Origin: Nostocaceae cyanobacterium
GTDB taxonomy: Bacteria; Cyanobacteriota; Cyanobacteriia; Cyanobacteriales; Nostocaceae
Direction of reading: 5' to 3'
NCBI GenBank assembly: GCA_035285345.1
Contig: JAYKJH010000239.1
Span: 4,840-68,839 of the forward strand
DNA length: 64,000 nucleotides
Shown here: positions 1 to 64,000 of the stretch, piece by piece
How the letters are laid out: each line of letters starts with the position of its first letter
Numbering within the stretch: position 1 is the first letter of the stretch
Position numbers and translations under genes: made by a program
The notes under the pieces: generated by a model
What the model saw: the letters and a program-made list of their open reading frames with translations, nothing else
What the model was told of the DNA's origin: nothing
Database searches by the model: none

Positions 1-394
1 AGTTCTCCGTGGAACTACCCATAGCAAACTCATCCAAGTTTGTTTTCCCTACCATCACCGCGCCAGCATCTATCAGTTTTTGGGTGACAGTAGATTCATA
101 GGGTGGGATAAAGTTTTCCAACATTTTGGAAGCACAGGTGGTGGGAAAACCTTTGGTACACATATTGTCCTTGACACCAATCGGTATCCCCGCTAACATG
201 CCAATATCCTCACCAGCGGCGATTTTAGCATCTACAGCACGAGCTGTTTCTAAAGCCCGTTCTCCTGTCACGCACAAGAAACTGTGTAATTTTGGTTCTA
301 CTGCTTGAATGCGTAAGAGCGCTTCTTGGGTAATTTCAACGGCAGAACGTTCTTTGCTTACTAGCTGTTGGTGCAACTCGCGTATCGATGCCAT
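1..394 (-). CDS. gatA: Glu-tRNA(Gln) amidotransferase subunit A, N-terminal part (gene runs off the window start)
   Basis: Manual reverse translation from the ATG at 394 gives [40 protein letters not shown]...[27 protein letters not shown]...[16 protein letters not shown]. This is a typical GatA amidase-signature N-terminus. It is absent from the ORF track because it is open at the window edge. Confidence 0.9.
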
Positions 395-620
395 GCAGCG
401 TCCTCTTTTTCTCTCAAAGTCCAGATAGTAGTATAGATTAACAGCCTGTAGACACACGCAATTTCACGTCTGTACAGAAACTGATTTTTAGCAAAACTAT
501 TCTAGAATAACAAAATTCTCAAATAATATTATTACTATTAAATTCGCCCCCGTCAAAGACGCAAAGATTTTCTTGGCGCTCTTGGCGCCTTGGCGGTTCA
601 TAATTAAGGAGCTTAAAACC

Positions 621-728
621 GTGGTTAAAATCGTTAGCCGTAAATCTTTAGGCACACAGAATGTCTATGATATTGGTGTAGAAAGCGACCATAATTTTGT
701 CATCAAAAATGGGTTTGTAGCTGCCAAT
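621..728 (+). other. Split intein C-fragment (DnaE IntC, 36 codons ending in Asn, followed by CFN extein)
   Basis: The fragment is 36 aa with the conserved blocks QNVYDIGVE.DHNF and NGF.A.N, followed by CFNKSH. Length and motifs are the same as the known Npu/Ssp DnaE IntC. Confidence 0.85.
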
Positions 729-1976
729 TGTTTTAATAAATCCCACTCCACAGCCTATGGTTATGTAACTTATCAAACAGCATATTTAAAAGCAAATTAT
801 CCCGTAGAATATATGGCCGCGCTGTTAACTGCTAACAGTGGGGACAGCGATAAAGTCAGAATTTATATTGAAAACTGCACGAAAATGAATATCGAGGTAG
901 AACCACCAGACATAAACCGCTCAGGAGTGGATTTTACCCCCCAGAAAGGGAAAATTTTGTTTGGGTTTTCCGCAGTGCGGAATGTCGGAGAACATGCGAT
1001 TGAATGTATTTTAGCAGCAAGAAATGAAGGCGTCGAGTTTAAATCTCTGGCGGATTTTTGCGATAGAGTAGATTTACGTGCTGTCAACCGTCGCACTTTA
1101 GAAGCTTTAATTAATTGTGGTGCCTTTGACAAAATTAACAGCAACCGCCGGCAATTAATTCAAGATTTAGAATTAGTCTACGATTGGGCACAATCCCGCG
1201 CTAGAGATAGAGCAGTGGGACAGGGTAATTTATTTGATTTCTTTGGGGGTGGATTAGATAGTAATAGTAATACCAATTCTACTATTAACTCCTTTGATAG
1301 CGCTCCCAAAGCTGACCCAGTAGAAGATTTCCCGGCTCAAGAAAAGCTACGATTAGAAAAAGAATTACTGGGGTTTTATGTATCAGACCACCCACTAAAG
1401 CCACTACAAAAATCAGCACGAGTTTTGGCTCCAATTAACCTTTCTCAATTAAAGATACAAAGTGAAAATACAATTTTGTGTGCGGTGGTGATGATTACAG
1501 GAGTCAAAAAAGTCATCACCAAAAAAGGCGACCCAATGGCAATTTTACAAATTGAAGATTTAACTGGTTCATCGGAAGCTGTAGTTTTTCCTAAAAGTTA
1601 TGAAAATATTGGTGGATTATTACAAGATGATGCTCAATTAATTATTTGGGGTAAAGTAGACCGTCGCGACGAACAAACCCAATTGATTGTAGAGGATGTA
1701 GAACCCGTAGAAAGAGTACAAATGGTGATGGTACAACTCACACCCCAACAAGCAGCCACGATTGACGAACAACATCGCTTACGGACAATTTTGCAAGAAC
1801 AAGCTGGCGATCGAGAGAAGGCAAAAGTACCCGTAGTCGCTATTGTACAATCTGGAAGTTCCCGTCAGTTAGTGCGGTTTGGCAAACAATTTTGGGTACA
1901 AGATGCTCAAACAGCAACGCAAGCATTAAATAACCTCAGATTTAATGCTCATGTCCAGCGATTAACTGGGGGTTGA
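621..1976 (+). CDS. dnaE: DNA polymerase III alpha subunit, C-terminal half of the split gene (IntC plus C-extein)
   Basis: ORF 573..1976. A GTG at 621 is preceded by AAGGAG (606..611). The translation (M)VKIVSRKSLGTQNVYDIGVESDHNFVIKNGFVAAN|CFNKSHSTAYGYVTYQTAYLKANYPVEYMAALL matches the cyanobacterial DnaE IntC plus Cys+1 extein junction. The rest matches the DnaE C-terminal region (OB-fold part). Confidence 0.9.
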   Translation: MVKIVSRKSLGTQNVYDIGVESDHNFVIKNGFVAANCFNKSHSTAYGYVTYQTAYLKANYPVEYMAALLTANSGDSDKVRIYIENCTKMNIEVEPPDINRSGVDFTPQKGKILFGFSAVRNVGEHAIECILAARNEGVEFKSLADFCDRVDLRAVNRRTLEALINCGAFDKINSNRRQLIQDLELVYDWAQSRARDRAVGQGNLFDFFGGGLDSNSNTNSTINSFDSAPKADPVEDFPAQEKLRLEKELLGFYVSDHPLKPLQKSARVLAPINLSQLKIQSENTILCAVVMITGVKKVITKKGDPMAILQIEDLTGSSEAVVFPKSYENIGGLLQDDAQLIIWGKVDRRDEQTQLIVEDVEPVERVQMVMVQLTPQQAATIDEQHRLRTILQEQAGDREKAKVPVVAIVQSGSSRQLVRFGKQFWVQDAQTATQALNNLRFNAHVQRLTGG

Positions 1977-2071
1977 GATGTCCCAACTTTACGTAATCTT
2001 GAGGAAATATTACTGAGGTGATTTTTTACAAACTCCTTCACTGACTACGCCGTTATAATCCTCAAAAAATC

Positions 2072-2113
2072 GTATTTAACACTAAAAACAGAACTGTTAA
2101 TAGTGTTAAATAC
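2072..2113. repeat. 42-nt near-perfect palindrome (possible dnaE-C terminator or operator)
   Basis: GTATTTAACACTA-AA-AACAG-AA-CTGTT-AA-TAGTGTTAAATAC. The 13-bp outer arms and 5-bp inner arms are exactly complementary. Confidence 0.6.
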
Positions 2114-2194
2114 TACAGATTTTTGGTGAGATGCAACATAATTTCTGTAGGGGAGTAGTTTCTGCACCCTTATACTTGTCGTCTTTCCAAATAC

Positions 2195-2213
2195 AGTACA
2201 TATGTACTATAAT
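2195..2213 (+). promoter_or_regulatory. LexA box (AGTACATATGTACT, 2195..2208) overlapping a TATAAT -10 hexamer (2208..2213)
   Basis: The 14-bp perfect palindrome fits the cyanobacterial LexA consensus RGTACNNNDGTWCB at every position. TATAAT overlaps its 3' end, and TTCCAA lies 17 nt upstream as a weak -35. It sits about 65 nt upstream of the ORF starting at 2279. Confidence 0.6.
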
Positions 2214-2278
2214 ACAGCAATGAGAACTCGCTATGGGTGGTTAAAACCCACTTCCATCAAGCTTTGCAATGAGGGAAG

Positions 2279-2764
2279 ATGAAAGAAAACCAATACAGCA
2301 ATGACAATCACACATCGGTTAAGATTTTCCTACCAGTGGTTAGGGGTGCAAACATGGAACCTACAGTGATGGAACAACAGCAACAATTTATTGCTGGATG
2401 TCAGCGTTTGGTAGCACAAGCTCAACGGATAAATCAACTATCACAAGAGTTAGAAGCGGCGATGTTTGAACTTAAAGCGATCGCAAACTCTCTTAACACT
2501 CAAAGGCGCCAGATTAAAGGGAATTCTGTACCGCTCAAGAGTGTCTGTCAATATATGGCTATAGGTCTTCCTTTCGTTGGACAGCAACCCGATGGGTCAT
2601 TTATCCTAGCCACAAGACCAGTGGATTTATTTCATGCAGAAAAAGAAGCTGCACAGGTAGCGCAAAACCTGCGACATATCAAAAAAACACAAAAATTAAC
2701 ACCATCTGGGAATACAGCCAGGAAAAAAAGAGCCAGCAGGCAAAACAGAAGCTTCCATAACTAA
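2279..2764 (+). CDS. Hypothetical protein with a coiled-coil-like N-terminus and basic C-terminal tail; candidate SOS-regulated gene
   Basis: 161-aa ORF with GAGG just upstream of the ATG at 2279 (alternative start ATG 2354). I recognise no family. A LexA box lies in its promoter. Confidence 0.55.
   Translation: MKENQYSNDNHTSVKIFLPVVRGANMEPTVMEQQQQFIAGCQRLVAQAQRINQLSQELEAAMFELKAIANSLNTQRRQIKGNSVPLKSVCQYMAIGLPFVGQQPDGSFILATRPVDLFHAEKEAAQVAQNLRHIKKTQKLTPSGNTARKKRASRQNRSFHN
2477..2484. repeat. HIP1 octamer GCGATCGC (one example of many across the window)
   Basis: Other exact copies include 6065..6072 and 13453..13460. Many more are visible inside genes. High HIP1 density is a cyanobacterial hallmark. 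Confidence 0.9.
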
Positions 2765-3012
2765 TCTAACAGCTTGAGAAATTTTAACAGCAACTGACTT
2801 TTTAGTTAGCAGCAGCTATGCTAGTGATTATGGCAATAGTTAGTTGTTGACTGAAATTTCTCCTAGCCCTATTACCATTGCCCGCATCACCAGCCATCTA
2901 AAGCTCCCAGCTACATTACTTCGGGGAAAAATCAGCAACAAAACCACAACCGTTGCCATCAGCGGTACGCTTCTGTTCATGGTAACATTTTGCATTAAGA
3001 GGTAAATACAGG

Positions 3013-3321
3013 GTGTTAAAAACACTGATTGTTTTTGCCATTGGTTTCTTGCCGTCGCTGTATTCCCTATGGATGATGCGTAAAACCCAAGCACGCACAC
3101 GCTCCCAGCTTAGGCACGCTAGTATGACTTCTCCAATGGTAAGAATTAGGCAAAGTACTGTTGCTACTTCCTCCGAACGTTACTACCTAGAGGGCGTGGG
3201 TTACTTAATTGGTGACATTAGCTGCCAGTATAATGCTCGCTCTGGCTATATCCGCTGTGCGGTCAACCCGGAAGGACCCTGTGAGGGTTGTCGTTATTAT
3301 GAGCTACGAGAAAATTCGTAA
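3013..3321 (+). CDS. Small membrane-anchored Cys-rich protein (DUF6464-like, conserved in cyanobacteria)
   Basis: 102 aa with an N-terminal TM helix. The C-terminal motif CQYNARSGYIRCAVNPEGPCEGCRYYE matches my recollection of that family. Confidence 0.55.
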   Translation: MLKTLIVFAIGFLPSLYSLWMMRKTQARTRSQLRHASMTSPMVRIRQSTVATSSERYYLEGVGYLIGDISCQYNARSGYIRCAVNPEGPCEGCRYYELRENS

Positions 3322-3634
3322 TTCATAATTGGTAATTTTTTTCAGGGGAATTGCCAATCAGGAATTATCAACTATCGAGTTGATAAATGTGGTTTTAAGT
3401 CTGATAAATTAGTAGCGAATACAATTCGTAAATACACAAATAAAGTCATCATGCCAGACTTTATAGCGCTTCCCACGCTCGTGAGGTATGGCAAGAAAGA
3501 ATTAACCGCCGATGGAAGAGGATGGACGCTTTCTTAAGCCGATAAATTTGTACCTCAGTAGACTAGGAAACGCTATATCTGTTGTGCTAATTCCTAGATA
3601 ATACACAATCTTGAATTGGAAATTTCATTTATTC

Positions 3635-4312
3635 ATGCATTCTCATATACCTTCATCTTGGCAAACAATTATTGCTGCTGAATTGAAAAAACCCTACTTT
3701 CATAAACTGCAAAATTTCCTAGTTCAAGAAAGACAAACCCAGACTATTTACCCAGCACCAGAGCATGTTTTTTCTGCCCTAGAACTAACAGCCTACGAGC
3801 AGGTAAATGTGCTTTTATTAGGACAAGACCCGTACCATGATGATAACCAAGCCCACGGTTTATGCTTTTCCGTTCAACCAGGAATTAAACCACCCCCTTC
3901 TCTGGTAAATATTTTTAAAGAATTGCAAGCTGATATGGGGTGCAAAACTCCCAATAATGGTTATTTAGTATCCTGGGCAAAACAAGGTATTCTTATGCTT
4001 AATGCTGTGTTAACTGTGCGGGCACATACACCTAATTCTCATAAAAATCAGGGCTGGGAAACCTTCACCGATGCGGTGATTAGTAAGGTAAATGAGAAAC
4101 CAGAACCAGTGGTGTTTGTGCTGTGGGGTGCCTATGCTCAGAAGAAGCTGAAATTAATTGATAACGCTCGACATACAGTCATTCAATCTGCCCATCCTTC
4201 GCCTTTATCAGCACGTAATGGCTTTTTTGGTAGTAAGCCCTTTTCACAGATTAATGCCGCTTTACGTCGTGCAGGGAAGCCGGAGATTGATTGGCAAATT
4301 AGGGATATTTAA
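3635..4312 (+). CDS. ung: Uracil-DNA glycosylase, family 1
   Basis: Motifs GQDPYH...QAHGLCFSV and HPSPLSA are present, and the N-terminus SWQTIIAAELKKPYF resembles Ung. The ATG at 3635 is preferred over the TTG at 3611 used by the ORF track. Confidence 0.9.
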   Translation: MHSHIPSSWQTIIAAELKKPYFHKLQNFLVQERQTQTIYPAPEHVFSALELTAYEQVNVLLLGQDPYHDDNQAHGLCFSVQPGIKPPPSLVNIFKELQADMGCKTPNNGYLVSWAKQGILMLNAVLTVRAHTPNSHKNQGWETFTDAVISKVNEKPEPVVFVLWGAYAQKKLKLIDNARHTVIQSAHPSPLSARNGFFGSKPFSQINAALRRAGKPEIDWQIRDI

Positions 4313-4361
4313 TTATTAGTATTCAGCATTTATAGCAGTCCTACATCATTCTTGAGAAATT

Positions 4362-4393
4362 AGATACCCGACTTCTTAAAAAGTCGGGTATCT
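4362..4393. terminator. 13-bp perfect stem hairpin downstream of ung (dispersed Nostoc-type palindrome)
   Basis: AGATACCCGACTT-CTTAAA-AAGTCGGGTATCT. There is no clear T-run, so it may be a repeat element rather than a classical terminator. Confidence 0.45.
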
Positions 4394-4604
4394 GAGGATT
4401 TACATTCTCATTACTAGAGTATGCTGTTAAGATGTGATGAATAAGGAATTTTGACAGGACTAACACAAGTGTCACAACAAAAAATCTAAATTGATGCTTG
4501 TACTAAGCGCTGAAGCGCTTAAAATTAGCACTGAAGTGCTTACTACAAACATTAAGAATTAAAAAATACTTAAATCTAGTTTATTTATCCTGATAGAAGA
4601 TGAC

Positions 4605-5039
4605 ATGTCAATCTATTTTTATAGTCAGCTTGAGAATCCTTACGGTTGCTTCTCTAACTTCTCCCCCCACGGGTTTGAACTAGATGACCTATATTGGCCT
4701 ACCAGCGAACATTATTTTCAAGCCCAAAAATTCATTGGTACACCCCATGCTGAACAAATTCGACTTGTAAAAACTCCCAAGGATGCAGCCAGAATGGGAA
4801 GAGATAGAAAGCGTCCTCTACGTCAAGACTGGGAACAAGTAAAAGATGAGATTATGCGAAAAGCGGTGCTACGTAAATTTGAAACCCATACTGACATCCG
4901 CGAAATTTTACTTGCTACAGGTGATGAATTAATTGTGGAAAATGCTCCCGGTGATTATTACTGGGGTTGTGGTAAAGATGGTAGCGGTAAAAATATGCTA
5001 GGGATTATCTTAATGGAAGTCCGAGCAATACTTCGTTAA
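4605..5039 (+). CDS. NADAR (YbiA/DUF1768) family protein
   Basis: 144 aa with FSNFSPHGFELDDLYWPTSEHYFQAQKF and YWGCG motifs, both typical of the NADAR domain. Confidence 0.8.
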   Translation: MSIYFYSQLENPYGCFSNFSPHGFELDDLYWPTSEHYFQAQKFIGTPHAEQIRLVKTPKDAARMGRDRKRPLRQDWEQVKDEIMRKAVLRKFETHTDIREILLATGDELIVENAPGDYYWGCGKDGSGKNMLGIILMEVRAILR

Positions 5040-5344
5040 ACCTCTCACCTAGCAGCCTATTTTCATAGATAAAATCACGGGATAATTTTTTCTGATATGT
5101 ACTTATCTTGCGTAGTAATACTGGTTTATAGTTATAATTGCTGAATATTCAGCAATTATTTTTTACTATTTATATTTGTTAAAAAAAACTGAATTAAAGC
5201 CGTAATAATGCGGATAAAGCTGTAAAAACCGTAATTTAAAGTCCCCATCAAAAGTTTCCATTAAAAAGACAAATACTCCTGTTGTTTTCTCGGAAAATTG
5301 AATAAAAGTGAAAGTGCTTTTATACTTTTGGGAATACTAACGCC

Positions 5345-6484
5345 ATGACCGAGTTTAGGGACTCGAAGATGTTCAACAGCGTTAGCAATCCGCAATCACA
5401 AAATCTACTTTCCTTAAAACTATCAATTCCAGATTTGATGGACAGCGAAAGCTGCACGCTCGATCAGCCTCTGGAGGATAGTTTATCGACAGCAGTAGTA
5501 CCAGAAGACAACAACAGCTTATTAGCAGCAACCAAGCTGATGCGACAAGGCTTGGCGAATCAGCAATGTGGTAAATTAGATGCTGCTTTGGAATTATTAA
5601 AAGCAGCCAGGGCAATTTTGCAAATAGTCGGTGACACCCATAAACAAGCACAAGCTCTTTCTTATTTAGCACTAGTAGCTTATACCCAAGGAGATTACTT
5701 AGATGCTGTTACTTACTCAGAAGATTGTTTATGCTTGGCAAGGAGAAATTCCGACTGGAGGCTGGTGGTGCAAGCACTTTCCCACTTGGGTAATTCTCAC
5801 AGGCATTTGAATAACTATTTACAAGCAATTGAAAGTTTGCGAGAATGTTTGCAAATTGGCAAACGAATTCAAGACTTTCGTTCTCAAGTAGCGGCATTAA
5901 ATAATCTCGGACTCGTTTATAAAGCTTTGGGTGACTATCAAAAAGCTATTGAGTATCAGCAACAAAGTCTGGTAATTGTTAAACAAATGCAAGATAAATG
6001 GGGACAAGAGCAAGTACTGAAGAATTTGGGCAATTCTTGCTATGCTTTGGGCGATTTCAACAGAGCGATCGCCTACTACGAGCAAGGTGTTAATGTGGCG
6101 CTTTCACTTAACAACTACCGGGGTGCTATTCAAATACTGAAAAATTTGGGCAATGCTTGCTATGCTTTAGGTAATTATGAAAAAGCTCTGACCCATTACG
6201 AGCAGCGTTTGCATTTCAGTAAGCAACTCAAAGACCGACGTAGTGAGGAACAGTCTTTGAGCAGTTTAGGCATTACTTATGAAGCGTTGGGAAATTACGT
6301 CAAAGCCATAGAATACTACGAGCAGCGTCTAGCTCTAGCTAGGGAATTGAAAGATCCACACAGTGAAGAACAAGTCCTAACTTATTTAAAGCTTGCTTGC
6401 TGCACTTTAGGTGATTATGGCAAAGCAATGGAATACATTCAGCAGCGCTCTCGATTAGTCAATGAGCAATACATCAATTTTTAA
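5345..6484 (+). CDS. Tetratricopeptide repeat protein
   Basis: 379 aa with at least 7 tandem 40-aa units of the form LxNLGxxYxxLGxYxKAIEYYEQxL. Confidence 0.85.
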   Translation: MTEFRDSKMFNSVSNPQSQNLLSLKLSIPDLMDSESCTLDQPLEDSLSTAVVPEDNNSLLAATKLMRQGLANQQCGKLDAALELLKAARAILQIVGDTHKQAQALSYLALVAYTQGDYLDAVTYSEDCLCLARRNSDWRLVVQALSHLGNSHRHLNNYLQAIESLRECLQIGKRIQDFRSQVAALNNLGLVYKALGDYQKAIEYQQQSLVIVKQMQDKWGQEQVLKNLGNSCYALGDFNRAIAYYEQGVNVALSLNNYRGAIQILKNLGNACYALGNYEKALTHYEQRLHFSKQLKDRRSEEQSLSSLGITYEALGNYVKAIEYYEQRLALARELKDPHSEEQVLTYLKLACCTLGDYGKAMEYIQQRSRLVNEQYINF

Positions 6485-6564
6485 GTCGAGATTTAAGATT
6501 TGGGCAAAGCGGATTTTCTCCAGCAATCCCAAATCCTAAATTAGCATGGGAACAATCAACTATT

Positions 6565-6590
6565 CCCCTCGACTGAAAATCGAGGGGTTT
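6565..6590. terminator. Bidirectional hairpin between convergent genes
   Basis: CCCCTCGA-CTGAAAA-TCGAGGGG followed by TTT. It lies between the TPR gene (+) and the PRTase gene (-). Confidence 0.6.
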
Positions 6591-6604
6591 GTACAATTCA
6601 AAAT

Positions 6605-7300
6605 TCAAAACTTTTGTGTTCCCAGCCAGTCTTGTTGTTGCTGAAGATAACTCAGAGCTTCTTGTGTTTCCACTTGGGGAAATGCAGCATAAAAATTACT
6701 GACACTATAAAATACTTCGGGTGTAGCCAAGACAATTACGCGATCGCCTAATTTTTCCAACCATTGTAGTAAATTCAGTGGCGCTACAGGGGAACAGAGC
6801 CAAATTTCTGCGATCGCTTGCTCCCTCAAGGCACAAGCAGCTACTGATATAGTCATACCAGTGGCAATACCATCATCAACCAAAATTGCGATCGCACCTT
6901 TGGGATTTACTTGTGGACAAGCAGGATTGAATTGTATTTGTTGCCGTTGGGCTTTTTTCATCGCTGCATTCAAAGCCGCTTCACGAATTTCCCAGCTTTG
7001 TTTGTGATCCCATTTTCCCTCGTGATTCCAGAGTGCTTCTCCTGATGCTGTAACTGCACCAATTGCTAACTCTGGGTTTTCTGGGTGACTAATCTTTTTC
7101 GCCACTAATACCGTCAACGGACAAGCTAGCAGCCTTGCTACAGGTGCTGCTACGGGTAGTCCCCCCCGTGGCAATGCATAAACTATAGTAACTGGCTCTA
7201 TACCCAGATGTGTCCTTTTCTCGGATAAATTAGCTTGTACCACTTTTGCTAGTTCTTCACCAGCTTGGGTACGATTCGCAAATAACGGGGAAGGTAACAT
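6605..7300 (-). CDS. Phosphoribosyltransferase-domain protein
   Basis: 231 aa with a PRPP-binding style motif AILVDDGIATGMT and an N-terminal ALPRGGLPVA. Confidence 0.75.
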   Translation of the reverse strand: MLPSPLFANRTQAGEELAKVVQANLSEKRTHLGIEPVTIVYALPRGGLPVAAPVARLLACPLTVLVAKKISHPENPELAIGAVTASGEALWNHEGKWDHKQSWEIREAALNAAMKKAQRQQIQFNPACPQVNPKGAIAILVDDGIATGMTISVAACALREQAIAEIWLCSPVAPLNLLQWLEKLGDRVIVLATPEVFYSVSNFYAAFPQVETQEALSYLQQQQDWLGTQKF

Positions 7301-7498
7301 AAATATTTCCCCCTGGAGATGAAAGTATTTTTTATCGCCAACAGGTAATGGGTAATTGTCCCCATCCCCTATTGTTTGCTTTTATGATGACTGATTTTTT
7401 GCTCGCCAACCCAATATGATTATTTTTTTTAACAGCATAATTCCCAGTCATTTAGTTACAATTGGGGAGTTTGTGCTTCTGCCGTCATCTTCATTTTC

Positions 7499-8176
7499 AT
7501 GAGTAGCGACAACCAACTCAGTCTGTTTGACGATGCTAGCTTTAACGAAAAAGAACTGATACCCAGCAACGCCAAAATTCCCATTCCTGCTGGTACTTAC
7601 GCCACAATGGACGAATTAGCAGTCCATTGCAATCAATGTCACCGCTGTGGTTTGGCAGCAAGTCGCACTCAAGCTGTCATCGGACGAGGGAACCTACAAG
7701 CACCAATTATGATTATTGGTGAAGCACCAGGACAAACAGAAGATCAAACTGGGCTGCCTTTTGTCGGTAAATCAGGACAGTTGTTGGAAAAAATTCTCGC
7801 TTCTGTAAATCTAGATACAGAAAAAGATGTATTTATCTGCAACATAAATAAATGCCGACCGCCAGATAACCGCACACCCATAACGGAAGAAATGGCAGCT
7901 TGTAAACCCTATTTATTAGAACAAATTCGCTTAGTAGACCCGAAAATTATTCTTTTAACTGGTGCCACAGCAGTCAAAGGCTTGCTTGGGGATACACGAG
8001 GGATTACAAAAATCCGTGGACAATGGTTTAGCTGGGAAGGACGGCTGTGTATACCAATTTTCCACCCCTCCTACTTATTGCGGAATCCTTCACGGGAACG
8101 AGGTAGCCCGAAATGGTTGATGTGGCAAGATATTCAAGCCGTGCGGGCTAAGTTAGATGAAATCCGGAGTTTTTGA
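7499..8176 (+). CDS. Uracil-DNA glycosylase, family 4 (Fe-S type)
   Basis: 225 aa with CxxCxRC cysteines, GEAPGQTEDQTGLPFVGKSGQLL, and a C-terminal FHPSYLLRNP. Confidence 0.85.
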   Translation: MSSDNQLSLFDDASFNEKELIPSNAKIPIPAGTYATMDELAVHCNQCHRCGLAASRTQAVIGRGNLQAPIMIIGEAPGQTEDQTGLPFVGKSGQLLEKILASVNLDTEKDVFICNINKCRPPDNRTPITEEMAACKPYLLEQIRLVDPKIILLTGATAVKGLLGDTRGITKIRGQWFSWEGRLCIPIFHPSYLLRNPSRERGSPKWLMWQDIQAVRAKLDEIRSF

Positions 8177-8296
8177 ATCTCTAACTTTCGGATACATTAT
8201 ATCTGCAACTTCTGAAGGGTGTTATCTATTTTTCACTAGTGCAACCTTAATACATAAGCAAAATTGCTGAATATTAAAAAGCACAGGGGAACAATC

Positions 8297-8836
8297 ATGC
8301 CCGACGACGTAATAAACAAAAACCTGCCAGAAATCGACCCAACAGAGATTGAAGATTCCAGAACTATTCTAGCCAGTGAACATGGACCTTTTCTGGAAAA
8401 AGTGATGGTCAAAGGTGGATTTGCAGACCCCTATGATGCTAGAGACTTTACTGAAGTCGTGTTTCGTGTGATGCGCGACTTAATGACCACAGAAGCCGCA
8501 GATAATGTTAAAGCAGAATTGCATGAAGAAGTTCTGCATACAGATGAGAAAGCACTGCAGATGGAAATTGCCGAACTTTGGAAAGATACTAATCCCATCG
8601 TCGGATTTTTGAGTCGGGTACGTCCACCTTGGCAAGGTCCAGAACCCTTTAAGATTGATTCTGACCGCTTCCTATTCCGATGTGCCAATGAGGGAGGATT
8701 AGCACCGACCATCGAACGAGAACAGGCTGTAGAAGCAGTATTTTCTGCCACCAAAGATGAACTTTCCCCTGAAAGAATTCAGGAAATTTATAGTTGGCTT
8801 CCTGACAAAGTGCGCCAACTTTGGCAAGAGGCTTGA
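8297..8836 (+). CDS. DUF2267-like protein
   Basis: ORF 8264..8836. The ATG at 8297 follows AGGGGA. The segment ARDFTEVVFRVMRDLMTTEAA resembles DUF2267 repeats. Confidence 0.6.
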   Translation: MPDDVINKNLPEIDPTEIEDSRTILASEHGPFLEKVMVKGGFADPYDARDFTEVVFRVMRDLMTTEAADNVKAELHEEVLHTDEKALQMEIAELWKDTNPIVGFLSRVRPPWQGPEPFKIDSDRFLFRCANEGGLAPTIEREQAVEAVFSATKDELSPERIQEIYSWLPDKVRQLWQEA

Positions 8837-8930
8837 ATAATTGGTAATTCGTAATTATTATGCTTTCAATTACGAATTTGGGAAGACGTTATTTAGAACG
8901 TCTCTAAAGATTTGAGGTTACGTACAAAGA

Positions 8931-8969
8931 CCCCAAGCATTGATATTTGATGCTTGGGGCACTTTTTTT
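8931..8969 (+). terminator. Rho-independent terminator
   Basis: CCCCAAGCAT-TGATATTTG-ATGCTTGGGG followed by CACTTTTTTT. Confidence 0.75.
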
Positions 8970-9115
8970 ATGTTTTGCGATTCTTGTGAAGAATGGGAGC
9001 AAAAAATAGACGATCGCGTCACCGCTCTGTATCGACTGTAGGAGAATAGAGAAAAGAATAACCTCACCTAAAGAATCAACATTTCGCTCTTTTTTTGCGT
9101 AAGTCCTAATTCTAT

Positions 9116-9370
9116 TATCCTGACCTTTTAGTCACTTGCGAGCCAAATGATAAAGAAAGGTACTTTAAAATCTATCCCACTTTAATTGTGGAGGTGTTAT
9201 CAAATTCAACTAAAACTACAGACAAGCGAGAAAAACGTATTAATTGCATATTTTTTACATGGTCTACTTTGGTTAAGCCATCGGTTTTCGGATTAAATAT
9301 CCGATAATCTCCGACCCAAAAATTCTGAGTTTTAGGATTTACACTGGTATCAAAATTATCTAATCTTTAT
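9116..9370 (+). pseudogene. Uma2 (DUF820) family endonuclease remnant, truncated and frameshifted
   Basis: One frame reads YPDLLVTCEPNDKERYFKIYPTLIVEVLSNSTKTTDKREKR (the PD...(D/E)xK core). A second frame further on reads IKYPIISDPKILSFRIYT (like EYWIIDP...V.VY). There is no start codon or N-terminal part. Confidence 0.5.
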
Positions 9371-9553
9371 GTGTGAAGCATCACCTACCCTCCAAGGAAC
9401 TGGTATTATGAAGTACTCGATTACTGCCTGGGGATAAATCTGAAGCAGCTAGCTACTGGCAACAGATAAACGGTGAAAATCAAAGCTAAGGGGGTTAATA
9501 TTTATTTCATATTTTTTTGTAAATAACACAAATACGGCTGTTTTGAAGTTAGT

Positions 9554-9569
9554 TGTGATTTGAATCACA
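9554..9569. promoter_or_regulatory. CRP-family binding site candidate, TGTGA-N6-TCACA
   Basis: TGTGATTTGAATCACA is a perfect match to the CRP/SYCRP1-type palindrome. Extra TCACA half-sites occur at about 9586, 9593 and 9611. It lies about 80-100 nt upstream of the ORF at 9648. Confidence 0.5.
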
Positions 9570-9647
9570 AAGTTTTGATGAAGAGATCACAATTCACAAT
9601 AAGTAATTATCACAGCCGACTGTTGTTGACAATCACTACATATAAAA

Positions 9648-9911
9648 GTGAAATCACTGAAGATATATGATATGGAGTTAACAACAGAGCCAATGTCAAG
9701 CAAGTACAACTTTTCTTACATCCCCAAAGTCAAAGTCTCGGTTCACAAACTTGCAGAGAGAATGTTTGCTTTTCGCCAAATCAGCAGACTGGATCAACAA
9801 CTCTTCATGTCGGCACTGCTGTCCAAAGATACTCTTGAACCCTCCGAGCAAAAGTTGGTTGATCAAGTGTTCGAGGGTTTAAAAAATGGCTGGCTGCGAG
9901 TTGTGGATTAA
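9648..9911 (+). CDS. Small hypothetical protein (conserved cyanobacterial type)
   Basis: 87-aa ORF with a GTG start (in-frame ATG at 9672). The C-terminus ...LVDQVFEGLKNGWLRVVD looks like a family seen in Nostocales. Function is unknown. Confidence 0.5.
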   Translation: MKSLKIYDMELTTEPMSSKYNFSYIPKVKVSVHKLAERMFAFRQISRLDQQLFMSALLSKDTLEPSEQKLVDQVFEGLKNGWLRVVD

Positions 9912-9996
9912 GACCAATACCAATATAGTTCTGGGTGCAGATATTTTTGATAAAGCTATCTTGAAGTTTGAGCTTTTTATTTTGAATTTTCATTCA

Positions 9997-10962
9997 CTAA
10001 GTCCAAGCGCGGTAGAAACTACTTTCCTCCCAAATAGCAGCAGTGCGTTCTTCCACTGCTGCTATTTGCTGATCACAGAGGGGTTGGAAATTCCGCGCTA
10101 CGTTGACGTTAGATTCTAATTGTGTCGCTGTCTCTGCTGCAATCACACAAGTGTGAACTCCTGACTGCGATAGGGTGTATCCCAAGGCTTGTTCCATACC
10201 TTCCAGACCACCTGGTCGAAACAACTTTCCGTAAGCAGGTACTTTCATAGCTATCACACCGACATTTTTTTGTACAGCCACGGGTAAGACTGAGGGGATG
10301 AAAGGACGGGGGTGGTGTTTGTCAACAGCGTTGACTGGTATCAAGGTTGTGTGGAAAGGATAGCGCCGCAACCCTTCAGCAATTACCGCTGGTTCATGGT
10401 GTCCGGTAATGCCAGCAAAGCGCACGATTTTTTGCTCTATCGCTTCCTGGAAAGCTTTAATTGCTCCGGATGAACTAAATATAGTGTCTAGTTCCTCTGG
10501 GAAGGAAACGTGGTGTAATTGCCATAAATCTAGATAATTGGTTTTGAGGCGTTTTAAAGAACGTTCTAACTCAAACCAAGCACCATCCCTATCTCTCGCG
10601 GCTGTTTTACTTGCGAGGAAAAGCTTAGACCGATGGGGTGGGAGAACTTTACCTAAATATTCTTCACTCGGACCATAGCTAGCTGCAGTGTCAAAATAGC
10701 GGATACCAAGTTGCAATGCTCGTTCGATAATTGCCACAGCATCCCTTTGTTTACCTTCCCAAGATAGGGGAGTTTGTCCCGCACCTCCTAACCCAAAAAT
10801 GGGGACTTTGACTCCGGTGCGTCCCAGTACTCGTTCTGGGATGGTAGAGGGGGGTGTAGCGGTGTTGCTAGTATGTTGTTGCAAAGTTGTTCCTCCGATG
10901 ATACCACCAGCGACAGCAGCGCTAGTAATCAGGAAATTGCGCCGCGTTGTTTTGTCTGTCAT
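9997..10962 (-). CDS. Aldo/keto reductase with a twin-arginine signal peptide
   Basis: MTDKTTRRNFLITSAAVAGG is a Tat motif, and the AKR fold segment is GIRYFDTAASYG...LDLWQLHHV. The ATG at 10962 is preferred over 10980. Confidence 0.85.
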   Translation of the reverse strand: MTDKTTRRNFLITSAAVAGGIIGGTTLQQHTSNTATPPSTIPERVLGRTGVKVPIFGLGGAGQTPLSWEGKQRDAVAIIERALQLGIRYFDTAASYGPSEEYLGKVLPPHRSKLFLASKTAARDRDGAWFELERSLKRLKTNYLDLWQLHHVSFPEELDTIFSSSGAIKAFQEAIEQKIVRFAGITGHHEPAVIAEGLRRYPFHTTLIPVNAVDKHHPRPFIPSVLPVAVQKNVGVIAMKVPAYGKLFRPGGLEGMEQALGYTLSQSGVHTCVIAAETATQLESNVNVARNFQPLCDQQIAAVEERTAAIWEESSFYRAWT

Positions 10963-10976
10963 GATTTGCAGTATCC

Positions 10977-12047
10977 TCATTCCTTACTCAACAATTCTGG
11001 CAGTTCTTCCCCGGTGATAGCATTTTGGGAATATCCATCAGCTACATCTTTAATCACACCAGCCACAGGGACAGCAATCACTAGTCCCAATAAACCCCCG
11101 ACATAAGTTCCGAGTAACAAAGAAATTAACACCCAAATAGGTCGCAAGCCAGTAAATTTACCTAACAAACGCGGTGCGATCGCTTGGTCGATTAACTGGT
11201 CAATGACTACAGATGTAGCTAAAACTTTTGTTGCTAACCAAAAGTCATGGGTAGCAATTATTAAGGTAATTAATACCAGACTAACGACATCACCAAAGGG
11301 AATCAAACTCAACAGTCCCGCACTCAAACCAAACAGTAAACCAAACGGGACTTGGAAAAATAAAAATACTACAGTCAGCGATAGTCCCATCAATAAAGCC
11401 AGAGCTACCTGACCGATTAAGTAGTTTTGGAAGTTTTGTTGAATATCAGTTTCTAACTTACCAAAACTGGAGGGTAATTTCTTGAATAATCCCTGCCAAA
11501 TCCTTTTCCCATCTACCAATAGATAAAAAGTCAGTACTATTGTAATTAACGCTTCGGAAATGCTATCTAGAGTATCTATTATAAGTTGAAAAAATTTGTC
11601 GCCAAAATACTTTACTTCATCTGGTAATTTATCTGTCAATTGATTAGTTACATGGCTCAAATCAATTGGTATCCTTTGGTTGTCAAGCCAGATATTCAAA
11701 TTTTGGAGTTTTTGTTCACTAGATTCAATCCATTGAGGTAGTTGATGAATCATTTGATTAAACTGTTCTAGGACAATCGGAATTACAGTGATACCGAACC
11801 CTAGGACAATTATCAAAGTTGAAACAAAAACTATTCCGACAGCGTAACCGCGTTGAATTCCCCGCTTTGACAACACTGTTACTGGGTAGTTCAAAATAAA
11901 TGCTAGTAAACTTGACAAAACAAAAGTTGTAATCAGTGGCTGAAAATATTGGAAAACCTTAAATCCTAACCAAGCATTGAGAAATAGTAGGGGAAACAAC
12001 AAGGTTGTAATTAATAATTGCAGGAGTTTTGTCAGGGATATATTCAT
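10977..12047 (-). CDS. AI-2E family transporter (PerM-like permease)
   Basis: Multi-TM protein with a C-terminal LLGTYVGGLLGLVIAVPVAGVIKD typical of AI-2E/UPF0118. The start at MNISLTK is preferred. Confidence 0.8.
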   Translation of the reverse strand: MNISLTKLLQLLITTLLFPLLFLNAWLGFKVFQYFQPLITTFVLSSLLAFILNYPVTVLSKRGIQRGYAVGIVFVSTLIIVLGFGITVIPIVLEQFNQMIHQLPQWIESSEQKLQNLNIWLDNQRIPIDLSHVTNQLTDKLPDEVKYFGDKFFQLIIDTLDSISEALITIVLTFYLLVDGKRIWQGLFKKLPSSFGKLETDIQQNFQNYLIGQVALALLMGLSLTVVFLFFQVPFGLLFGLSAGLLSLIPFGDVVSLVLITLIIATHDFWLATKVLATSVVIDQLIDQAIAPRLLGKFTGLRPIWVLISLLLGTYVGGLLGLVIAVPVAGVIKDVADGYSQNAITGEELPELLSKE

Positions 12048-12343
12048 TGGAAAGTAATGACAATATTTATTGGGTTTTCCACTAAAAATTTTCTCATACT
12101 GAGTAACATTCACAGCTAAATCTTGCGATAATTACCTGTTCATAGCCCAGACATCTCCCGCAAGATAGACAATGCCAAGATAAAACTCTAGATAGGGAAA
12201 ATAAGAGTTTTATTATGTAAAGTTAAATTTAACGTATATAACATAACAGTTTGTCTATCTTTTGCCAGAGTATAGTAAGATTTAAAATGAAAATATTTGA
12301 TTTTAAGATTACCAGTAAAAATCAATCTTGCCAGGGAACAGCC

Positions 12344-12730
12344 ATGAGAAAGCAATTTTTGAGTATCCTGGGACTTTTAGCATCTATCATCAGCTTAGGT
12401 AGCCCAGTCTATGCCCAGACACCAGCAACTACCGCTTCAGAAACCGAGAACGTGACATTATCTGGTAACTCTTTAGTGGGAATTGAACAAAGAAGTATTA
12501 AACAAGACTACAGAGTAGTATTTCCGGAAGGCACAACTGAAAATCATTCCCGTCAGGAATTGACACAAGAGAATCAAACAAATCGCCCGAATGTGTTGCC
12601 ATTGTCTCCGGAAGCCGAATTAATTGTCAACGAACCCTTAGTACTGCCTAATACTCCTATACCAATGGAAAATACTGATTATTTTCACGGTAAGGATAAA
12701 GTGCAATTGCAGCTTAATTTGGGAGAATAA
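12344..12730 (+). CDS. Secreted hypothetical protein
   Basis: The signal peptide MRKQFLSILGLLASIISLGSPVYA is followed by low-complexity sequence. I recognise no family. Confidence 0.5.
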   Translation: MRKQFLSILGLLASIISLGSPVYAQTPATTASETENVTLSGNSLVGIEQRSIKQDYRVVFPEGTTENHSRQELTQENQTNRPNVLPLSPEAELIVNEPLVLPNTPIPMENTDYFHGKDKVQLQLNLGE

Positions 12731-12814
12731 ATTAAGGACGAGGCATGTGTAGAGAAAAGTTACAAATTTTGCCACTATCTCGACACAATTACTTCGACCT
12801 TATTAAATATTTGC

Positions 12815-12850
12815 AACAAAAATAAGGATTCTCAGGGAAGCACCTGAGAA
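12815..12850 (-). terminator. Rho-independent terminator of rplI
   Basis: On the minus strand: TTCTCAGG-TGCTTC-CCTGAGAA followed by TCCTTATTTTTG. Confidence 0.7.
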
Positions 12851-12873
12851 TAACACCCAAACCTGCAAGACCC

Positions 12874-13332
12874 CTAGCTAGGTACGACTTTAATTTCGAC
12901 TTGCGCTGTAACTTCAGAATGAAGCTTAATTTCAGCTGTGTAGCTACCAAGCTTGCTGATATCAGGAATGGTAATACCGCGACGATCCACTTCTTGATTA
13001 GTGGCTGCTTGAATAGCATCTGCGACATCTTGGGTAGTAACAGTACCGAAAATAGCTTCGCCTTCACCAACTTGCTTAGCTATGCTAAAGCTAGCAGCTT
13101 TTTCGAGTATGGCTTTTTGTCCAATAGCCTGTTGCTTGAGTTCTTCTTGACGCTGACGCTCTAGTTCCCGACGACGTTCTACTTGCTTGAGAATACCAGC
13201 AGTAGCATGAACTGCTATATTTTTGGGAAGTAGATAGTTGCGAGCATAACCAGGAGCGACTTCCACCAAGTCTCCAGATTTACCCAACTTCATGACATCT
13301 TGGTTTAAGACTAACTGCACACGTTTCGCCAT
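12874..13332 (-). CDS. rplI: 50S ribosomal protein L9
   Basis: [37 protein letters not shown]..., 152 aa. Confidence 0.95.
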
Positions 13333-13463
13333 TGTTGTTGACCTTATATCTCAATCGTGTTGATTTTAGGAGGATAGTTCAGCCCTTATAGCTGTATCCG
13401 CAAAACTTTAGATTATAGCTTAGAACTTACAGATATTAACGTTCCAGAGCGTGCGATCGCAAC

Positions 13464-13488
13464 TGATTAGTGATTAGTGATTAGTCAT
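13464..13488. repeat. Heptamer tandem repeat (TGATTAG x3, STRR-like)
   Basis: TGATTAGTGATTAGTGATTAGTCATT read directly from the sequence. Confidence 0.8.
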
Positions 13489-13507
13489 TCCCCAGTCTCA
13501 GCGTCCC

Positions 13508-14281
13508 CTAAAACCTATCCTTCATCCCTCGTAACCTTGCAAAGGTTTGCACTGGGTCGCGACTTTTGACAGCTAATTGTAATGTTGGCTCTGAGTAGCG
13601 CAAAAAGGGATTGGTTTGCTTTTCCACCCCTAATATGGAGGGTACGGTAGCTACAGCGCGACTACGAGCAGCCTTGACCTCCTCAAACCGGCTTTGTAAG
13701 TCCGGGTTATTAGCATCGACGGTGAGAGCAAATTGGAGATTTTTCAAAGTATATTCGTGGGCGCACCAGACATGGGTATTATCAGGGAGGGCGCGTAACT
13801 TATTCAGCGAATCTACCATTTGGGTTGGTGTTCCTTCAAATAATCTGCCACAACCACCAGCAAATAGGGTATCCCCACAGAATAAATCTCCCGTTTCTCC
13901 TGGTTCGGGGGGATGAAAATAATAGGCTATGTGAGCGCGAGTGTGTCCGGGAACGAAGAAAACTTCGGCGGTTCTATCACCAAACTGGACGCGATCGCCT
14001 TCTTTTAAATACACCTGCTGTCCGGGAATTCTCCCCTTATCTTCTGCACCACCATAGACTTTTAGTTGGGGAAATTCTTGAATTAGCTGCTTATTACCAC
14101 CCACATGGTCGGAATGATGGTGAGTGTTAAAAATTGCCACCAAATCTGCACCTAGTTCTTTCAGACACCGCAGCACTGGTTCTGCTACTGCTGGATCGAC
14201 GACAGCGGCAATGTTTTGCTGTGGCTCACATAACACAAAGATGTAATTATCCGATAGAGCCGCTAGACGGATTACTTGCAT
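13508..14281 (-). CDS. gloB: Hydroxyacylglutathione hydrolase (glyoxalase II)
   Basis: Metallo-beta-lactamase motif [11 protein letters not shown], a C-terminal NPFLR, 257 aa. Confidence 0.9.
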
Positions 14282-14786
14282 TTGCTGTCTTATCCTGATA
14301 GGAGACTTGAGGATTTTTTACAATCTCTAATTATAACTTTATTTTTAACCATCTTCAGACAGATGTAATTCTAGTTATACACATGCTATATAGGTTTAAA
14401 AAACTATTACTTTATAAAATAAGTAGTTTTTCTGAAAATTTTACTAATAATTTGTCTAAAATTTAACTGAATTTCACAAATCAATAATTTTGCTTTCAAG
14501 ATTTTAAGTAAAATTTCTCTACTACAAACTTGTATTTTTATTAATGAAATATACCATAAAATTGCTGATTCGTATTAATTTGATTTTCGTTATAATAGAA
14601 ACAAATAATTCATTATTAAATTATTTTATTTGCCTTATTAAGTGGATGGCGATTATAGATCATAGGCTCAAGGAAATCGTGATGTTTCTTAACTAACATT
14701 TATTGAATAGGGTAAATCTGAGATTATTATGCTAGTAACACAAGAAAAACCTGTTTAAATTTTATCTAGTAAGGAAGAATTAAAAG

Positions 14787-15806
14787 ATGGCTCCACTTGT
14801 ATCATTGATTATAAATTGTTTTAATCAAGGACGTTATCTTGAGCGGTCAGTGAAAAGTGTATTATCGCAGAAATTTACTGATATTGAATGTTTAATTGTA
14901 GATGATGGCTCTACTGATAATACTCGTGAGGTAGCAGAAAAATTGATGAGTCTTGATCCACGAGTTAAATATTACTTAAAAGAAAATGGGGGACTCCCGG
15001 CTGCCAGGAATTTTGGGATTAAACAGGCTCAAGGTGAATGGATTCAATGTCTAGATGCGGATGATTGGATTCATGAAGATAAAATTCAATTTCAGTTAAA
15101 TCATATTCCGGAATTTGGCAAGGAAAATATTGTTTTTTATTGCGACTACGAACGAGTAATTATCGATAAATCAGAAAAGATTGTTGATAGACAAGAGAAT
15201 ATTATTGGTTCTTTAACCAGCGACCAATTTATTCAACGGTTACTAATCCCTGATTTTCTGGCTGGTACACCCCATCCTGCATTACAGCAATGTATGTTGA
15301 TGCACAGAAGTATTTTTAGTACACATTGCTGGGATGAAAGATTGAAAGCCTTGGGTGATAGGTACTTTGCAGTCGATATTTTAAGGAATGGTGTAAAGTT
15401 TATTTATACCCCTATGGTAGGGGCTTTTTATACAAAACATCAGTCTAATAGAACGAATAATTGGTCTTACATGAAGAACTATTATCTGTTATTCTACGAG
15501 ACTGTTTACCAGCATCATCAAGAATTAGCTAAATTATGTCCTCCGGGGACAAATTATTTGTTGGAAGAAAGTATCCGCGAAAAAGAGGAAGATAATTTTA
15601 ATCGCTTAGTAAAAATCGCCCAACCTCCTTTTGAGATTTGCGACAAAAAAATCCATTTACATCAAGTATTTCTAGTGAAGTTATTTTACGTAATCAGGCT
15701 AATGCTACCGAATTTTATTCTTTATGAGAAGTACCGAGGTCCCCGCTCGAAAAAACTCATATCTCTGTTCTCCCAACTGCTGCACTTGAAAGCTAGTCAC
15801 TCATAG
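14787..15806 (+). CDS. Glycosyltransferase family 2
   Basis: VSLIINCFNQGRYLERSVKSVLSQ...IVDDGSTDNT...LDADDW (GT-A fold with DxD). Confidence 0.85.
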   Translation: MAPLVSLIINCFNQGRYLERSVKSVLSQKFTDIECLIVDDGSTDNTREVAEKLMSLDPRVKYYLKENGGLPAARNFGIKQAQGEWIQCLDADDWIHEDKIQFQLNHIPEFGKENIVFYCDYERVIIDKSEKIVDRQENIIGSLTSDQFIQRLLIPDFLAGTPHPALQQCMLMHRSIFSTHCWDERLKALGDRYFAVDILRNGVKFIYTPMVGAFYTKHQSNRTNNWSYMKNYYLLFYETVYQHHQELAKLCPPGTNYLLEESIREKEEDNFNRLVKIAQPPFEICDKKIHLHQVFLVKLFYVIRLMLPNFILYEKYRGPRSKKLISLFSQLLHLKASHS

Positions 15807-15898
15807 GGTGTTGTATATTTCCTGGGTAGCAAATACAATATAAAGGGATGTTGTATCATTCTGCCATCTATTTGCAATCATTACCCATTACCCTATAG

Positions 15899-16666
15899 AT
15901 GAATAACTACTTATTTATTGACAGAAAATATTTACTACCCAGGATTTGGTCAAATAGGGAATTAGAGAAAATATCTCACCTATTTTCTGGCGATATTGTG
16001 AATGTGAGTGGATGGCAAGATTTGGATAAGGAAGGGAAACATTACAAGGATTATTTTGTCAATGCCAACAGCTACACAATTACCAATTATAAATCAGAAG
16101 CCAGAGGTATTCAAGGGTACGAAAATGAAATTTTTATTGATTTAGAAAAAGAATTGCCATCAGAATTAGTGAATCGTTTTGATGTCGCCTTTAATCATAC
16201 AGTTTTGGAACATATTTATGATATTAATACAGCTTTCAAAAATTTATGCTTAATCAGTAAAGATATTGTCGTAATAGTTGTACCTTTTTTACAGCAAATG
16301 CATTCTCATTATGGCGATTATTGGAGATTTACACCATTAACAATCAAGAGAATGTTCGAGGATAATGGTATGTCGCTTTTGTATTTATCTTTCAATGGTC
16401 ACAAAAATGCATCGGTATATATATTTGCTGTTGCAAGCAAGAATCCTTCTCAATGGCAAGATAAACTTTCTCAAGAATTTTCCTATGTAGAACCTGAGCC
16501 ACCGGGAGATGGGTTTGAATCTTATATAGGTTGTCATGCTATTCAAAATCATTTTTATGCAATAGCTAAGCATTATAATAAAATAACGAGTAGTATTTCC
16601 CAAGCAGCAAGACACTATTATGGCAGAATGAAAGTAAGACTAAAAAGCTTAGTGATTAAAGAATAA
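15899..16666 (+). CDS. Class I SAM-dependent methyltransferase-like protein
   Basis: FDVAFNHTVLEHIYDINTAFKNLCLISKDIVVIVVPF resembles the Methyltransf_11 post-I/II region. The N-terminal glycine motif is not obvious. Confidence 0.55.
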   Translation: MNNYLFIDRKYLLPRIWSNRELEKISHLFSGDIVNVSGWQDLDKEGKHYKDYFVNANSYTITNYKSEARGIQGYENEIFIDLEKELPSELVNRFDVAFNHTVLEHIYDINTAFKNLCLISKDIVVIVVPFLQQMHSHYGDYWRFTPLTIKRMFEDNGMSLLYLSFNGHKNASVYIFAVASKNPSQWQDKLSQEFSYVEPEPPGDGFESYIGCHAIQNHFYAIAKHYNKITSSISQAARHYYGRMKVRLKSLVIKE

Positions 16667-16729
16667 ATATTGGATTATTTTTGGATAAAAATTGATTAAT
16701 TTGGAAAATAAGTAATAATAAAATTAATT

Positions 16730-17908
16730 GTGAATTTAATGACAAATCTCACAAATTTGAAAGTTTCCTTAGTTGTTAGTGACCTGTCTGGCGGTGGTAG
16801 TGTCAGAGCTTTTTTATTAGCACAAGTTCTCAAAAAGCTTAATTATAAAGTAGAAATTGTCGGCTTTTTGTTCGGGAAAGAATTGTATGCTATTCCTCCT
16901 GATGGTATTGAGGTAATTGCTGTTAATGGTAAGATTTATCCAGAATTTTTCAGTAATGCTCAAGAACTTTTAAAAAAAATAAATGGAGACATTATTTACG
17001 CGGTTAAACCTAAGCCTAGTAGTTTTGGACTGTCTCTTTTAAAGAAATTCAGCAGTAGGCGTCCTTTATTATTAGATATGGATGACTGGGAATTGAGTTG
17101 GTATGGTGGATTTGAATGGAAATATCATCCTAGTCCTAAGCAATTTTATCGTGATATTTTCAAGCCTAATGGTGCGTTAAGAAATCCTGACAATCCGCTT
17201 TATATTAAGTGGATGGAAAGCTTTGTAGGGTTAGCGAATGCAATCACGATAGATACTCAATTTCTGCAAGACCGTTTTGGTGGTGTTTATTTACCTAATG
17301 GTAAGGATACTACCATGTTTGACCCCACTAAGTACGATTCCCAAACCAGCAGAAGGCGTTATGGCTTGGCTGACTATCGTATTTTAATGTTTCCGGGAGC
17401 GCCACGACCGCATAAGGGGGTAGAAGATGTTTTGATGGCGTTAGATATTTTAAATCAGCCAGATTTGAGACTGGTAATTGTCGGTGGAAGTCCTTATGAT
17501 GACTATGACGATCAACTAATAGCAAAATGGGGACGTTGGATTATTAAGTTACCTAAATGTCCAGTGGAACTAATGCCTGAAGTTGTTAGCGCTGCTCACG
17601 TTGTGGTAGTTCCCCAAAGAGATAATATAATAGCTCGTGCCCAATTTCCGCTCAAGTTAACCGATGGGATGGCGATGGCTAAGCCTGTATTGTCAACTAA
17701 AGTAGGAGATATTACGGAAATTTTAGGTGAAACGGGTTATTTAGTTGACCCAGGATGTCCGCAGCAAATAGCCGAGGAAATTCAGGGTATATTTGATGAT
17801 TTAGATGCAGCAAATGAGCGGGGGAGTAAAGCAAGAGAAAAATGTGTAGAAAAATATAGTTTAGAGGCGATGGCGTCTATTTTAGAGCAGGTAATTGAGG
17901 GGTTATAA
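16730..17908 (+). CDS. Glycosyltransferase family 4 (GT-B fold)
   Basis: 392 aa. The C-terminal half has the PHKGVEDVL...VIVGG...VVPQ...FPLKLTDGMAMAKPVLST pattern of GT4/GT1 enzymes. Confidence 0.8.
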   Translation: MNLMTNLTNLKVSLVVSDLSGGGSVRAFLLAQVLKKLNYKVEIVGFLFGKELYAIPPDGIEVIAVNGKIYPEFFSNAQELLKKINGDIIYAVKPKPSSFGLSLLKKFSSRRPLLLDMDDWELSWYGGFEWKYHPSPKQFYRDIFKPNGALRNPDNPLYIKWMESFVGLANAITIDTQFLQDRFGGVYLPNGKDTTMFDPTKYDSQTSRRRYGLADYRILMFPGAPRPHKGVEDVLMALDILNQPDLRLVIVGGSPYDDYDDQLIAKWGRWIIKLPKCPVELMPEVVSAAHVVVVPQRDNIIARAQFPLKLTDGMAMAKPVLSTKVGDITEILGETGYLVDPGCPQQIAEEIQGIFDDLDAANERGSKAREKCVEKYSLEAMASILEQVIEGL

Positions 17909-18045
17909 TTACAATATTTTGGCTTTTAGCTTTTTTTAATAACCACAGAAACAATGAAAATTTAGAGGTAATAAGTTTGCCAATATTTCGGAATTACTTA
18001 TGATAGATATAGTTATTTTTTGGGGTTTCTTTATTTTACCACGGT

Positions 18046-20307
18046 ATGTCTACCCAAAAGTTACTCTTAAAATTTGCTAAACCGTATCCAGGGTTGATTT
18101 TCCTGACAATTTTGTTAGGATTTTCGGGGGCTTTATTTAATGGCGTAGGAACGGCTTTGATTGTCCCGGTAATTCTCCGAATTGTGGGACAAGAAGTGGA
18201 TTTTAAAGGCGCTCCTCCCATTATTCAAGCAATTATGTCTCCCTTTGAGAATATCCCAGAAAATAACCGTTTAATGGTGATGACTGGGGCAATAATTTGC
18301 ACAATTTTTTTTAAAAATTGTGCAAATTATGCGAGTACTTTAGCATCTAGTTCGCTATCGCGCATGTTGACATCAGATATGCGGGAAGCAGGATTAAAGT
18401 TACTCCTAGAAATTGACATAGCTTATTACACCAAGATGAAAGTTGGTGATTTAATAAATCGCCTTGGTGGAGAAATTTCTCGTGCGGCAAGTGCTATAGG
18501 TAATGCAATTAAGTTAATTATAGTAGTAATTACAATTCTAGTTTTAGTTGGATTGTTGCTGTCAATTTCATGGCAGTTAACGGTTGCTTCGACGATTTTA
18601 TTGTTTTTAGTGACGTTAATTAATCAGTATGCTATTTCCCGCTCGAAAGATTTTGGCAAACAGCTATCAGAAATGTCAAAAGCTTATTCAATTACGGTGC
18701 TGGAGACACTCAGCGGGATTCGTCTGGTAAAGTCAACAGGTAATGAAGAAAGAGAATATCAACGAATTCAAAAATTAATTCGCGAACGGGAAAAAGCAGA
18801 GTTTAAATCTCAAGTTCATTCGGAAGCGATTGCACCAGTTAGCGAGGTGACAGGGATTGTTGCATTAATATCAATTGTCTTTTTAGGCAGGACTTTTTTT
18901 GCAGACCAAATAGCTTCTCTATCAGCGGTTTTGCTGACATATTTATTAGTTCTATTTCGGTTATTACCTTTTATTTCTCAATTAAATACTTTGCGGAGTA
19001 GTTTTGCGAATACTTCCACTAGTGTTGATTTAGTAACGGATTTTTTACGTCGCGATAATAAGCCGTTTATGAGCAACGGTAAGCAGCCATATATAAAATT
19101 ACAAGAGGGAATACATTTTCAGAATATTTCTTTTGCTTACCCTGGTCAGGAACATATGGTATTGAAAAAGGTAGATTTACATTTACCACGTGGTACAACT
19201 TTAGCTTTGGTTGGTGGTTCTGGTGCTGGTAAATCTACTTTGGCTGACCTTTTACCGAGATTTTATGACCCGATTTCTGGTTGTATTAGTCTCGATAATC
19301 AAGATTTGCGTTCTTTTGACTTGAAGTCCCTGCGTAGCGCTATGGGAATTGTGAGTCAAGATACGTTTCTATTTAATGATACTGTAGAAAATAATATAGG
19401 CTATGGACGACCGGGAGCGACATTTGCAGAAGTTGAAGCAGCAGCAAAACGGGCTAATGCTTATGAGTTTATTATTAAATTACCCCAAGGATTTGAAACC
19501 ATCATAGGCGATCGCGGTGTAATGTTGTCGGGTGGACAGCGACAAAGATTAGCGATCGCACGTGCTTTGCTCCAAGACCCAGAAATTTTGATTCTCGATG
19601 AAGCGACGAGTGCTTTAGATACAGTTTCGGAAAGATTAGTCCAAACTGCTCTGGATGATTTGAGTCGCGATCGCACTACCCTGGTAATTGCTCACCGACT
19701 TTCTACAGTGCAAAAAGCTGACCAAATTGCTGTGTTAGATCAGGGACATGTGGTTGAGGTAGGAACCCATGAGGAACTATTGCACAAGGGAGGCTATTAT
19801 TCTCGCCTTTATCAAATGCAATTTACTGAGCGTCATGAAGATTTTACCACAAGCCATCAAACCTTTCTCCGCACTGCTCACGAAGTCCGGACGCGGCTAA
19901 ATTCGATGATTGGTTTGCTACAGATGTTACTGGATGATATGGTAGAAAGTCCGGAAGAAAGACACGAGTTAATTACAGAATCTTACAATTGTGCTGGGAA
20001 AATTCTCAACTCAATTGAGTTTTTTGAAGATAGCGTTAAATTACACTTACGCTTGCAACCAACGTCTTTTTCTGAACCGGAAATTGGCTTAAATAACTCC
20101 CAAGAAGACTTTATTCGTATCTCCCATGAAATTCGTACTCGTCTTAATCCAATGTTAGGTTTTTTGGGGTTACTTGTAGATAATATGGTGGAAAATGTTG
20201 CCGAAGAACACGAGTTATTAGGAGAGGCTTATCATTCTGTTATTCATTTAATTGATACTATTGAATTTTTTGAAGACAGTGTAGATGTCAGGTTGTTATC
20301 GCATTAG
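18046..20307 (+). CDS. ABC exporter (fused permease/ATPase, MsbA/PglK-like) with an atypical C-terminal extension of about 150 aa
   Basis: Six-TM N-terminal domain, Walker A GGSGAGKST, signature LSGGQRQR, and Walker B ILILDEATSALD. The canonical end is near YYSRLYQMQF (about residue 595), followed by two H-box-like repeats. Confidence 0.9.
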   Translation: MSTQKLLLKFAKPYPGLIFLTILLGFSGALFNGVGTALIVPVILRIVGQEVDFKGAPPIIQAIMSPFENIPENNRLMVMTGAIICTIFFKNCANYASTLASSSLSRMLTSDMREAGLKLLLEIDIAYYTKMKVGDLINRLGGEISRAASAIGNAIKLIIVVITILVLVGLLLSISWQLTVASTILLFLVTLINQYAISRSKDFGKQLSEMSKAYSITVLETLSGIRLVKSTGNEEREYQRIQKLIREREKAEFKSQVHSEAIAPVSEVTGIVALISIVFLGRTFFADQIASLSAVLLTYLLVLFRLLPFISQLNTLRSSFANTSTSVDLVTDFLRRDNKPFMSNGKQPYIKLQEGIHFQNISFAYPGQEHMVLKKVDLHLPRGTTLALVGGSGAGKSTLADLLPRFYDPISGCISLDNQDLRSFDLKSLRSAMGIVSQDTFLFNDTVENNIGYGRPGATFAEVEAAAKRANAYEFIIKLPQGFETIIGDRGVMLSGGQRQRLAIARALLQDPEILILDEATSALDTVSERLVQTALDDLSRDRTTLVIAHRLSTVQKADQIAVLDQGHVVEVGTHEELLHKGGYYSRLYQMQFTERHEDFTTSHQTFLRTAHEVRTRLNSMIGLLQMLLDDMVESPEERHELITESYNCAGKILNSIEFFEDSVKLHLRLQPTSFSEPEIGLNNSQEDFIRISHEIRTRLNPMLGFLGLLVDNMVENVAEEHELLGEAYHSVIHLIDTIEFFEDSVDVRLLSH
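19849..20304 (+). other. Two tandem HisKA/DHp-like modules (70 aa each) fused to the ABC exporter C-terminus
   Basis: R1 (19849..20058) is FLRTAHEVRTRLNSMIGLLQMLLDDMVESPEERHELITESY...IEFFEDSV. R2 (20095..20304) is FIRISHEIRTRLNPMLGFLGLLVDNMVENVAEEHELLGEAY...IEFFEDSV. Both resemble the histidine-kinase H-box (SHELRTPLN) with His codons at 19879 and 20125. No HATPase_c domain follows. Confidence 0.6.
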
Positions 20308-20376
20308 AGAAATTTTTAGGCTATTTACGTAGATTATAAGAATGATTTAACCGCAGATGAACTCTGATAAACGCCG

Positions 20377-21348
20377 ATGAATAGAAAAATTGTGGGAATG
20401 ATTAGTAGCTATTCTGGGCTGGAAAATAGACCAGATTGGTTGTGGCATCAAACGCCTTATCATTTTGGTAATTGGGGTAATATACAAATACTGGCACAAG
20501 CTCCTAAGCCAGATTTTTTATTAATGTACAATTATACAAGCTTTCCAGAAATTTCCGATAAAAAGGGATTTTTTTGGCAAAAAAATCGAAAAAAAAATGA
20601 ATATGAATTAGCGCAACAAGAGCTAGTCTCTAAGCTCCGAGGTGTTCCTAAAGAGCGGATAATTTATTTATTGCGGGAACCACCTTTAGATGAGGTCGTA
20701 GAGGCGAATAAGAGGTTTTATCGGCAAGCTCAGAATTATTGTAGCTATATTTCTGGTCCTGATGATTTTGCACCGACACCTGATTATATGCCTGCGATTT
20801 GGTATCATTCTAATTCATTTAGAGATTTAAATGATTTGCCGCATCCAGAGAAAGTAGCACCATGTAGTTGGATTACTTCTGGTATTACTCGCACAGCAAA
20901 TCATCGTCAGCGGATGACTTTTTTGCAAGAGTTACAAGCGAGTAATATTAAGTTTGATTTGTACGGTCGTGATTTACCAAATTGGGCACGAACTCCCGGA
21001 CAAATTGGGAGTAAATGGTCTGGTATGGCTCCTTATTATTATAACTTGGCGATTGAAAATTATGCTGATAATGATTGGTATGTGAGTGAGAAATTATGGG
21101 ATGCTTTACTTGCTTGGTGTTTACCAATTTATTATGGTGGTTCGGCGGCTGATAAGTTATTACCGAGCGGGAGTTTTTTAAGATTACCTAGTTTGGATGA
21201 AAAGGGAATTGCTTATATTCAGGATGTGACGGCTACTCCTGATGCTTGGTATGCAGCAAAGGATGCTATTGCTGAAGCGAGAAAGGTGATTTTACATAAG
21301 TTAAATTTGTTGGATTGGTTGTCAAATTATGTGAAACAATTTGATTAA
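20377..21348 (+). CDS. Glycosyltransferase family 10-like (alpha-1,3-fucosyltransferase-like)
   Basis: YNLAIENYADNDWYVSEKLWDALLAWCLPIYYGG closely parallels the GT10 motif FxLxFENSxxxxYVTEKxxDA....IPIYWG of Helicobacter FutA. Confidence 0.7.
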   Translation: MNRKIVGMISSYSGLENRPDWLWHQTPYHFGNWGNIQILAQAPKPDFLLMYNYTSFPEISDKKGFFWQKNRKKNEYELAQQELVSKLRGVPKERIIYLLREPPLDEVVEANKRFYRQAQNYCSYISGPDDFAPTPDYMPAIWYHSNSFRDLNDLPHPEKVAPCSWITSGITRTANHRQRMTFLQELQASNIKFDLYGRDLPNWARTPGQIGSKWSGMAPYYYNLAIENYADNDWYVSEKLWDALLAWCLPIYYGGSAADKLLPSGSFLRLPSLDEKGIAYIQDVTATPDAWYAAKDAIAEARKVILHKLNLLDWLSNYVKQFD

Positions 21349-21435
21349 CAACCGCCAAGATGCCAAGGAAACCAAGGGAAGAAAGAAGAGGGATAGTTTA
21401 ATACGGGTGTTATTAGGGAGGATTGGGAGACTTTA

Positions 21436-22440
21436 ATGAGTGAGGGAATATATATTCTTGCTAATGATGTGGTTTATGAGCAGTTGGTGGCTTTGTTAAA
21501 TAGTATTGAGGTTAATGCAGGTAAAAATTATCCGGTTTGTGTGATTCCTTATGATGATAGGTTGGATAGGGTTAAGGGGGAAGTTGAAAGGAGAAATAAT
21601 GTCGAGATATTGGGGGATAAGGAGATAATTTCTCTTTGGGAAGGGTTTGCTTCTGAGATTTGGAAAACTCATCCTGATGCTTTTAAGGTGTGGGAAAAAG
21701 ACGGTATTTCTGGTGTTTATCGGTTGGGAATGCATCGTCGGTTTTGTGCTTTTGATGGTATTTTTGATAAATTTATTTATTTAGATGCTGATATTCTGGT
21801 TTTGAATTCTTTGGAGTATATTTTTGGGCAGTTAAATCACAGTGATTTTGTGGTTTATGATTTTCAACATAAAGATGTTACCCATGTATATGATATAAAT
21901 TCTCAGAAGTTAAGAGATGTGTTTCTCCAGTCTCGCTTAGATTATGAAATCTTTTGTGCGGGGATGTATGGAGGGAGGAGGGGAATTTTTAATGGGGAAA
22001 TGCGAGAGTATCTCTTATCTCAACTGCGACAGGGAGATGGGGAAATTTTATATATGAATGCTCCTGACCAAACTATCCTTAATTATATGGTGATGAAGTC
22101 GGGGATTTCTAGCTATAATTTCGCTCATCATTTAGGGAAGGACGAAGTTACTGGTTGTTGTGTTACTTCACCGCATTTTCAGGAAAAAAATCATGTTTTG
22201 TATGACAATGCTAATCGTTTAACTTATCTGCACTATATTGGTTTGTCTTCTGCTTTGTTTAGTAAAGTCTGTGCTGGAGAAAATATTATCTTTCCCTATC
22301 GTGATATTTTCTTGCACTATCGTTATTTCCATGAACCAGAGAAGCGACCGAAATTTACAACTAAGCCAAAAGTTTATAATGCACCGCCGAGTTTAGCAAC
22401 ACGAGTATTAAGAAAGTTAGGGATAAAGGTAGAGGTTTAA
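21436..22440 (+). CDS. GT8-like nucleotide-sugar transferase (paralog A)
   Basis: YLDADILVLNSL (DxD), FCAGMYGG, APDQTILNYM. The N-terminus GIYILANDVVYEQLVALLNSI...VIPYDD is shared with the next gene. Confidence 0.65.
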   Translation: MSEGIYILANDVVYEQLVALLNSIEVNAGKNYPVCVIPYDDRLDRVKGEVERRNNVEILGDKEIISLWEGFASEIWKTHPDAFKVWEKDGISGVYRLGMHRRFCAFDGIFDKFIYLDADILVLNSLEYIFGQLNHSDFVVYDFQHKDVTHVYDINSQKLRDVFLQSRLDYEIFCAGMYGGRRGIFNGEMREYLLSQLRQGDGEILYMNAPDQTILNYMVMKSGISSYNFAHHLGKDEVTGCCVTSPHFQEKNHVLYDNANRLTYLHYIGLSSALFSKVCAGENIIFPYRDIFLHYRYFHEPEKRPKFTTKPKVYNAPPSLATRVLRKLGIKVEV

Positions 22441-22443
22441 GAA

Positions 22444-23370
22444 ATGAATAGGGGAATTTATATTATTGCTAATGACAAGGTAATTGACCAGGCGATCGCA
22501 CTCCTTAATAGTATCCGAATTTATGATTCAGATACGCCAGTGGTGATGATTCCTTATGATGATAATTACCAGAAAATTTATGAATTATTGCATAATAATT
22601 TTGGCGTTAAGTTGTACCCAGATTTAGAATTTATCGAGCGTCTTTCTCAAAGATTGCATGAGACTTTTGGCGGGAAGTTCTTCGCACGTCCTAATCAATT
22701 TCGTAAACAAGCTTGTTGGTTTGGGGAATTTGACGAGTTTTTGTATATTGATACTGATATTGTGGTATTTGAGAAAATAATCGATAACCTGAATTATTTG
22801 CAGGAATATGATTTTATTAATTGTGATTATCAACATTTAGGGGGAATTACTAATGTGTTCTCCCAGAGGGTGTTAGAGGAGAAAGTATTTAGCGAAACAG
22901 AAGTCAAAGATATTTTTAATGGTGGTTGGTGGGCTTCTAAGAAAAATCTAATTTCCGAAGATGATTTGTATGAAGTGTTTAGAGAATGTGCAGCGCATCC
23001 GGAATACTTTGATTTTTCGCAAAAGACTTCTGACCAACCGATTATTAATTATATGTTATTAAAGCGCATCCCGCGCCGGTTTAATATTGTGAAAAGAGAG
23101 GGGAAAGCACCGGGAAGTTGGGCTGGTACTCCCCATTTTCAGCGTCAAGGTAATATTTTAATTGACCCGACGGTTAATCAGCCTTTACAATATCTCCACT
23201 GGGCTGGTATTCGCATTCAACCGGGTTGTGCTTATTGGGATATTTGGGAGTATTATCGCCATCTTAATCCTTCTTTGCCACCGATGGATATTCCGGTGTT
23301 TAAACACAAGAATGCTTGGGAGAAAATGTTGGATAATGTGAAAAATCAAGTGCGGAACTTGAAGGCTTAA
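22444..23370 (+). CDS. GT8-like nucleotide-sugar transferase (paralog B)
   Basis: The N-terminus GIYIIANDKVIDQAIALLNSI...MIPYDD, YIDTDIVVF, FNGGWWAS and SDQPIINYM mark it as a tandem paralog of 21436..22440. The gap between them is 3 nt. Confidence 0.65.
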   Translation: MNRGIYIIANDKVIDQAIALLNSIRIYDSDTPVVMIPYDDNYQKIYELLHNNFGVKLYPDLEFIERLSQRLHETFGGKFFARPNQFRKQACWFGEFDEFLYIDTDIVVFEKIIDNLNYLQEYDFINCDYQHLGGITNVFSQRVLEEKVFSETEVKDIFNGGWWASKKNLISEDDLYEVFRECAAHPEYFDFSQKTSDQPIINYMLLKRIPRRFNIVKREGKAPGSWAGTPHFQRQGNILIDPTVNQPLQYLHWAGIRIQPGCAYWDIWEYYRHLNPSLPPMDIPVFKHKNAWEKMLDNVKNQVRNLKA

Positions 23371-23443
23371 ATTAGCTCACGCTGGATACGCAAAGGTGCA
23401 AAGGTATATGAGTTGGTTTGGAAATATGTATTTTCGAGAAATG

Positions 23444-23509
23444 AACCACAGATGAACATTCATGAACACAGATAAACCCATCTGTGTTTATCTGTGTGTA
23501 TCTGTGGTT
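23444..23509. repeat. Nested palindromic dispersed-repeat unit (MITE-like), possible terminator of the glycosyltransferase operon
   Basis: The outer arms are AACCACAGAT (23444..23453) and ATCTGTGGTT (23500..23509). The inner 12-bp perfect hairpin is ACACAGATAAAC (23466..23477) with GTTTATCTGTGT (23486..23497). The same AACCACAGATGA motif flanks the TnpB element. Confidence 0.7.
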
Positions 23510-23564
23510 AACTTCCTTATTATCTGAATTTTTGCCAGCACTATATTAACGTAATTATTAATCC

Positions 23565-24332
23565 ATGAGTCAAAAAGATTTTTGCTTTTGCACTCTAGCT
23601 CTGGGTAGCAAATACCGTTTTTTTGTTAAACAATTAGCCCAAGATTTAGAAGTTTATTCTCCGGGGACAATGCTGGTGGTGTATACGGATGTTCCGGAAG
23701 ATTTAAAGAGTCAGGGGAATATTTTGGCGGTGAAGCATCAGCAAGAGGGGATTTTGCTTTGTTATCATGACAAACGGTTGCCGATAGCTAGGGCTTTGTC
23801 TGAGTTTCGGGTGGCGATTTTTCTGGATGCTGATATGAGAATTATCGCTCCTGTACCTGATAATATTAATTGGATTCCGGGGATTACTGCAGGGCATCAA
23901 GAGAATTTGTTGGAGCATATCGAGAAATATACTCCAGAGAAGTTAGTTTGTACTCGGAAGTTGGCGCCGAAGTTAAAGCTAGATTTGGCGAGTACTAAAT
24001 ATATTGGCGAATGTATATTTATTGTGACTAGAGACGGGGGAACAGAGAAAGAGTTTATTCAAGAGTGGGGGAAGATTGGGCGTTATTTTGAGCTAAATAA
24101 GCATCATTCTGGTGAAGGTACTGTGATGGGTTTAGCTGCTGCAAAGGTGGGTTGGGATGTGCATCGAGAAGGTTGGGAAGCTATTAGAAATGTGACTCAT
24201 CATTTGGGTGGTGCTTCTGTTCAGAATATCTCAACTTCTTGGGATAATTTTAAGATGAGGATGGGTTATCATTGGCGCTTGAATAAGGGAAGATTGCTGG
24301 CGTTGCAAGATTTTGATTTTTATTATCGATAA
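23565..24332 (+). CDS. Putative DxD nucleotide-sugar transferase (uncharacterised family, paralog 1)
   Basis: FCFCTLALGSKYRFF...YHDKRLPIARAL...IFLDADMRII. It is clearly homologous to the minus-strand gene 24673..25539. Confidence 0.5.
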   Translation: MSQKDFCFCTLALGSKYRFFVKQLAQDLEVYSPGTMLVVYTDVPEDLKSQGNILAVKHQQEGILLCYHDKRLPIARALSEFRVAIFLDADMRIIAPVPDNINWIPGITAGHQENLLEHIEKYTPEKLVCTRKLAPKLKLDLASTKYIGECIFIVTRDGGTEKEFIQEWGKIGRYFELNKHHSGEGTVMGLAAAKVGWDVHREGWEAIRNVTHHLGGASVQNISTSWDNFKMRMGYHWRLNKGRLLALQDFDFYYR

Positions 24333-24364
24333 GTTGGAGATTTCCCAATGCTCGGCGGACGTTT

Positions 24365-24520
24365 GTGGGGAAAGATGTGACTATCAACGCTAGCGCTAGA
24401 GGTAATGGCGATGGTGGCAGGGTTGAAACCACAGGACGATTGATTCTTCAAGATTCACAAGTAAGGGCTGCAACTCTTGCTTCTGGTAATGCTGGTAATG
24501 TCACAGTGATAGCTTGCGAT
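24365..24520 (+). pseudogene. Filamentous-hemagglutinin-like repeat fragment
   Basis: GKDVTINASARGNGDGGRVETTGRLILQDSQVRAATLASGNAGNVTVIA resembles beta-helical FhaB/TPS repeat units. It is isolated, has no N- or C-terminal context, and runs into dispersed repeats. Confidence 0.35.
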
Positions 24521-24672
24521 CGCTCCTCCTTGTACTGTGTCAAGCGCCAAGAAATAAGCTCCAAAATTCTTTTGCGCCTTCTTCTTAGCGCCTTTGCGAC
24601 GCCAGTTGCTTCAACGGGGGTTCCCCCCGCAACGCACTGGCTCGCCTTTGCGCGAAACAAAAATATTCCCCT

Positions 24673-25539
24673 TCACCGACGAAATACCGCGACTACCCTT
24701 AACCGCAATAAATAATAGAAAAACCTAACCTCCTTACCTAACTTACCCACCACCTTTTCCCAAAAAGAAAGCTGAGGATATTCCAGCATTCCCTGCTGCT
24801 GAAAATATATCGCCATATCCTCCATCTTCGACTGACCATTTTTGATTCTAATTAACTCCGTTTTGTCCTTAAAAAAATCTATCCCCTTCATCTCACACCA
24901 TCTTACTGACAAACCAACCTTTACCGCTGCTAAAGCAATAGCATTCCCTTCCGCATCATAAACCCCATTTAATTCAAAATAAGGAGCAATCATATCCCAC
25001 TGCTTGAGAAACTCTAATTCTTTCCCACCATCTTTAGTCACCGAAAACAAATACTCGTAAACAAAAGGAATACTTTCATGTTCCACTGCTAAACCCAACA
25101 TTTGAGCTGCCTTTTGACTCACTTGAAATTCCCGACAAACTCTAGCGCTAGCACTACCCTCCAGAACTTTCGCATACTTTTTCGACATCACTTCACAACC
25201 CCTAGCTGAAATACCTGGTTGTTGAATCCATTGCATATCTTGCGGTACTGACCCCAAAATTCGCATATCCGCATCCAAGAATATACAAGCATTAAACAAC
25301 TCTAAAGCCTTAGCGAACGCAAATCTTTTATCGTGATAACCCTTCACACTTTGCTGACGATGTTTAAAGCTAATAACATTCGACTGTTCGCTAAATTCTT
25401 GCGGTTCATCAGATAAAACTAGAAAAGAAGTGTAAGGCGCATATTTCTCAATATCTTTTGCTAATAACAATGCCAAAGCGCGATATTTCTTTCCAAACGC
25501 TAAAGTGCAGAAACAAAATCCTGGTCTCTCTGAAATCAT
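24673..25539 (-). CDS. Putative DxD nucleotide-sugar transferase (paralog 2)
   Basis: FCFCTLAFGKKYRAL...YHDKRFAFAKAL...IFLDADMRIL. The start MISERPG is preferred, because the 18-codon upstream extension in the ORF track lies in a dispersed repeat. Confidence 0.55.
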   Translation of the reverse strand: MISERPGFCFCTLAFGKKYRALALLLAKDIEKYAPYTSFLVLSDEPQEFSEQSNVISFKHRQQSVKGYHDKRFAFAKALELFNACIFLDADMRILGSVPQDMQWIQQPGISARGCEVMSKKYAKVLEGSASARVCREFQVSQKAAQMLGLAVEHESIPFVYEYLFSVTKDGGKELEFLKQWDMIAPYFELNGVYDAEGNAIALAAVKVGLSVRWCEMKGIDFFKDKTELIRIKNGQSKMEDMAIYFQQQGMLEYPQLSFWEKVVGKLGKEVRFFYYLLRLRVVAVFRR

Positions 25540-25621
25540 ATTTGTGCCTTTGCGCCTTTGCGCGAAAAAAAAATAACTGCTCGTCACCAACAACGAGCAG
25601 TTATTTTAAATCCTCAAATTA

Positions 25622-25999
25622 CTAACTCATAGAATCCAAATCAAGAGCTTGAAAACCTTGACGTTCAGCATAAGCTAACATGCTACCTAATTGCTTCCAA
25701 ACCAACAAACCAGTTAGGAGTGTCATTGGTATCCCCACAGCATAGGCTAGCAAAGTGGGAAAGCCAAAAATTTCCAACCCAGAACCAAGAAACAGACAAA
25801 CACCGCCACTAATACCGATAAATGGCACGAAAATGCTGTTAATCGACAAGCTACTAGTTTCGGAAGTTTGGGCACCATTTTTTTGCCATTTCCGCACAAT
25901 TAATTTCAGCGTAGAGGCAAATGCTGCACCAGAGGTTAATGCTGCCAAAAGCCCAACTACAAGCAGGACATAGGGCGGACTAAAGGAATAGTAATACAT
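25622..25999 (-). CDS. Small integral membrane protein (3-4 TM)
   Basis: 125 aa and strongly hydrophobic. I recognise no family. Confidence 0.5.
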   Translation of the reverse strand: MYYYSFSPPYVLLVVGLLAALTSGAAFASTLKLIVRKWQKNGAQTSETSSLSINSIFVPFIGISGGVCLFLGSGLEIFGFPTLLAYAVGIPMTLLTGLLVWKQLGSMLAYAERQGFQALDLDSMS

Positions 26000-26267
26000 G
26001 AATAACTCCTGATAATGACTGGGGGAAAGTTATCAAGACACTCCTAGGAAGTATCTCTATCACTGTCTCACAAAAAACCGATTGCGGTTAGCAAACCTAG
26101 ATGTTATGTTTCCCTGTCCTACTCAAACACCAGATTCTCCAGATTTATAATCTTAATTAATCTAATTCAGTAAAAATATAAGCTATTACGATTTACAAAT
26201 TGATAAACTCCGCAATATTTGCTTAACATCAAAAAAATAATTGACAGCATTCTCAATTATCCACGTA

Positions 26268-26296
26268 TTTACAAGCCTTTGCCGATGTAGTATAAT
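26268..26296 (+). promoter_or_regulatory. Near-consensus sigma70-type promoter with no downstream ORF
   Basis: TTTACA (26268..26273), then N17, then TATAAT (26291..26296). A second TTGACA lies at 26241. Downstream are about 240 nt of AT-rich, ORF-free sequence before the IS element. Confidence 0.4.
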
Positions 26297-26581
26297 TTTT
26301 CATAATACTGGCGACGTATGTAGCTTAATAAAAAAACCTTTAATATCGCTTAATAATTGCTTGAATGCACAAAACACAAAAAATTCAACGTATTACACCT
26401 GCAACTTTTTAGTTTATTTTCACGGGTTTATCAACTAAATATCGTTAATTTTTATAAATCAATTATCTAAAGAATTACTAAAAAAGCCATTTATACCTTG
26501 ACATAAAGATAATGATGTGATGTTAGATATATTTTGGAAATTAACCACAGATGATTTATCTGTGTTTTAGCTCTTAGACGG

Positions 26582-26619
26582 GAAGCCCCGCGCTCTACCC
26601 GATAGGGTGAGCGTCGGGA
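26582..26619 (+). repeat. Left-end subterminal hairpin
   Basis: GAAGCCCCGCGCTCTACCCGATAGGGTGAGCGTCGGGA forms a stem of about 14 bp with 2 bulges and a GATA loop. It has the same architecture as the right-end hairpin. Confidence 0.7.
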
Positions 26620-26695
26620 TGAGAGGCGCGTGAGTCGAGGTACGTTGCCTGACCAATGCGAAGCGAGGGAAGGCAACAGTGCCTAGACGAACACA

Positions 26696-26836
26696 CTATC
26701 TATCGGCTCCAGGCAGAGAGCTTATGTAGAAGCGAATGACCTCTGCCATGCTCAACCCCTTTTTGTCTGCATAAGCTTTTAACTTATCCCATTCTTCATC
26801 GGTGACTCGGATATTTAATCGCTTTTCCCTTGCCAT
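26696..26836 (-). CDS. Ribbon-helix-helix (CopG/MobC-N-like) small protein, 46 aa
   Basis: Manual translation gives MAREKRLNIRVTDEEWDKLKAYADKKGLSMAEVIRFYISSLPGADR, with the classic RHH beta-strand (RLNIRVT) plus two helices. It is below the ORF-track length cutoff. It is divergent from tnpB and inside the element. Confidence 0.6.
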   Translation of the reverse strand: MAREKRLNIRVTDEEWDKLKAYADKKGLSMAEVIRFYISSLPGADR

Positions 26837-26920
26837 CGTGATGCCATTTGGTAGTACGATAAGAGTGTAAATCATCTGGATTGTTATGGCTAGATTGTGC
26901 CCATTGTCGGAGCGGAACTA

Positions 26921-28219
26921 ATGCCAGTTGCCTACCAGTACCGCCTACTGCCAACTTCTGAGCAACGTGCTGAAATGTCGCGGTGGCTTGATATGTTGCG
27001 ATTGCAATATAACTGGATGTTGGCAGAGCGGTTTCAATGGTGGGAAGAAAATCGCTCGTCTGTGAATGCTTGCCCATTGGTTTGTCATCTGCCAGAACTG
27101 AAAGATCAGCCCGACTACTACAGCCAGAAACGCTCCCTAGTGCCACTGAAGCAAGATAGACCCTGGTACAAAGACATTCACTCTCAGGTGCTTCAGGATA
27201 TGGTGAAGCGGGTCAAACTAGCATTTGACCGCTATCTTGGCGGCGATGGTAACGGCAACCGGAGTGGAAAGCCTCGCTTCAAAAGGAAGAACCGCTACCG
27301 CTCGTTCACCTATCCTCAAGCTTCAATCGACTGGATTGATGGCAACAAAATTGAGCTACCCAAGCTTGGGACATTCAAGGTGATTTGGCATCGTCCACTG
27401 CCTGAAGGCTTTAACGTCAAAACCGCCATCATTACTCACAAAGCGGACGGTTGGTATATCACGCTAACCCTAGAAGATGTTTCAGTTCCCGAATTCACAT
27501 CAGATATTGAGCCGACAGCAGGCAATTCCATCGGGATTGATCTCGGAGTTGAAAAGTTCCTGGCTGACTCAGAAGGGGAATTCGAGCGAATTCCTCAGCA
27601 CTTCAGAAAGTCAGAACAAAAGCTTGCACGATTGCAGCAAAAAGTATCGACTGCCAAGAAAGGGAGTCGCGCTTCGTCGCTGCTAGTTCGCAAGGTTGGC
27701 AAATTGCATCAAAAGATTGCACGACAACGCAAACAGTTTCACTACGAAACAGCGCAAAAGGTTCTCAAGAAAGCCGATGTGGTGTTTGTTGAGGATCTGA
27801 GGGTGAAGAATATGTCCAGACGTGCCAAGCCCAAGCAAGATGAAACAGGTAAGTTTCTCCCCAATGGTCATGCGGCTAAGTCTGGGCTGAACAAGAGTAT
27901 TGCCGATGCAGGCTGGAGTCAGTTCATTGACATCCTTGCTTTCAAAGCTGAAAAAGCTGGTTCGCGAGTAGTCAAAGTAAACCCCAAAGGAACCTCGCAG
28001 CATTGCTCAAACTGCCTGAATCGTGTCCCTAAAGAGTTGTCTGACCGATGGCATTCTTGCCCACATTGCGGTACAGAACTCGACCGGGATACAAATGCGG
28101 CAATTTTAATCAAAAAAGTAGGGTTGGACATCGCCTTACTCAAAAACGCTCAACCAGCTATGCGCGGAGCGCAGGCTTTGCCAACGGCTCGGAAGAGAAG
28201 CCCGCGCTGTACCGCCTAA
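26921..28219 (+). CDS. tnpB: RNA-guided endonuclease TnpB (OrfB_IS605/OrfB_Zn_ribbon)
   Basis: MPVAYQYRLLPTSEQ... The RuvC triad is intact (GIDLGVEKF, VFVEDL, RDTNAAILI) and the zinc ribbon is CSNC...CPHCG. The ATG at 26921 is preferred over the ORF-track start at 26897. Confidence 0.9.
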   Translation: MPVAYQYRLLPTSEQRAEMSRWLDMLRLQYNWMLAERFQWWEENRSSVNACPLVCHLPELKDQPDYYSQKRSLVPLKQDRPWYKDIHSQVLQDMVKRVKLAFDRYLGGDGNGNRSGKPRFKRKNRYRSFTYPQASIDWIDGNKIELPKLGTFKVIWHRPLPEGFNVKTAIITHKADGWYITLTLEDVSVPEFTSDIEPTAGNSIGIDLGVEKFLADSEGEFERIPQHFRKSEQKLARLQQKVSTAKKGSRASSLLVRKVGKLHQKIARQRKQFHYETAQKVLKKADVVFVEDLRVKNMSRRAKPKQDETGKFLPNGHAAKSGLNKSIADAGWSQFIDILAFKAEKAGSRVVKVNPKGTSQHCSNCLNRVPKELSDRWHSCPHCGTELDRDTNAAILIKKVGLDIALLKNAQPAMRGAQALPTARKRSPRCTA

Positions 28220-28245
28220 GCGGTCAGCGTCGGGAGTATGTCACA
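28090..28245 (+). ncRNA. Predicted omega/right-end RNA scaffold overlapping the tnpB 3' end (approximate limits)
   Basis: In characterised TnpB elements the guide RNA scaffold spans the 3' end of tnpB to the RE boundary. The structured RE hairpin at 28197..28235 fits this. The boundaries were not determined. Confidence 0.4.
28197..28235 (+). repeat. Right-end subterminal hairpin
   Basis: GAAGCCCGCGCTGTACCGCCTAAGCGGTCAGCGTCGGGA has the same bulged stem as the LE copy. It shows compensatory changes (C:G to G:C in the outer stem, inner stem ACCC/GGGT to ACCGC/GCGGT). Confidence 0.7.
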
Positions 28246-28271
28246 ACTGGTCATCTGTGGTTAATTACTAC

Positions 28272-29984
28272 TCAACGCTGACCACCAAACAGGGGGATAG
28301 ATGGAGCTTTCGGTAAGATAGCTGCTGTGCCCTCTCTGGATAACTCAGTTAAAACACCAATCGCAACGTTAAACAAGCGAGTCGGTTGTAAGTCATCCTT
28401 AACTAAGTTCCATAACCGCTGGACTTCTGCGGTGTGCAGGCGATCGTCTTCGGTGAGGGCGAGTAACAACTGACGGCGGAGAAACTTACCTTCATCCGAG
28501 AGAATAAATTGCAAGCCTAGTTGTGCTGTCGGCAGTAAATCAAAGCTACCATCAGTACGAGCAATGGAAATCAAATTTTCCAACCGCTGCCACTGAAATT
28601 TCCCATTTTTAAACAAGATATTCAGTAACCGTCGCCGCAGTTCAGCAGATTCTCCTGTCAACAGACGCCGTGCAACGTAGGGATAAGCTACCTCGATGAT
28701 TTTAAAATTGGGGTTGAGGCTCAGAGCTATACCTTCCTGGGTTACCAAGGAACGAATAATCAACGCGAATTTTGCTGGGACCCGGAAGGGGTAGTCATAC
28801 ATCAGTTTCGAGTATTCATCGGTGATGGTTTTGAAGTTAAAATCGCCGACGTTCTTACCAATTGCGTTCCCCCACACGGCTTCTAGGGCGGGGACGATGG
28901 GACGAATATCTATTTCTGGTGTTAAAAAACCTAGCTTCACGTAGTCTTCAGCTAAGTCATCATAGTCTTTGTTCACCAGATGTACTACCGCATCCACCAA
29001 GGTTTCTTTCGTCAGTTGATCCAACTGATCCATCATCCCAAAATCAATATAAGCCATCCGACCATCCGGCATGGCGAATAGGTTTCCAGGGTGGGGGTCA
29101 GCGTGGAAAAATCCATGTTCTAATAGCTGCTGCAACCCGGAGGTAACGCCAATTTGGATAATTGCTTCTGGGTCTAAACCGGCAGCGCGAATGCTTTGCG
29201 TATCAGTCAGCTTCCAGCCGTTAATCCACTCTAGAGTTAAGATGCGGCGGCTGCTATAGTTCCAGTAAATTGCTGGTACTTTAACGCGGGGGTCGTTCCG
29301 GAAGTTGTTAGCAAATTTCTCGGCGTTGCGACCTTCGTTGATATAGTCAATTTCCTCAAATAACTTCGTGCCAAACTCGTCCACAATTAAGCTGAGGTCG
29401 TGTCCCAAGTTTAGTGGTAGCCAGGGTGCTAACCAACCCGCTGCCCAACGCATCAAATACAAGTCTAGGGTAATTACAGGACGTAAGTTAGGACGTTGCA
29501 CCTTCAGTGCTACTTCTTCTCCACTTACCAGTCTACCCCGGTATACTTGTCCCAAACTCGCCGCCGCTACCGGATGGGATGACAGTTCACTAAAAACTTC
29601 CGTCAGGGGTCGGTTGAGGTCGGCTTCAATAATCTTCAGCGCGATCGCGTTATCGAAGGGCGGTAACTGGTCTTGTAGCTTGATCAGTTCTTCTAAGAAA
29701 TCTTGGCGTACTAAGTCCGGTCGCGTTGACAAGGCTTGACCAACTTTAATAAATGTCGGACCCAAGCGGGTGAGAATTTCCCGCAATTGAGCAGCCCGCT
29801 TTAATTTATTCTCCTCTTGTTGATTTTGCCATTCATCCCACTTCAGACCCAGCAAGAATCTAGCAAAAAACCATATAATTTTCACGGCTCGTGCCACAAC
29901 TAACCAAGGACGAACGCGGTAGTAACGAGCGATCGCCTTAGCATCGTAGCGTCTATTCTCTGTGGTAAGTGTTTCGGAATTCAC
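28272..29984 (-). CDS. ABC1/UbiB-family atypical kinase
   Basis: 570 aa with AAASLGQVYRG...VALKVQRP...HADPHPGNL...IDFGM motifs. Confidence 0.9.
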   Translation of the reverse strand: MNSETLTTENRRYDAKAIARYYRVRPWLVVARAVKIIWFFARFLLGLKWDEWQNQQEENKLKRAAQLREILTRLGPTFIKVGQALSTRPDLVRQDFLEELIKLQDQLPPFDNAIALKIIEADLNRPLTEVFSELSSHPVAAASLGQVYRGRLVSGEEVALKVQRPNLRPVITLDLYLMRWAAGWLAPWLPLNLGHDLSLIVDEFGTKLFEEIDYINEGRNAEKFANNFRNDPRVKVPAIYWNYSSRRILTLEWINGWKLTDTQSIRAAGLDPEAIIQIGVTSGLQQLLEHGFFHADPHPGNLFAMPDGRMAYIDFGMMDQLDQLTKETLVDAVVHLVNKDYDDLAEDYVKLGFLTPEIDIRPIVPALEAVWGNAIGKNVGDFNFKTITDEYSKLMYDYPFRVPAKFALIIRSLVTQEGIALSLNPNFKIIEVAYPYVARRLLTGESAELRRRLLNILFKNGKFQWQRLENLISIARTDGSFDLLPTAQLGLQFILSDEGKFLRRQLLLALTEDDRLHTAEVQRLWNLVKDDLQPTRLFNVAIGVLTELSREGTAAILPKAPSIPLFGGQR

Positions 29985-30399
29985 GCCACCCTTTACCTCT
30001 TTAATTTATCAATGTGTTTTACCTTGCCACTGGGATAAGCATCTAATCTCATCCACAAACCCACCTGGCAATTTTCCTGAGAATTACCCAGGTAGTTTAG
30101 TAGCACAGGACTATCAAGAATTTCTTATCATTTCTTTAATAATAGTATATATAACTACAAATTTCCCTGATTTTTTTTGAAGTTTTAATAATTGCTTTCG
30201 TAATATTTCTCAATATAGATATTTACCCATAAAAGAAAAGCCCGTGTAAGACTTATCTCCACACGAACTATACCGAATTTATTGCAGTGACTAAGTATTA
30301 AGTATTACGAATTTATTTGGGGAATAGGGAATAGAGAAACTAATTACCCAAACCCATCCATCATCCGTGTATCCGCGATATCAGCGTGTACCCCATTCC

Positions 30400-32991
30400 C
30401 TAACCCTTCGCCTTGGCCTCCAAGTTTTCCAAACGACTCTTGAGTTCTTGGTTTTGCTTCTTGATTTGGTCGAGTTCTTCCCGCAGTTGTTTAACTGCTA
30501 GGTCGCTACCCACACTCTTTTGCACCTTAGTAATAGCTTCTTCTGCCATGCGACGCACTCGTCCGTCAGGTGTTTGGTCAGCCAAAGAGCTTAAAATACC
30601 AATCGCCTTTGGTGTTTCCATTTGCTCTAGAGCGACAACCACTGAGACTTGAGTTAAGAAGAACGTCTCTTTAGACAGGTCTTCTAAGCGTTCCAGGATA
30701 CGTTGCAAATTAGTAGCGGTTTGACCAGTGGAAATAGCTCCCAAAGCGCGAATAGAGGCTAAACGTAAGGCTTGGGGTACACCGAGTTTGGTGTATTGCA
30801 AAATCACATTCAAAGCGGCTTCTGAGGTTGTCAGTTGAGCAAGACCAGCGATCGCACCACTGCGAACCACTTCATTCCAACCAGCCTTGTTCTCCAACAC
30901 CGACTCTAACAACTTAATCACCTTTTCTTCCTTGGGTTTCTCATCTAAATTCCCCGCTGCTATTGACCCAATCGCACGATTTGCGGCTGCTTCCACGTAA
31001 TAGCTAGCATCACCATCTTCGATGATAGATTTCAGGGATTTATAGCTGTCGCGGGTTTTGATATTACCCAAGGCTGTGACTACCGACCGTCGGACTACAG
31101 GATGTTCATCTTGCAACCCAATAACTAACTGAGCAAACACTTGGTCTAGCTTGATTTCTGCTAGTTGTTTTGCTACTTCGGCGCGCACACCCCAGAAGCG
31201 TTCTGTTTGTAACGCACCAGAAAGTGCTTTCAGGGCTTCTAAACCACCTTTTTTCGCCAAAGCTTCAGCGGCTAATATCCGAGAAATCGGGTCAGGGTCA
31301 AATTCTAACTGAGCTTTCAATTCCGCTACTGGATACTCTAAACACACCGTTTTGAGATAATTATTACCCGCATCAAAACTGATAAACTGAGGCTTTTCTT
31401 CTAAGGGGAAGTAGAAACTTTGTTCCCGTTCATGAACACGAACCGAGAAGGTTTTCAGCCTTGCTGCTTCTCCTTTTTGAGTATAACCAAAGGCAATGGG
31501 AATTTTCAGGTCAAATAAATCGCTGCCGTTATTGTCTTCTTGCGCGTGGGTTTGAGTAATTGTAACTTTCCCTAGTTTGCTATCACCATCCCAAGAATAA
31601 GCGACTTTGAAATCAGGATGACCCCCACGGTAAACGTACTGGTCAAACAGGAACGTCAAGTTACGTCCGGTTGCTCGATCAATTGCCCTTAATAAATCAA
31701 TAGTTTCGACTGTTCTATGGGCATTATCGCCGACAAAGGTCTGCATTGCCCGCCAAAATAATTCATCCCCCAATTCCGCACGCATCATATGATAAACACA
31801 TGACCCTTTTTCATAGATATGGCGGTCATAGAGTTCAATAGCTTCCCGGTAGATATGAGTCACCATCGGACGACGGTAACGACCCTTATCTTCAGCCAGA
31901 TAGCTACGTATTTCCTGTAATCTATAGTATGCAGCGTCTTCTTTGCCATACTCATGTTCTGTCCACAGGACTTCCGAATAAGAAGCCATTCCTTCCTTAA
32001 CCCAAGCATGAGACCAATGTTTAATTACCAATAAATCGCCAAACCATTGGTGTGCTAGTTCATGGACTACTAAACTTTCAGTATTACGGTTATCTAATGC
32101 TGCTCTTTCATCAAGCAAACATCTATCAGTTAACAGCGTCGTGGAAGTGTTTTCCATCCCACCAAAGATAAAATCATCAACACAGACTTGGGCGTATTTT
32201 GGAAAAGCATAAGGATAACCATATTTTTCACTCAAAAACTCCATCATCTGAGGAGTTTTACCCATGCTACGCTGAGCATCGGCTTCTCTTCCTTTCTCTA
32301 CGTAGTAGGTAACAGGTTTTCCTCGCCAATCGTCGCGAATTTCCGCAAAATCACTTACTGCTAGAGTCATCAAATAAGTAGGATGAACTTCTTTCTGTAA
32401 CCAGTGGTAAATTTTATAATCACCGTCTTCTTCTGTAGAAATTAGTTCACCGTTAGAAATTGCAATTAGGGGTTTAGCGACACGGACGCGGATTTCACTA
32501 GTAGAAAGTTGTCCTGGATAATCGAAACAAGGAAACCAGAAGCGGGAATCTTCGTCTTCTCCTTGCGTCCAGACTTGGGTTGGTTTCTCAGGATAGTGTT
32601 TATCTGGTTGAATAAAGTAAATCCCCCGCTGGGGTTTTTCTACCGAGTAGGCGATCGCAATTAAAATTGTCTTGTCAACCTGGCTAGGTGAGTCCAGTTG
32701 AATAAATAATTGTTCACCGTCGTAATCAAAATTTTGCGGAATTTGATCTACTTCTATTGATTGTATATTTAGGTTAACCGCATCCAAGGTCAAACGTTCT
32801 ATGCCATTACGAACAGGTTTTAACCTGATTTTACATAGTCCCTCATAACTTTGATTAGGAATATCCAAATTCAGGCTGAGAAAAATATGCTCTACCTGTC
32901 CGGGACGATCAGGATTATAGTGGGGACGCGAACCTGGTAATTGGAAAGCTTTGTGACCGTTTTTTTCGGTTTGAAAATAAAATTGCGACAT
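30400..32991 (-). CDS. pepN: M1-family aminopeptidase N with a C-terminal HEAT-repeat/coiled-coil region
   Basis: GGMEN and HELAHQWFGD...E zinc motifs, 863 aa, with HEAT-like repeats in the C-terminal third. Confidence 0.85.
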   Translation of the reverse strand: MSQFYFQTEKNGHKAFQLPGSRPHYNPDRPGQVEHIFLSLNLDIPNQSYEGLCKIRLKPVRNGIERLTLDAVNLNIQSIEVDQIPQNFDYDGEQLFIQLDSPSQVDKTILIAIAYSVEKPQRGIYFIQPDKHYPEKPTQVWTQGEDEDSRFWFPCFDYPGQLSTSEIRVRVAKPLIAISNGELISTEEDGDYKIYHWLQKEVHPTYLMTLAVSDFAEIRDDWRGKPVTYYVEKGREADAQRSMGKTPQMMEFLSEKYGYPYAFPKYAQVCVDDFIFGGMENTSTTLLTDRCLLDERAALDNRNTESLVVHELAHQWFGDLLVIKHWSHAWVKEGMASYSEVLWTEHEYGKEDAAYYRLQEIRSYLAEDKGRYRRPMVTHIYREAIELYDRHIYEKGSCVYHMMRAELGDELFWRAMQTFVGDNAHRTVETIDLLRAIDRATGRNLTFLFDQYVYRGGHPDFKVAYSWDGDSKLGKVTITQTHAQEDNNGSDLFDLKIPIAFGYTQKGEAARLKTFSVRVHEREQSFYFPLEEKPQFISFDAGNNYLKTVCLEYPVAELKAQLEFDPDPISRILAAEALAKKGGLEALKALSGALQTERFWGVRAEVAKQLAEIKLDQVFAQLVIGLQDEHPVVRRSVVTALGNIKTRDSYKSLKSIIEDGDASYYVEAAANRAIGSIAAGNLDEKPKEEKVIKLLESVLENKAGWNEVVRSGAIAGLAQLTTSEAALNVILQYTKLGVPQALRLASIRALGAISTGQTATNLQRILERLEDLSKETFFLTQVSVVVALEQMETPKAIGILSSLADQTPDGRVRRMAEEAITKVQKSVGSDLAVKQLREELDQIKKQNQELKSRLENLEAKAKG

Positions 32992-33778
32992 AGATTCTTC
33001 GTGACCTGGTAATCAAATTAAAGCATTGCCAGAAGTGGTTAATAACTATAGCAAGCAGTTGAGTATTTATGAGGTTAAAACAGCACACAGTGCCTGCGCT
33101 AGAATTTTCCGTCTCTAGGGCTTATCTAGGGACTGTTTCATGATTGTCCCAACTCCAGAGAGCTAGCGACCTGAGTAAAAATACTCGAAAAATCGGCTAT
33201 AAATTAGAATAACTCGCTCCTGACAGACATTGCTAACTTTTATTGTTCAAACAACCTGGATTTGCGGTTGTCTAAACTTGCAATGGGAAGCATTGCACAA
33301 ACATCAGTGCAGCTACCATCAACCTAGTAAGTCAATACCTAGGAACTACTGATTATTACTGACTCCCGCAAACTACAGAAGCACTTATTTGCATCTGTAC
33401 TAAGCCATTGCACCCTGCTTAATCACTATCGGGTAGGTAGTACCTATCAACTATACAATCAGTTTTTTCATCTTTGTTATATACTACCCACCCTACATCA
33501 AAAACCTTGTTCACATTGGTGTTATCAGGTTTGAGATGACCGCACTTTACCGGCGTTAGATGCACGCGAATTAATTTAGGGTGAGGTACAAGACTGTCTA
33601 ATGCCTAATATCTCATAGCTGGATAATAGCTTATTACCGCCAGAAAAAAAAGGGTAAAGCCAAGAATATTTTTCCCAATATTTGTTAATAATTTTAATAA
33701 AAAAAACCATAAAAACACTACTTATTATTTTCCTGAAAGTAGTCAATAGTCAATATAAATTATTAACTTGTTACTTAT

Positions 33779-35170
33779 TTAATTTGGTGAACGCTGCAAC
33801 TTCAAAGCTTCTGATGCCGAGATTCCCTCGCCTTGAGTTCCAAAATACCACAAAGTCGCCGCCGCTGCTGCACGTGTTACTGGCTTCTTAGGCTGAAACA
33901 GAGTGGTATAACCAAACACACGACGAATATTTGCCTGTTCGCCATTTTGGAAATCTGCCAATACTGCCCGCAAAGCCTTCGGATCAATTTTACCGACATC
34001 TTGAAAACCCCATGTTTGCTTGACCGTCTCTAAGTTAGCAGATGGTAAGGCTTGGCGTGTATCTAGGGGTACTTTCCACAGAATCATCGACTCCCGTGTC
34101 AGGGGTGCATCTGGACGGAACAAAACAGCGGTAGAATCTCCTGATAGGGGACTGGGGATTAAACCTGCTTCCGCCAAGCCCTGAATTGCTGGATAATCTG
34201 GGTCTTTTGATGATACATCACTAAAAGCCGGTTGAGCGGTTTCCGCCGCCAAACGGATTTGCTTGGCTGGGTTATTGCTGTACATAGCATTATTAGCTGC
34301 TACCAACCAGCGAGCGAATTCCCGACGAGTAATATTTTTACCCGGTTCAAATAGATTTGGCATTGGGACAGCGTTGTTCTTGGTTTGGTCAGAGGTAGTA
34401 GATAACACACCTAATTTAGCCAAATCTTGAATATAATTACGTAATAGTTCAGGTGCTTTGTTGAGGTCGCTAAAGGTCTGGAAAGTTAGAGTAGTGCTAG
34501 GATTGGGGGTAGTAACGGTTGCGGGATTTGCGACACCACCAGGCTGGGAAGAAACATCTCCTGGGGGTATCGGACCAATAAAATCTGGAGAACCCGGTTG
34601 AGGTATTCCATCACCAGTAGTTTCCTTGCTAGTGTCACCAGAAGGAGTAGCTTGTGCTGTTTGCGCTCCCTGCTGTTGGTACTGAATCAGAAATTCCGTA
34701 GCTGGTCTTGGTTGATTGGGTATGGGATTGGGTGTAGCTGGTTCTGGCTTTACAGTTATAGTTACCAGTAAATCATTGCGGCGTGCCTCTAAAATTCCTG
34801 GTTGTTCATTGCTGGGCTGACGCAAAATTTCCCATTGATTTACCCGAAATTGATTGAGATAAAAGCCTTCAATTAAATTACTGGGGTCAACGCTTACCCA
34901 GCGAGTCGAGGCTGGTGTCACCTCCTGAAGTTGAGCGCTAGGATAGCGAGGAATTTCTGGGGGAAAATCACCAGGTAACTGGACTGTGGGATTATTTTGG
35001 GGTGTAGTGTTACTAGCACCACTCAAAGTCGCAGAATTATTTTGCAGCCTAGGGTCAGCTGCCAAAGAATCTTCTAAATTTTTGGCAGATGGGCTGTTAG
35101 CACAGGCTGTTAACGAAGTGAGCAAAACTGCCAAACTCAATAAGACAGCAGAACGTTGATCGGGAACCAC
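33779..35170 (-). CDS. S-layer homology (SLH) domain lipoprotein
   Basis: Lipobox LTSLTAC, a Pro/Thr-rich linker, and SLH-like segments (FSDVSSKDPDYPAIQGLAEAGLI). Confidence 0.7.
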   Translation of the reverse strand: MVPDQRSAVLLSLAVLLTSLTACANSPSAKNLEDSLAADPRLQNNSATLSGASNTTPQNNPTVQLPGDFPPEIPRYPSAQLQEVTPASTRWVSVDPSNLIEGFYLNQFRVNQWEILRQPSNEQPGILEARRNDLLVTITVKPEPATPNPIPNQPRPATEFLIQYQQQGAQTAQATPSGDTSKETTGDGIPQPGSPDFIGPIPPGDVSSQPGGVANPATVTTPNPSTTLTFQTFSDLNKAPELLRNYIQDLAKLGVLSTTSDQTKNNAVPMPNLFEPGKNITRREFARWLVAANNAMYSNNPAKQIRLAAETAQPAFSDVSSKDPDYPAIQGLAEAGLIPSPLSGDSTAVLFRPDAPLTRESMILWKVPLDTRQALPSANLETVKQTWGFQDVGKIDPKALRAVLADFQNGEQANIRRVFGYTTLFQPKKPVTRAAAAATLWYFGTQGEGISASEALKLQRSPN

Positions 35171-35233
35171 CGCACATCACATAACACATATCATCCCTAC
35201 CCTAGCGTATTTAGAGGACTAGGACATTACCCA

Positions 35234-36766
35234 TTATTGCCCTTGCAACTTCAGATACTCTTCCAAATCAGTAATTTTCGGGTCTTCTAATTGATTGATA
35301 ACTCGCCAGAGGATAGTGTAACCGCCATTAGGATGGCGATGTATGGGTCGGACAGCGACTAGGACATCACTGCTTTGCATTTTGAGTAATTGGTCGATAT
35401 GAAGGCGTTGTGACCGGGAAACTACCCCACCTTGTAAGATAATTTCTGGCAGTTGGAACTTCAGACTGCGTAGCAAGTAAGTGTGGCTTAACACAACAGG
35501 TGCTTCACCGACAATATGGCGATTTTGCTGGAAGTTTTCGCGTTTGTTGGTCAGAAATCGTCGGCGTTCGCTTTGGATAGCTGCTAACTGTGATGGTGGT
35601 TGATAGTTGAGGAAAAATTGGCGAATTTCCGGTGCTACAGCTTGGAGAGTGGGGTCAAGGGTTTCTAGAGGAATATCGCCCAAATCCACCATAAACCCAT
35701 AATCAATTCCTTGGGGCATCAACTGGAATTGGTCGTCAACCAACTCTAGTGTTAACCTATGAGTAAGCTGCCCTTTACCTTGAGCTAAAACTGGCAAAGG
35801 ATAACGCTCGGCAACGCTAAGTGCAAAGCGGTTTTCAACCGTATCTAAGGGACGACGGTAAGCAGATGCGGGTAACACCCGGAAAATCCCAGTGTTAGGC
35901 TGGGCAAGAAACTCAGCGTAAGCTCGCGGATACTCAGCGTCAACCTCATAGACTAAGCGTTCCCTTGCGGCTGTTGTTAGGGCTGGATTGGTAAATTGTG
36001 TCCCGGCTGGAAATTCCTCTCGTGCTGCTAAGGTCAGTAGCTTTGCTCCTCGAAGAATGGCTATTGCCTCTGGGGGAGTAAAAAACGCTGGTTGGATAGG
36101 TTCTACATACTCAGCAATGGGTTTTTTAGCAGTCCTACCAATGACTGGTGGTGCTATGGGAGGAAGATTTGGTTCCCGGGCAAAAAAAGGTATAGCAGGT
36201 TCACCCAGATTTGGAAGTTCCACTGGCTGATATGTAAAGTCTGGGAATACTTGCGGCGGTTCACCACTAACTAGGGGAATCCGTCGTACTTCTGCTATTT
36301 CACCCCGCCGAGCTATCAGCCGGTCTATGGTTGGCTTCAATTTTAACAATTCCTGGCTGCCATTGTACAAAGAGCAGTAAATTTTCGTCTGTCCTTCGGT
36401 TAATTTGGATACAACTGGTGCAACAAACTCAGGAGATGTAGGTGCTAAAAAACACAAAGCTTTCGGATTACGGTCGTAGCGTCTTAAAAAGCGTTCTACA
36501 GCGCTATCATGTAAGGTTAATTGACCACGAACGGCGCGTAATATATTCGGATCAGAACCCCCTACTGCTTTTTCCATGCGGATGATTAAATCAATTCTTT
36601 CCTGAACAAGTCTGGCAGCATCTGTATAAAAAGTATTGTCTATACTGGAATCCGGATTTTGACTAGGGAAAGATGGTGAGGGAGATTCAGCCCCCCAAAT
36701 CGATGATTGGATGGTAGTTAACCAAAAAAATACTAAAAAACTCAAAAATAAGTATCGCATTACCAA
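35234..36766 (-). CDS. Secreted hypothetical protein, 510 aa
   Basis: It has an N-terminal signal/TM segment. I recognise no family. The long ORF has normal codon usage. Confidence 0.6.
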   Translation of the reverse strand: MVMRYLFLSFLVFFWLTTIQSSIWGAESPSPSFPSQNPDSSIDNTFYTDAARLVQERIDLIIRMEKAVGGSDPNILRAVRGQLTLHDSAVERFLRRYDRNPKALCFLAPTSPEFVAPVVSKLTEGQTKIYCSLYNGSQELLKLKPTIDRLIARRGEIAEVRRIPLVSGEPPQVFPDFTYQPVELPNLGEPAIPFFAREPNLPPIAPPVIGRTAKKPIAEYVEPIQPAFFTPPEAIAILRGAKLLTLAAREEFPAGTQFTNPALTTAARERLVYEVDAEYPRAYAEFLAQPNTGIFRVLPASAYRRPLDTVENRFALSVAERYPLPVLAQGKGQLTHRLTLELVDDQFQLMPQGIDYGFMVDLGDIPLETLDPTLQAVAPEIRQFFLNYQPPSQLAAIQSERRRFLTNKRENFQQNRHIVGEAPVVLSHTYLLRSLKFQLPEIILQGGVVSRSQRLHIDQLLKMQSSDVLVAVRPIHRHPNGGYTILWRVINQLEDPKITDLEEYLKLQGQ

Positions 36767-36908
36767 AAACCTAGGAAGGGAATGAGAGTTAAAAATCTAA
36801 AATAGATATTAAATTGAAAGGAAAACAACACCCATCGGTAACTCTGTCAATTAATTTTAGTTTTTTTTCAGCGTTCCCGGGTTGTCACCAGTGCAGAAAC
36901 AGAATTAC

Positions 36909-38096
36909 ATGCAGGTTTCTCAAGACCAGCCTAACTACTCTCCAGCACCTCTTCAACTGTTACTGTTTGTCGATGAGCGTCCCAGTTCTCAGCAACAGCT
37001 ACAGAGGATTCGTCAGTTCTTACAAGAGTTACAAGTCCAACAGCAGTTTGACTTGGAAATCATTGATGTCGGGGAACAACCTTACCTAGCCGAACACTTT
37101 AAACTGGTAGCAACACCGGCTTTAATCAAAATTCATCCCCCACCCAGACAGATACTTGCTGGTAGCAATATTATCGGTCAGCTAAAAAACTGGTGGCCTC
37201 GGTGGCAAATAGCTGTAGAAGAGTATTTAAATTTACAAGAAGATGCTAAAGAGAATTCAGACAATAACAATAATGGTACATCGTCTAAAGTATCATTACG
37301 TTCTTCAGCTGTTTCTGGGGAACTGCTACAGATGTCTGACGAAATTTTCCGGCTAAAACAGGAAAATGAAAAACTTCAAGAGCAATTGAAATTTAAAGAC
37401 CGGGTAATTGGAATGCTAGCCCATGACTTGCGAAATCCTCTTACCTATGTTTCTATGGCTATCGAAACTCTAGAATCGAACAACAATCCCCAAAAAAGCC
37501 AATTTTCCCAACTCAAACCACAGCAAACAGCACAGCTTTTCCAGCAAACTCGCGCTCAAGTACGGAAAATTGACCGGATGATTACTGATTTGTTACAAGT
37601 AGCACGCGGTACAGATATAGAAATTCGCATCCAACCTCAAAAGCTGGATATCGGGAAACTCTGTTTGGATATGCTGGAAGAATTGGGCGATCGCTACAGC
37701 GCTAAATCCCAGAAAATAAATACAGATATTCCCAAAGACTTGCCTTGTGTTTACGCTGACCCAGAAAGAATCCGCCAGGTGTTAATCAATTTGTTGGACA
37801 ATGCAATTAAATACACGCCAGAACAAGGCATAATTACCGTTGCAGGTCTGCATCGTACTACACAAAAAGTCCAACTTAGTATTGGCGATACAGGTCCTGG
37901 TATTCCCTCAGAGAAGCGCGAGCAAATATTTGAAAATCACTATCGTCTAGAACGGGATGAAGCCAAAGAAGGTTATGGCATTGGTCTATCTCTATGTCAA
38001 CGGATTATCCGCGCTCATTACGGTCAAATTTGGGTAGATTCTACTGCTAATGGTGGTGCATGGTTTCACTTTACACTACCCGTTTATCCTTTTTAG
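36909..38096 (+). CDS. sasA: Adaptive-response sensory kinase SasA (KaiB-like N-domain plus histidine kinase)
   Basis: The N-terminal thioredoxin/KaiB-like segment is [13 protein letters not shown]...[28 protein letters not shown]. The H-box is [11 protein letters not shown], and N/G boxes are LLDNAIKYT and GDTGPGIP. Confidence 0.85.
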
Positions 38097-38106
38097 TTGA
38101 CATACT

Positions 38107-38535
38107 TTATTCCCTGAACTCCATGTCCCATTCTCGGAGAGCAGCAATAATCTCAAAATTAGCTTTGGGAAAACTAAAGCTATCGAGGTCATCCAGACTG
38201 ACCCAGCGAATTTCATCGCACTCTAGGGGTTGGGGGGTGCCTGTGAGATAGCGACAATGATGTACTTTCAGGGTGACACGCAAGTGGGTGTAGGTATGGT
38301 CAACGGTGATTACATGTTCCCCGACTTCAATGTCTATGCCTAATTCTTCTAAAATTTCTCGTTGAATACATTCTTTAACAGTTTCCCCTGGTTCAATTTT
38401 ACCCCCAGGGAATTCCCACAAACCACCCATGCTTCCTTCTGGACGACGACGGTCAATTAAAATTTGTCGCTGGTCGTTCCAAATAACGGCAACACCGATA
38501 ATTTTATGAGGTAGGGGAGAGTTTATATTGTGCAT
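38107..38535 (-). CDS. mutT: NUDIX hydrolase, MutT-like 8-oxo-dGTP diphosphatase
   Basis: Nudix box GGKIEPGETVKECIQREILEELG, 142 aa. Confidence 0.8.
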   Translation of the reverse strand: MHNINSPLPHKIIGVAVIWNDQRQILIDRRRPEGSMGGLWEFPGGKIEPGETVKECIQREILEELGIDIEVGEHVITVDHTYTHLRVTLKVHHCRYLTGTPQPLECDEIRWVSLDDLDSFSFPKANFEIIAALREWDMEFRE

Positions 38536-38621
38536 GGACAGCTATTAGTACAAGCAAATAAAGTTCCATTTTAGTGGAATGGGGACTATGGACTAGGAAC
38601 TAGGAACTAATGACTACTCAT

Positions 38622-38660
38622 GACAAAACTCGATAGACGGGGTTGATATCTACCGAGTTT
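38622..38660 (-). terminator. Rho-independent terminator downstream of the DUF760 gene
   Basis: On the minus strand: AAACTCGGTAGA-loop-TCTATCGAGTTT followed by TGTC (11/12-bp stem plus T-run). Confidence 0.6.
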
Positions 38661-38720
38661 GATGGTTAGGGGAATTGGGAGTTGTGTTGTTTGAATCACA
38701 TGGCTATATTAACGGCAGAA

Positions 38721-39059
38721 TTACTCTAGTTGATTTCTCTCAGTCCCTTGGAAAACATTCTCAAACGTCATTCTCTGCTCAGCATTACGCAGAAAGTAAC
38801 CGCTAATCATGGCTGATGCTAGCAGACGACCGAGATTTTCCCGACTTGTAGTGATGGTGACACCAAAGTGTTCGCTCGGCAGGTTCCCTAACAATCCCAT
38901 GATGTTCCTCTCCATCACATGAAAAACTTCTGGTGAAGATGGTTTGGAAAGCTGAGTGACGGTTTCTGGACTTAAGGATTGGACATACTGCCACAGTAAG
39001 TTAGCTGTTTCCGAATCGCCATTAAAAAATTCTGAAACTTGATTAGATGGGTTGCTCAC
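38721..39059 (-). CDS. DUF760-like protein
   Basis: 112 aa with LWQYVQSLSPETV...VMERNIMGLLGNLP...LLASAMISGYFLRNAEQR, typical of the cyanobacterial/plastid DUF760 family. Confidence 0.6.
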   Translation of the reverse strand: MSNPSNQVSEFFNGDSETANLLWQYVQSLSPETVTQLSKPSSPEVFHVMERNIMGLLGNLPSEHFGVTITTSRENLGRLLASAMISGYFLRNAEQRMTFENVFQGTERNQLE

Positions 39060-39293
39060 CTTGTTACCTCCATTTCGGAACTTCCTATTCTTGAGTGGAA
39101 TAGTCGTCGTTTGTGGTGTCTAAAATTTAGTTAGCTGCTGTCTGTTGCTTAGTTTCTACACACTAATCTAACAGGCTGACTCTCACTAGATAGTGGGTGG
39201 AACCGTACCAAAAGCGTTGTGTTTTCTCTCCTGTATTAAAGAATAGGGATTAGGAATTAGGGACTGGGTAAATAATTACCCATGACCCATTCC

Positions 39294-40250
39294 CTAACTG
39301 GCAATGTACTCGTTCATGTCGGCTTTGCGTTTGCGGAGTTTGTTTAATGCTTCGCGCTCAATTTGTCTTACCCTTTCTCGGCTGATATTCAGCAGTTCAC
39401 CAATTTTTGCTAGTGTCATGGTTTGTCCATCCATCAACCCAAAGCGTAAGGCTAAGACTTCTCGCTGTTGGGGAGTCAGATCCGCCATTAAGCGCTCGAT
39501 GTCGCTAGATAGGGAAGATTGCATGACAAATTCTTCTGGGGAAGCACCAGTGTCTTCCAAAAGTTCTCCTAGTTCAGTATCGTGGTTGTCACCAACGCGC
39601 AAATCGAGGGACAGGGGTAGACGAGCTTTTTCCAAATACTCGCGTACTTGCTTAGGCGTCAATTCTAATTCTATTGCTAGTTCAGAAATTGAAGGCGCAC
39701 GTCCCAATTGTTGTGATAAAGAGCGCTGTGCTTTCTTAATTTTATTCAATTTTTCTGTAATGTGAATCGGTAGGCGGATGGTACGACCTTTTTCTGCGAT
39801 CGCACGGGTTATGGCTTGGCGAATCCACCAGTAGGCATAGGTAGAGAATCTATACCCCTTGGTGGGGTCAAACTTTTCCACTCCCCGTTGCATCCCTATA
39901 CTACCTTCTTGGATCAAGTCCAGTAAGTCTACGTTACGTTTTATATACTTTTTGGCAACAGAAACTACTAGTCGTAAATTCGCTTCTACCATGCGGCGCT
40001 TAGCATACTCACCTTCAGCGATTACATGGTCAATTTCTGTGGCTTCTAGACCTGTGGCTTGTGCCCATTCTAGATCTGTTGGTTCTCGTCCTAGCTGTGC
40101 TGCCAGAGATTCTCTCACATCTTGCAGGGCGGTTGCCCGTTGCACTTGTTTACCATAAGTAATTTCTTGCTCGTGAGTTAATAGTGGAACTTTGCCAATC
40201 TCACGCAGGTATGTCCGCACGAGGTCTGTAGGTGTCTGAGCGGTCTTCAT
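39294..40250 (-). CDS. Group 2 RNA polymerase sigma-70 factor
   Basis: Regions 2-4 are present: [37 protein letters not shown] and [20 protein letters not shown]. 318 aa. Confidence 0.9.
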
Positions 40251-40855
40251 GGCACTAATTTCAATATAAAAGGGTTAGCGTTACGGTCATTCAAGCGATA
40301 GATGCCTTCGGCACTGTGGTAATTACGGGCTATATATTAGACTGTTTTACTTTTGATCGAGTATTTATGGCTACTGTAGGTTGTCACATCAAAGTTTTTT
40401 TCAACTTGATTTTTTCGTTAACAATTGTAACATTTATGAGAATTATTTTACTACCTCCTGAGATACAACTAGTGGGTATAGCTTCTATTTACTATGGACT
40501 AAGGCAAGTTCTGGATACAAAGCACCAGACCCTGACTAAAAATCTCCAGTCTAGCGGCGATACTGAGTAGATGCAGGTTGTTAATGAAGGCTTATGTATA
40601 GAGAGGATGAAACTGTAGAAGGCAGAGATTTACTAGAGATTACCTAGAAATTTACTCAATAAATGCATCTGAGAGAACAAAAAATAGCAAAATTTATTAA
40701 ATCTTGCCAGGTGTAAATATAATATTCACTTAATTTTTTGTGAAAATTTGCGGTGGCAGTATCAGGGAATGGGGTTAGTTGATAGCTAATAGCAAATAGG
40801 GACAAGGAAAAAGAAAGGGGACAAAAAAGTAATATTTCTGCCCCTCTCCCTTTTT

Positions 40856-40883
40856 CCCTAATCCCTAATCCCTAGTCCCTAGG
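40856..40883. repeat. Heptamer tandem repeat (CCCTAAT/CCCTAGT x4)
   Basis: CCCTAATCCCTAATCCCTAGTCCCTAGG, abutting the carB stop codon. Confidence 0.8.
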
Positions 40884-43800
40884 AGTGGGAAAAGTTGTAT
40901 TCTTGGATAGCTTTGACTTCCAAGTTGGTACTTTGCAGGGAGCGAATAGCGGCCGCAGTGGCTTTTGCAGCAGCTAGGGTGGTAATAATGGGAATTTTAT
41001 AAGCCAAAGCGGTGCGCCGGATTAATTTCGCATCGGTATGCGCTTCTTCCCCAGAAGGTGTGTTGACGATGAGTTGAATTTTCTGGTTTTTAATGGCATC
41101 CAAGACGTGGGGACGTCCTTCATGGAGTTTGAGGACTAATTCCACATCTAAACCATTCTCCCGCAGAACGTTGCGCGTACCGTCAGTTGCCATCACCGAG
41201 AAGCCTAAATCAATAAAGTCTTTGATGACGGGAATGGCGCTGGCTTTGTCGCGATCGCTCATCGATACAAACACTGTACCACCACGCGGTAATTGTTCAC
41301 CAGCCCCCATTTCTGCCTTAGCATAAGCCCTTCCGAAATCGCCGTCAATCCCCATTACTTCTCCCGTGGAGCGCATTTCCGGGCCAAGGAGGGTGTCAGT
41401 ACCGGGGAATTTATTAAACGGCAGTACGGCTTCTTTAACCGCGATGTGGGTGGGAATGACTTCTTGGGTGAAGCCTAAATCCTCTAAGGTTTTACCCGAC
41501 ATAATTAAAGACGCGAGCTTTGCTAGGGGTACACCCGTAGCTTTGGAAACAAAAGGAACGGTGCGGGATGCTCTAGGATTAGCTTCTAGAATAAACACCT
41601 GGGGAGAATAGCCTTGTGCCCCAACTACGGCAAATTGGATATTCATCAACCCTACTACCTTCAGTGCCTGTGCTAGTTGCACTGTCCATGTACGAATTTT
41701 ATCCAGGATTGCCGGTGCTAGAGAAATAGAAGGTAGAGAACAAGCGGAATCTCCGGAGTGAATCCCCGCTTGTTCGATGTGTTCCATGATGCCACCAATC
41801 ACCACCTTACCCGTATGGTCAGCAATGGCATCGACATCAACCTCGATGGCATTTTCCAGGAATTTATCAATTAAAATCGGATGGTCTGGCTCTACTTGGA
41901 CAGCAAATGTCATGTAGCGCTCTAATTCTGTATCCGAGTAGACAATTTCCATTGCTCGTCCGCCTAATACATAGCTAGGACGCACCACAACCGGATAACC
42001 AATCCGCTTAGCGACGATAAGCGCATCTTCATAACTGCGAGCAATACCGTTGGGTGGTTGGGCAATATTCAACTCATGGAGAATCTTTTCAAACCGTTCC
42101 CTATTCTCGGCGGTGTCGATAGAATCTGGTGATGTACCCCAAATCTGTGTTTGTCGGGTCGGGGAATCCCCAAACGCACTCAGGGCTTGTTGCAGGGGAA
42201 CGGAAAGCTTCAGCGGTGTTTGTCCGCCAAACTGGACAATCACACCCACGGGGTTCTCAGCTTCAATGATGTTAAGGACATCTTCTTTGGTTAGCGGTTC
42301 AAAGTAAAGTCTATCAGAGGTGTCGTAGTCGGTGGAGACAGTTTCTGGGTTGGAGTTGACCATAATTGTCTCATAACCCGCGTCTTTGAGCGCATAGGCA
42401 GCGTGACAGCAGCAATAGTCAAACTCAATCCCCTGTCCGATGCGGTTGGGACCTCCACCCAAAATCATTACCTTCTGTTTATCAGAGGGGATGATTTCGG
42501 TTTCTTCTTCGTAGGTGGAGTAGTGGTAGGGGGTAAAGGCTTCAAATTCAGCCGCGCAGGTGTCTACGGTTTTGTAAACTGGTATAACACCCAATTGCTG
42601 GCGATATTGCCGGACTTCATCTTCCGTGGTTTTGCTAGCATAGGCAATCTGGCGATCGCTAAAACCATCCCGCTTTACTGCATACATTTGCTCTTTTGTC
42701 AACTGGTACAACGGCGTCCGCTTGAGGAATTTTTCCACATCTAGCAGTTGCTGCATTTTATCCAGGAACCAGGGGTCAATGCCGGTGAGTTCATAGATTT
42801 CCTCAACGCTCATCCCCAGTTGCATAGCGTGACGCACAGCAAAAATTCGCTCTGGGTTAGGTGTCCGTAGTTGAGCGCGAATTTGTTCGCCGCTGGGGAG
42901 TTTTTCAGCTTTGTCACAACCCCAACCAGCGCGTCCAGTTTCCAGGGAACGCAGGGCTTTTTGGAAGGATTCGTTAAATGTCCGTCCAATTGCCATTGCT
43001 TCCCCCACAGACTTCATTTGGGTGGTCAGTACAGCTTCGGAACCGGGGAATTTTTCAAAGGCGAAGCGGGGGATTTTGGTGACTACATAGTCAATGGTTG
43101 GTTCAAAGGAGGCTGGGGTTTTCTTGGTGATGTCGTTTTTGATTTCATCCAGGGTGTAACCGACTGCTAGCTTTGCCGCAAATTTAGCGATTGGGAAGCC
43201 GGTAGCTTTAGAAGCTAAAGCTGAGGAACGGGAAACGCGGGGGTTCATTTCAATCACCACCACGTCCCCATTCACGGGATTGACAGCAAACTGGATGTTA
43301 GAACCACCCGTTTCCACGCCAATCTCGCGGATAATCTTAATAGACATATCCCGCAGCCGCTGGTACTCCTTATCGGTGAGGGTTTGCGCGGGAGCGACGG
43401 TAATCGAGTCCCCGGTGTGGATACCCATCGGGTCTAGGTTTTCGATGGAGCAGATAATCACCACGTTATCTGCTAGGTCACGCATCACCTCTAGCTCATA
43501 TTCTTTCCAACCCAATAGGGACTGGTCGATGAGAATTTGGGAAACGGGGCTAGCGTCAATACCAGCTTGCGCCATGACTTCAAATTCTTCTTGATTATAG
43601 GAGATACCACCACCAGTACCACCCATTGTGAAGGCGGGACGAATAATTAGGGGATAGCTACCGATTTTTCGTGCCACTTCTTTAGCTTCTTCCAAGGTTG
43701 AAGCGATACCGCTAGGACAAACTTTCACCCCAATTTTTGCCATCGCGTCATTAAAGAGTTTCCGGTCTTCAGCTTTTTCGATGGCTGGTAGCTTGGCACC

Positions 43801-44148
43801 AATTAATTCGACGTTGTACTTGTCCAAGACTCCATTTTTTGCCAAAGCGACGGCTATATTGAGGGCAGTTTGTCCCCCCATTGTTGGCAGTAGAGCATCT
43901 GGTCGTTCTTTGGCGATGACTTTTTCTACCAATTCTGGTGTTAACGGCTCGATGTAGGTGCGGTTAGCCGTTTCTGGGTCAGTCATGATGGTTGCTGGGT
44001 TGGAGTTGACTAGCACCACCTCGTAGCCTTCTTCTCTCAGAGCTTTACACGCTTGAGTTCCAGAGTAGTCAAATTCACATGCTTGTCCAATCACAATCGG
44101 ACCAGAACCTAGCAGCAAAATCTTACGGAGGTCATCGCGACGCGGCAT
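40879..44148 (-). CDS. carB: Carbamoyl-phosphate synthase large subunit
   Basis: [33 protein letters not shown]..., duplicated ATP-grasp halves, and an MGS-like C-terminus. The start at 44148 is preferred over 44178. Confidence 0.95.
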
Positions 44149-44591
44149 AGTTGTTAATTTTTTGGAGTATGAGTACAAATCGTGATCATTGTAAGCGTCT
44201 TTACCCGCAAGTAATGCTGTTCATGAACAAGTTTTTCCAGATTGGATGAACTCGGGGGAGCGGATTTATTGACTTAGCGACATGATTTTAACAGTTGCCA
44301 AGCCCAGTAAATACCGTGGATGGGGTGGATTTGAGAGGATTGGGAATATTTCTTTGTCCCGTGTTCGGGAATCATACCTGCTGAATCTCACTTCCTCCGA
44401 CCGTACCGTATTTTTTATCACTCCATTCCGGGAGATTGCATCACAGGGTTTACTAAATTAGCGTTTTTAGCATTGATTTAAACTTGTAACTTTCGGTTAT
44501 TAAGTGCATTTTTATCATTAATTTACTGGCATTAATAGTTAAAAATTAATAGCAATAGTTAAAAATTGTGTTGTCATATTGAAATATATAA

Positions 44592-44634
44592 AAAGTGACA
44601 GAAATATAAAAATGTAATCTCTGTCACTTTTTTC
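44592..44634 (-). terminator. Strong hairpin with T-runs on both strands; most simply the dps terminator
   Basis: AAAGTGACAGA-17 nt-TCTGTCACTTT is flanked by A-run/T-run. Two further hairpins (44645..44668 and 44744..44769) lie closer to the dps stop. Confidence 0.5.
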
Positions 44635-44777
44635 TGTTGCTCAACATGAGACTGTTATTTTAGTCTCATCCTGTTTAATTATGCAGTCCTAGGTATCTGC
44701 AAAGAAAGAATCACCCAGCCATTAAACCTAACTCATCGAGATAACCAAATGCCTCTCGATTAACTGAGTTAGTGTTA

Positions 44778-45332
44778 CTAATTAGAAGTAGGTTGGACAA
44801 AGCCTAGAGTGAGGCTATCTTTAGCGAGGAAGTGGGATAGATGGTAAGCTCGTTCCTCCGTCTTGAGGAGAATTTTTTCGTACAAATACCGAGTAGCTCT
44901 GTCTCCCAAACTCTCAGCCTGTGCTGCTTGACGACGAATTAACCCAATTATTGACTGCTCTGCTGCTAAGTCATTTTCTACCATTTGACGGCAAGAAAAT
45001 ACGCCATCTTGTTCTTGCTCAAAACAGCATAATTCTGCCAATTTGCTAAAGGAAGCTACTGGTACACCACCCAGTCCATCCAAGCGTTCACCAATATCAT
45101 GGATGTGTTCTTGAACTGCTCCGTAACTTTCGTTAAAAAACTCGTGCAAGGAATCAAATTCAGCGCCATCTACAACAAAATGATGCTTTTGATACTGCAA
45201 AGCTAGTCCCTGAAAACTAGCCAAAACAATGTTAAATCCTTCACAAACAGGGCCTGTCACGCTTTTATCTAGCAGTACAGGATTGTCATATACCTGACCA
45301 AAAGCGCGCATCATAGTTTGACCTGTAGCCAT
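44778..45332 (-). CDS. dps: Dps/ferritin-like DNA-binding protein
   Basis: The segment [20 protein letters not shown]...HDIGERL is typical of the Dps family. The start MATGQTMM is preferred. Confidence 0.8.
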
Positions 45333-45840
45333 AGTGCTTCCCTTCTTGTGCGGTTTGATTAGATAACTATTTATATCTAACACATTTGTAAATTTAAAAG
45401 AAACATAAAAAAATAATTTTTAATTCATTTGTCTGAGCTTGAAAAGAAGAATTTGCAATAAATACTTACAGTTATATTTCTCAGCCTTAGTATTAGTCCA
45501 ATCCTCTGCAAGTCTGCGAGTACTTACTAGCTAGTTATTTTGGGAGATGGCTATTTTGAGAGGGAAATATATCCTTCTTGAGTTATGCTGCGCTCCTAAC
45601 CTATTTTCAATAATTATGAAATATTTTCAATAAGCTGGAATTAAGTCAGGGAATTTTGATATTGGGAGTGGGTAATTAGTTTCTTCCTTGTCCATTGTCC
45701 CAAATCCCCATCCCAAGCCCTATTGAGAAATTTTGGAAATTTTCTTGGAAAATTTACTGAGAATTGTTTGCACTTATTGTATCCTAAGAGAAGAGAATGT
45801 AATACCTATATTGAAAAGCTCAAAGCAGTATTATTACTTA

Positions 45841-45859
45841 ATTAATGATAATTTTTAGC
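45841..45859. promoter_or_regulatory. Candidate Fur box
   Basis: ATTAATGATAATTTTTAGC matches the classical GATAATGATAATCATTATC at 14 of 19 positions. It lies in the dps / 45878 divergent region. Confidence 0.3.
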
Positions 45860-45877
45860 AATTGAGAGGGTTTTATC

Positions 45878-46129
45878 TTGGAATCAAGGAGTTCAGAAGC
45901 TGAAGCACAGTACATCGTTGAGGTTAATTGGGCAGACCGCTGGCTAATTTATCGACGCTTGCAGGAACTAGAGATTCCTTGTTGCTGTAGCACTAATCAG
46001 CCATTAACAGTTGATATTGGTGATGCGATAAGAGCAGTTCAATTGTGGAGTGTTATCAGGCAACTAACAGCACGTCGCCAAGATTTGATTGATTCTCTGG
46101 AAAGCTGCTGGAATAAAAACTTTTTGTAG
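45878..46129 (+). CDS. Small conserved cyanobacterial protein (Asr1405/Asl0597-like)
   Basis: 83 aa with WADRWLIYRRLQELEIPCCC... The family assignment is from memory and the function is unknown. It has a TTG start. Confidence 0.55.
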   Translation: MESRSSEAEAQYIVEVNWADRWLIYRRLQELEIPCCCSTNQPLTVDIGDAIRAVQLWSVIRQLTARRQDLIDSLESCWNKNFL

Positions 46130-46149
46130 TTAAATAAAGGTAATTTATC

Positions 46150-46893
46150 ATGAGTAAATTTAACAGTATTAAGGTAGCAAATTTTTGTCTTGAAGGGCAG
46201 TTAGTCGATTTTGTAATCAAAGATGGCTATAAGCTAAAAGGTTTATATATCAAGACTCCAGAGGGAGAAATTTACATTAAATTAGCTAAGTATCTGCGAG
46301 CAGCTTTTGACTTGCGTCTCCAACCAGGTACTTGGTTACAAATTGTCGGAGAAAAGAAAATTGACCTAAAAACTGGTAATGTTAAGCTCAAGGCTGAGAG
46401 AGTGTTAGCGGCTGGTGCAAAAACGGAATTAGCAGAGATAGCAGAAGTAGGAGGGGGAGTTTCTTCCTCCTTTGTTTTAGGGAATTGCAATGTGAATTAT
46501 CCTGAAGATAGACATGTACAAGATTCCTCAACCGCTAGCAAAACAAAGCCTGCTCAAGGCAAAGCTACTATTTTGGTCTGTCAAAAGTCAGACTGTATGA
46601 AACGCGGAGCAAAAGGAGTTTGTCAAGCACTTTCTGCAGCACTGAGCGATCGCGGTTTGTCAGAGCAGGTAACTATTAAAGGCACTGGTTGTATGAAAAA
46701 TTGTAAAGGCGGACCAAACGTTGTGATGCCAGACAAAACCCGCTACAGCCGCATTCAAGCTGAACAAATTCCGGCGGTGATGAATAAACATTTTCCGGAT
46801 ACCAGCCAGGAAGAACAGCAAGATATGGTAGCTACCGCACCCATACCTGTGGTCAGTATGGCTAGTATTGCTAGTTGCATGGCTTCTATTTAA
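46150..46893 (+). CDS. Thioredoxin-like [2Fe-2S] ferredoxin domain protein
   Basis: The C-terminal half ILVCQKSDCMKRGAKGVCQAL...GTGCMKNCKGGPNVVMPD carries the 4-Cys pattern of the 2Fe-2S_thioredx fold. Confidence 0.7.
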   Translation: MSKFNSIKVANFCLEGQLVDFVIKDGYKLKGLYIKTPEGEIYIKLAKYLRAAFDLRLQPGTWLQIVGEKKIDLKTGNVKLKAERVLAAGAKTELAEIAEVGGGVSSSFVLGNCNVNYPEDRHVQDSSTASKTKPAQGKATILVCQKSDCMKRGAKGVCQALSAALSDRGLSEQVTIKGTGCMKNCKGGPNVVMPDKTRYSRIQAEQIPAVMNKHFPDTSQEEQQDMVATAPIPVVSMASIASCMASI

Positions 46894-46903
46894 TAAGAAT
46901 TAA

Positions 46904-46947
46904 TGACAATAATTAGGTGTAGTTGAACATACATCTAATTATTGTCA
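46904..46947. terminator. 13-bp perfect hairpin after the ferredoxin-domain gene
   Basis: TGACAATAATTAG-18 nt-CTAATTATTGTCA with no T-run. Confidence 0.45.
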
Positions 46948-47206
46948 ATTACTGCTAATCTTTAGCAATTAATAATTGGTTGTAGTGGTACTAGACTCAG
47001 AGTAATATCATGTCCAGAGAAATACCCCTAATTTGTAGGTTGGGTGGAACGAAGTGATACCCAACTTCAGCTTAAAGTTTGTGTTGGGTTTCATTAGACT
47101 TCTTGCGTGCATTCCGAAATATTAAATAATTAACCGCATTGATTAGACATCGAAAGCTAATGATTATTAAAATTTGTGTTAATCCCTTGACTTATAGGGC
47201 TTTATC

Positions 47207-48058
47207 TTATTCCTCCAATTTTAGAGCTTGACAAGTTAGAGATTTGTATTGCTGACGTTTGAATTCTTTAAAACCAGGAATCTGATTGCAGATGCGTGTC
47301 CAATTGGGATTTTTGGATTTATCGAAACGATCAATAGTTGTTGGCTCAGAATGTTCTTCTTCTTGGTGATAGCAATAAATGGAGGGTAAGTACACTGGTT
47401 TACAGTGGGTTCGCGTGATTAGACGGTAAGCAAAATCAATATCTTCATATCCCCAATGCCCATCATATTCTTCATCAAATCCACCGGCTTCAATTGCACT
47501 CTGTGTGGGAAAAATGGTATTGCAACCATGAAAGAATGCCCAAGGATGAGGAGTAGTTGTCAACTGTTTGAGATAAGGAAGTCTTCGGTCTTCAACGCAA
47601 TTATAGTTAGAAGAACTAGCAATAGGAACCGCCTCTGTTAGTTTTTCCCATGTCAGAGGTTCAATGTCAGCACGACTGATAAAAATACGTTCTGCTGTTA
47701 ACAAGATACTTTGGTCTTGAACCCTTGTATTGATATATGTACTTAGGTTTGTTAGATAGTGGGGGGGTAAGATAATGTCGGAGTCTAGGGTAATCATCCA
47801 AGGATATTGGCAGAGTTTCAAGCCGAGATTACGAGTTCTACTCAAGGCGTATGTCGTTTTTAATTTAGGCTGCTTGAGTAAGTAGAGATTCAGCTTGTCT
47901 TTGTAGGCTTCATAAAGCTCATCAAGATTATCAAGACTTGAATTATTATCGACTAAGATAACCTCGAATGGCACAGATTTATCCTGCCAAAATAAGGATT
48001 GTAGTGTATTATTGAGAGCGGGTTTACCATTGTAGCAAGGGATAACGAAGCTAAACAT
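47207..48058 (-). CDS. Glycosyltransferase family 2
   Basis: FSFVIPCYNGKPAL...ILVDNNSS...TLDSDI (GT-A fold with DxD). Confidence 0.8.
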   Translation of the reverse strand: MFSFVIPCYNGKPALNNTLQSLFWQDKSVPFEVILVDNNSSLDNLDELYEAYKDKLNLYLLKQPKLKTTYALSRTRNLGLKLCQYPWMITLDSDIILPPHYLTNLSTYINTRVQDQSILLTAERIFISRADIEPLTWEKLTEAVPIASSSNYNCVEDRRLPYLKQLTTTPHPWAFFHGCNTIFPTQSAIEAGGFDEEYDGHWGYEDIDFAYRLITRTHCKPVYLPSIYCYHQEEEHSEPTTIDRFDKSKNPNWTRICNQIPGFKEFKRQQYKSLTCQALKLEE

Positions 48059-48067
48059 AGATACAGA

Positions 48068-48868
48068 TTATTGAGTGAACTGCACGAATACATAATCGGG
48101 TTTAATACCTGTGGATGACAACTTTTTATTCACTAAAGCTGTCTTTATACCATAGTCAAGCGCACCTTTTATATCAGTATCAAGGGTATCACCGACCATG
48201 ACGATACTTGCCTTATCTGTAGAGTTGACATGGGAATAAGCTAGAGCAAATATATCTAGAAAAGGCTTGCCGATGTAAATCACCGCTCCCCCAAGTTGTT
48301 CATACATTTTGGCAACAGAACCAGCACAGAATCGCTTTTCTCCTAGCAGTGAAAGAGTGTGTAAATCAGGATTCACACACAGCATCGTCACTTGTCTTTC
48401 TAGAAAGACTTGAAAATCTTGAGGATACTGAAAAGCAGAATCCGTTGCCGTTAGCAAGATAAATTCTGCCTCGTCAGGTAGGTTAACTCGCAAGTAGGGT
48501 AAACCCTGCAATAACTGCTCATGTTGAGCCTCACCCATGTAATAATAACGAGAACCCACAATAGTTTTCTGACCTGTTGTATTAGCAGAAAGCAGATATC
48601 GAGTCGTGTCTCCAGAAGTAACAATTGCTTGATATAGCGCTTGGCTAATACCCAGGGATGAGAGTTGCTCGGACATGAGTGCCCCAAGAGTTGGGGTGTT
48701 GCTAATCAAGACAACGGTTTTTCCCTGACTCTTCAAAAATGTCAACCACTCTACAGCATAGGGAAAACATTGTTCACCATCGATTAGCACACCCCATAAA
48801 TCAATAAAAAAAACATCGAATTGGGTAGCGAGTTGATGCCATGAATCAGTACTACTTTTGACAATCAT
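48068..48868 (-). CDS. HAD-superfamily hydrolase (subfamily IIA-like)
   Basis: DVFFIDLWGVL (DxxG-type motif I), ISNT, and GKP...VGDTLDTDI motifs. Confidence 0.8.
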   Translation of the reverse strand: MIVKSSTDSWHQLATQFDVFFIDLWGVLIDGEQCFPYAVEWLTFLKSQGKTVVLISNTPTLGALMSEQLSSLGISQALYQAIVTSGDTTRYLLSANTTGQKTIVGSRYYYMGEAQHEQLLQGLPYLRVNLPDEAEFILLTATDSAFQYPQDFQVFLERQVTMLCVNPDLHTLSLLGEKRFCAGSVAKMYEQLGGAVIYIGKPFLDIFALAYSHVNSTDKASIVMVGDTLDTDIKGALDYGIKTALVNKKLSSTGIKPDYVFVQFTQ

Positions 48869-48927
48869 AATGGTTTAAGATTGGAGTAGAATTGATAGAA
48901 AGATTAGAAAAGAAATCTAGAGCAACT
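48840..48927. repeat. 88-bp direct repeat, copy 1
   Basis: It is identical to 49760..49847 except for 1 mismatch (48921 A versus 49841 G). It contains the HAD gene start and a duplicated AroE-like 3' end. Confidence 0.9.
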
Positions 48928-48954
48928 GCCGTTGCCTTGTTATCTACTTTGTCT

Positions 48955-49743
48955 TTAAAATGCGTCATCATGCCAGTCCCAGCTTCGCTTATCCTCTTGG
49001 ATTTTTCTAAGTGCGACCATTCTATTCTCTTGATCTTCAAATATTTCCCGATACAATTTCTTCGATAGGATGTTTGCCCATATTTCTTGCTTAATTGAAG
49101 ACAATGTACCGACTTCCTTCCATGATTTTGTAAGCTTTTTCCCAACCACTCCCACTTCTTCGTAACACGGGTAATTCTTTAAGAAATCAACAACACGCTT
49201 TACTGATGGAAAGCATACATCATCAATGGCAAGGATACCCCCTACTCTTAGCAGTCGAGTTGCATAGAAGCAATCTAGCAGTGTATGGTCAAAAGTGTGC
49301 CATCCGTCTATAAAAATGAAATCAAATTGACCTTCATTTGTTTCTAATAGTTTTGGAAGCACAAATTCTGATTTCTTTTCGATTAGGCTGTAGAAATCAA
49401 TTCCTACAGCCTCCAATTGCTTTATTCCAACACCATCCCATTGGGTATTTTGGAAAGGATCTATAATAGTGTGTGAAGCACCCGGTCGTTCACTTGTGCC
49501 TGAGCAAATATATAGCGAGGAAAGTCCGTATGCACAGCCGACTTCTAAAGTGTTGCGGATCGTGGAATCACTATTAATGATAGAAAATAGAAACTCACCT
49601 TCTTCACGATCAACCGTGGAGTGTAGTTTATGAGCTTTCCCACTACGCCCTACAACCGAGCCCGCTTCATAGATATTCTTAATAAATTCGTTGATGTTAA
49701 GCCTCTTCATTTTTCCAGCTAACCTATAATTCCAACTTGACAA
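48955..49743 (-). CDS. Class I SAM-dependent (O-)methyltransferase
   Basis: TLEVGCAYGLSSLYI (motif I) and FDFIFIDGWHTFDHTLLDCFYATRLLRVGGILAIDD. It has a TTG start, with an alternative ATG at 49710. Confidence 0.75.
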   Translation of the reverse strand: MSSWNYRLAGKMKRLNINEFIKNIYEAGSVVGRSGKAHKLHSTVDREEGEFLFSIINSDSTIRNTLEVGCAYGLSSLYICSGTSERPGASHTIIDPFQNTQWDGVGIKQLEAVGIDFYSLIEKKSEFVLPKLLETNEGQFDFIFIDGWHTFDHTLLDCFYATRLLRVGGILAIDDVCFPSVKRVVDFLKNYPCYEEVGVVGKKLTKSWKEVGTLSSIKQEIWANILSKKLYREIFEDQENRMVALRKIQEDKRSWDWHDDAF

Positions 49744-49759
49744 GTGATAAATATTATGT

Positions 49760-49847
49760 CATGAATCAGTACTACTTTTGACAATCATAATGGTTTAAGA
49801 TTGGAGTAGAATTGATAGAAAGATTAGAAAAGAAATCTAGGGCAACT
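49760..49847. repeat. 88-bp direct repeat, copy 2
   Basis: See copy 1. This copy contains the real 3' end and stop of the AroE-like gene. Confidence 0.9.
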
Positions 49848-50632
49848 ACAGCCTGTTCGACTAGCATTCCCAAACCATTAATTGATGATTTTGCCCCAGA
49901 AGCAAGTGCCCATTGCTGAAAGAGAGTGTGTTCCGCAATTTTGTAAGCACATTCCAGACAATGGGTATTTGAGCCAACGATAGCAGGATTTAAGGGTAAC
50001 TGATGTCCCTGAATACTGGCTGACGTGGCATTGATAATCACATCGAAAGGCTCTTGAGGAATATTTTCATAAGTGCAAGTGCTGATGATATCAAAGGGAA
50101 AATATCGTTTAATTTTTTGAAGACGTTCTTGATTTCGATTACAAATTAAGATACTTCTGGGAGATTGGTTAATCAGATCCATCAAGATACCCCGCAACAC
50201 GCCACCGGCACCTAAGACTAATAATTTTTTATTCCGAAATGATAGCCTATGGTTAATTGTGACATCTCTAATAAAACCTTCTCCATCAGAATTATCACCG
50301 TAAAATACTCCCTGTTCATTGCGAATAATATTAACTGAACCGGCTTTACGGGCACGCTCTGTTAAAACATCGCACAATTCAAAGGCTTGAACTTTATAAG
50401 GTACGGTGATGCAAATGTGGGTTCCTGATTGAAATTTTAGGTCTAACATCTTTGTTTTTAATTCTCTCGGCTCCACTTCAAACTGTCGAACATTCAGGTC
50501 AATTCCTTGGGAATGACAGCAGAGTTTGTATACTTCTGCTAACCGACTATGAGAGAGAACACGTCCAAAATAGGCAAGTTTCAATCCTGGGATTGAGCTA
50601 ACAGGACTAGGAGACTTGTGCTGGTGTGGCAT
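49772..50632 (-). CDS. Shikimate/quinate dehydrogenase-family protein (AroE-like)
   Basis: ITVPYKVQAF, GDNSDGEGF, and the Rossmann motif LVLGAGGVLRGIL, 286 aa. Confidence 0.7.
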   Translation of the reverse strand: MPHQHKSPSPVSSIPGLKLAYFGRVLSHSRLAEVYKLCCHSQGIDLNVRQFEVEPRELKTKMLDLKFQSGTHICITVPYKVQAFELCDVLTERARKAGSVNIIRNEQGVFYGDNSDGEGFIRDVTINHRLSFRNKKLLVLGAGGVLRGILMDLINQSPRSILICNRNQERLQKIKRYFPFDIISTCTYENIPQEPFDVIINATSASIQGHQLPLNPAIVGSNTHCLECAYKIAEHTLFQQWALASGAKSSINGLGMLVEQAVVALDFFSNLSINSTPILNHYDCQK

Positions 50633-50913
50633 AAATCACAAAATTTTTATTATGGTCTACTGGACTGGTGGTGATAGGTAGTCTTGGAATGGGGTGTAGT
50701 GTCCCTCGCGAGAACAGAACCTTATACCTAAGTCGAGTTGGACAGGCAAGAGTTCATTAGTGGAATCAGGGTGGGCAATGCCCACTTTCATCTGTTGTGA
50801 CAGACTCCAATAGGATACGATAATTTCAGAAGAACAAGTATACGAAAATTCCAACTTTTTTATATTGGATATTACAAGCTAAAAACTGGCACTTTTGTCA
50901 AGTCCAGAGGGAT

Positions 50914-51629
50914 TCAAAAATAATCTTCCCGTGAGCCAGAGCGACGAATATCGTTGGTTATGTAGTGAAATCCACCACCTAATGTACGAGCATGACGCAG
51001 TTGCAACCCAATTACATTTACACGTCGTTTCTCCAGTTCTTTGATTAAAGAAACTTGCCTTTTATCAACAATTGCTAACTCTGGATTAACCATGAGAAAA
51101 TTCATGGCAATCCAAATTGATGACAGTGGAGACCCTTCATAGCCGATATCCACTGGTTCTGGACACCAAATTTTATCCCAATCGTGAAATAATGCAGGTA
51201 AATTATCGTCATTCACTCGTTCTGGATTAATCACAACTAAGCCTGGACGAACGATGGTAAATGTTGTATCAATATGTTTACCCAGATACACGTTTATACA
51301 TTGATGGACTCGGTAATCGTTTCCCAAAACTGATTGCAACCATTGTCCTCCTAACTGGTTTCCTGAATCGCTGACTTGATACAGGATATCCTTCCCTAAG
51401 CGCAGAATATTAGCGGCATCAAAAGCAATTTCCGAATTTAACAATAATTATAATGTCCACAAGAAGACCAATTCGGTGTTGAAAAAGAGATTGAATGGTC
51501 AGTTATTTGCGGACGACGAACTTTTACATTTAATTCTTGCAACGTGGCAACTAAAATAGCAAGGTCTTGTTGAGTTTCTTCGAGGACGCGATCGCTAAAT
51601 TGCCCAGTTGGGATATCTTCATCACTAAG
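50914..51629 (-). pseudogene. Amidinotransferase (AGAT/StrB1 family) pseudogene
   Basis: The C-terminal part is EIAFDAANILRLGKDILYQVS...GGGFHYITNDIRRSG, with Tyr where the catalytic Cys (GGxFHC) should be. The upstream fragment ...EETQQDLAILVATLQELNVKVRRPQ...TPNWSSCGHYNYC* is in another frame. About 100 codons are missing between them. The 5' end is replaced by repeats. Confidence 0.7.
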
Positions 51630-51636
51630 TTTCGCT

Positions 51637-51697
51637 TATTCCCTCTTATTCCCTCTTATTCCCTCTCTCTTTGGGAGAGGGTGAGTGTGAGGGTAAT
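51637..51697. repeat. Decamer TTATTCCCTC x3 followed by the GGGAGAGGGTGAGTGTGAGGG dispersed motif
   Basis: Read directly from the sequence. It truncates the amidinotransferase 5' region. Confidence 0.8.
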
Positions 51698-51852
51698 TCA
51701 TATCCGCTCTTCAGCAACGCCAAATAATTTATATACCCATGTCAGCTGACATATTGCACCATTCGAGTGGAACCGTCCCACCCCTGCCCCACAACGTAGA
51801 ATGAAGATTTGAGGATGTAATAAGCAGAGGTGGCGGACAATATTCTCAATAA

Positions 51853-52791
51853 TCATGGTAGTGCAAGATATGAGTCAGGCTTACTGTTCCAAAGGGTGAC
51901 AATGCTATTACTGCCATCCTTTGTAGGAATCAGAGTCAGATATAGGGGTGTGGGTTTGTCTTCACGAATCAATGTATAAATTACTCCACCATTTGGCAGC
52001 TTATCCTCACCTTCAATAGTGAATTGCTCGTTTAAAATTTCTGTACTGACGTAAGTTTCATACAACTGCTGGGGATTAGTACCTGGAACTTTGGCAATTA
52101 AACCATCAACAATTGCTGGGTGTAGCTGACCATTCTGAAGAAAAGCATTCGGATTATCCACTAGGTCTTCTAAGCGCTCAACTTTTTGCCAATCATCCTT
52201 CATGGGTACACCACCTACGGAATCAACCCCCAATGGTTGCATCTGCTCAGGGGGTGTGGGAGTTGGAGTGGGAGTTGGTGTGGGAGTTGGAGTTGGTGTG
52301 GGAGTTGGAGTTGGAGTGGGAGTTGGGGTGGGAGTTGGGGTGGGAGTTGGTGTGGGTGTGGGAATCGGTGTGGGAGTTGGTGTGGGTGTGGGAGTGGGAG
52401 TTGGAGTCGGTGTTGGAGTTGGAGTTGGAGTTGGTGTTGGTTTAGGTTTTGGTGGTAAAGGTTTTTCAGCTTCCGGTTTGGGGATGGGAATTGGTGGTTT
52501 GGCTACTATCTGAGGTTTCGGACGAGGAATTGGTGGTTTTGTAACCGATTGCGATGGAGGGATAACGGGTTTTTTTGGGGGAACAGCCAGTTTTTCTGGT
52601 TTGGGAATCTTTAATGATGACGACGAAGGTGCCAGTCGCGTTACCTTGACCAGCTTTTCTGGCTTTTTCTTATCTTCCTTGGCTGTTTCCTGGGATGGTA
52701 TGGGTATTGCCAATAGTACACAGTGTAGCGCTATAGAACTGAGCCACACTGGTTGCCATAAACTGCGTAGGGGTAGAGGCAAATTTTTCAT
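51853..52791 (-). CDS. Membrane-anchored protein with a long (Thr-Pro)n linker and a globular C-terminal domain
   Basis: It has an N-terminal TM ([22 protein letters not shown]), a Pro/Lys-rich segment, about 40 consecutive TP dipeptides, and a 130-aa C-domain of unknown family. Confidence 0.65.
52251..52440. repeat. Coding microsatellite-like array (GGNGTN)n encoding (TP)n on the minus strand
   Basis: GGAGTTGGTGTGGGAGTT... periodicity runs for about 190 nt. It generates three spurious plus-strand ORFs. Confidence 0.9.
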
Positions 52792-52857
52792 ACCACATTG
52801 GGGACTGGGGCACACACTAATATCACGGATACGCTGATGTGGGTAGGGGACTAATAA

Positions 52858-53646
52858 CTACATCTTGTCGAGACGATGACGTAATTTGCTGCTGAGGAAA
52901 TCAATCATCGTGACGACCACCAACAGGACTAGCATCATGGTGGTGGCTTTGGTGTACTCAAAACCTTTAATGTAGTTGACTAATTCAAAACCTATACCTC
53001 CGGCACCGACTACACCTAATACAGATGCAGCGCGGATATTATATTCAAACATCCACAAGGTATATCCCAACACTAAGGGTAAAACTTGAGGAAGAATGCC
53101 GTATTGAGCTATTTGGATGCGGTCAGCACCAGCGACTTGCAAAGATTCTATGGAACGCGGGTCAACGGCTTCTATGGCTTGTTGATAAAATTTTCCTAAG
53201 TAGCCAATGGTATAAATTGCCAATGCTAGAGTACCTGCAGGGGCGCCCAATCCGGTAGCAGCAACAAATAGTAATCCCAGTACAATCGATGGTACTGAAC
53301 GCACGGCATTTTGGATGAAATTAGCTAGCCATTGTAGCCATTGGGGTGCAATATTGCTAGCGCTAGCGATCGCAATGGGTAGAGAAATAATCGCTCCCAG
53401 GGTGGTTCCCCAGATGGACATCTGGATGGTTTCAATTAAGGCTTTAATCGCTACATCTACCACTTCCAGGTTGGGGGGAAACAACCGTGAAATAAAGTCA
53501 GTGACGTAGGGACCACTACTCTTGAGAAGTTCAAAATTGACCTTTAGACCTTGGAGTGCCCAAGTGTAAACTACAACTACAATGCCCAGGATGAGTAAGC
53601 GAGTTAACCAAGCGTACCGATGTAAAAAATTAACTAAATCTTTCAT
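52858..53646 (-). CDS. phnE: Phosphonate ABC transporter permease
   Basis: 262 aa, 6 TM, PhnE-like, and adjacent to phnC/phnD. Confidence 0.8.
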   Translation of the reverse strand: MKDLVNFLHRYAWLTRLLILGIVVVVYTWALQGLKVNFELLKSSGPYVTDFISRLFPPNLEVVDVAIKALIETIQMSIWGTTLGAIISLPIAIASASNIAPQWLQWLANFIQNAVRSVPSIVLGLLFVAATGLGAPAGTLALAIYTIGYLGKFYQQAIEAVDPRSIESLQVAGADRIQIAQYGILPQVLPLVLGYTLWMFEYNIRAASVLGVVGAGGIGFELVNYIKGFEYTKATTMMLVLLVVVTMIDFLSSKLRHRLDKM

Positions 53647-53784
53647 ATGAAATAAGTAAATTTACGTTAGGCATTGCTAGCCCGTCAAAAATCTAGAAAA
53701 TATTCCCATCTCTCGGCAATTTCTCTTCGCTTCTTAGTGGTTTCAATAAGTTTTAACCACAAAGAAACGAAGAAACGAAGAAGA

Positions 53785-54522
53785 TTACAAACTCAAAGCT
53801 GTAGAAAATTTGGCTTGTAGGTTGTCGCAGCTACCGTCATAAACAACACACCCTGCATCTAAAACTATTGCTCGTTGAGCGTAAGTAGCGGCAAGGTTGA
53901 GGTCATGTAATACTGTAACGATGGTCATTCCTTGTTCAGCATGAAGTTGGGCTAAACTGTCCATTACCTGTTGGGAAGCCATGACATCTAAGCCGCTGGT
54001 GGGTTCGTCAGCTAGGAGAATTTGCGGGGATTGAATTAATGCACGAGCGATCGCTACCCGTTGTTGCTGTCCACCGCTAAGTTTGCTAGTCCTTTGGTAA
54101 GCTAAATCCTTTAACCCCAATTCAGACAGCAGTTGCAACGCTAAGCGTCGGTCGCTCTTAGGAAAGCCAAACAGGGTTTGTCTACTAGACATTGCACCCA
54201 GACGACCGCATAAGACATTTTCCATCGCACTGAGTTGGCGAATCAACCCACCACCTTGAAATAACATCCCAACGTTACGGCGGATTTGCGGTAGGGTTTT
54301 GGGATTGATGGGAATACCATTAACCCAAATATCCCCTTTTTTTATCGGTACTAGTCCGACGAGCGATCGCAATAATGTAGACTTCCCCGCACCATTGAGT
54401 CCCAGCAAAACGACAAACTCACCCTGGTTAATGTGACAACTAACCCCGTTGAGAATAGGACGGTTCAGGGATGGTGAATATACCGTTTCGACATCAATAC
54501 ACTCAATGGCTGGCTGGTTCAT
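53785..54522 (-). CDS. phnC: Phosphonate ABC transporter ATP-binding protein
   Basis: GLNGAGKSTLLR, LSGGQQQRVAIARAL, LLADEPTSGLD. The start MNQPAIE is preferred, because the longer ORF runs through a heptamer repeat array. Confidence 0.8.
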   Translation of the reverse strand: MNQPAIECIDVETVYSPSLNRPILNGVSCHINQGEFVVLLGLNGAGKSTLLRSLVGLVPIKKGDIWVNGIPINPKTLPQIRRNVGMLFQGGGLIRQLSAMENVLCGRLGAMSSRQTLFGFPKSDRRLALQLLSELGLKDLAYQRTSKLSGGQQQRVAIARALIQSPQILLADEPTSGLDVMASQQVMDSLAQLHAEQGMTIVTVLHDLNLAATYAQRAIVLDAGCVVYDGSCDNLQAKFSTALSL

Positions 54523-54527
54523 AAATC

Positions 54528-54562
54528 GGGAATGGGGAATGGGTAATGGGTAATGGGGTAAG
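54528..54562. repeat. Heptamer tandem repeat (GGGAATG/GGTAATG x5)
   Basis: Read directly from the sequence. It lies immediately upstream of the phnC start. Confidence 0.8.
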
Positions 54563-54644
54563 AGGTAATTGATTTTTTCCTTCCCTTGGGTTCCTTCCCT
54601 TGTCCTCGGTGTCCCCACTCAGGACTCAGGAACTCAGGACTACA

Positions 54645-55628
54645 TTATTGCTCAATTCCAGCACGTTTGAGGGCTTCGCGCATGGGTTCTAAGTGTTTGC
54701 TATGGTCAACTTTCACCAGATTTGTCGAGTTGTATAAGCTGGTCAATAATTGATTGTTAGCTGGTTCATTTAACTTCATCAAGGCGTTGATTATCTTTTC
54801 CCTTGTCGCTGCTGGAACATCGTCATCAATCACGATACCGTGAGCCGGGACATTAGAGATACTATGCAATACCCGCAGCTTCTTGGCTTCTTCGGCTGTG
54901 ATGTAAGGCGCACCTAGAGTGTATTCCGATACAGCAGCTACATCGGCTTGACCCCGCAGCACTGCTTGTAATGCACCGCTGTAGCCGTTACCGTAGGCGA
55001 CTTGACCGAAGAAACTATCTAATTTATCACGAGAAGGCACCAATCCTTCTTTCACTAACTCTCCTACAGGGAAGATAAACCCAGAACCAGAGGTGGGAGA
55101 GGTAAAGGTCATTCTCTTACCCCGCAGTTGTTCTAGGGTTTGCTTAGCGGAGCTTTTGCTTTGTAGGGGACTATCTTTGGGGACGACAAAAATCGATTTG
55201 TAGGTGTGTCCACCGGAGTAATTTTTGCGTACCTCCGCCAAATACATGCGAGAGTTTGCTAATTGTTCTGCCTTCAAAGCAGGTCGGCTACTTAAGAAAG
55301 ATACGTCCACCCGGTTAGCTCGCAAAGCTTCCACCGCCGCTGTATCGTCAGCAACAATTGCTTCCACTTTCATGCCCAATTCTTTTGATAAAAAAGTAGC
55401 CACAGCGTTCGCCTTATTTTGCAAGTCTGTGGAATCAGCACGACTGGGAAAAGCGATTTTCAAAGTCGTCATGGGCGCATTTTGGGCAACTAAGTTTTGG
55501 TTTTGCGCCTGTTGACTGGGAACTGAGTCAGCACTTGCTTCCTGCTCAGCAACGGTGCTAACACCACAACCAGCAAGCACTACAGCCGCAGCGCTAACAT
55601 TTAGGAAAACCTTTTTCCACAGACTCAT
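54645..55628 (-). CDS. phnD: Phosphate/phosphite/phosphonate ABC transporter substrate-binding protein
   Basis: Signal peptide with lipobox-like LAGCG. It has PhnD-like TSPTSGSGFIFP and YSGALQAVLRGQADVAAV segments. Confidence 0.8.
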   Translation of the reverse strand: MSLWKKVFLNVSAAAVVLAGCGVSTVAEQEASADSVPSQQAQNQNLVAQNAPMTTLKIAFPSRADSTDLQNKANAVATFLSKELGMKVEAIVADDTAAVEALRANRVDVSFLSSRPALKAEQLANSRMYLAEVRKNYSGGHTYKSIFVVPKDSPLQSKSSAKQTLEQLRGKRMTFTSPTSGSGFIFPVGELVKEGLVPSRDKLDSFFGQVAYGNGYSGALQAVLRGQADVAAVSEYTLGAPYITAEEAKKLRVLHSISNVPAHGIVIDDDVPAATREKIINALMKLNEPANNQLLTSLYNSTNLVKVDHSKHLEPMREALKRAGIEQ

Positions 55629-55732
55629 GACCCATTCTCCTTTGCTAAAGATTCTCAGTATTTTTGCAAATACTTGTCAACAACATTGGAATAGATTTTG
55701 ATATCTTTTGTAAGAAAAGTCAATAATCAATG

Positions 55733-55782
55733 GCAAAAAAACAGACGGTAAATCACCTGCTAGTTGGGTTATATTTACCGTC
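55733..55782 (-). terminator. Rho-independent terminator after ridA
   Basis: On the minus strand: GACGGTAAAT-20 nt-ATTTACCGTC followed by TGTTTTTTTG. Confidence 0.75.
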
Positions 55783-55805
55783 AACAGAGAATATTTTCTA
55801 GTGGA

Positions 55806-56195
55806 CTAAATCACTGCAATGCAGTCAATCTCTACCAAAACATCTTTAGGTAGCCGGGAAACTTGCACACATGCGCGGGCTGGGGCTGTATCTTCTGAGA
55901 AAAATTTAGCGTAAACTGCGTTCATTGCGCCAAAATCATTCATATCTTTGAGAAATACAGTAGTTTTCACAACCTGCTCAAAGCTAGCACCTGCTGCTTG
56001 CAGAATAGCCTCAAGATTAGCCATAACCTGCTCGGTTTGCTTTGCCACATCCTCGCTGGAGAGAATATCACCCTTTACGGGGTCGATGGCAATTTGTCCA
56101 GCCACGAATATCATTTGACCAGAGACGGCGATCGCTTGGTTATATGGTCCTACTGGTGCGGGTGCTTTATCGGTGCGAATTACTTGGCGAGTCAT
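55806..56195 (-). CDS. ridA: RidA/YjgF family reactive-intermediate deaminase
   Basis: MTRQVIRTDKAPAPVGPYNQAI...PARACVQVSRLPKDVLVEID. Confidence 0.85.
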   Translation of the reverse strand: MTRQVIRTDKAPAPVGPYNQAIAVSGQMIFVAGQIAIDPVKGDILSSEDVAKQTEQVMANLEAILQAAGASFEQVVKTTVFLKDMNDFGAMNAVYAKFFSEDTAPARACVQVSRLPKDVLVEIDCIAVI

Positions 56196-56268
56196 GGTTA
56201 ATAACTGTAAGATTTCTCCATCAGGCATTATCTCACCAGTCCGGTCTTTTACTCGCCAGCCTCCTTTG

Positions 56269-56817
56269 CTAGGGATTGGTAGGTGGTAGTGGCTCTCCCA
56301 GGTTAGTCAGATTGAGAACGTAACCACCAGTAACCAGATAAACTATATCTGCGATCGCACCCAAGCGACGGACTAGATTACCCAAACGGTCGCGGAAAGT
56401 TCTGCCGATGGGATAGGCTGGAACCACACCCCAGCCGGTTTCTTCGCCAACAAAAATTATCTTTAAGGGTGCTTGCTGTACGGTATCTAACAAATCTTGT
56501 ACCGTGTTTTCCCAGTCTTGTTCCTCCAATTCAAGTAAATTCGCTACCCATGTCCCTAAAGAATCTACCAGGAAACAGGTGTGCGGATTTGCTGTTTGCA
56601 ATCTGCCAACTAAATCTACTGGCACCTCTAGGGTCTGCCAATCTGCGGGACGCCTTGCACAGTGTTTTTGAATCCGCAGCAGCCATTCTTGGTCATCTGA
56701 GTTTTGTTGTGCTGTCGCCATGTAAACCACAGACATCCCAGAGTTCATCGCCAGAATTTCTGCCCATTCACTTTTCCCAGAACGTGCGGGACCTGTTACT
56801 AAAATGACTTTCTCCAC
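56269..56817 (-). CDS. cobU: Adenosylcobinamide kinase / adenosylcobinamide-phosphate guanylyltransferase
   Basis: P-loop VTGPARSGKSEWAE, 182 aa, with CobU/CobP-like length and motifs. Confidence 0.8.
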   Translation of the reverse strand: MEKVILVTGPARSGKSEWAEILAMNSGMSVVYMATAQQNSDDQEWLLRIQKHCARRPADWQTLEVPVDLVGRLQTANPHTCFLVDSLGTWVANLLELEEQDWENTVQDLLDTVQQAPLKIIFVGEETGWGVVPAYPIGRTFRDRLGNLVRRLGAIADIVYLVTGGYVLNLTNLGEPLPPTNP

Positions 56818-57081
56818 AAATTCGCTTTTAACTGCTAGCTACTGTAATAATACTAGGGCTGACTCATAAATACTCTGTTTTCAACCTCTTGCCAAGTTCC
56901 TATAAAATGAGCAGAGTATAATCAATGGAAAAAATCGCTCCTACCACAAATTCCATTGCACAAAACCGTCAGTTAGACGGGGATAGCCTGTGGACTGGTG
57001 TCGTCCCCACGAGCCAGGATAAAGCAGGAAGTAAATCAAGCTCAAGCCTAGTTGAATAGCTCCCGGAAGCAATAACTAAGT

Positions 57082-57879
57082 TTGAGTCGAATTTATCTAA
57101 CGGTTGATAAACTTTGCGGATTGTGTATGAAAGCAGGTTTAAGACGAATCGCAGCCACTTTACATGACCTGGAAAATCGCTCAGACACTTTTAACGCTGA
57201 GGAACACACTAGTGTACCTAAAGCTTCTTACTCCTTTGTCATTTCTTCCCCAGGGACAGAGCAGACAACGCCAGAAAATATTCAACCGGAAGAACTGAAA
57301 TTATTTACCCAACCTCCTTCTGTCCAAACCTTCCCTGCTAAAGAGAGCGGCTTTAAATCACCCTCCCTACCGAAATTAAAGCCCGCTAGTATTAGCAGCC
57401 ATCGTCACGGTGCTAACCCGGCTTTGGCGATGAATTTATTATGTGAAATCCAAGAAAAAGTAGGCAGTTGGCAAGCAGAATTGCAACAAATTGTCCGCCA
57501 AGTTCAAGATATTTACCTAGAAGGTCCGATTGTTGATGGTTGGTTAGAATCCCATGCTCAAGAACCGGGAACGGGAGAAACAGGAACAGTACAGCAAGCA
57601 AAACAAGACAGCTTGATGGACTACGTAGAAGAAATGTCCGCTGCTGAAGGTAATGTCACTTACCAATCCCCCCGGACAGGTTATCGTCTGTGTGGAATGG
57701 ATGCTACTGGGAAAGTCTGGTCCCGTCCCTGTCCACCAGAACAAGTTGCGGCTATCAGTGTCGCCATTGCTCGCTACCAAAAATTACGTCAACTTTTGGG
57801 TCGCAAGCAATACTTAGAAACTCGCCTATCCCAATTAGCGGAAACTCTAGTAGTTATCCACGGTCACATCCAGTCGTAA
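57082..57879 (+). CDS. Hypothetical protein
   Basis: 265-aa ORF with a TTG start (in-frame ATG at 57127). I recognise no family. Confidence 0.45.
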   Translation: MSRIYLTVDKLCGLCMKAGLRRIAATLHDLENRSDTFNAEEHTSVPKASYSFVISSPGTEQTTPENIQPEELKLFTQPPSVQTFPAKESGFKSPSLPKLKPASISSHRHGANPALAMNLLCEIQEKVGSWQAELQQIVRQVQDIYLEGPIVDGWLESHAQEPGTGETGTVQQAKQDSLMDYVEEMSAAEGNVTYQSPRTGYRLCGMDATGKVWSRPCPPEQVAAISVAIARYQKLRQLLGRKQYLETRLSQLAETLVVIHGHIQS

Positions 57880-58049
57880 GTAAAAAATCAGTAAAAAATC
57901 TATTCCGCAAAAATTCGGTTGGTAGCCCTAGAGATTGTGCAGTAGGATATTCGGGCAATACTATGTCGTGGGATTTTAAATCTAGCTTCTAGCTCCTAGC
58001 TATTATCATTGAGCTATTGCAATCCCAAATCGCAAATCTAAATTTGGCT

Positions 58050-59000
58050 ATGCCAGACCCGCAAATTTCTGCCATTATCTGTACTCACAATCGCCATGAC
58101 TATCTCGGTGCTGCCATCGATAGTCTGTTAGTACAGGAATTTGCCGGGGAATTTGAAGTGGTGGTGGTGGATAATGGGTCGAGCGATCGCACCCGCCAAG
58201 TTGTGGAACAAAGACTCACCAACCCCCGCCTCAAGTATGTTTACGAACCAACAATTGGCTTATCTGTCGCCCGGAATACGGGGGCGAAAGTTTCTCGTAG
58301 TCCCATTCTTGCTTATCTCGATGATGATGCAGTGGCTAGCAAGCAATGGTTACAAGTTCTATATGCTGCCTATCAACACAACGAAAAACTAGCGATCGCT
58401 GGCGGCAAAGTTACCCTTTTATGGTCTGCTGGAATCACACCCCCACCCTGGCTATCTCCTGGATTGGCTGTGAATTTAGGAAGCTATGATTTAGGAGAAA
58501 ATACTGTTTGTATTACCAATCCTGGCTTAACTCCCAGAGGCTTGAATTACTCCATTCGTCGGAGTTTTCTGGAACAAATCGGCGGTTTTGACCCTAACCT
58601 CGGTCGAGTAGGCAAAAATCTTCTTTCCAACGAAGAACTACACATGACTGAACGAGCGCTTTTATCAGGATGGCAAGTCGTATACCTTCCGCAAGCCCTA
58701 GTAGCACACAACGTCTCTGTGGAACGCTTGCAACGTAGCTGGTTTTTAAGCCGCAGCTGGTGGCAAGGTATTAGTGAGTGCTACCGGGAACAACTGGCTG
58801 GTAAAGCAGGTTGGGGACAACTGCAACGCGGTGGGGAAAGGTTAATTCGTGGTCTTTACAAATCATTGCAACATTTCTCTGATCCAGCGGAACGCTTTGA
58901 CAAATTCGTCTATGCTTATGGTCAGATTGGTTACTTAAATGCTGCTATTAAAGGTCTACTAAGTAAAAGTCACAAAGAAAAACAACAAGACTCTTCCTGA
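58050..59000 (+). CDS. Glycosyltransferase family 2
   Basis: ISAIICTHNRHDYL...VVVDNGSSDRT...YLDDDA. Confidence 0.85.
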   Translation: MPDPQISAIICTHNRHDYLGAAIDSLLVQEFAGEFEVVVVDNGSSDRTRQVVEQRLTNPRLKYVYEPTIGLSVARNTGAKVSRSPILAYLDDDAVASKQWLQVLYAAYQHNEKLAIAGGKVTLLWSAGITPPPWLSPGLAVNLGSYDLGENTVCITNPGLTPRGLNYSIRRSFLEQIGGFDPNLGRVGKNLLSNEELHMTERALLSGWQVVYLPQALVAHNVSVERLQRSWFLSRSWWQGISECYREQLAGKAGWGQLQRGGERLIRGLYKSLQHFSDPAERFDKFVYAYGQIGYLNAAIKGLLSKSHKEKQQDSS

Positions 59001-59417
59001 GTACTCCGCTCTGCGTAGATTATTATTAGGTTATATTTAATTAGTTTTACTCAGGTAATTATAATTAAATCAGTAAATCGCGCTTTGAGACGGAAATTGT
59101 AGAAATTTTAAATTAAATTTACATAACTTATCATGGATTTTGGCAATAAATTCTAGCTATAGTGCCCATTGGTGCATCAATTATAAAATCAAATCTATAT
59201 ATTGTACCAAGAGTGACTAATTTACCTAATGTATAGAAAATGTTATCTAGTAGAGCAAATTTGGCGGAGGATATGAACCTAGAATATGACCTTTGTGAAC
59301 TGGTGACACCTATCTCCCTAGTCAGAGAAGAAGATGGATTTAGGGTAACTTGGACACAATATATATGTAATGGGTGTATGGAATTTAACCTCTTGAATTG
59401 GGGATTGTGAATTGCTT

Positions 59418-60350
59418 ATGAGTGCTAAAGTACCAGTTTCAGTCCTGATTCCAGCGAAAAATGAAGAACTAAATCTACCAGCTTGTCTGGAGAGTGTGAA
59501 AATTGCCGATGAAATATTTGTAGTCGATTCTCAAAGTAGCGATCGCTCAATTGAGATTGCTGCAAATTCCGGTGCAAATGTAGTCCAATTTCATTTTAAC
59601 GGACGCTGGCCTAAAAAGAAAAATTGGGCGTTAGAAAACCTCCCTTTTCGCAACGAATGGGTGCTAATTGTGGATTGTGATGAGCGGATTACCCCAGAAC
59701 TGTGGTCAGAAATTGCTCTAGTTATTCAAAATCCAGAATACGCTGGGTATTACCTAAATCGACGGGTATTTTTCTTAGGAAAGTGGATTCGCTACGGTGG
59801 TAAATACCCTGATTGGAATTTACGCTTATTCAAACACAAACTAGGTCGTTACGAAAATCTGGGCACCGAAGATATTCCCAATACCGGCGACAATGAAGTT
59901 CACGAACATGTCATTTTAGCTGGTAAAGCTGGCTATCTGAAAAATGATATGATCCACGAGGATTTCCGCGACCTCTACGAATGGTTAGCACGTCATAATC
60001 GCTACTCCAACTGGGAAGCCCGTGTATACTATAATCTATTGACAGGCAAAGACGACACCGGCACCATTGGCGCTAATTTATTTGGTAATGCAGTACAGCG
60101 CAAGCGGTTCTTAAAAAAAGTCTGGGTACATCTACCCTTTAAACCCTTGTTACGATTTATCCTATTTTACATTATCCAACGCGGTTTCTTAGATGGCAGA
60201 GCCGGTTACATCTACGCTCGACTCATGGGACAATACGAGTATCAAATTGGCGTCAAACTTTACGAACTACGGAAATTTGGCGGTCGTCTCAACACTCATC
60301 CCACCCCTAATTCTGTACCAGTTCCACCCCAGGAAGTAGGGACTCAGTAA
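59418..60350 (+). CDS. Glycosyltransferase family 2
   Basis: VSVLIPAKNEELNL...FVVDSQSSDRS...IVDCDE. Confidence 0.85.
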   Translation: MSAKVPVSVLIPAKNEELNLPACLESVKIADEIFVVDSQSSDRSIEIAANSGANVVQFHFNGRWPKKKNWALENLPFRNEWVLIVDCDERITPELWSEIALVIQNPEYAGYYLNRRVFFLGKWIRYGGKYPDWNLRLFKHKLGRYENLGTEDIPNTGDNEVHEHVILAGKAGYLKNDMIHEDFRDLYEWLARHNRYSNWEARVYYNLLTGKDDTGTIGANLFGNAVQRKRFLKKVWVHLPFKPLLRFILFYIIQRGFLDGRAGYIYARLMGQYEYQIGVKLYELRKFGGRLNTHPTPNSVPVPPQEVGTQ

Positions 60351-60367
60351 GTAGGGACGCTGGAAAT

Positions 60368-60423
60368 AATGACTAATGACTAATGACTAATGACTAATGA
60401 CTAATGACTAATGACCAATGACT
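60368..60423. repeat. Heptamer tandem array AATGACT x8 (one AATGACC variant)
   Basis: Read directly from the sequence. The last unit supplies the ATG (60418) of the downstream acetyltransferase gene. Confidence 0.9.
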
Positions 60424-60981
60424 AGCGATGCAGAACCGTTTGTAGATTTACGTAAGTATGACCAATCTTGGTTTGACCGGGGGCGTCCGGGCTGGTATAT
60501 CTTGTTGTGGTGGTTTGTGCAAGCGATCGCCTTTCCCCTAAGTCCTCACCCCCTAAATAGCGCGCGATGTGCGCTGCTGCGTTTATTTGGCGCTACCATT
60601 GGTACAGATGTCATAATTCGCCCCACAGCTCGCTTCACCTATCCCTGGAAAATAACCATCGGCGACTATAGTTGGATTGGTGATGATGTAGTTTTATACA
60701 GTCTTGACCATATAAATATCGGTAAACACTGTGTCATTTCCCAGAAAAGCTATCTGTGTACTGGTAGTCATGACATCCAAGACCCAGCTTTTGGTTTGAA
60801 AACCGCCAGTATTACCATAGGTAATGGGGTATGGATTGCGGCTGATTGTTTCATTGCACCGGGAATTCAAATTGATGCGAATGCCGTAATTGGCGCAAGA
60901 AGCAGTGTTTTTAGTCACATGCCAGCCGGTCAGGTTTGCTACGGGAATCCTTGTCGTCCGATGTATTCCCGGCTAGGGTAA
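60418..60981 (+). CDS. Hexapeptide-repeat acetyltransferase (WcaF-like)
   Basis: 187 aa with left-handed beta-helix repeats (IGDYSWIGDDVVLY, IGNGVWIAADCFI, IDANAVIGARSSV). Confidence 0.8.
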   Translation: MTSDAEPFVDLRKYDQSWFDRGRPGWYILLWWFVQAIAFPLSPHPLNSARCALLRLFGATIGTDVIIRPTARFTYPWKITIGDYSWIGDDVVLYSLDHINIGKHCVISQKSYLCTGSHDIQDPAFGLKTASITIGNGVWIAADCFIAPGIQIDANAVIGARSSVFSHMPAGQVCYGNPCRPMYSRLG

Positions 60982-61056
60982 TACAATATGGACAATCCTC
61001 TTTGCGCCTAAAGTTTAAAGGGACTAGGGGAGAACTTTTCCCCATTACCCATTACC

Positions 61057-62391
61057 TTACTCATTCATATTCCGATAAGTTGCTACTGCAGAAGGAGAAA
61101 TACGGTTCAAATAACGGAATATCCAATATTTGAATATCGTATCGAGAATCACTGGGAAAGTCGCAATAAATAGGAAGATAAAGTCGTGATTTCCTGGTAA
61201 ACCTAAATGGCGAGATATACCTTCCAAAATTACTTCCCAACCGTGGGGAGAGTGAAATCCTACAAAGACATCGGTGAATAGAATAATAATAAATGCTTTA
61301 GCACTGTCGCTCAAGCCATAGACAATATTATCAAAGAATTCTTTGAGTACTGCGATTTCGCGTTTGCTGATAAGTAAGAGCCAAGCAAATGCAATTACTG
61401 ACAACATATCAGCAAATAAATTTTTGACAGCACTAGCACTTTCACTGCGATATTCTTCTGCTATTTCCTGGGCTTTTTCTTTGAGCTTAATTTCTAGTTC
61501 TCCAATTGATAGTTTTTGAGTATTTAGGAGCAAATTGTCAAACTTAAGCCTTTCTTCAAACTTTTGCAATTCTCCTAATGCTTCCTCTTCCATCTCATAA
61601 TTGAGGAATATGCCAGTATTTTCACCCCGTACCCTATCCACAATTGGTCCAACAACGAAAGCTTTTGCTAACTGATGAGTCAGCACAGGTACTATAATTA
61701 GCAGTAAGATAAATCTAATAGAAGTTGATGTTCGTCTTTGGGAAGTCCGAAAACTTTTCACAACTTCTTGTTCAGATTTAGGGTCTAACTCTACTTGTAG
61801 ACGATTGATTGTACTTAAGATTGACCGGGGTAAAATACCAGTTGCGTCGGTTTTACTCCGGGGTTTTTTGACTAAATTACTAGCGTTCCCACTGGTGGGA
61901 TTTGGCGGTAGGGATGACACGGCTGCTGATTCAATTTGAGCTAATTTAGTATCATTAATTGGAGGTGGTGTTTCTTCTGGATAAATGACATCTTCATCGT
62001 TGTACTTAGCTGTGACTTCATCAATGAAACCGAGTTTTGCTAGAACTTCAGAAGAATTTATAATCTTCTTAAAGCGAGCATCATTAGTTTGGGGATTTAT
62101 GAAGTTTATAAAAGCTATACTGGCACGAAATTCTGTCAGCCGCATCTGAATATTTTTTAATTGTTTTCTCAGGTCGTCCTCAAAAAAATCCATCACGCTG
62201 TTGCCATAATTGGCAGACTCAGCAGTTACTTTCTGATTGTTAAAATACTGTCCTTCCAATTCCCTAATCTTAACTGCTGCTTTATAAGCCTCATCTAGAG
62301 AACGTTGAGGGGTATTTAAGTACCACTCATAAGCAGATACCAAAAAACCGTAAATTCTGTGAGGCATATCAGAGTCTTTCATAGTAGGCAA
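61057..62391 (-). CDS. pxcA: Proton extrusion protein PxcA (CemA family)
   Basis: The C-terminal membrane domain ...HGWEVILEGISRHLGL...FIATFPVILDTIFKYWIFRYLNRISPSAVATYRNMNE is typical of CemA/PxcA. Confidence 0.8.
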   Translation of the reverse strand: MPTMKDSDMPHRIYGFLVSAYEWYLNTPQRSLDEAYKAAVKIRELEGQYFNNQKVTAESANYGNSVMDFFEDDLRKQLKNIQMRLTEFRASIAFINFINPQTNDARFKKIINSSEVLAKLGFIDEVTAKYNDEDVIYPEETPPPINDTKLAQIESAAVSSLPPNPTSGNASNLVKKPRSKTDATGILPRSILSTINRLQVELDPKSEQEVVKSFRTSQRRTSTSIRFILLLIIVPVLTHQLAKAFVVGPIVDRVRGENTGIFLNYEMEEEALGELQKFEERLKFDNLLLNTQKLSIGELEIKLKEKAQEIAEEYRSESASAVKNLFADMLSVIAFAWLLLISKREIAVLKEFFDNIVYGLSDSAKAFIIILFTDVFVGFHSPHGWEVILEGISRHLGLPGNHDFIFLFIATFPVILDTIFKYWIFRYLNRISPSAVATYRNMNE

Positions 62392-62475
62392 TAAACCCGC
62401 CTTAGATTTTATTATTGATGTCTGGACTTAATTCAATGTACGAGGTATATTAGCAAATTCACAAGGAGACAGTTT

Positions 62476-64000
62476 GTGATTTCCCATTGTCTTTGGATTG
62501 TCGGTCCTAGCCGTAGCGGTAAGACAACTCACCTAGTTGATGAGTTTGCCAGATGGGTAAAAAAAGAGCAACAGAGGCAGAAGTTATCTTATACCCGCAA
62601 ACTTCCGCAATCAAGTGGCGATAACATAGCCAAAAAATTGCGGCTAGAACAAGGTGAAATAGGGGTTTTAGCTTTAGCTGCTAATGATGACAATCGTCGA
62701 GAATTGGCTGATAAAATTGTTGCTGCTACTGGTGGTAAATATCCGGTGCGCTGCAAGACACCTCTGGGTTTTTTTCAGGATGAAGTCATTTTATTTTGGC
62801 CTCTGTTGATTCAATTGCTACAAATCAAGGCACAATTTCCGGTGCGACTGCGACCAGAAACTGAACAGGAGTTAGCAACTAAATTGTGGCGTCCTCAGTT
62901 GAATGAGGAAATTCTCCGGGGTGCTGGAGTCAACGAATATCGCTTTGTGCGGCGGGTTTTGGACTTATTAGTATTAGCGGCTTACAGTGGTACAAGCTGT
63001 GAGGATATTGCTCATGTTCTGGAAACGGGTCTACAAGAGCAACAACAACCGCAATTAATGGCTTCTTTGCTGCTACAGTGGCGTAGCTGGTGTCTCGAAC
63101 GGGGATTTCTTACTTACGGCATTATTACAGAACTTTACAGCCAGCAGTTGTTACCCAATGCTAATTACCAGCAGCATCTGATGCAGCGCTATCAAGCGGT
63201 GCTAGCGGATGATGTGGATGAGTATCCCGCTGTGGGACGCCATTTGTTCGAGTTGTTGTTGGAGCGGGGTGCAAAAGGGACTTTTACTTATAATCCGGTC
63301 GGTGGGGTGCGTGTAGGGTTAGGTGCAGACCCGAATTATCTGGAAGGGTTAGCAGCGCGGTGTCGCTTAGAAGTCTTGACTCCTCAGCCGGGACAATCCC
63401 TCGCTGATACCCTCGCGACGCCGATATTATCATTGGTCACACAATCAGCGGGACTGGTGACTTTACCCTCGTCAGTGCAGTTAATTCAAACCACCTCCCG
63501 CGCTAAACTCCTGCGAGAAACTGCCGAAGAGATTATTAAGGTGATTAAACAGGGTCAGATAAAACCAGAGGAAGTAGCCGTAATTGCTCCGGGTTTAGAT
63601 GCGATCGCTCGTTATACTCTTGTCGAAATCCTCAGCAAACAAAATATCCCCGTCGAGTCTTTAAACGACCAACGACCGTTAATCAGTTCACCAATTATCC
63701 GTGCCTTACTCACTACTCTAGCGCTAGTCTATCCAGGTTTAGGGCGTCTAGTGGATCGGGATGCGGTAGCGGAGATGCTGGTAGTCCTCAGCAGGAAGAA
63801 AGAACAATCAGAAAACTCCTCAGCAGACGGGTGGGGAAACCCTGGGTGGGGAAACCCTGGATGGGGAAACCCCACCCCTACAGAACTCAACGCTGATATT
63901 GACCCGGTACGGGCTGGGTTGCTGGCAGATTACTGTTTCCAGCCCCACCCAGAACGCCCTAATTTGCTGCCGGTGAAAAGTTTTCCCCGCTGGGATAGAT
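62476..64000 (+). CDS. UvrD/AddA-like P-loop NTPase (partial; continues beyond window end)
   Basis: Manual translation from the GTG at 62476 (AAGGAG at 62463) gives ISHCLWIVGPSRSGKTTHLV (Walker A) ... AVLADDVDEYPAVG (DExx-like motif II). The frame is open to the window end, so it is absent from the ORF track. Confidence 0.65.
   Translation, partial: MISHCLWIVGPSRSGKTTHLVDEFARWVKKEQQRQKLSYTRKLPQSSGDNIAKKLRLEQGEIGVLALAANDDNRRELADKIVAATGGKYPVRCKTPLGFFQDEVILFWPLLIQLLQIKAQFPVRLRPETEQELATKLWRPQLNEEILRGAGVNEYRFVRRVLDLLVLAAYSGTSCEDIAHVLETGLQEQQQPQLMASLLLQWRSWCLERGFLTYGIITELYSQQLLPNANYQQHLMQRYQAVLADDVDEYPAVGRHLFELLLERGAKGTFTYNPVGGVRVGLGADPNYLEGLAARCRLEVLTPQPGQSLADTLATPILSLVTQSAGLVTLPSSVQLIQTTSRAKLLRETAEEIIKVIKQGQIKPEEVAVIAPGLDAIARYTLVEILSKQNIPVESLNDQRPLISSPIIRALLTTLALVYPGLGRLVDRDAVAEMLVVLSRKKEQSENSSADGWGNPGWGNPGWGNPTPTELNADIDPVRAGLLADYCFQPHPERPNLLPVKSFPRWDR
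63829..63873 (+). repeat. 15-bp coding tandem repeat x3 (GWGNP)3
   Basis: GGGTGGGGAAACCCT GGGTGGGGAAACCCT GGATGGGGAAACCCC. Confidence 0.85.

Follow-up and report, generated by a model that had tools for sequence, protein, structure and literature searches.

ABC exporters and DHp domains have each been heavily studied. HepA, the exporter of the envelope polysaccharide of Anabaena heterocysts, MsbA and the PglK-type transporters consist of a transmembrane domain (TMD) and a nucleotide-binding domain (NBD) and operate in a glycan-biosynthesis setting, two features that they have in common with the exporter described here. Other ABC transporters bear C-terminal accessory domains, such as the regulatory domains of MalK, MetN and ModC, the carbohydrate-binding domain of Wzt, or the zipper helices of TmrAB and TM287/288. 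The tail of the present exporter resembles them in being an extra domain, placed after the NBD, that might regulate the transport cycle, recognise cargo or couple transport to signaling; to our knowledge, none of those accessory domains is DHp-derived. Transporters and histidine kinases can also form complexes, as in BceAB-BceS, where BceS is a separate and complete kinase and not a fused DHp devoid of the CA domain.

In ordinary histidine kinases the sensor is located N-terminal to helix α-1 of the DHp domain. Spo0B, ChpT and the Hpt proteins are four-helix bundles with an exposed histidine and no kinase activity of their own, which serve as docking and transfer sites for receivers. Each protomer of the Spo0B and ChpT homodimers contributes one hairpin and has a degenerate CA-like domain, and Hpt proteins belong to an unrelated sequence family. 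DivL, a free-standing signaling protein that retains its CA domain, carries a tyrosine instead of the H-box histidine and keeps the DHp surface for partner binding.

The gene studied here (18046..20307, forward strand, as are its parts and its conserved neighbours described below) lies in a window of 64,000 nucleotides, which is the whole stretch of DNA analysed. It is an uninterrupted ORF of 753 aa, with its stop codon at 20305-20307, whose product is identified by profile matches as an ABC half-transporter of the MsbA/HepA-like kind, to which a tandem DHp tail is attached (Pfam ABC_membrane, ABC_tran and HisKA). The core of the TMD, which has the type IV exporter fold, is encoded at 18238..18960 (ABC_membrane, residues 65-305, E = 8.5e-26). 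The NBD occupies approximately residues 355-593 (19108..19824; ABC_tran, residues 373-522, E = 8.4e-33) and ends in YYSRLYQMQF593. The Walker A (GGSGAGKST), signature (LSGGQRQR), Walker B (ILILDEATSALD) and H-loop (AHRLST) motifs are all legible in the translation, so that the protein has the order of a type IV ABC exporter, a TMD followed by an NBD with all its motifs. The nearest half-transporters of solved structure are MsbA (E = 4e-95) and Sav1866. In NCBIfam the top match is HepA_fam_ABC with 568.5 bits, and MsbA_lipidA is matched with 460 bits. Since the former score falls under the 725-bit cutoff of the NF045513 equivalog, the exporter is a HepA-like paralogue and not HepA itself. An identical protein has been recorded from a Nostocaceae MAG (P0007).

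The matches to the HepA and MsbA models run to the end of each model, which falls near residue 593-595, and a DHp tail of 160 residues lies beyond their coverage. The initial annotation had correctly noticed an extension past the NBD, although its length had been set at about 150 aa. After a linker of low conservation and low pLDDT (about residues 594-601, 19825..19848), the tail is constituted by two tandem HisKA (DHp) hairpins, which correspond to two 70-aa repeats (19849-20058 and 20095-20304). According to the AF2 limits, helix α-1 of repeat 1 comprises residues 602-629 (19849..19932) and contains the H-box (F607-L625) with His612; helix α-2, likewise delimited by AF2, comprises residues 636-670 (19951..20055). 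An inter-repeat linker of variable sequence and constrained length (residues 671-681, 20056..20088) leads to repeat 2, in which AF2 places helix α-1' at residues 682-711 (20089..20178), with the second H-box and His694, and helix α-2' at residues 718-752 (20197..20301). Both repeats close with IEFFEDSV, as had been described, and the ORF stops within 8 residues of this motif in repeat 2. The repeats align without gaps, with 33 identical residues out of 67 (49%, E = 8e-25). The earlier figure of over 50 percent identity is thus valid for the core of 58-59 residues (53%) and not for the full alignment of 67 residues. The H-boxes of the tail are FLRTAHEVRTRLNSMIGLL and FIRISHEIRTRLNPMLGFL. Their histidines, His612 (codon cac, 19879-19881) and His694 (codon cat, 20125-20127), and the replacement of the canonical H-box proline by arginine in both repeats (R617 and R699) agree with what had been read at codons 19879 and 20125.

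A search with the Pfam HisKA profile (PF00512), by which the initial annotation had proposed to check the assignment, gave 44.7 bits for the whole tail (E = 1.4e-11), above the gathering cutoff of 26.9 bits. Repeat 1 alone exceeds this cutoff (28.4 bits) and repeat 2 alone falls below it (22.2 bits). HisKA was also matched in 29 of 31 diverse tails of the family. The solved sequences closest to a tail profile are the DHp domains of GacS and RetS (7n0e, 7z8n, 6dk7), and the closest relatives outside ABC proteins are cyanobacterial GAF-HisKA-HATPase_c kinases (39-49% identity). Judged by these similarities, we regard the tail as a true homologue of HisKA/DHp. The PilB3_C family was discarded as the identity of the tail, its match (E = 0.002, 18.6 bits) being under the 27-bit cutoff.

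The likeness to the DHp domain of sensor kinases includes the H-box (S-H-E-x-R-T-x-L-N), the length of the hairpin, the loop motif D-x-M-x-D/E-x-P-E-E and the α-2 motif Y-x-S-A. However, the hairpins are arranged in tandem in a single chain, and the module is attached to the NBD of an ABC transporter instead of following a sensor or HAMP input. The tail also lacks the CA domain of sensor histidine kinases (EC 2.7.13.3), as no HATPase_c match was obtained anywhere in the 753 residues at E values up to 10. The earlier description of an exporter ending in two HisKA-like modules without CA is therefore correct, and the tail is incapable of autophosphorylation because this domain is missing. No Hpt match (PF01627) was listed for the protein at E values up to 10 either; what the tail shares with Hpt and Spo0B-type proteins goes no further than the four-helix topology of the model.

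This architecture is shared by at least 120 protein clusters. The tail was matched in up to 311 species genomes, and nearly all the named ones are Nostocales. A single continuous ORF of 740-789 aa is found in 78 of 80 related genomes, complete chromosomes among them, and in the other two the ORF is short because the contig ends within it. An artefactual origin of the fusion by a frameshift or by assembly, the possibility that the initial annotation had named as a refutation, is thus ruled out. The fusion of an ABC exporter to a tandem DHp is real and conserved across heterocyst-forming cyanobacteria. The rarity implied by the initial annotation does not hold, since the architecture is conserved across Nostocales and already carries an automatic HisKA annotation in databases. 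The yield of the searches depended on the query: a word-index search with the tail only retrieved 6 proteins, mostly fragments; an exhaustive search of representatives gave 170 matches, mostly ordinary kinases past about the top 20; and a search with the divergent branch that carries tyrosine in both H-boxes gave 3 matches.

Helical hairpins had been anticipated in the tail and they are predicted by AF2 as two antiparallel pairs of helices (602-629/636-670 and 682-711/718-752). In the tail-only model, each chain brings its own two hairpins together in a single four-helix bundle (pTM 0.72) with helices of 32-35 residues and a core pLDDT of at least 90. The full-length model (mean pLDDT 63, pTM 0.39), of which only the linker and the helices of the tail were considered, contains the same four helices with block-mean pLDDT of about 80-89, whereas residues 594-603 and the inter-repeat residues 672-683 show pLDDT values below 50. 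The top TM matches of the tail model in Foldseek are single-chain four-helix bundles, such as 6egc (TMq 0.65), in which a designed hairpin dimer has been made into one chain. In 114 of 121 sequences the two H-boxes lie 81-83 residues apart. The two hairpins thus probably fold, as modelled, into one small four-helix docking module.

Both the DHp domains of histidine kinases and the type IV exporters form homodimers. On this ground the initial annotation had considered the repeats as obligate homodimeric bundles that could clamp or gate the NBDs. Such a clamp would require DHp homodimers between protomers, as one or two stacked bundles beneath the NBD dimer, in the manner of the zipper helices or regulatory domains found at the C-terminus of other ABC transporters. 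The AF2 runs were made with monomers and shallow alignments (31 and 41 sequences), in which a DHp dimer between protomers is invisible, and this arrangement, whether swapped or canonical, would also be compatible with them. The monomer model gives an intramolecular bundle instead, and the tandem duplication, the tightly fixed spacing and the confident packing in cis already satisfy the hydrophobic core. Furthermore, helix α-2 of repeat 1 ends at the NBD-proximal side, which would make a second, coaxial bundle topologically awkward. The idea of a rigid clamp is also weakened by the linker between the NBD and the tail, whose low conservation (46% mean identity) and low confidence make it a poor element for transmitting force. 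We consider this arrangement improbable.

Conservation is unevenly distributed along the family. Mean pairwise identity is 0.79-0.85 in the ABC core (0.85 in the NBD), 0.73 in repeat 1, 0.53 in repeat 2, 0.46 in residues 594-606 and 0.36 in the inter-repeat linker. The conserved polar residues of helix α-1 of repeat 1 are R609, H612, E613, T616, N619, S620 and G623. Among 120 relatives, R609 and E613 are kept in 117, R615 and N619 in 119, and T616 in 111; R609, E613, R615 and N619 thus appear in at least 117 sequences each, also where His612 is gone. The glutamate at H+1 is present in 97% of these relatives and a threonine or serine at H+4 in 99%. His612 itself is retained in 107 of the 120 (89%) and, on the tree of the ABC core, it has been lost at least 8 times independently, to tyrosine, glycine or proline. 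Tyrosine, the residue found in DivL, is the commonest replacement in repeat 1 (8 of 13 cases), and it occupies both H-box positions in the divergent orthologue P0128, which keeps the rest of the module. Unlike DivL, the present module is a transporter appendage of 160 residues that lacks CA.

The counterpart of His694 is a histidine in just 5 of the 120 relatives, being valine, glutamate, aspartate, asparagine, alanine or serine elsewhere. The arginine and the asparagine of the H-box are fairly conserved in repeat 2 as well. At least one H-box histidine is found in 110 relatives and none in the other 10; P0011, P0023 and P0112 have lost the histidine of repeat 1 and keep that of repeat 2. The protein of this locus, with both histidines intact, is an early-branching exception on the ABC-core tree, so that the twin histidines highlighted in the initial annotation are not a feature of the family. 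A recent internal gene conversion as the origin of the twin histidines was ruled out: 62% of the nucleotides are identical between the repeats, a figure that drops to 42% for third codon positions, and the lineages with a histidine in repeat 2 branch early.

The pseudo-histidine kinase concept has been discussed previously, and a background rate of 0.9% has been given for HisKA domains without histidine (PMC12632262). The rates in this family are 11% for repeat 1 and 96% for repeat 2, and the former is about 12 times that background. As the second histidine is restricted to 5 of 120 relatives and His612 has been lost repeatedly, an obligatory phosphorylation is unlikely as a conserved function, contrary to the switch of export by phosphorylation that had been suggested.

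The asymmetry between the repeats, as judged from conservation, would indicate that repeat 1 carries the conserved face and repeat 2 acts as a structural partner. We assign a probability of roughly 40% to the reading in which the tail is a domesticated, kinase-dead, single-chain pseudo-dimeric DHp, likely a docking or regulatory module of a glycan exporter. According to sequence similarities, an ancestral DHp hairpin from a cyanobacterial lineage of GAF-type histidine kinases would have joined the C-terminal end of a HepA/MsbA-like exporter of glycans or glycolipids, and the fused hairpin would then have been duplicated in tandem. In the AF2 model, the packing in cis of the two hairpins would yield the equivalent of a DHp dimer in one polypeptide, with a topology like that of Hpt or Spo0B-type bundles, and this bundle would hang from each NBD by a short and probably flexible linker. 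The H-box surface of repeat 1 (R609-H612-E613-R615-T616-N619) remains almost intact, as conservation shows, and repeat 2, whose H-box histidine is mostly gone, would be the partner hairpin. Most likely, the module would connect the exporter with a partner in the cytoplasm by providing a surface for docking or regulation; the strongest candidates for this partner would be the kinases of two-component pathways and receiver-domain proteins. His612 might contribute to this function, for instance in binding or in a phosphatase-like chemistry, yet it would not be indispensable. Among the three ideas put forward at first (clamp, phosphorylation switch and docking), the docking of a partner, for instance a response regulator, would fit the conservation pattern best.

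Conservation would also fit phosphotransfer in most lineages, given the 89% retention of His612 and the intact H+1 glutamate and H+4 threonine. In such a phosphorelay, as in Spo0B, ChpT and the Hpt proteins, His612 would acquire its phosphoryl group in trans, either through the CA domain of another kinase or from a receiver that transfers it back, and its state would switch export or pass phosphoryl groups on. Isolated DHp domains can indeed be phosphorylated in trans by isolated CA domains, as occurs with domains A and B of EnvZ, and the predicted single-chain bundle of Hpt-like topology points in the same direction, as do the 110 relatives with at least one H-box histidine and the three sequences in which repeat 2 has kept it alone. 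On the other hand, ten relatives and P0128 have kept the rest of the module with no H-box histidine at all, the loss of the histidine of repeat 1 is far above the HisKA background, no Hpt match was listed, and neither the scanned ORFs nor the recurrent neighbours in 80 related loci include a cognate kinase or receiver. A role as a phosphorelay node is therefore rather unlikely.

A further alternative is that the link to two-component systems has been lost and that the tail is a purely structural or allosteric appendage, which would stabilise the NBD, tune the ATPase or recruit the cytoplasmic glycosyltransferases of the cluster. H-box conservation would then reflect packing or the binding of a partner not related to signaling, and the H-box residues could be kept purely for structural reasons, as the state of the arginine and asparagine of repeat 2 might suggest. 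The repeated loss of His612 and the absence of both histidines in ten relatives and P0128 favor this alternative. The helix-kinking proline at H+5, replaced by arginine or glutamine in 119 of 120 relatives in a further departure from sensor kinases, would fit a rigid helix that does not bend as in kinases.

The gene context, always one and the same glycosyltransferase cluster, bears on the same question. The upstream neighbour encodes a GT4 glycosyltransferase (16730..17908; Pfam Glycos_transf_1/Glyco_trans_1_4), which 78 of 80 related loci have kept and which adjoins the gene of P0128 as well. Downstream, a GT10-like (fucosyltransferase-like) gene (20377..21348; Glyco_transf_10, E = 7e-12) is kept in all 80 loci, and it is followed by two paralogous genes of the Npun_R2821/Npun_R2822 family (GT8-like, 21436..23370; NCBIfam NF045582, 420 and 339 bits, cutoff 250), which are kept in 78 and 77 of the 80 loci. 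The orthologue of Nostoc punctiforme would be expected next to Npun_R2821/R2822. The stop codon of the ABC gene lies, in most relatives, inside the glycosyltransferase gene that comes next (for instance, 10470..11708 in locus L017, where the ABC gene ends at 10492). The exported substrate is probably, to judge from this context, a lipid-linked oligosaccharide or glycolipid made by the co-conserved GT4, GT10-like and Npun_R2821/2-family enzymes. In agreement with the initial annotation, no HATPase_c, receiver or Hpt domain was matched in the scanned ORFs of at least 150 aa between 5.3 and 33 kb of the window, and CA, REC and Hpt genes are not among the recurrent neighbours of the ABC gene in the 80 related loci, an observation that counts against the docking of a two-component partner. 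The sole histidine kinase in the scanned parts of the window is encoded by a SasA-like gene (36882..38096), which was set aside as a partner of the tail; it is 16.5 kb distant, and SasA is a kinase of circadian clock output.

Four co-conserved glycosyltransferase genes without a syntenic signaling gene, and a glycosyltransferase gene that overlaps the ABC gene in most relatives, are what would be expected if the tail recruited these enzymes. However, the polar stripe typical of histidine kinases (R609, E613, R615, T616 and N619) is conserved at 92-99%, and His612 at 89%, versus 36-46% in the linkers, which would be unexpected if a signaling-type surface were irrelevant. Moreover, the free drift of the histidine position of repeat 2 indicates what relaxed selection looks like in the same protein. 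We regard the appendage as a somewhat less probable explanation than the docking module.

Rather doubtfully, the exporter might itself play the part of the input domain in a reduced two-component transmitter, whose DHp bundle would report the state of transport or of the ATPase to a soluble receiver-domain protein. The ABC glycan exporter would then occupy the place of the sensor before helix α-1 of the DHp. The report could be made by state-dependent docking, by phosphatase action on a phosphorylated regulator or by Hpt-like phosphotransfer via His612. If this were so, the fusion would constitute a flux-sensing link between the export of envelope glycans and two-component signaling in multicellular cyanobacteria, and the tandem duplication of a DHp, from which the predicted bundle would stem in contrast to Spo0B, ChpT and Hpt proteins, would represent an independent way in which evolution arrived at a phosphotransfer bundle that is monomeric.

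As a docking module, the tail would directly and physically link envelope-glycan export to signaling if a partner regulator exists. The family would provide, according to the models, a natural example of a DHp dimer turned into a single-chain four-helix bundle. It also forms a graded series, from both histidines to one and to none, in which the role of the DHp surface can be addressed separately from phosphorylation, and the fusion marks a conserved glycan cluster (GT4, ABC, GT10-like and Npun_R2821/2 family) of heterocyst-forming cyanobacteria.

Literature searches found no report on the ABC-DHp architecture or on the genes Npun_R2821-2826, and an Arthrospira genome paper that names both domains contains just tables of domain counts. 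A conserved fusion of an ABC exporter to DHp domains in the absence of a kinase domain is, apparently, undescribed in the searchable literature. In databases, some UniRef entries of the family are titled "histidine kinase"; since the CA domain is missing, these names are mis-annotations.

The ABC exporter gene of the window (18046..20307, + strand) is a single ORF of 753 codons whose product contains the Pfam domains ABC_membrane (residues 65-305) and ABC_tran (residues 373-522). The nucleotide-binding domain (NBD) finishes with ...YYSRLYQMQF593 and is followed by a tail of 160 residues, somewhat longer than the roughly 150 estimated in the initial annotation. This tail comprises two 70-residue repeats (19849-20058 and 20095-20304, as delimited in that annotation) that align without gaps with 49% identity (E = 8e-25); the identity of over 50% previously attributed to them holds for a core of 58-59 residues (53%) but not for the full repeats. 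Their H-boxes are FLRTAHEVRTRLNSMIGLL and FIRISHEIRTRLNPMLGFL. As had been described, the translation contains the H-box His residues at codons 19879 (His612) and 20125 (His694), an Arg instead of the canonical Pro in both repeats, and the sequence IEFFEDSV at the end of each. The HisKA search that had been recommended is significant: the entire tail scores 44.7 bits (E = 1.4e-11, cutoff 26.9), repeat 1 by itself 28.4 bits, and repeat 2 by itself 22.2 bits, slightly under the cutoff. The proposal of an ABC exporter ending in two tandem H-box modules is thus borne out by one ORF with ABC_membrane, ABC_tran and HisKA matches. In agreement with the same proposal, neither HATPase_c (the CA domain) nor receiver or Hpt domains were detected in the ABC protein or in the scanned ORFs of at least 150 aa between 5.3 and 33 kb. 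In short, the tail is a tandem module that derives from DHp and has no CA domain. The sole complete histidine kinase in the scanned parts of the window is a SasA-like clock-output kinase (36882..38096, + strand; KaiB, HisKA and HATPase_c domains), located 16.5 kb downstream of the ABC gene.

The fusion is neither an artefact nor a one-off. A full-length search retrieved no fewer than 120 clusters, 744-773 aa long and 68-89% identical, most of them with a precomputed PF00512 match, from Nostoc, Scytonema, Tolypothrix, Fischerella, Chlorogloeopsis and Cylindrospermum, among other named sources. The architecture is therefore not rare, and an automatic HisKA call for these relatives is already present in databases. 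When a single genome of each species was scanned, tblastn confirmed 311 stretches as tail relatives, the best 80 of which belong nearly all to Nostocales, to judge from record titles. A continuous ORF of 740-789 aa is present in 78 of these 80 loci, the remaining two being interrupted by contig ends, which discards a frameshift or an assembly error. No description of the ABC-DHp architecture or of the Npun_R2821-2826 cluster was found in the full-text literature or supplements searched; the fusion is real and conserved.

Exporter, tail and the adjacent glycosyltransferase genes are conserved together. The gene order is rplI, gloB, GT4, ABC, usually a 412-aa GT4-like gene, a GT10-like gene, two GT8-like genes of the Npun_R2821/R2822 family, and an ABC1 kinase gene. 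The start of the 412-aa GT4-like gene overlaps the ABC stop; in Scytonema NIES-4073 it (10470..11708 of that locus) begins within the final ABC codons, which suggests translational coupling. In ten further loci, the ABC gene and the GT10-like gene are ~1.2-2.5 kb apart, which suggests the same coupled gene there. The window lacks this gene, having a 70-bp gap (20307..20377) between both genes, and carries an extra GT2 gene (14787..15806) and a 255-aa ORF without family match (15899..16666) upstream of the ABC gene. P0128, a divergent metagenomic orthologue of 694 aa, retains both the tandem tail and the pairing of the ABC gene with GT4. In P0004, from Limnospira fusiformis CCALA 023, the N-terminus of an Npun_R2821/2-family protein is joined to the last part of the NBD and one His-less repeat (SSYDVRTRLN); in this cyanobacterium, which forms no heterocysts, the same cluster thus looks to have decayed by deletion, leaving P0004 as a remnant. 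Another relative, P0002, is a 159-aa fragment with a truncated second repeat.

With respect to the origin of the tail, a profile built from the tails of the family matches GacS and RetS, whose DHp domains have been solved. When 1.84 billion representatives were searched exhaustively, only 170 proteins matched at E <= 0.001, and the next after family members and fragments were the cyanobacterial GAF-HisKA-HATPase_c kinases P0132, P0134 and P0137. Since these kinases are 39-49% identical to the tail and share SHELRTPLNGMIGFLKLI-DGMADDPEEQ-EF--EAY-SA-HLL with it, the tail is, judging from sequence, a genuine DHp of that kinase lineage rather than a convergent coiled coil. Tandem kinase-less DHp modules recur, also outside the ABC family, since P0141 and P0142 (223-227 aa) each contain two His-less H-box hairpins (KTSKVLRTHLN..., ASEALRTHLN...) and in P0138 (300 aa) a decayed HATPase_c domain comes after two hairpins; all three were among the matches of this search.

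Mean pairwise identity among 120 relatives is 0.79 in the TMD, 0.85 in the NBD, 0.46 in the NBD-to-tail linker, 0.73 in repeat 1, 0.36 in the inter-repeat linker and 0.53 in repeat 2. Both repeats are under purifying selection, though unequally so: on repeat 1 it is nearly as strong as on the transporter core. In repeat 1, R609 and E613 are present in 117/120 relatives, R615 and N619 in 119/120, and T616 in 111/120 (Ser in another 8). His612 is present in 107 of the 120 (otherwise Tyr in 8, Gly in 4 and Pro in 1), while the repeat 2 position is His in only 5, being V, E, D, N, A or S elsewhere. Twin H-box His residues are therefore no family feature: both are found only in the window protein and its 89% relative, and ten relatives, plus P0128 (Tyr/Tyr), have none. 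Repeat 1 lacks the phospho-acceptor His in 11% of cases and repeat 2 in 96%, versus 0.9% of HisKA domains in a recent survey (PMC12632262).

A neighbour-joining tree of the ABC core, with P0128 as its root, places the carriers of a repeat 2 His (P0112, P0011 and P0007/P0008) on early branches and shows the repeat 1 His lost in at least 8 scattered places. Repeat 2 of the early lineages is closer to the family repeat 1 (identity 0.49-0.58) than to other repeat 2s (0.41-0.48). The His of the window repeat 2 is retained ancestry; recent conversion between repeats is contradicted by this early branching and by the third codon positions of the window repeats, only 42% identical. Several lineages dispense with the His. 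The fusion is less exotic than it first seemed, since the twin His is a lineage peculiarity and a phosphorylation role of the kinase type is not conserved throughout the family. A true phosphorelay via His612, which most relatives retain and scattered lineages have lost, is improbable.

An AlphaFold2 monomer model of the tail, built on a shallow alignment of 31 family sequences, shows four long helices (mean pLDDT 80.8, at least 90 in helix cores, pTM 0.72). Its best Foldseek matches in the PDB by TM-score are single-chain four-helix bundles, including 6egc, a designed hairpin dimer recast as a single chain (TMq 0.65, rmsd 3.3), so the two hairpins of one chain are predicted to pack together as a cis four-helix bundle. 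The full-length monomer model, also from a shallow alignment, is poor (mean pLDDT 63, pTM 0.39); it repeats the four helices (602-629, 636-670, 682-711 and 718-752; block-mean pLDDT ~80-89), with low-confidence segments between NBD and tail (594-603) and between repeats (672-683). The H-boxes are 81-83 residues apart in 114/121 sequences although the linker is only 36% conserved, a constancy that matches the requirement of fixed cis pairing. The tether of the modelled bundle is short and probably flexible. The initial suggestion that the tail clamps the two protomers would demand rigid mechanical coupling, against which the variable and low-confidence NBD-to-tail linker argues, and is very improbable.

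We favour, with a probability of roughly 40%, a tail acting as a docking pseudo-kinase. The duplication would have internalised the DHp dimer interface, giving a self-contained bundle on each NBD, in which repeat 1 would present a single kinase-type surface and repeat 2 would be its structural partner. The polar, conserved residues R609, H612/E613, T616, N619/S620 and G623, spaced by 3-4 positions, would lie on one face of helix alpha-1. Because this surface is kept so well without a kinase domain, it would most plausibly bind the usual DHp partner, a receiver domain or a kinase. A non-signalling appendage, structural or recruiting the glycosyltransferases encoded alongside, is rather unlikely. 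In the docking reading, His612 might help, for instance in binding or phosphatase-like chemistry, yet not be strictly needed; according to a review, the conserved His is not essential to HisKA phosphatase activity (PMC12632262).

The ABC core resembles HepA/MsbA, but its 568 bits against the HepA equivalog cutoff of 725 indicate a HepA paralogue. The tail has the sequence and, in the model, the fold of HisKA/DHp, whereas the CA domain that defines histidine kinases is missing, so the UniRef name 'histidine kinase' of some relatives is wrong. By analogy, the tail may function like the Hpt or Spo0B/ChpT bundles, or like DivL, a pseudo-kinase with Tyr for His. As an NBD appendage it could also be compared to the regulatory domains of MalK/MetN, the C-terminal domain of Wzt and the zipper helices of TmrAB, and as a link between transporter and signalling to BceAB-BceS. 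It belongs to none of these families.

Other features of the window are worth recording. Two ORFs (23565..24332, + strand, and 24673..25593, - strand), neither with a Pfam or NCBIfam match, are mutual paralogues (~37-39% identity via shared matches) and lie beside the cluster in ~25/80 related loci. An IS605-family OrfB/TnpB gene (26897..28219, + strand; HTH_OrfB_IS605, OrfB_IS605 and Cas12f1-like TNB domains) stands between the ABC1 kinase gene and the glycan cluster. A second small sugar-modification cluster (47207..50632, - strand) encodes GT2, HAD-family hydrolase, O-methyltransferase-like and shikimate-dehydrogenase-like proteins. The ORF at 573..1976 (+ strand), which opens with ...VKIVSRKSLGTQNVYDIGVESDHNFVIKNGFVAAN immediately before CFNKSH and contains HHH_6 and OB-fold domains, is presumably the C-terminal half of a split DnaE with the C fragment of a split intein, a known cyanobacterial feature. 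Finally, two separate genes of the uracil-DNA-glycosylase superfamily (3611..4312 and 7499..8176, both + strand) lie no more than 4 kb apart.

Follow-up and report, generated by a model that had tools for sequence, protein, structure and literature searches.

The closest described systems include IS608 and ISDra2, in which a Y1 HUH transposase (TnpA) is combined with TnpB in 'peel and paste' transposition. Each end of these elements has a subterminal imperfect palindrome, the two being on one strand; the elements have neither terminal inverted repeats nor target duplication, and insert 3' of a fixed tetra- or pentanucleotide (TTAC or TTGAT). Their right end lies 10 nt past the hairpin foot, a 4-nt guide lies 5' of each foot, and tnpB, from which tnpA is divergent, is directed toward the right end (RE), with an omega-RNA overlapping the tnpB 3' end. 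A second group, the IS1341-type elements, comprises tnpB-only derivatives of the IS200/IS605 family, which are non-autonomous, share the ends of the family and presumably are mobilized in trans. In Arc-containing IS605 elements, the element boundaries enclose a small ribbon-helix-helix (RHH) gene, arc, which diverges from tnpB, with a short intergenic region between the two (Zedaveinyte et al, 2023, bioRxiv 10.1101/2023.11.20.567912; Moon et al, 2026, bioRxiv 10.64898/2026.09.24.754181). Both studies deal with Arc repressors of IS605 elements and report a repressor function for them, including in elements with arc plus tnpB only. The characterized Arc proteins are from Clostridia, arc accompanies tnpA in the published elements, and cyanobacteria are mentioned in neither study. 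A small RHH gene also adjoins tnpB in the archaeal RHH/MazE-TnpB loci, where it lies upstream, in the same orientation, in a putative toxin-antitoxin operon; these loci are immobile and their RuvC-III site is rearranged (Altae-Tran et al, 2023, PMC10691335).

The element described here lies in a 64-kb window (the whole stretch of DNA analyzed, 64,000 nt) from a Nostoc-like cyanobacterium. It is a transposase-less insertion sequence of the IS200/IS605 family and an ordinary member of this well-known family; it mostly changes nothing, being a clearly bounded case of a transposon type already known. It shares with IS608 and ISDra2 the end palindromes, the lack of terminal inverted repeats and target duplication, the fixed target, the 10-nt spacing at the right end, the two 4-nt guides and the orientation of tnpB with its omega-RNA, which is predicted here; divergence of tnpA from tnpB recurs in its autonomous relatives. 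It differs in its target (TTAG), in the distance that separates CL, the cleavage site on the left, from the hairpin foot (16 nt, compared with 19 nt in IS608), in having an RHH gene instead of tnpA, and in TnpB itself, which has only distant similarity to ISDra2 TnpB (E = 4e-31). The second gene, arc, sets it apart from IS1341-type elements and gives it the arrangement of the Arc-containing IS605 elements, for which 'arc and tnpB alone' is expressly covered by Moon et al (2026). However, arc occupies the exact tnpA slot here, and its product gave only generic RHH family matches. The canonical active site, the transposon ends and the divergent genes distinguish it from the archaeal loci.

An earlier sequence-only reading had assigned the locus to the IS200/IS605 type, in good agreement with the TnpB profile matches, the end hairpins and the tnpA-bearing relatives with the same ends, and the features it described were all present where it had placed them or within a few bases. 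Its label 'TnpB-only' was wrong, with an Arc-like RHH gene filling the tnpA position. We assign a probability of roughly 0.85 to the whole reading, namely a 1,674-bp non-autonomous IS200/IS605-family insertion (26571..28244) together with the mechanism inferred below. In order, the element consists of the left-end (LE) hairpin, arc on the minus strand, tnpB with the overlapping predicted omega-RNA, and the RE hairpin, with the following features:

26543..26564, plus strand: left flank, outside the element, with AACCACAGATGA at 26543-26554 and the complete local hairpin CACAGAT-GATTT-ATCTGTG at 26546-26564
26566..26570, plus strand: T-TTAG, which is the target, the cleavage site CL on the left and the predicted TnpB TAM, just 5' of the element and not part of it
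26571..26640, plus strand: left end LE, with guide GL AAGC at 26583-26586, hairpin IPL at 26587-26618 and a conserved GATGAGAGGCGCG tail
26696..26836, minus strand: arc, a 46-aa RHH gene (MAREKRLNIRVTDEEWDKLKAYADKKGLSMAEVIRFYISSLPGADR) including the stop codon, with Pfam matches and a conserved position
26837..26920, no strand assigned: intergenic region between arc and tnpB, presumed to serve as divergent promoter and Arc operator
26921..28219, plus strand: tnpB, 432 aa, with Pfam and NCBIfam matches and intact RuvC D-E-D and zinc ribbon
28100..28244, plus strand: predicted omega-RNA scaffold, overlapping the tnpB 3' end, with an approximate 5' limit
28197..28244, plus strand: right end RE, with guide GR GAAG at 28197-28200, hairpin IPR at 28201-28234 and CR TCAC at 28241-28244
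28245..28264, plus strand: right flank, outside the element, with the inferred guide AACTGGTCATCTGTGGTTAA and with TCATCTGTGGTT at 28251-28262

The right limit was set at 28244 (...GTATGTCAC^, where ^ marks the cut), as homology to ~30 independent cyanobacterial insertions ended exactly there: the relatives kept the sequence up to ...GTCAC and were unrelated directly beyond it (28 aligned copies; 48 with model-located copies). On the left, homology began directly 3' of a conserved T/TTAG at 26566-26570 (TTAGCT conserved). Hence, the element spans 26571..28244, with the two AACCACAGATGA halves beyond its ends. Neither terminal inverted repeats nor a target duplication were seen at these ends, and the flanks, of which ~30 different ones occurred among the related insertions, were otherwise unrelated. 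The GC content of the element showed no anomaly relative to the neighboring genes, so composition offers no sign of a foreign origin.

The 12-nt repeat was found at 26543-26554 (plus strand), at 28251-28262 (minus strand) and once more at 23444, within a further repeat copy that spans 23444-23511; allowing up to one mismatch, there were 4 matches compared with 0.38 expected. Since the inverted repeats that bracket the element are perfect and another copy lies nearby, a larger TIR-type or MITE-like unit with tnpB as cargo might have AACCACAGATGA and TCATCTGTGGTT as its real terminal inverted repeats. This is very improbable, because homology with every relative stops inside the repeats (26566/26571 and 28244), none of the ~30 other copies is so flanked, the pattern is absent from 80 related loci, and the orthologous sites L083 and L084 keep the hairpin without tnpB, which indicates that the repeat belongs to the host locus. 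The repeat halves thus bracket the insertion from outside its hairpins, as had been claimed, with the homology limits falling inside them. The description of the repeat as dispersed holds only weakly: the 64 kb contained two loci and one degenerate copy, and a set of 80 unrelated cyanobacterial loci contained none.

Insertion took place within, or beside, a conserved palindromic hairpin that directly follows an ABC1-kinase gene on its downstream side. In the sister strain (L083), with an ABC1 kinase 98% identical, the orthologous locus had no element, and the same hairpin was found at the orthologous site, without the element, in L083, L084 and L085. To this extent, the proposed insertion into a hairpin-forming repeat was supported, but the accompanying idea of REP targeting did not extend to the family. 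REP or hairpin targeting as a family property was rejected, given that ~30 other insertions had unrelated, non-palindromic flanks with TTAG as their common feature, and the hairpin motif was absent from the 80 related loci. The element probably landed there because the T-rich tail of the hairpin supplies TTAG. The L083 hairpin (AACCACAGAT-AAATC-ATCTGTGGTT) is shorter, and both TTAG and ~24 nt of the joined flanks are missing from the allele; hence, a clean insertion at TTAG^AACTGG is not demonstrated by it. An origin of the L083 allele by deletion between the direct ATCTGTG repeats of the occupied allele was also considered and was rejected because the loop is inverted (AAATC versus GATTT). 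An unoccupied repeat copy equal to the joined flanks, which the sequence-only reading had proposed to look for, was likewise not found in exact form, as a scan of metagenomes for the exact pattern CACAGATGATTTATCTGTG N0-20 CTGGTCATCTGTGGTTAA returned 0 matches.

Two imperfect hairpins on the same strand, at 26587-26618 (LE) and 28201-28234 (RE), lie on either side of tnpB. Their single-stranded DNA folds share one architecture, which runs from a CCCG/CGGG foot through a bulged T, then a 5-bp stem and a second bulged T, to an inner stem, and have energies of -14.0 and -16.5 kcal/mol (z-scores -3.9 and -5.4), respectively. The compensatory differences first noticed between them (C:G versus G:C, and ACCC/GGGT versus ACCGC/GCGGT) are exact. 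When 44 distinct LE/RE copies of relatives were compared, pairing was kept in 96.5% of cells and 10 of the 13 pairs showed compensatory double changes, with 0 of 500 shuffles as good and 31–42% pairing in slid controls. A loose regular expression for the hairpin gave thousands of false matches and was replaced by BLAST plus a covariance model built from 46 LE/RE copies, which found only the LE and RE sites in the 64-kb window (56 and 62 bits; next best 11 bits). In relatives, the hairpins always flanked tnpB and lay on the tnpB strand; other copies thus end in these same hairpins, which are not generic dispersed repeats unrelated to tnpB. This covariation and placement indicate that both subterminal hairpins are under selection for structure, as expected from their earlier interpretation as structure-selected LE/RE transposon ends.

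A conserved TTAG, mostly TTTAG, adjoined LE directly on its 5' side in over 20 independent insertions with otherwise unrelated upstream flanks. CL lies 16 nt 5' of the LE hairpin foot and the element end exactly 10 nt 3' of the RE hairpin foot; the IS608 distances are 19 nt and 10 nt, respectively (PMC3201880). CL and GL covaried, being TTAG/AAGC in most copies, TTAA/AAGT in L007 and L072, and TGAG/CAGC in L032 and L036, and this covariation extended to tnpA-less relatives. The cleavage geometry, with a 4-nt guide 5' of each foot and predicted pairing, matches that of IS608, and the natural covariation of the CL and guide tetranucleotides backs the IS608 base-pairing model in a distant clade. 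The location of the RE hairpin within the predicted omega-RNA scaffold, and of the LE hairpin downstream of arc on the opposite strand, could also mean that the hairpins are conserved solely as RNA, as an omega-RNA 3' stem and an arc/tnpA terminator, and not as single-stranded DNA sites for a transposase. We regard this as exceedingly improbable, as LE and RE share sequence and architecture on one DNA strand, the reverse complement of LE has no T-tract, the cleavage-site spacing and the tetranucleotide covariation fit the IS608 TnpA model, and autonomous relatives encode TnpA.

The tnpB ORF (26921..28219) matched Pfam HTH_OrfB_IS605, OrfB_IS605 and Cas12f1-like_TNB above their cut-offs, and NCBIfam guided_TnpB at 290 bits, also above cut-off. 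Solved TnpB structures aligned with its RuvC motifs (IDLG, VEDL and DRD) and with its CxxC...CxxC zinc ribbon; tnpB is thus intact, as had been read from its sequence, and its product is a predicted RNA-guided nuclease with intact catalytic motifs. The nearest relatives (90–92% identity) were from Leptolyngbyaceae-type cyanobacteria; no TnpB more than 92% identical and no second copy of the element were found in the databases, and searches for identical sequences to TnpB (432 and 440 aa), to Arc (59 aa) and to the ABC1 kinase gave no match. Given this single and diverged state, the copy may be old or inactive.

The TAA stop codon of tnpB sits inside the loop of the RE hairpin, and the predicted omega-RNA holds, besides this hairpin, a conserved upstream stem at 28118-28124/28133-28139. 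Based on RNAalifold analysis of 22 relatives, this stem has 7 bp with compensatory changes in 5 of the 7 pairs. These conserved covarying stems are consistent with a scaffold role in a predicted omega-RNA, which would have the tail AGTATGTCAC. An Rfam scan of 26000-28800 (E <= 1) returned only a chance P14 match and no omega-RNA families. By analogy with the TnpB model, the right flank 28245..28264 is the inferred guide (AACTGGTCATCTGTGGTTAA), for which the only other near match in the window is at 23446-23461, with 3 mismatches. A 24-nt insertion at 28160-28183, in the predicted omega-RNA and TnpB tail, is specific to this copy; this insertion or the deletion in the arc-tnpB intergenic region described below could have impaired function. 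For this cyanobacterial TnpB clade, a possible compact genome editor, the locus supplies a well-supported end definition, a predicted TAM (TTTAG) and a predicted omega-RNA 3' boundary.

The sequence-only reading had found no Y1 tnpA and noted that mobility would then require TnpA in trans; within the 64 kb this stood, since a Y1 HUH tnpA was absent from both this copy and the window. In 15 related loci, a Y1 tnpA lies between the same LE hairpin type and tnpB, which makes the present copy a non-autonomous derivative. Comparison of the loci shows that the predicted Y1 HUH tnpA of close and distant relatives with the same ends sits exactly at the position of arc in this copy. The arc gene (minus strand, 26696..26836, 46 aa), overlooked in the first reading, matched Pfam NikA-like (30.5 bits) and RHH_1 (20.5 bits), with weak ParD and RelB-type matches also present. 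It is divergent from tnpB within the element boundaries, and was 93–98% identical to its counterparts in L001, L002 and L019; at least 30 related loci had an RHH ORF in this position. An in-frame ATG farther upstream, at 26875, was not conserved. The recently described Arc repressors thus appear common among the tnpA-less IS605 elements of cyanobacteria, the published experiments having used clostridial ones. The intergenic region (26837..26920) carries a deletion relative to the closest relatives and holds an 11-codon remnant (ATG at 26886, stop at 26919-26921) of a small zinc-ribbon ORF, the intact form of which is present in L001, L019 and L002. A consensus sigma-70 scan of the element returned no promoter. 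ATTGT-type direct repeats within 26878-26909 are a candidate operator only.

In the proposed mechanism, a Y1 TnpA supplied in trans would bind both end hairpins, LE and RE, in single-stranded top-strand DNA and would locate TTAG^ (left) and TCAC^ (right) by pairing with AAGC and GAAG, 5' of the feet. A single-stranded circle would be excised and then reinserted 3' of another TTAG ('peel and paste'), with an expected excision joint ...ATCTGTGTTTTAG^AACTGGTCATC... and an expected RE-LE circle junction ...GTATGTCAC^CTCTTAGACGG... An omega-RNA with a ...GGGAGUAUGUCAC end and ~16–20 nt of right flank (AACUGGUCAUCUGUGG...) would guide TnpB to cut the empty donor joint (TAM TTTAG, then the guide match), and recombination would restore the element. 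Arc would bind the short arc-tnpB intergenic region and repress both genes.

The lack of tnpA in the window and the single, diverged copy would also fit an immobilized, domesticated arc-tnpB module, that is, a toxin-antitoxin-like or regulatory pair, as in the archaeal RHH/MazE-TnpB loci or the TldR repressors, with hairpins that are relics or function only as RNA. RHH proteins are often antitoxins, the ParD and RelB-type matches point in the same direction, and archaeal RHH-TnpB pairs have been proposed as toxin-antitoxin systems (PMC10691335). We consider domestication unlikely: the intact catalytic D-E-D shows no rearrangement, the LE hairpin has been kept with compensatory changes although it falls outside any omega-RNA, CL and GL covary even in tnpA-less relatives, the relatives occur in many unrelated genomic contexts, the element is missing in the sister strain, and arc is divergent from tnpB and shares no operon with it, unlike in the archaeal loci. 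Three copies were found in Altericista, which, like the ~30 different flanks and the sister strain that lacks the element, speaks for mobility.

At least five Arc sequence types were found in the cyanobacterial lineage, and the LE-arc modules were mosaic relative to tnpB. A bolder and unlikely extension of the mobile-element reading is that Arc took over the position of TnpA, apparently on more than one occasion, in a large cyanobacterial IS605 lineage, has a role beyond transcriptional repression, and forms with TnpB a self-maintaining, addiction-like or homing-only module that persists and spreads while depending little, or not at all, on a transposase. If so, the sister-strain allele without the TAM and the target start could be a scar that escapes TnpB cleavage.

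For the 125-aa neighbor, two short Logan contigs from the same strain were recorded, one of which ends 61 nt into the element, at 26631.

The element in the window is a non-autonomous IS200/IS605-family member of the arc-tnpB type. Its features are as follows, where CL and CR are the cleavage sites and GL and GR the guide tetranucleotides at the left end (LE) and the right end (RE).

26567-26570, CL, TTAG, 16 nt 5' of the left hairpin foot
26583-26586, GL, AAGC, 4-nt guide directly 5' of the left hairpin foot
26587-26618, LE hairpin, single-stranded DNA fold of -14.0 kcal/mol, z = -3.9
26696..26836, minus strand, arc, 46-aa ribbon-helix-helix (RHH) ORF, MAREKRLNIRVTDEEWDKLKAYADKKGLSMAEVIRFYISSLPGADR
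26921..28219, plus strand, tnpB, 432-aa TnpB ORF
28118-28124/28133-28139, predicted omega-RNA stem of 7 bp within the tnpB coding region, compensatory changes at 5/7 pairs
28197-28200, GR, GAAG, 4-nt guide directly 5' of the right hairpin foot
28201-28234, RE hairpin, single-stranded DNA fold of -16.5 kcal/mol, z = -5.4
28241-28244, CR, TCAC, with its end 10 nt beyond the right hairpin foot

The reading frames of tnpB and arc and both element ends are all intact in this copy. TnpB scored above the Pfam cut-offs for HTH_OrfB_IS605, OrfB_IS605 and Cas12f1-like_TNB and matched NCBIfam guided_TnpB with 290 bits; aligned to solved TnpB structures, it retains all three RuvC motifs (IDLG, VEDL, DRD) as well as the CxxC...CxxC zinc ribbon. 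Database look-ups returned no identical TnpB and none more than 92% identical. A scan with one genome per species gave 80 related loci (nearly all cyanobacterial, none from the window's own genome), the best with 91% protein identity in Leptolyngbya-type genomes. Fifteen of these loci, some disrupted or truncated, have a Y1 (IS200-type) tnpA of about 136 aa that is encoded on the other strand and placed between tnpB and the same LE hairpin, and the element's family is thus IS200/IS605 proper. The window holds one tnpB, and the absence of a Y1 tnpA noted in the sequence-only reading was borne out across all 64 kb by tblastn and a six-frame profile search.

The same reading had called the element TnpB-only, a description corrected by arc, which occupies the slot of tnpA in autonomous relatives. 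Its product is an RHH protein (Pfam NikA-like, 30.5 bits; RHH_1, 20.5 bits) with 93-98% identity to its counterparts in the three closest relatives (L001 2506-2646, L002 1540-1680, L019 615-755). Among the related loci without tnpA, at least 30 likewise have a small RHH-like ORF placed and oriented as arc is here; they include Moorena, about 18 Nostocales loci, Crocosphaera and one Ktedonobacterales locus. Several sequence types occur among these ORFs; 9 of 10 representatives gave RHH-type Pfam matches, mostly under the curated cut-offs, and the L003-type representative gave none. Arc-like RHH ORFs in TnpB elements have been reported by Zedaveinyte et al (bioRxiv 10.1101/2023.11.20.567912), and a September 2026 preprint, which includes elements with 'arc and tnpB alone', found IS605 Arc proteins to bind the divergent promoter of their element and to repress it (bioRxiv 10.64898/2026.09.24.754181). 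The arc-tnpB architecture is therefore already described, the window element being likened to the published ones by gene arrangement. Cyanobacteria are mentioned in neither paper; on the present evidence, IS605 elements that have arc and no tnpA are common in them.

L003 encodes a TnpB 90% identical to that of the window, but its LE leader and Arc (L003 392-595 versus window 26571-26836) belong to another type, found also in L032, where TnpB is just 51% identical, and the LE-arc module and tnpB thus appear to recombine between elements. In the closest relatives a further small zinc-ribbon ORF lies between arc and tnpB, its stop overlapping the tnpB start (101 aa at L001 2696-3001 and at the orthologous position of L019; 55 aa at L002 1730-1897), which matched no Pfam or NCBIfam family. 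The window retains only its last 11 codons (26886-26921), an apparent loss by deletion between GATTGTTATGGC-like direct repeats. At another locus, L012, a 90-aa MerR-like HTH ORF (417-689) replaces arc/tnpA upstream of a tnpB whose product is 86% identical to the window's. This locus is labelled as an Aeromonas MAG; the contig is just 1.7 kb, so the label may be a binning error.

Folded as single-stranded DNA, the LE and RE hairpins share one architecture: a CCCG/CGGG foot, a bulged T, a 5-bp stem, a second bulged T and an inner stem. The compensatory differences previously described between them proved exact. We aligned 46 LE and RE hairpins (44 distinct) and scored them on the proposed structure. 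Pairing held in 96.5% of cells, both sides had changed at 10 of 13 pairs, and the covariation score was 0.397, compared with 0.114 ± 0.013 after shuffling (0/500 shuffles as high). When pairing partners were slid by 1-3 columns as a control, only 31-42% of cells paired. A covariance model made from the alignment and run on the window with filters off found only the two end hairpins (62 and 56 bits; next match 11 bits). Across the 80 loci, 75 of 77 matches had the strand of tnpB and either flanked it or were truncated where the locus stops; the other two, on the minus strand (L054, L064), lay away from tnpB. Neither outcome that the sequence-only reading had named as refuting it was seen: other copies include the hairpins in their ends, and these hairpins are no generic dispersed repeats. 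Together, the covariation and the flanking of tnpB in relatives bear out the central inference of that reading, that they are ends selected for structure in single-strand transposition.

At the right end, conservation runs through ...GGGAGTATGTCAC and stops there, with unrelated sequence following directly (28 aligned loci and further model-located copies), which places the right end at 28244, exactly 10 nt past the hairpin foot. At the left end, conservation among relatives starts with T(T)TAGCT; TTAG (usually TTTAG) is always present, though the upstream flanks of the loci are mutually unrelated. As the target tetranucleotide of IS200/IS605 elements adjoins the left end and lies outside the element (PMC3201880), we place the element at 26571..28244 (1,674 bp), with TTAG as target and predicted TnpB target motif (TAM). 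A defined end and a predicted TAM are thus obtained for this cyanobacterial TnpB clade.

The 4-nt GR of IS608, 5' of the right foot, is GAAT. The end geometry of the window element parallels that of IS608, which has CL TTAC 19 nt to the 5' side of the left foot, the 4-nt GL AAAG 5' of that foot and CR TCAA 10 nt to the 3' side of the right foot (PMC3201880). Across relatives, CL and GL change together:

CL TTAG with GL AAGC, most loci
CL TTAA with GL AAGT, L007 (about 2830-2860) and L072 (about 2480-2510)
CL TGAG with GL CAGC, L032 (about 600-640) and L036 (about 2670-2700)

Such covariation is a prediction of base-pair-guided recognition of the cleavage site, for which we infer the exact pairing register. 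The IS608 retargeting experiments engineered CL/GL changes, whereas here they occur naturally, a useful by-product of the comparison.

RNAalifold, applied to the terminal 230 nt from 22 elements, recovered the RE hairpin and the upstream 7-bp stem. By the established TnpB model, the scaffold part of the omega-RNA would close with ...GGGAGUAUGUCAC, while the flank AACTGGTCATCTGTGG... from 28245 on would serve as guide; an Rfam search of the region matched no omega-RNA family. Between the two conserved predicted stems, the window copy has a unique 24-nt insertion, ATGCGCGGAGCGCAGGCTTTGCCA (28160-28183), which gives the TnpB C-terminus 8 more residues.

The flanking palindromic repeat occurs in the window as follows.

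26543-26554, plus strand, repeat half AACCACAGATGA, outside the element
28251-28262, minus strand, repeat half AACCACAGATGA, outside the element
23444-23511, second, larger nested palindromic cluster with CACAGAT/ATCTGTG units, AACCACAGATGAAC...ATCTGTGGTTAAC
20349-20385, degenerate one-armed copy

The two halves bracket the element from outside, as first proposed. The host is a Nostocales-like cyanobacterium, with an ABC1 kinase that shares 82-84% identity with the kinases of named Nostocales. A sister strain (L083) with a 98% identical kinase and the same gene order lacks the element, its intergenic region measuring 587 nt versus 2,272 nt in the window. The orthologous sites, in window orientation, compare as follows.

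L083 (98% relative): GAAATT-AACCACAGAT-AAATC-ATCTGTGGTT-AATTACT
Window: GAAATT-AACCACAGAT-GATTT-ATCTGTG-TTTTAG-[element]-AACTGG-TC-ATCTGTGGTT-AATTACT
L084 (86% relative): CACAGATGATTTATCTGTGTTCATCTGTG...

In L084 the left-flank hairpin of the window recurs, with a second ATCTGTG unit behind it. The flanks are thus part of a cluster of hairpins, conserved yet variable, that lies just downstream of the ABC1-kinase gene, and the element is a lineage-specific insertion. L083 (6714-6760, compared with window 26540-26570 and 28245-28270) has neither TTAG nor 24 nt of the window flanks, and it carries the hairpin loop in inverted form (AAATC versus GATTT). The missing TTAG and the inverted loop rule it out as the exact pre-insertion allele; it may be a repeat variant in its own right or a scar left by excision and repair. 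The empty site, in the form of the joined flanks, gave no match in a metagenome scan.

Insertion into a dispersed, hairpin-forming repeat, as in REP-targeting relatives, had been proposed. The hairpin setting stands, but REP targeting does not: palindromic flanks were found at none of about 30 other insertions. Nor is the repeat widely dispersed, with one other locus and the degenerate copy in the window and none at the 80 loci carrying related tnpB. From these comparisons we conclude that TTAG is the target and not the repeat as such; at this site the hairpin's T-rich tail probably provides it.

A same-strain contig (L081, Logan SRR13425444; equivalent to window 24629-26631, 99.8% identical) breaks 61 nt into the element, directly after the LE hairpin, which fits either an assembly break at repeated sequence or low coverage. 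Elsewhere in the window, two 92-nt direct repeats (48836-48927 and 49756-49847) are 98% identical and spaced 920 nt, and a long tandem array of 12/18-nt periodicity at 52228-52508 (GGTTTGGGGATGGGAATTGGTGG...) is probably a glycine-rich coding repeat. Heptamer tandem repeats, typical of heterocystous cyanobacteria, occur as (TAATGAC)n and GGGATTA-type units at 60367-60436, 39241-39263 and 40855-40877.

Follow-up and report, generated by a model that had tools for sequence, protein, structure and literature searches.

A ribbon-helix-helix gene in the tnpA slot of a cyanobacterial tnpB-only IS200/IS605-family element and its probable role as a repressor of tnpB

The element and its ends

The window (the whole stretch of DNA analysed here, 64 kb from a Nostocaceae cyanobacterium) carries an IS200/IS605-type element of about 1.68 kb, located at about 26566..28246, in which a very small ribbon-helix-helix (RHH) gene and tnpB are arranged divergently (Table 1). 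DNA homology to copies found elsewhere, in Leptolyngbya, Leptodesmis and other cyanobacteria, begins at 26561-26566 and ends at 28244-28247, the flanks being unrelated; these limits therefore define the length of the element and place the RHH gene inside it.

Table 1. Features of the element and their positions in the window
Feature	Position	Strand	Basis
LE with subterminal imperfect palindrome (hairpin 26587-26618)	26566..26620	+	Homology start; direct repeat at RE; fold
LE-internal noncoding segment with long second hairpin (core 26634-26688)	26621..26695		Conservation; folding
RHH (Arc-like) gene, 46 aa + stop	26696..26836	-	ORF; Pfam matches; AF2 model; dN/dS
Divergent control region, 49 bp; both promoters and the RHH operator presumably lie here	26837..26885		Conserved blocks
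11-codon remnant ORF, MARLCPLSERN (stop)	26886..26921	+	Translation; N- and C-terminal codons match the full-length ORF
tnpB, 432 aa, RNA-guided endonuclease family	26921..28219	+	NCBIfam guided_TnpB, 289.9 bits (cut-off 100)
RE: imperfect palindrome 28201-28234, then terminal GTATGTCAC(AA)	28201..28246	+	Direct repeat of LE palindrome

The palindromes of the two ends are related in sequence and lie in direct orientation, which is a signature of IS200/IS605 elements; the RE palindrome overlaps the tnpB stop and, among the copies, changes in the loop and stem of the LE palindrome are compensated. The other hallmarks of the family are also found: a TnpB with HTH_OrfB, OrfB_IS605 and Zn-ribbon regions, and the lack of inverted repeats at the very termini of the element. 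TnpB matches the Pfam domains HTH_OrfB_IS605, OrfB_IS605 and Cas12f1-like_TNB and, aligned to a solved TnpB-type nuclease, it presents GIDLG, VEDL and DRDTNAA at the RuvC D/E/D motifs together with both CxxC pairs; as judged from its sequence, the enzyme is predicted to be catalytically intact. Neither a Y1 transposase (Y1_Tnp) nor a second copy of the element occurs within the 64-kb window. With no Y1 transposase in the element or around it, the element is therefore non-autonomous.

The segment internal to LE, which adjoins the RHH stop codon, has a mean pairwise identity of 0.963 in eight copies, against 0.73 for RHH third positions and 0.80 for the spacer. Its fold z-scores are -5.0 on the plus strand and -4.2 on the minus strand, and it is kept at 82-83% in the tnpA-bearing Altericista elements L007-L009 (loci are given here by number). 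Possible functions are termination or insulation, recognition by TnpA, and production of an RNA.

Just beyond the homology limits, a perfect 16-bp inverted repeat, 26539-26554 / 28251-28266 (AATTAACCACAGATGA / TCATCTGTGGTTAATT), surrounds the element, and a terminator-like hairpin (26546-26564) abuts its left end. It looks as if the insertion took place at a palindromic site able to form a hairpin; the omegaRNA guide would begin with the right arm of the repeat. The left-hand flanks of nine copies did not yield a conserved TAM. An 11-nt complementarity between the flank (26548-26558) and the spacer (26868-26878) is at the level expected by chance for a 2.6-kb region. Nothing relevant came from an Rfam search of 24000-31000, and a plasmid collection gave only weak tnpB matches and no record bearing the RHH gene. 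Upstream of the element, the convergent ORFs 23565-24332 (+) and 24673-25593 (-) are paralogues, with FCFCTLA-G-KYR and YHDKR motifs in common.

A 46-residue protein of the RHH superfamily

The earlier note on this DNA had pointed to a minus-strand ORF between the LE hairpins and tnpB and had assigned it to the RHH fold. The ORF is present and its translation is MAREKRLNIRVTDEEWDKLKAYADKKGLSMAEVIRFYISSLPGADR. The search against RHH family profiles that had been called for was run, and supports the assignment: the best match is Pfam NikA-like (30.5 bits for a cut-off of 27, E 4e-7), and RHH_1 scores 20.5 bits, which is exactly its cut-off of 20.5. The profiles ParD, ParG, RelB and ORF56 match more weakly (ParD, ParG and RelB below threshold), the scores of the NCBIfam antitoxin profiles are all far under their cut-offs, and the Pfam Arc model does not match the protein.

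An AF2 model, predicted as a monomer from an input of 13 sequences, consists of an extended N-terminus followed by helices at residues 13-26 and 30-40 (pLDDT 81.6). Foldseek places it among RHH proteins exclusively in its top PDB matches (P22 Arc, ORF56, CopG, ParG and RHH antitoxins), with E values above 0.2, as expected of a query of just 46 residues. A sequence search of the PDB with the RHH profile returned SUMO proteins, which are spurious, and otherwise just Reg576 and ParG, at E ~0.4-0.6. In the predicted beta-alpha-alpha topology, the N-terminal strand reads RLNIRVT, in which the hydrophobic residues (L, I, V) and the polar ones (R, N, R) alternate; N8, I9, R10 and V11 are invariant in the alignment of homologues. 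A profile match above a curated threshold and the modelled topology thus both agree with the definition of the superfamily, and on this sequence and structure-prediction basis we assign the protein to the RHH (Arc/MetJ/CopG) superfamily.

The ORF is a selected gene

Among 5.8 billion proteins searched, 12 clusters of RHH homologues were retrieved, 65-98% identical and all cyanobacterial or metagenomic. From the contigs of these clusters, a genome scan and a metagenome scan (the last with the RHH alignment as query, yielding two loci), ten distinct DNA versions of the ORF were collected, from other cyanobacteria. Frame and length are identical in all ten, and the ATG at 26836 is kept in nine, L003 having ATC instead. 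Pairwise dN/dS (Nei-Gojobori) is mostly 0.01-0.17 at dS 0.5-1.8. The window and L005, for example, differ by 15.5 synonymous and 1.5 non-synonymous changes, and mean pairwise identity at codon positions 1/2/3 is 0.94/0.96/0.73. The RHH ORF is a protein-coding gene under strong purifying selection; the conservation and dN/dS check proposed for it has now been made and came out in its favour. This 46-codon gene was missed by gene callers, yet it is more strongly constrained than much of tnpB. A longer version of 59 residues, starting at an upstream ATG (26875), was rejected: its N-terminal extension is unconserved, being interrupted by a stop or lacking a start codon in L022 and L005.

A tnpB-family gene adjoins every one of the close homologues examined. 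The possibility, raised together with the original prediction, that the gene is a remnant of an antitoxin or relaxosome accessory gene captured by the element is disfavoured because purifying selection is strong and because the close homologues always stand beside a tnpB-family gene. Two specific identities were also rejected. A type II antitoxin (RelB/ParD/CopG) finds only LE downstream of the RHH stop, and the protein has no toxin-binding C-terminal extension; a relaxosome accessory protein (NikA/MobC) finds no relaxase in the loci examined, the neighbour being always the tnpB-family gene.

RHH and transposase genes alternate in one slot

Relatives of TnpB (38-91% identity) were gathered from 80 loci, one genome per species, and their upstream regions were searched with an iterated HMM built from RHH sequences. 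A divergent RHH ORF lies directly upstream of tnpB in 34 of the 80, over the whole range of TnpB identities; it is intact in 30 and decayed in four (L066, L069, L027, L024). The same slot holds a divergent Y1 transposase gene (Pfam Y1_Tnp, E 4e-27) at 15 loci, among them L008, L009, L013 and L016-L020, an XRE-type HTH gene at two and a MerR-family gene at one (L015). Nothing was recognised at 21, and for the remaining seven too little upstream sequence was available. RHH and tnpA occur together at none of the 51 informative loci.

In a neighbour-joining tree of TnpB, whole clades are RHH-positive throughout, including a large Nostocales clade, and the clade of the window is nested among tnpA-bearing elements, so that the RHH gene does occupy the tnpA slot. 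Moreover, the tnpA-type Altericista elements match the LE of the window up to 26703, at the RHH stop codon. The slot assignment of the earlier note is thus upheld, as is the divergent orientation of the gene, on the strand opposite to tnpB here and in the 30 intact relatives alike. Two close relatives, L015 and L020, are on contigs binned as an Aeromonas MAG (a 1.7-kb contig) and a Sphingobacterium MAG, which looks more like contamination than cross-phylum transfer.

The divergent spacer and a lost third gene

Since tnpB starts at 26921, the starts of the two genes are separated by 84 bp (26837..26920). The length of the spacer had been given correctly; what has to be revised is its nature, for true intergenic control DNA extends only over 26837..26885 and the rest is taken up by the 11-codon ORF, whose stop overlaps the tnpB start (TAATG). 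The first two codons of this ORF (M-A) and its last nine or so are those of a 101-codon gene, joined at GATTGTTATGGC-type repeats, and it is the leftover of that Cys-rich gene after a deletion between the repeats. Indeed, a full-length 101-codon ORF is found between RHH and tnpB, on the tnpB strand, in most of the window's clade (L002/L004, L022, L090-L094). The stop of this gene overlaps the tnpB ATG and its product is rich in cysteine (CPGC...C..C), as in L090 (2207-2512, minus strand). The 101-residue protein has no Pfam match, and its homologues fall into just six clusters, none with an annotation beyond hypothetical. In L003 the ORF is shortened in another way, in frame, to 33 residues, and L005 has a different ORF, encoding a 55-residue Zn-ribbon.

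The direct repeat GATTGT, thought earlier to be regulatory, does occur twice, 14 bp apart (26879-26884 and 26893-26898). A regulatory role is not sustained: the repeat is made of deletion scar plus coding sequence, its second copy falling within the 11-codon remnant, and this copy is unconserved, L002 reading GGGCTG there.

The ten copies share four conserved blocks within 26837..26885: GTGA, GGTAGTAC, GT(G)TAAA and CAT. Two -10-like hexamers can be recognised by eye, back to back: TACGAT on the plus strand at 26855-26860 (TACAAT in five relatives) and TACACT on the minus strand (reverse complement of 26866-26871). A scan of the spacer for consensus sigma-70 promoters gave no site. The operator and the promoters are presumably contained in this stretch of DNA. 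No convincing conserved dyad or tandem operator was found in it or in the spacers of other RHH clades. Two candidates, GATGnnATTT...AAAnCATC and the arms TTGCCAT/ATGGCAA, the latter overlapping the two start codons, are weak, and L005 breaks the second.

At L041-L067 and other Nostocales loci, in many clades with differing RHH types, a motif (T)AGGTCGAAAA lies ~25-30 nt upstream of tnpB and downstream of a TATAAT-like box. It is missing from the spacer of the window, and may be a common element of the tnpB 5'-UTR or transcription start.

Exchange of the regulator together with its promoter region

Comparison of individual loci reveals a modular organisation. At L006, TnpB is 90% identical to that of the window, yet both the RHH and the spacer are unrelated, and homology resumes only at codon 3 of tnpB; at L015 (TnpB 86%) the MerR-family gene occupies the slot. 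Conversely, L001 (1934-4141) carries the same LE/RHH/spacer module, with 90.5% nucleotide identity and 96% amino-acid identity for RHH, followed by three unrelated small ORFs (132/147, 64 and 70 aa) and a 380-residue TnpB that is only 27% identical to ours. By eye, L001 also has an 11-codon leader remnant, MAKHKTVEREQ (stop), which overlaps the next start codon as the remnant in the window does.

In these sequence comparisons, the regulator and its promoter region behave as one exchangeable cassette, inherited as a unit. The regulator moves with the promoter region and not with a particular TnpB, which fits a function at the level of DNA better than one based on protein-protein contact. A wider speculation, which we hold doubtful, is that the tnpA slot is a swappable, immunity-like regulatory cassette, with RHH proteins of various specificities, MerR-family or XRE regulators and their own promoters replacing the transposase in non-autonomous elements. 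By diversifying, TnpB elements that reside together would then evade one another's repressors, much as in phage immunity, and RHH could also be a host-state switch that releases TnpB and guide RNA.

A probable autoregulated repressor of tnpB

The earlier note knew of no RHH partner described for TnpB; the literature contradicts this. Zedaveinyte et al. (10.1101/2023.11.20.567912) found that IStrons contain an ORF for an Arc-like RHH protein, with homologues in the hundreds associated with TnpB, Cas12k and further mobile elements, and IS605-family elements with Arc-like RHH genes, including ones made up of arc and tnpB only, were reported in 2023. In the same year, Altae-Tran et al. (PMC10691335) presented archaeal RHH/MazE-TnpB operons as putative toxin-antitoxin pairs. 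More recently, in a preprint, Moon et al. (28 Sep 2026; 10.64898/2026.09.24.754181) used ChIP-seq to show that the Arc proteins encoded by IS605-family elements, those of arc+tnpB-only elements included, bind the intergenic bidirectional promoter, and reporter and mutational assays to show that their repression of the tnpB promoter depends on three alternate residues of the beta-strand; some of these proteins are 50 residues or shorter and unannotated.

Several features of the window recall these repressors: a small standalone RHH gene within the element boundaries, its divergence from tnpB across a short intergenic region (here 49 bp to the first plus-strand start), an element with only arc and tnpB, and alternate polar residues of the beta-strand positioned, in the model, to read DNA. 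The likeness is one of RHH fold and gene arrangement, the Pfam Arc model giving no match here. The published elements are Clostridial whereas this one is cyanobacterial. In many of the published cases arc and tnpA are both present, while in the lineage of the window RHH replaces tnpA and never co-occurs with it, and most of the clade has the third, Cys-rich gene between the promoter and tnpB.

We therefore regard the RHH of the window as a further, cyanobacterial example of the transposon-encoded Arc-like repressors already described, the class itself not being new. By analogy with them, the 46-residue protein is probably an Arc-like, autoregulated repressor of the tnpB promoter in a non-autonomous, tnpB-only IS200/IS605-family element. 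The proposal that the element encodes a repressor tuning tnpB would, on the same analogy, correspond to the role that Moon et al. (10.64898/2026.09.24.754181) demonstrated for the Arc-like RHH proteins of IS605-family elements.

The mechanism could be as follows. An RHH dimer, probably a dimer of dimers, would insert its N-terminal beta-strand into the major groove of an operator within 26837..26885, with R6, N8 and R10 facing the DNA and L7, I9 and V11 facing the core. The operator would overlap the back-to-back -10 regions, and the bound protein would reduce transcription of the tnpB operon and, with it, the amount of guide RNA, which is made from the 3' end of tnpB plus RE. The RHH gene itself would probably be repressed as well, the outcome being a negative feedback that holds nuclease and guide RNA at low levels independent of copy number.

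Other systems offer partial parallels. CvkR, like the RHH of the window, is a small transposon-encoded regulator accompanying an RNA-guided TnpB-derived protein in cyanobacteria; it is a repressor, as we suppose RHH to be, and the protein that it controls is Cas12k. The parallel extends to the MerR-family gene in the slot of the close relative L015. The two differ in fold and vehicle, CvkR being a winged HTH of a Tn7-like CAST whereas ours is an RHH of an IS200/IS605 element. CopG, P22 Arc, omega and ORF56 resemble the protein in fold and size (~45 aa) and, by analogy, in autoregulated-promoter logic; the genes under their control are those of plasmid copy number or phage lysogeny, and none is linked to a guide-RNA nuclease.

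Alternative roles

That RHH might act on the TnpB protein, as an antitoxin-like inhibitor blocking the binding of guide RNA or target by the nuclease, has precedents: such a role was proposed for archaeal RHH-TnpB pairs from cofolding models (PMC10691335), and Moon et al. (10.64898/2026.09.24.754181) mention a proposed interaction of Arc with TnpB-omegaRNA. The sub-threshold RelB and ParD antitoxin matches point the same way. The archaeal loci (PMC10691335) share with ours a small RHH gene stably linked to tnpB, but there the RHH gene is upstream in the same operon, the RuvC site is rearranged, the loci are immobile and a toxin-antitoxin role has been proposed. Here RHH is divergent from tnpB and not an upstream member of its operon, the D-E-D motifs of TnpB are canonical, and the element lies at different sites in different genera. 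Furthermore, the modelled protein ends six residues after helix 2, and so would offer no C-terminal extension for binding a toxin, and the same RHH accompanies the 27%-identical TnpB of L001 while unrelated RHHs accompany TnpBs that are 90% identical. Inhibition of the protein is thus unlikely.

The NikA-like profile being that of a relaxosome accessory, one could also imagine RHH as a DNA-architectural accessory of transposition, comparable to NikA or TraY, which would bind the ends and recruit or exclude an HUH Y1 TnpA acting in trans. An element without tnpA must indeed be mobilised in trans, and the RHH gene abuts the unusually conserved hairpin inside LE. This hairpin is equally conserved, however, in tnpA-type elements devoid of RHH; the similarity to NikA is generic to RHH proteins, the RHH_1, ParD, ParG and RelB matches being comparable; and the strict alternation of RHH with tnpA over the informative loci speaks against a joint action of the two. 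Since the homologous systems tested bind the promoter and not the ends (10.64898/2026.09.24.754181), we consider an architectural role quite improbable.

Activation, or switching, of tnpB transcription by RHH is very improbable, even if some RHH proteins, such as AlgZ/AmrZ, are activators, and even if the spacer has no strong consensus promoters and its transcription could for that reason depend on an activator. RHH genes that are divergent and autoregulated usually encode repressors, examples being CopG, Arc, omega and antitoxins. Every IS605-family Arc protein with detectable activity likewise repressed (10.64898/2026.09.24.754181).

Finally, RHH might be a mere passenger, the relic of an antitoxin or plasmid gene that was captured and serves no purpose in the element. 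This reading could draw on the profile matches to plasmid and toxin-antitoxin RHH families, on the few decayed genes in relatives and on the ATG lost in L003, but is hardly credible in the face of purifying selection over large synonymous divergence, of a position and orientation constant in the 30 intact cases across deep TnpB clades, and of loci that in no examined case contain a toxin or relaxase partner.

Significance

Repression of tnpB by RHH being the reading retained, a cyanobacterial, tnpA-less lineage would be added to the Arc-like repressors encoded by transposons, a class recognised only recently; our literature search found no description of a cyanobacterial RHH-tnpB lineage specifically. 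Beyond the published work, the comparisons bring the mutual exclusion of RHH and Y1 transposase in one slot and the exchange of regulator and promoter as a cassette, and, as a further modest addition, the loss of a third, 101-codon gene. For the engineering of TnpB nucleases and for studies of IS load in cyanobacteria, the RHH gene and its control region may, by analogy with the characterised repressors, provide a candidate native off-switch and a compact regulated promoter.
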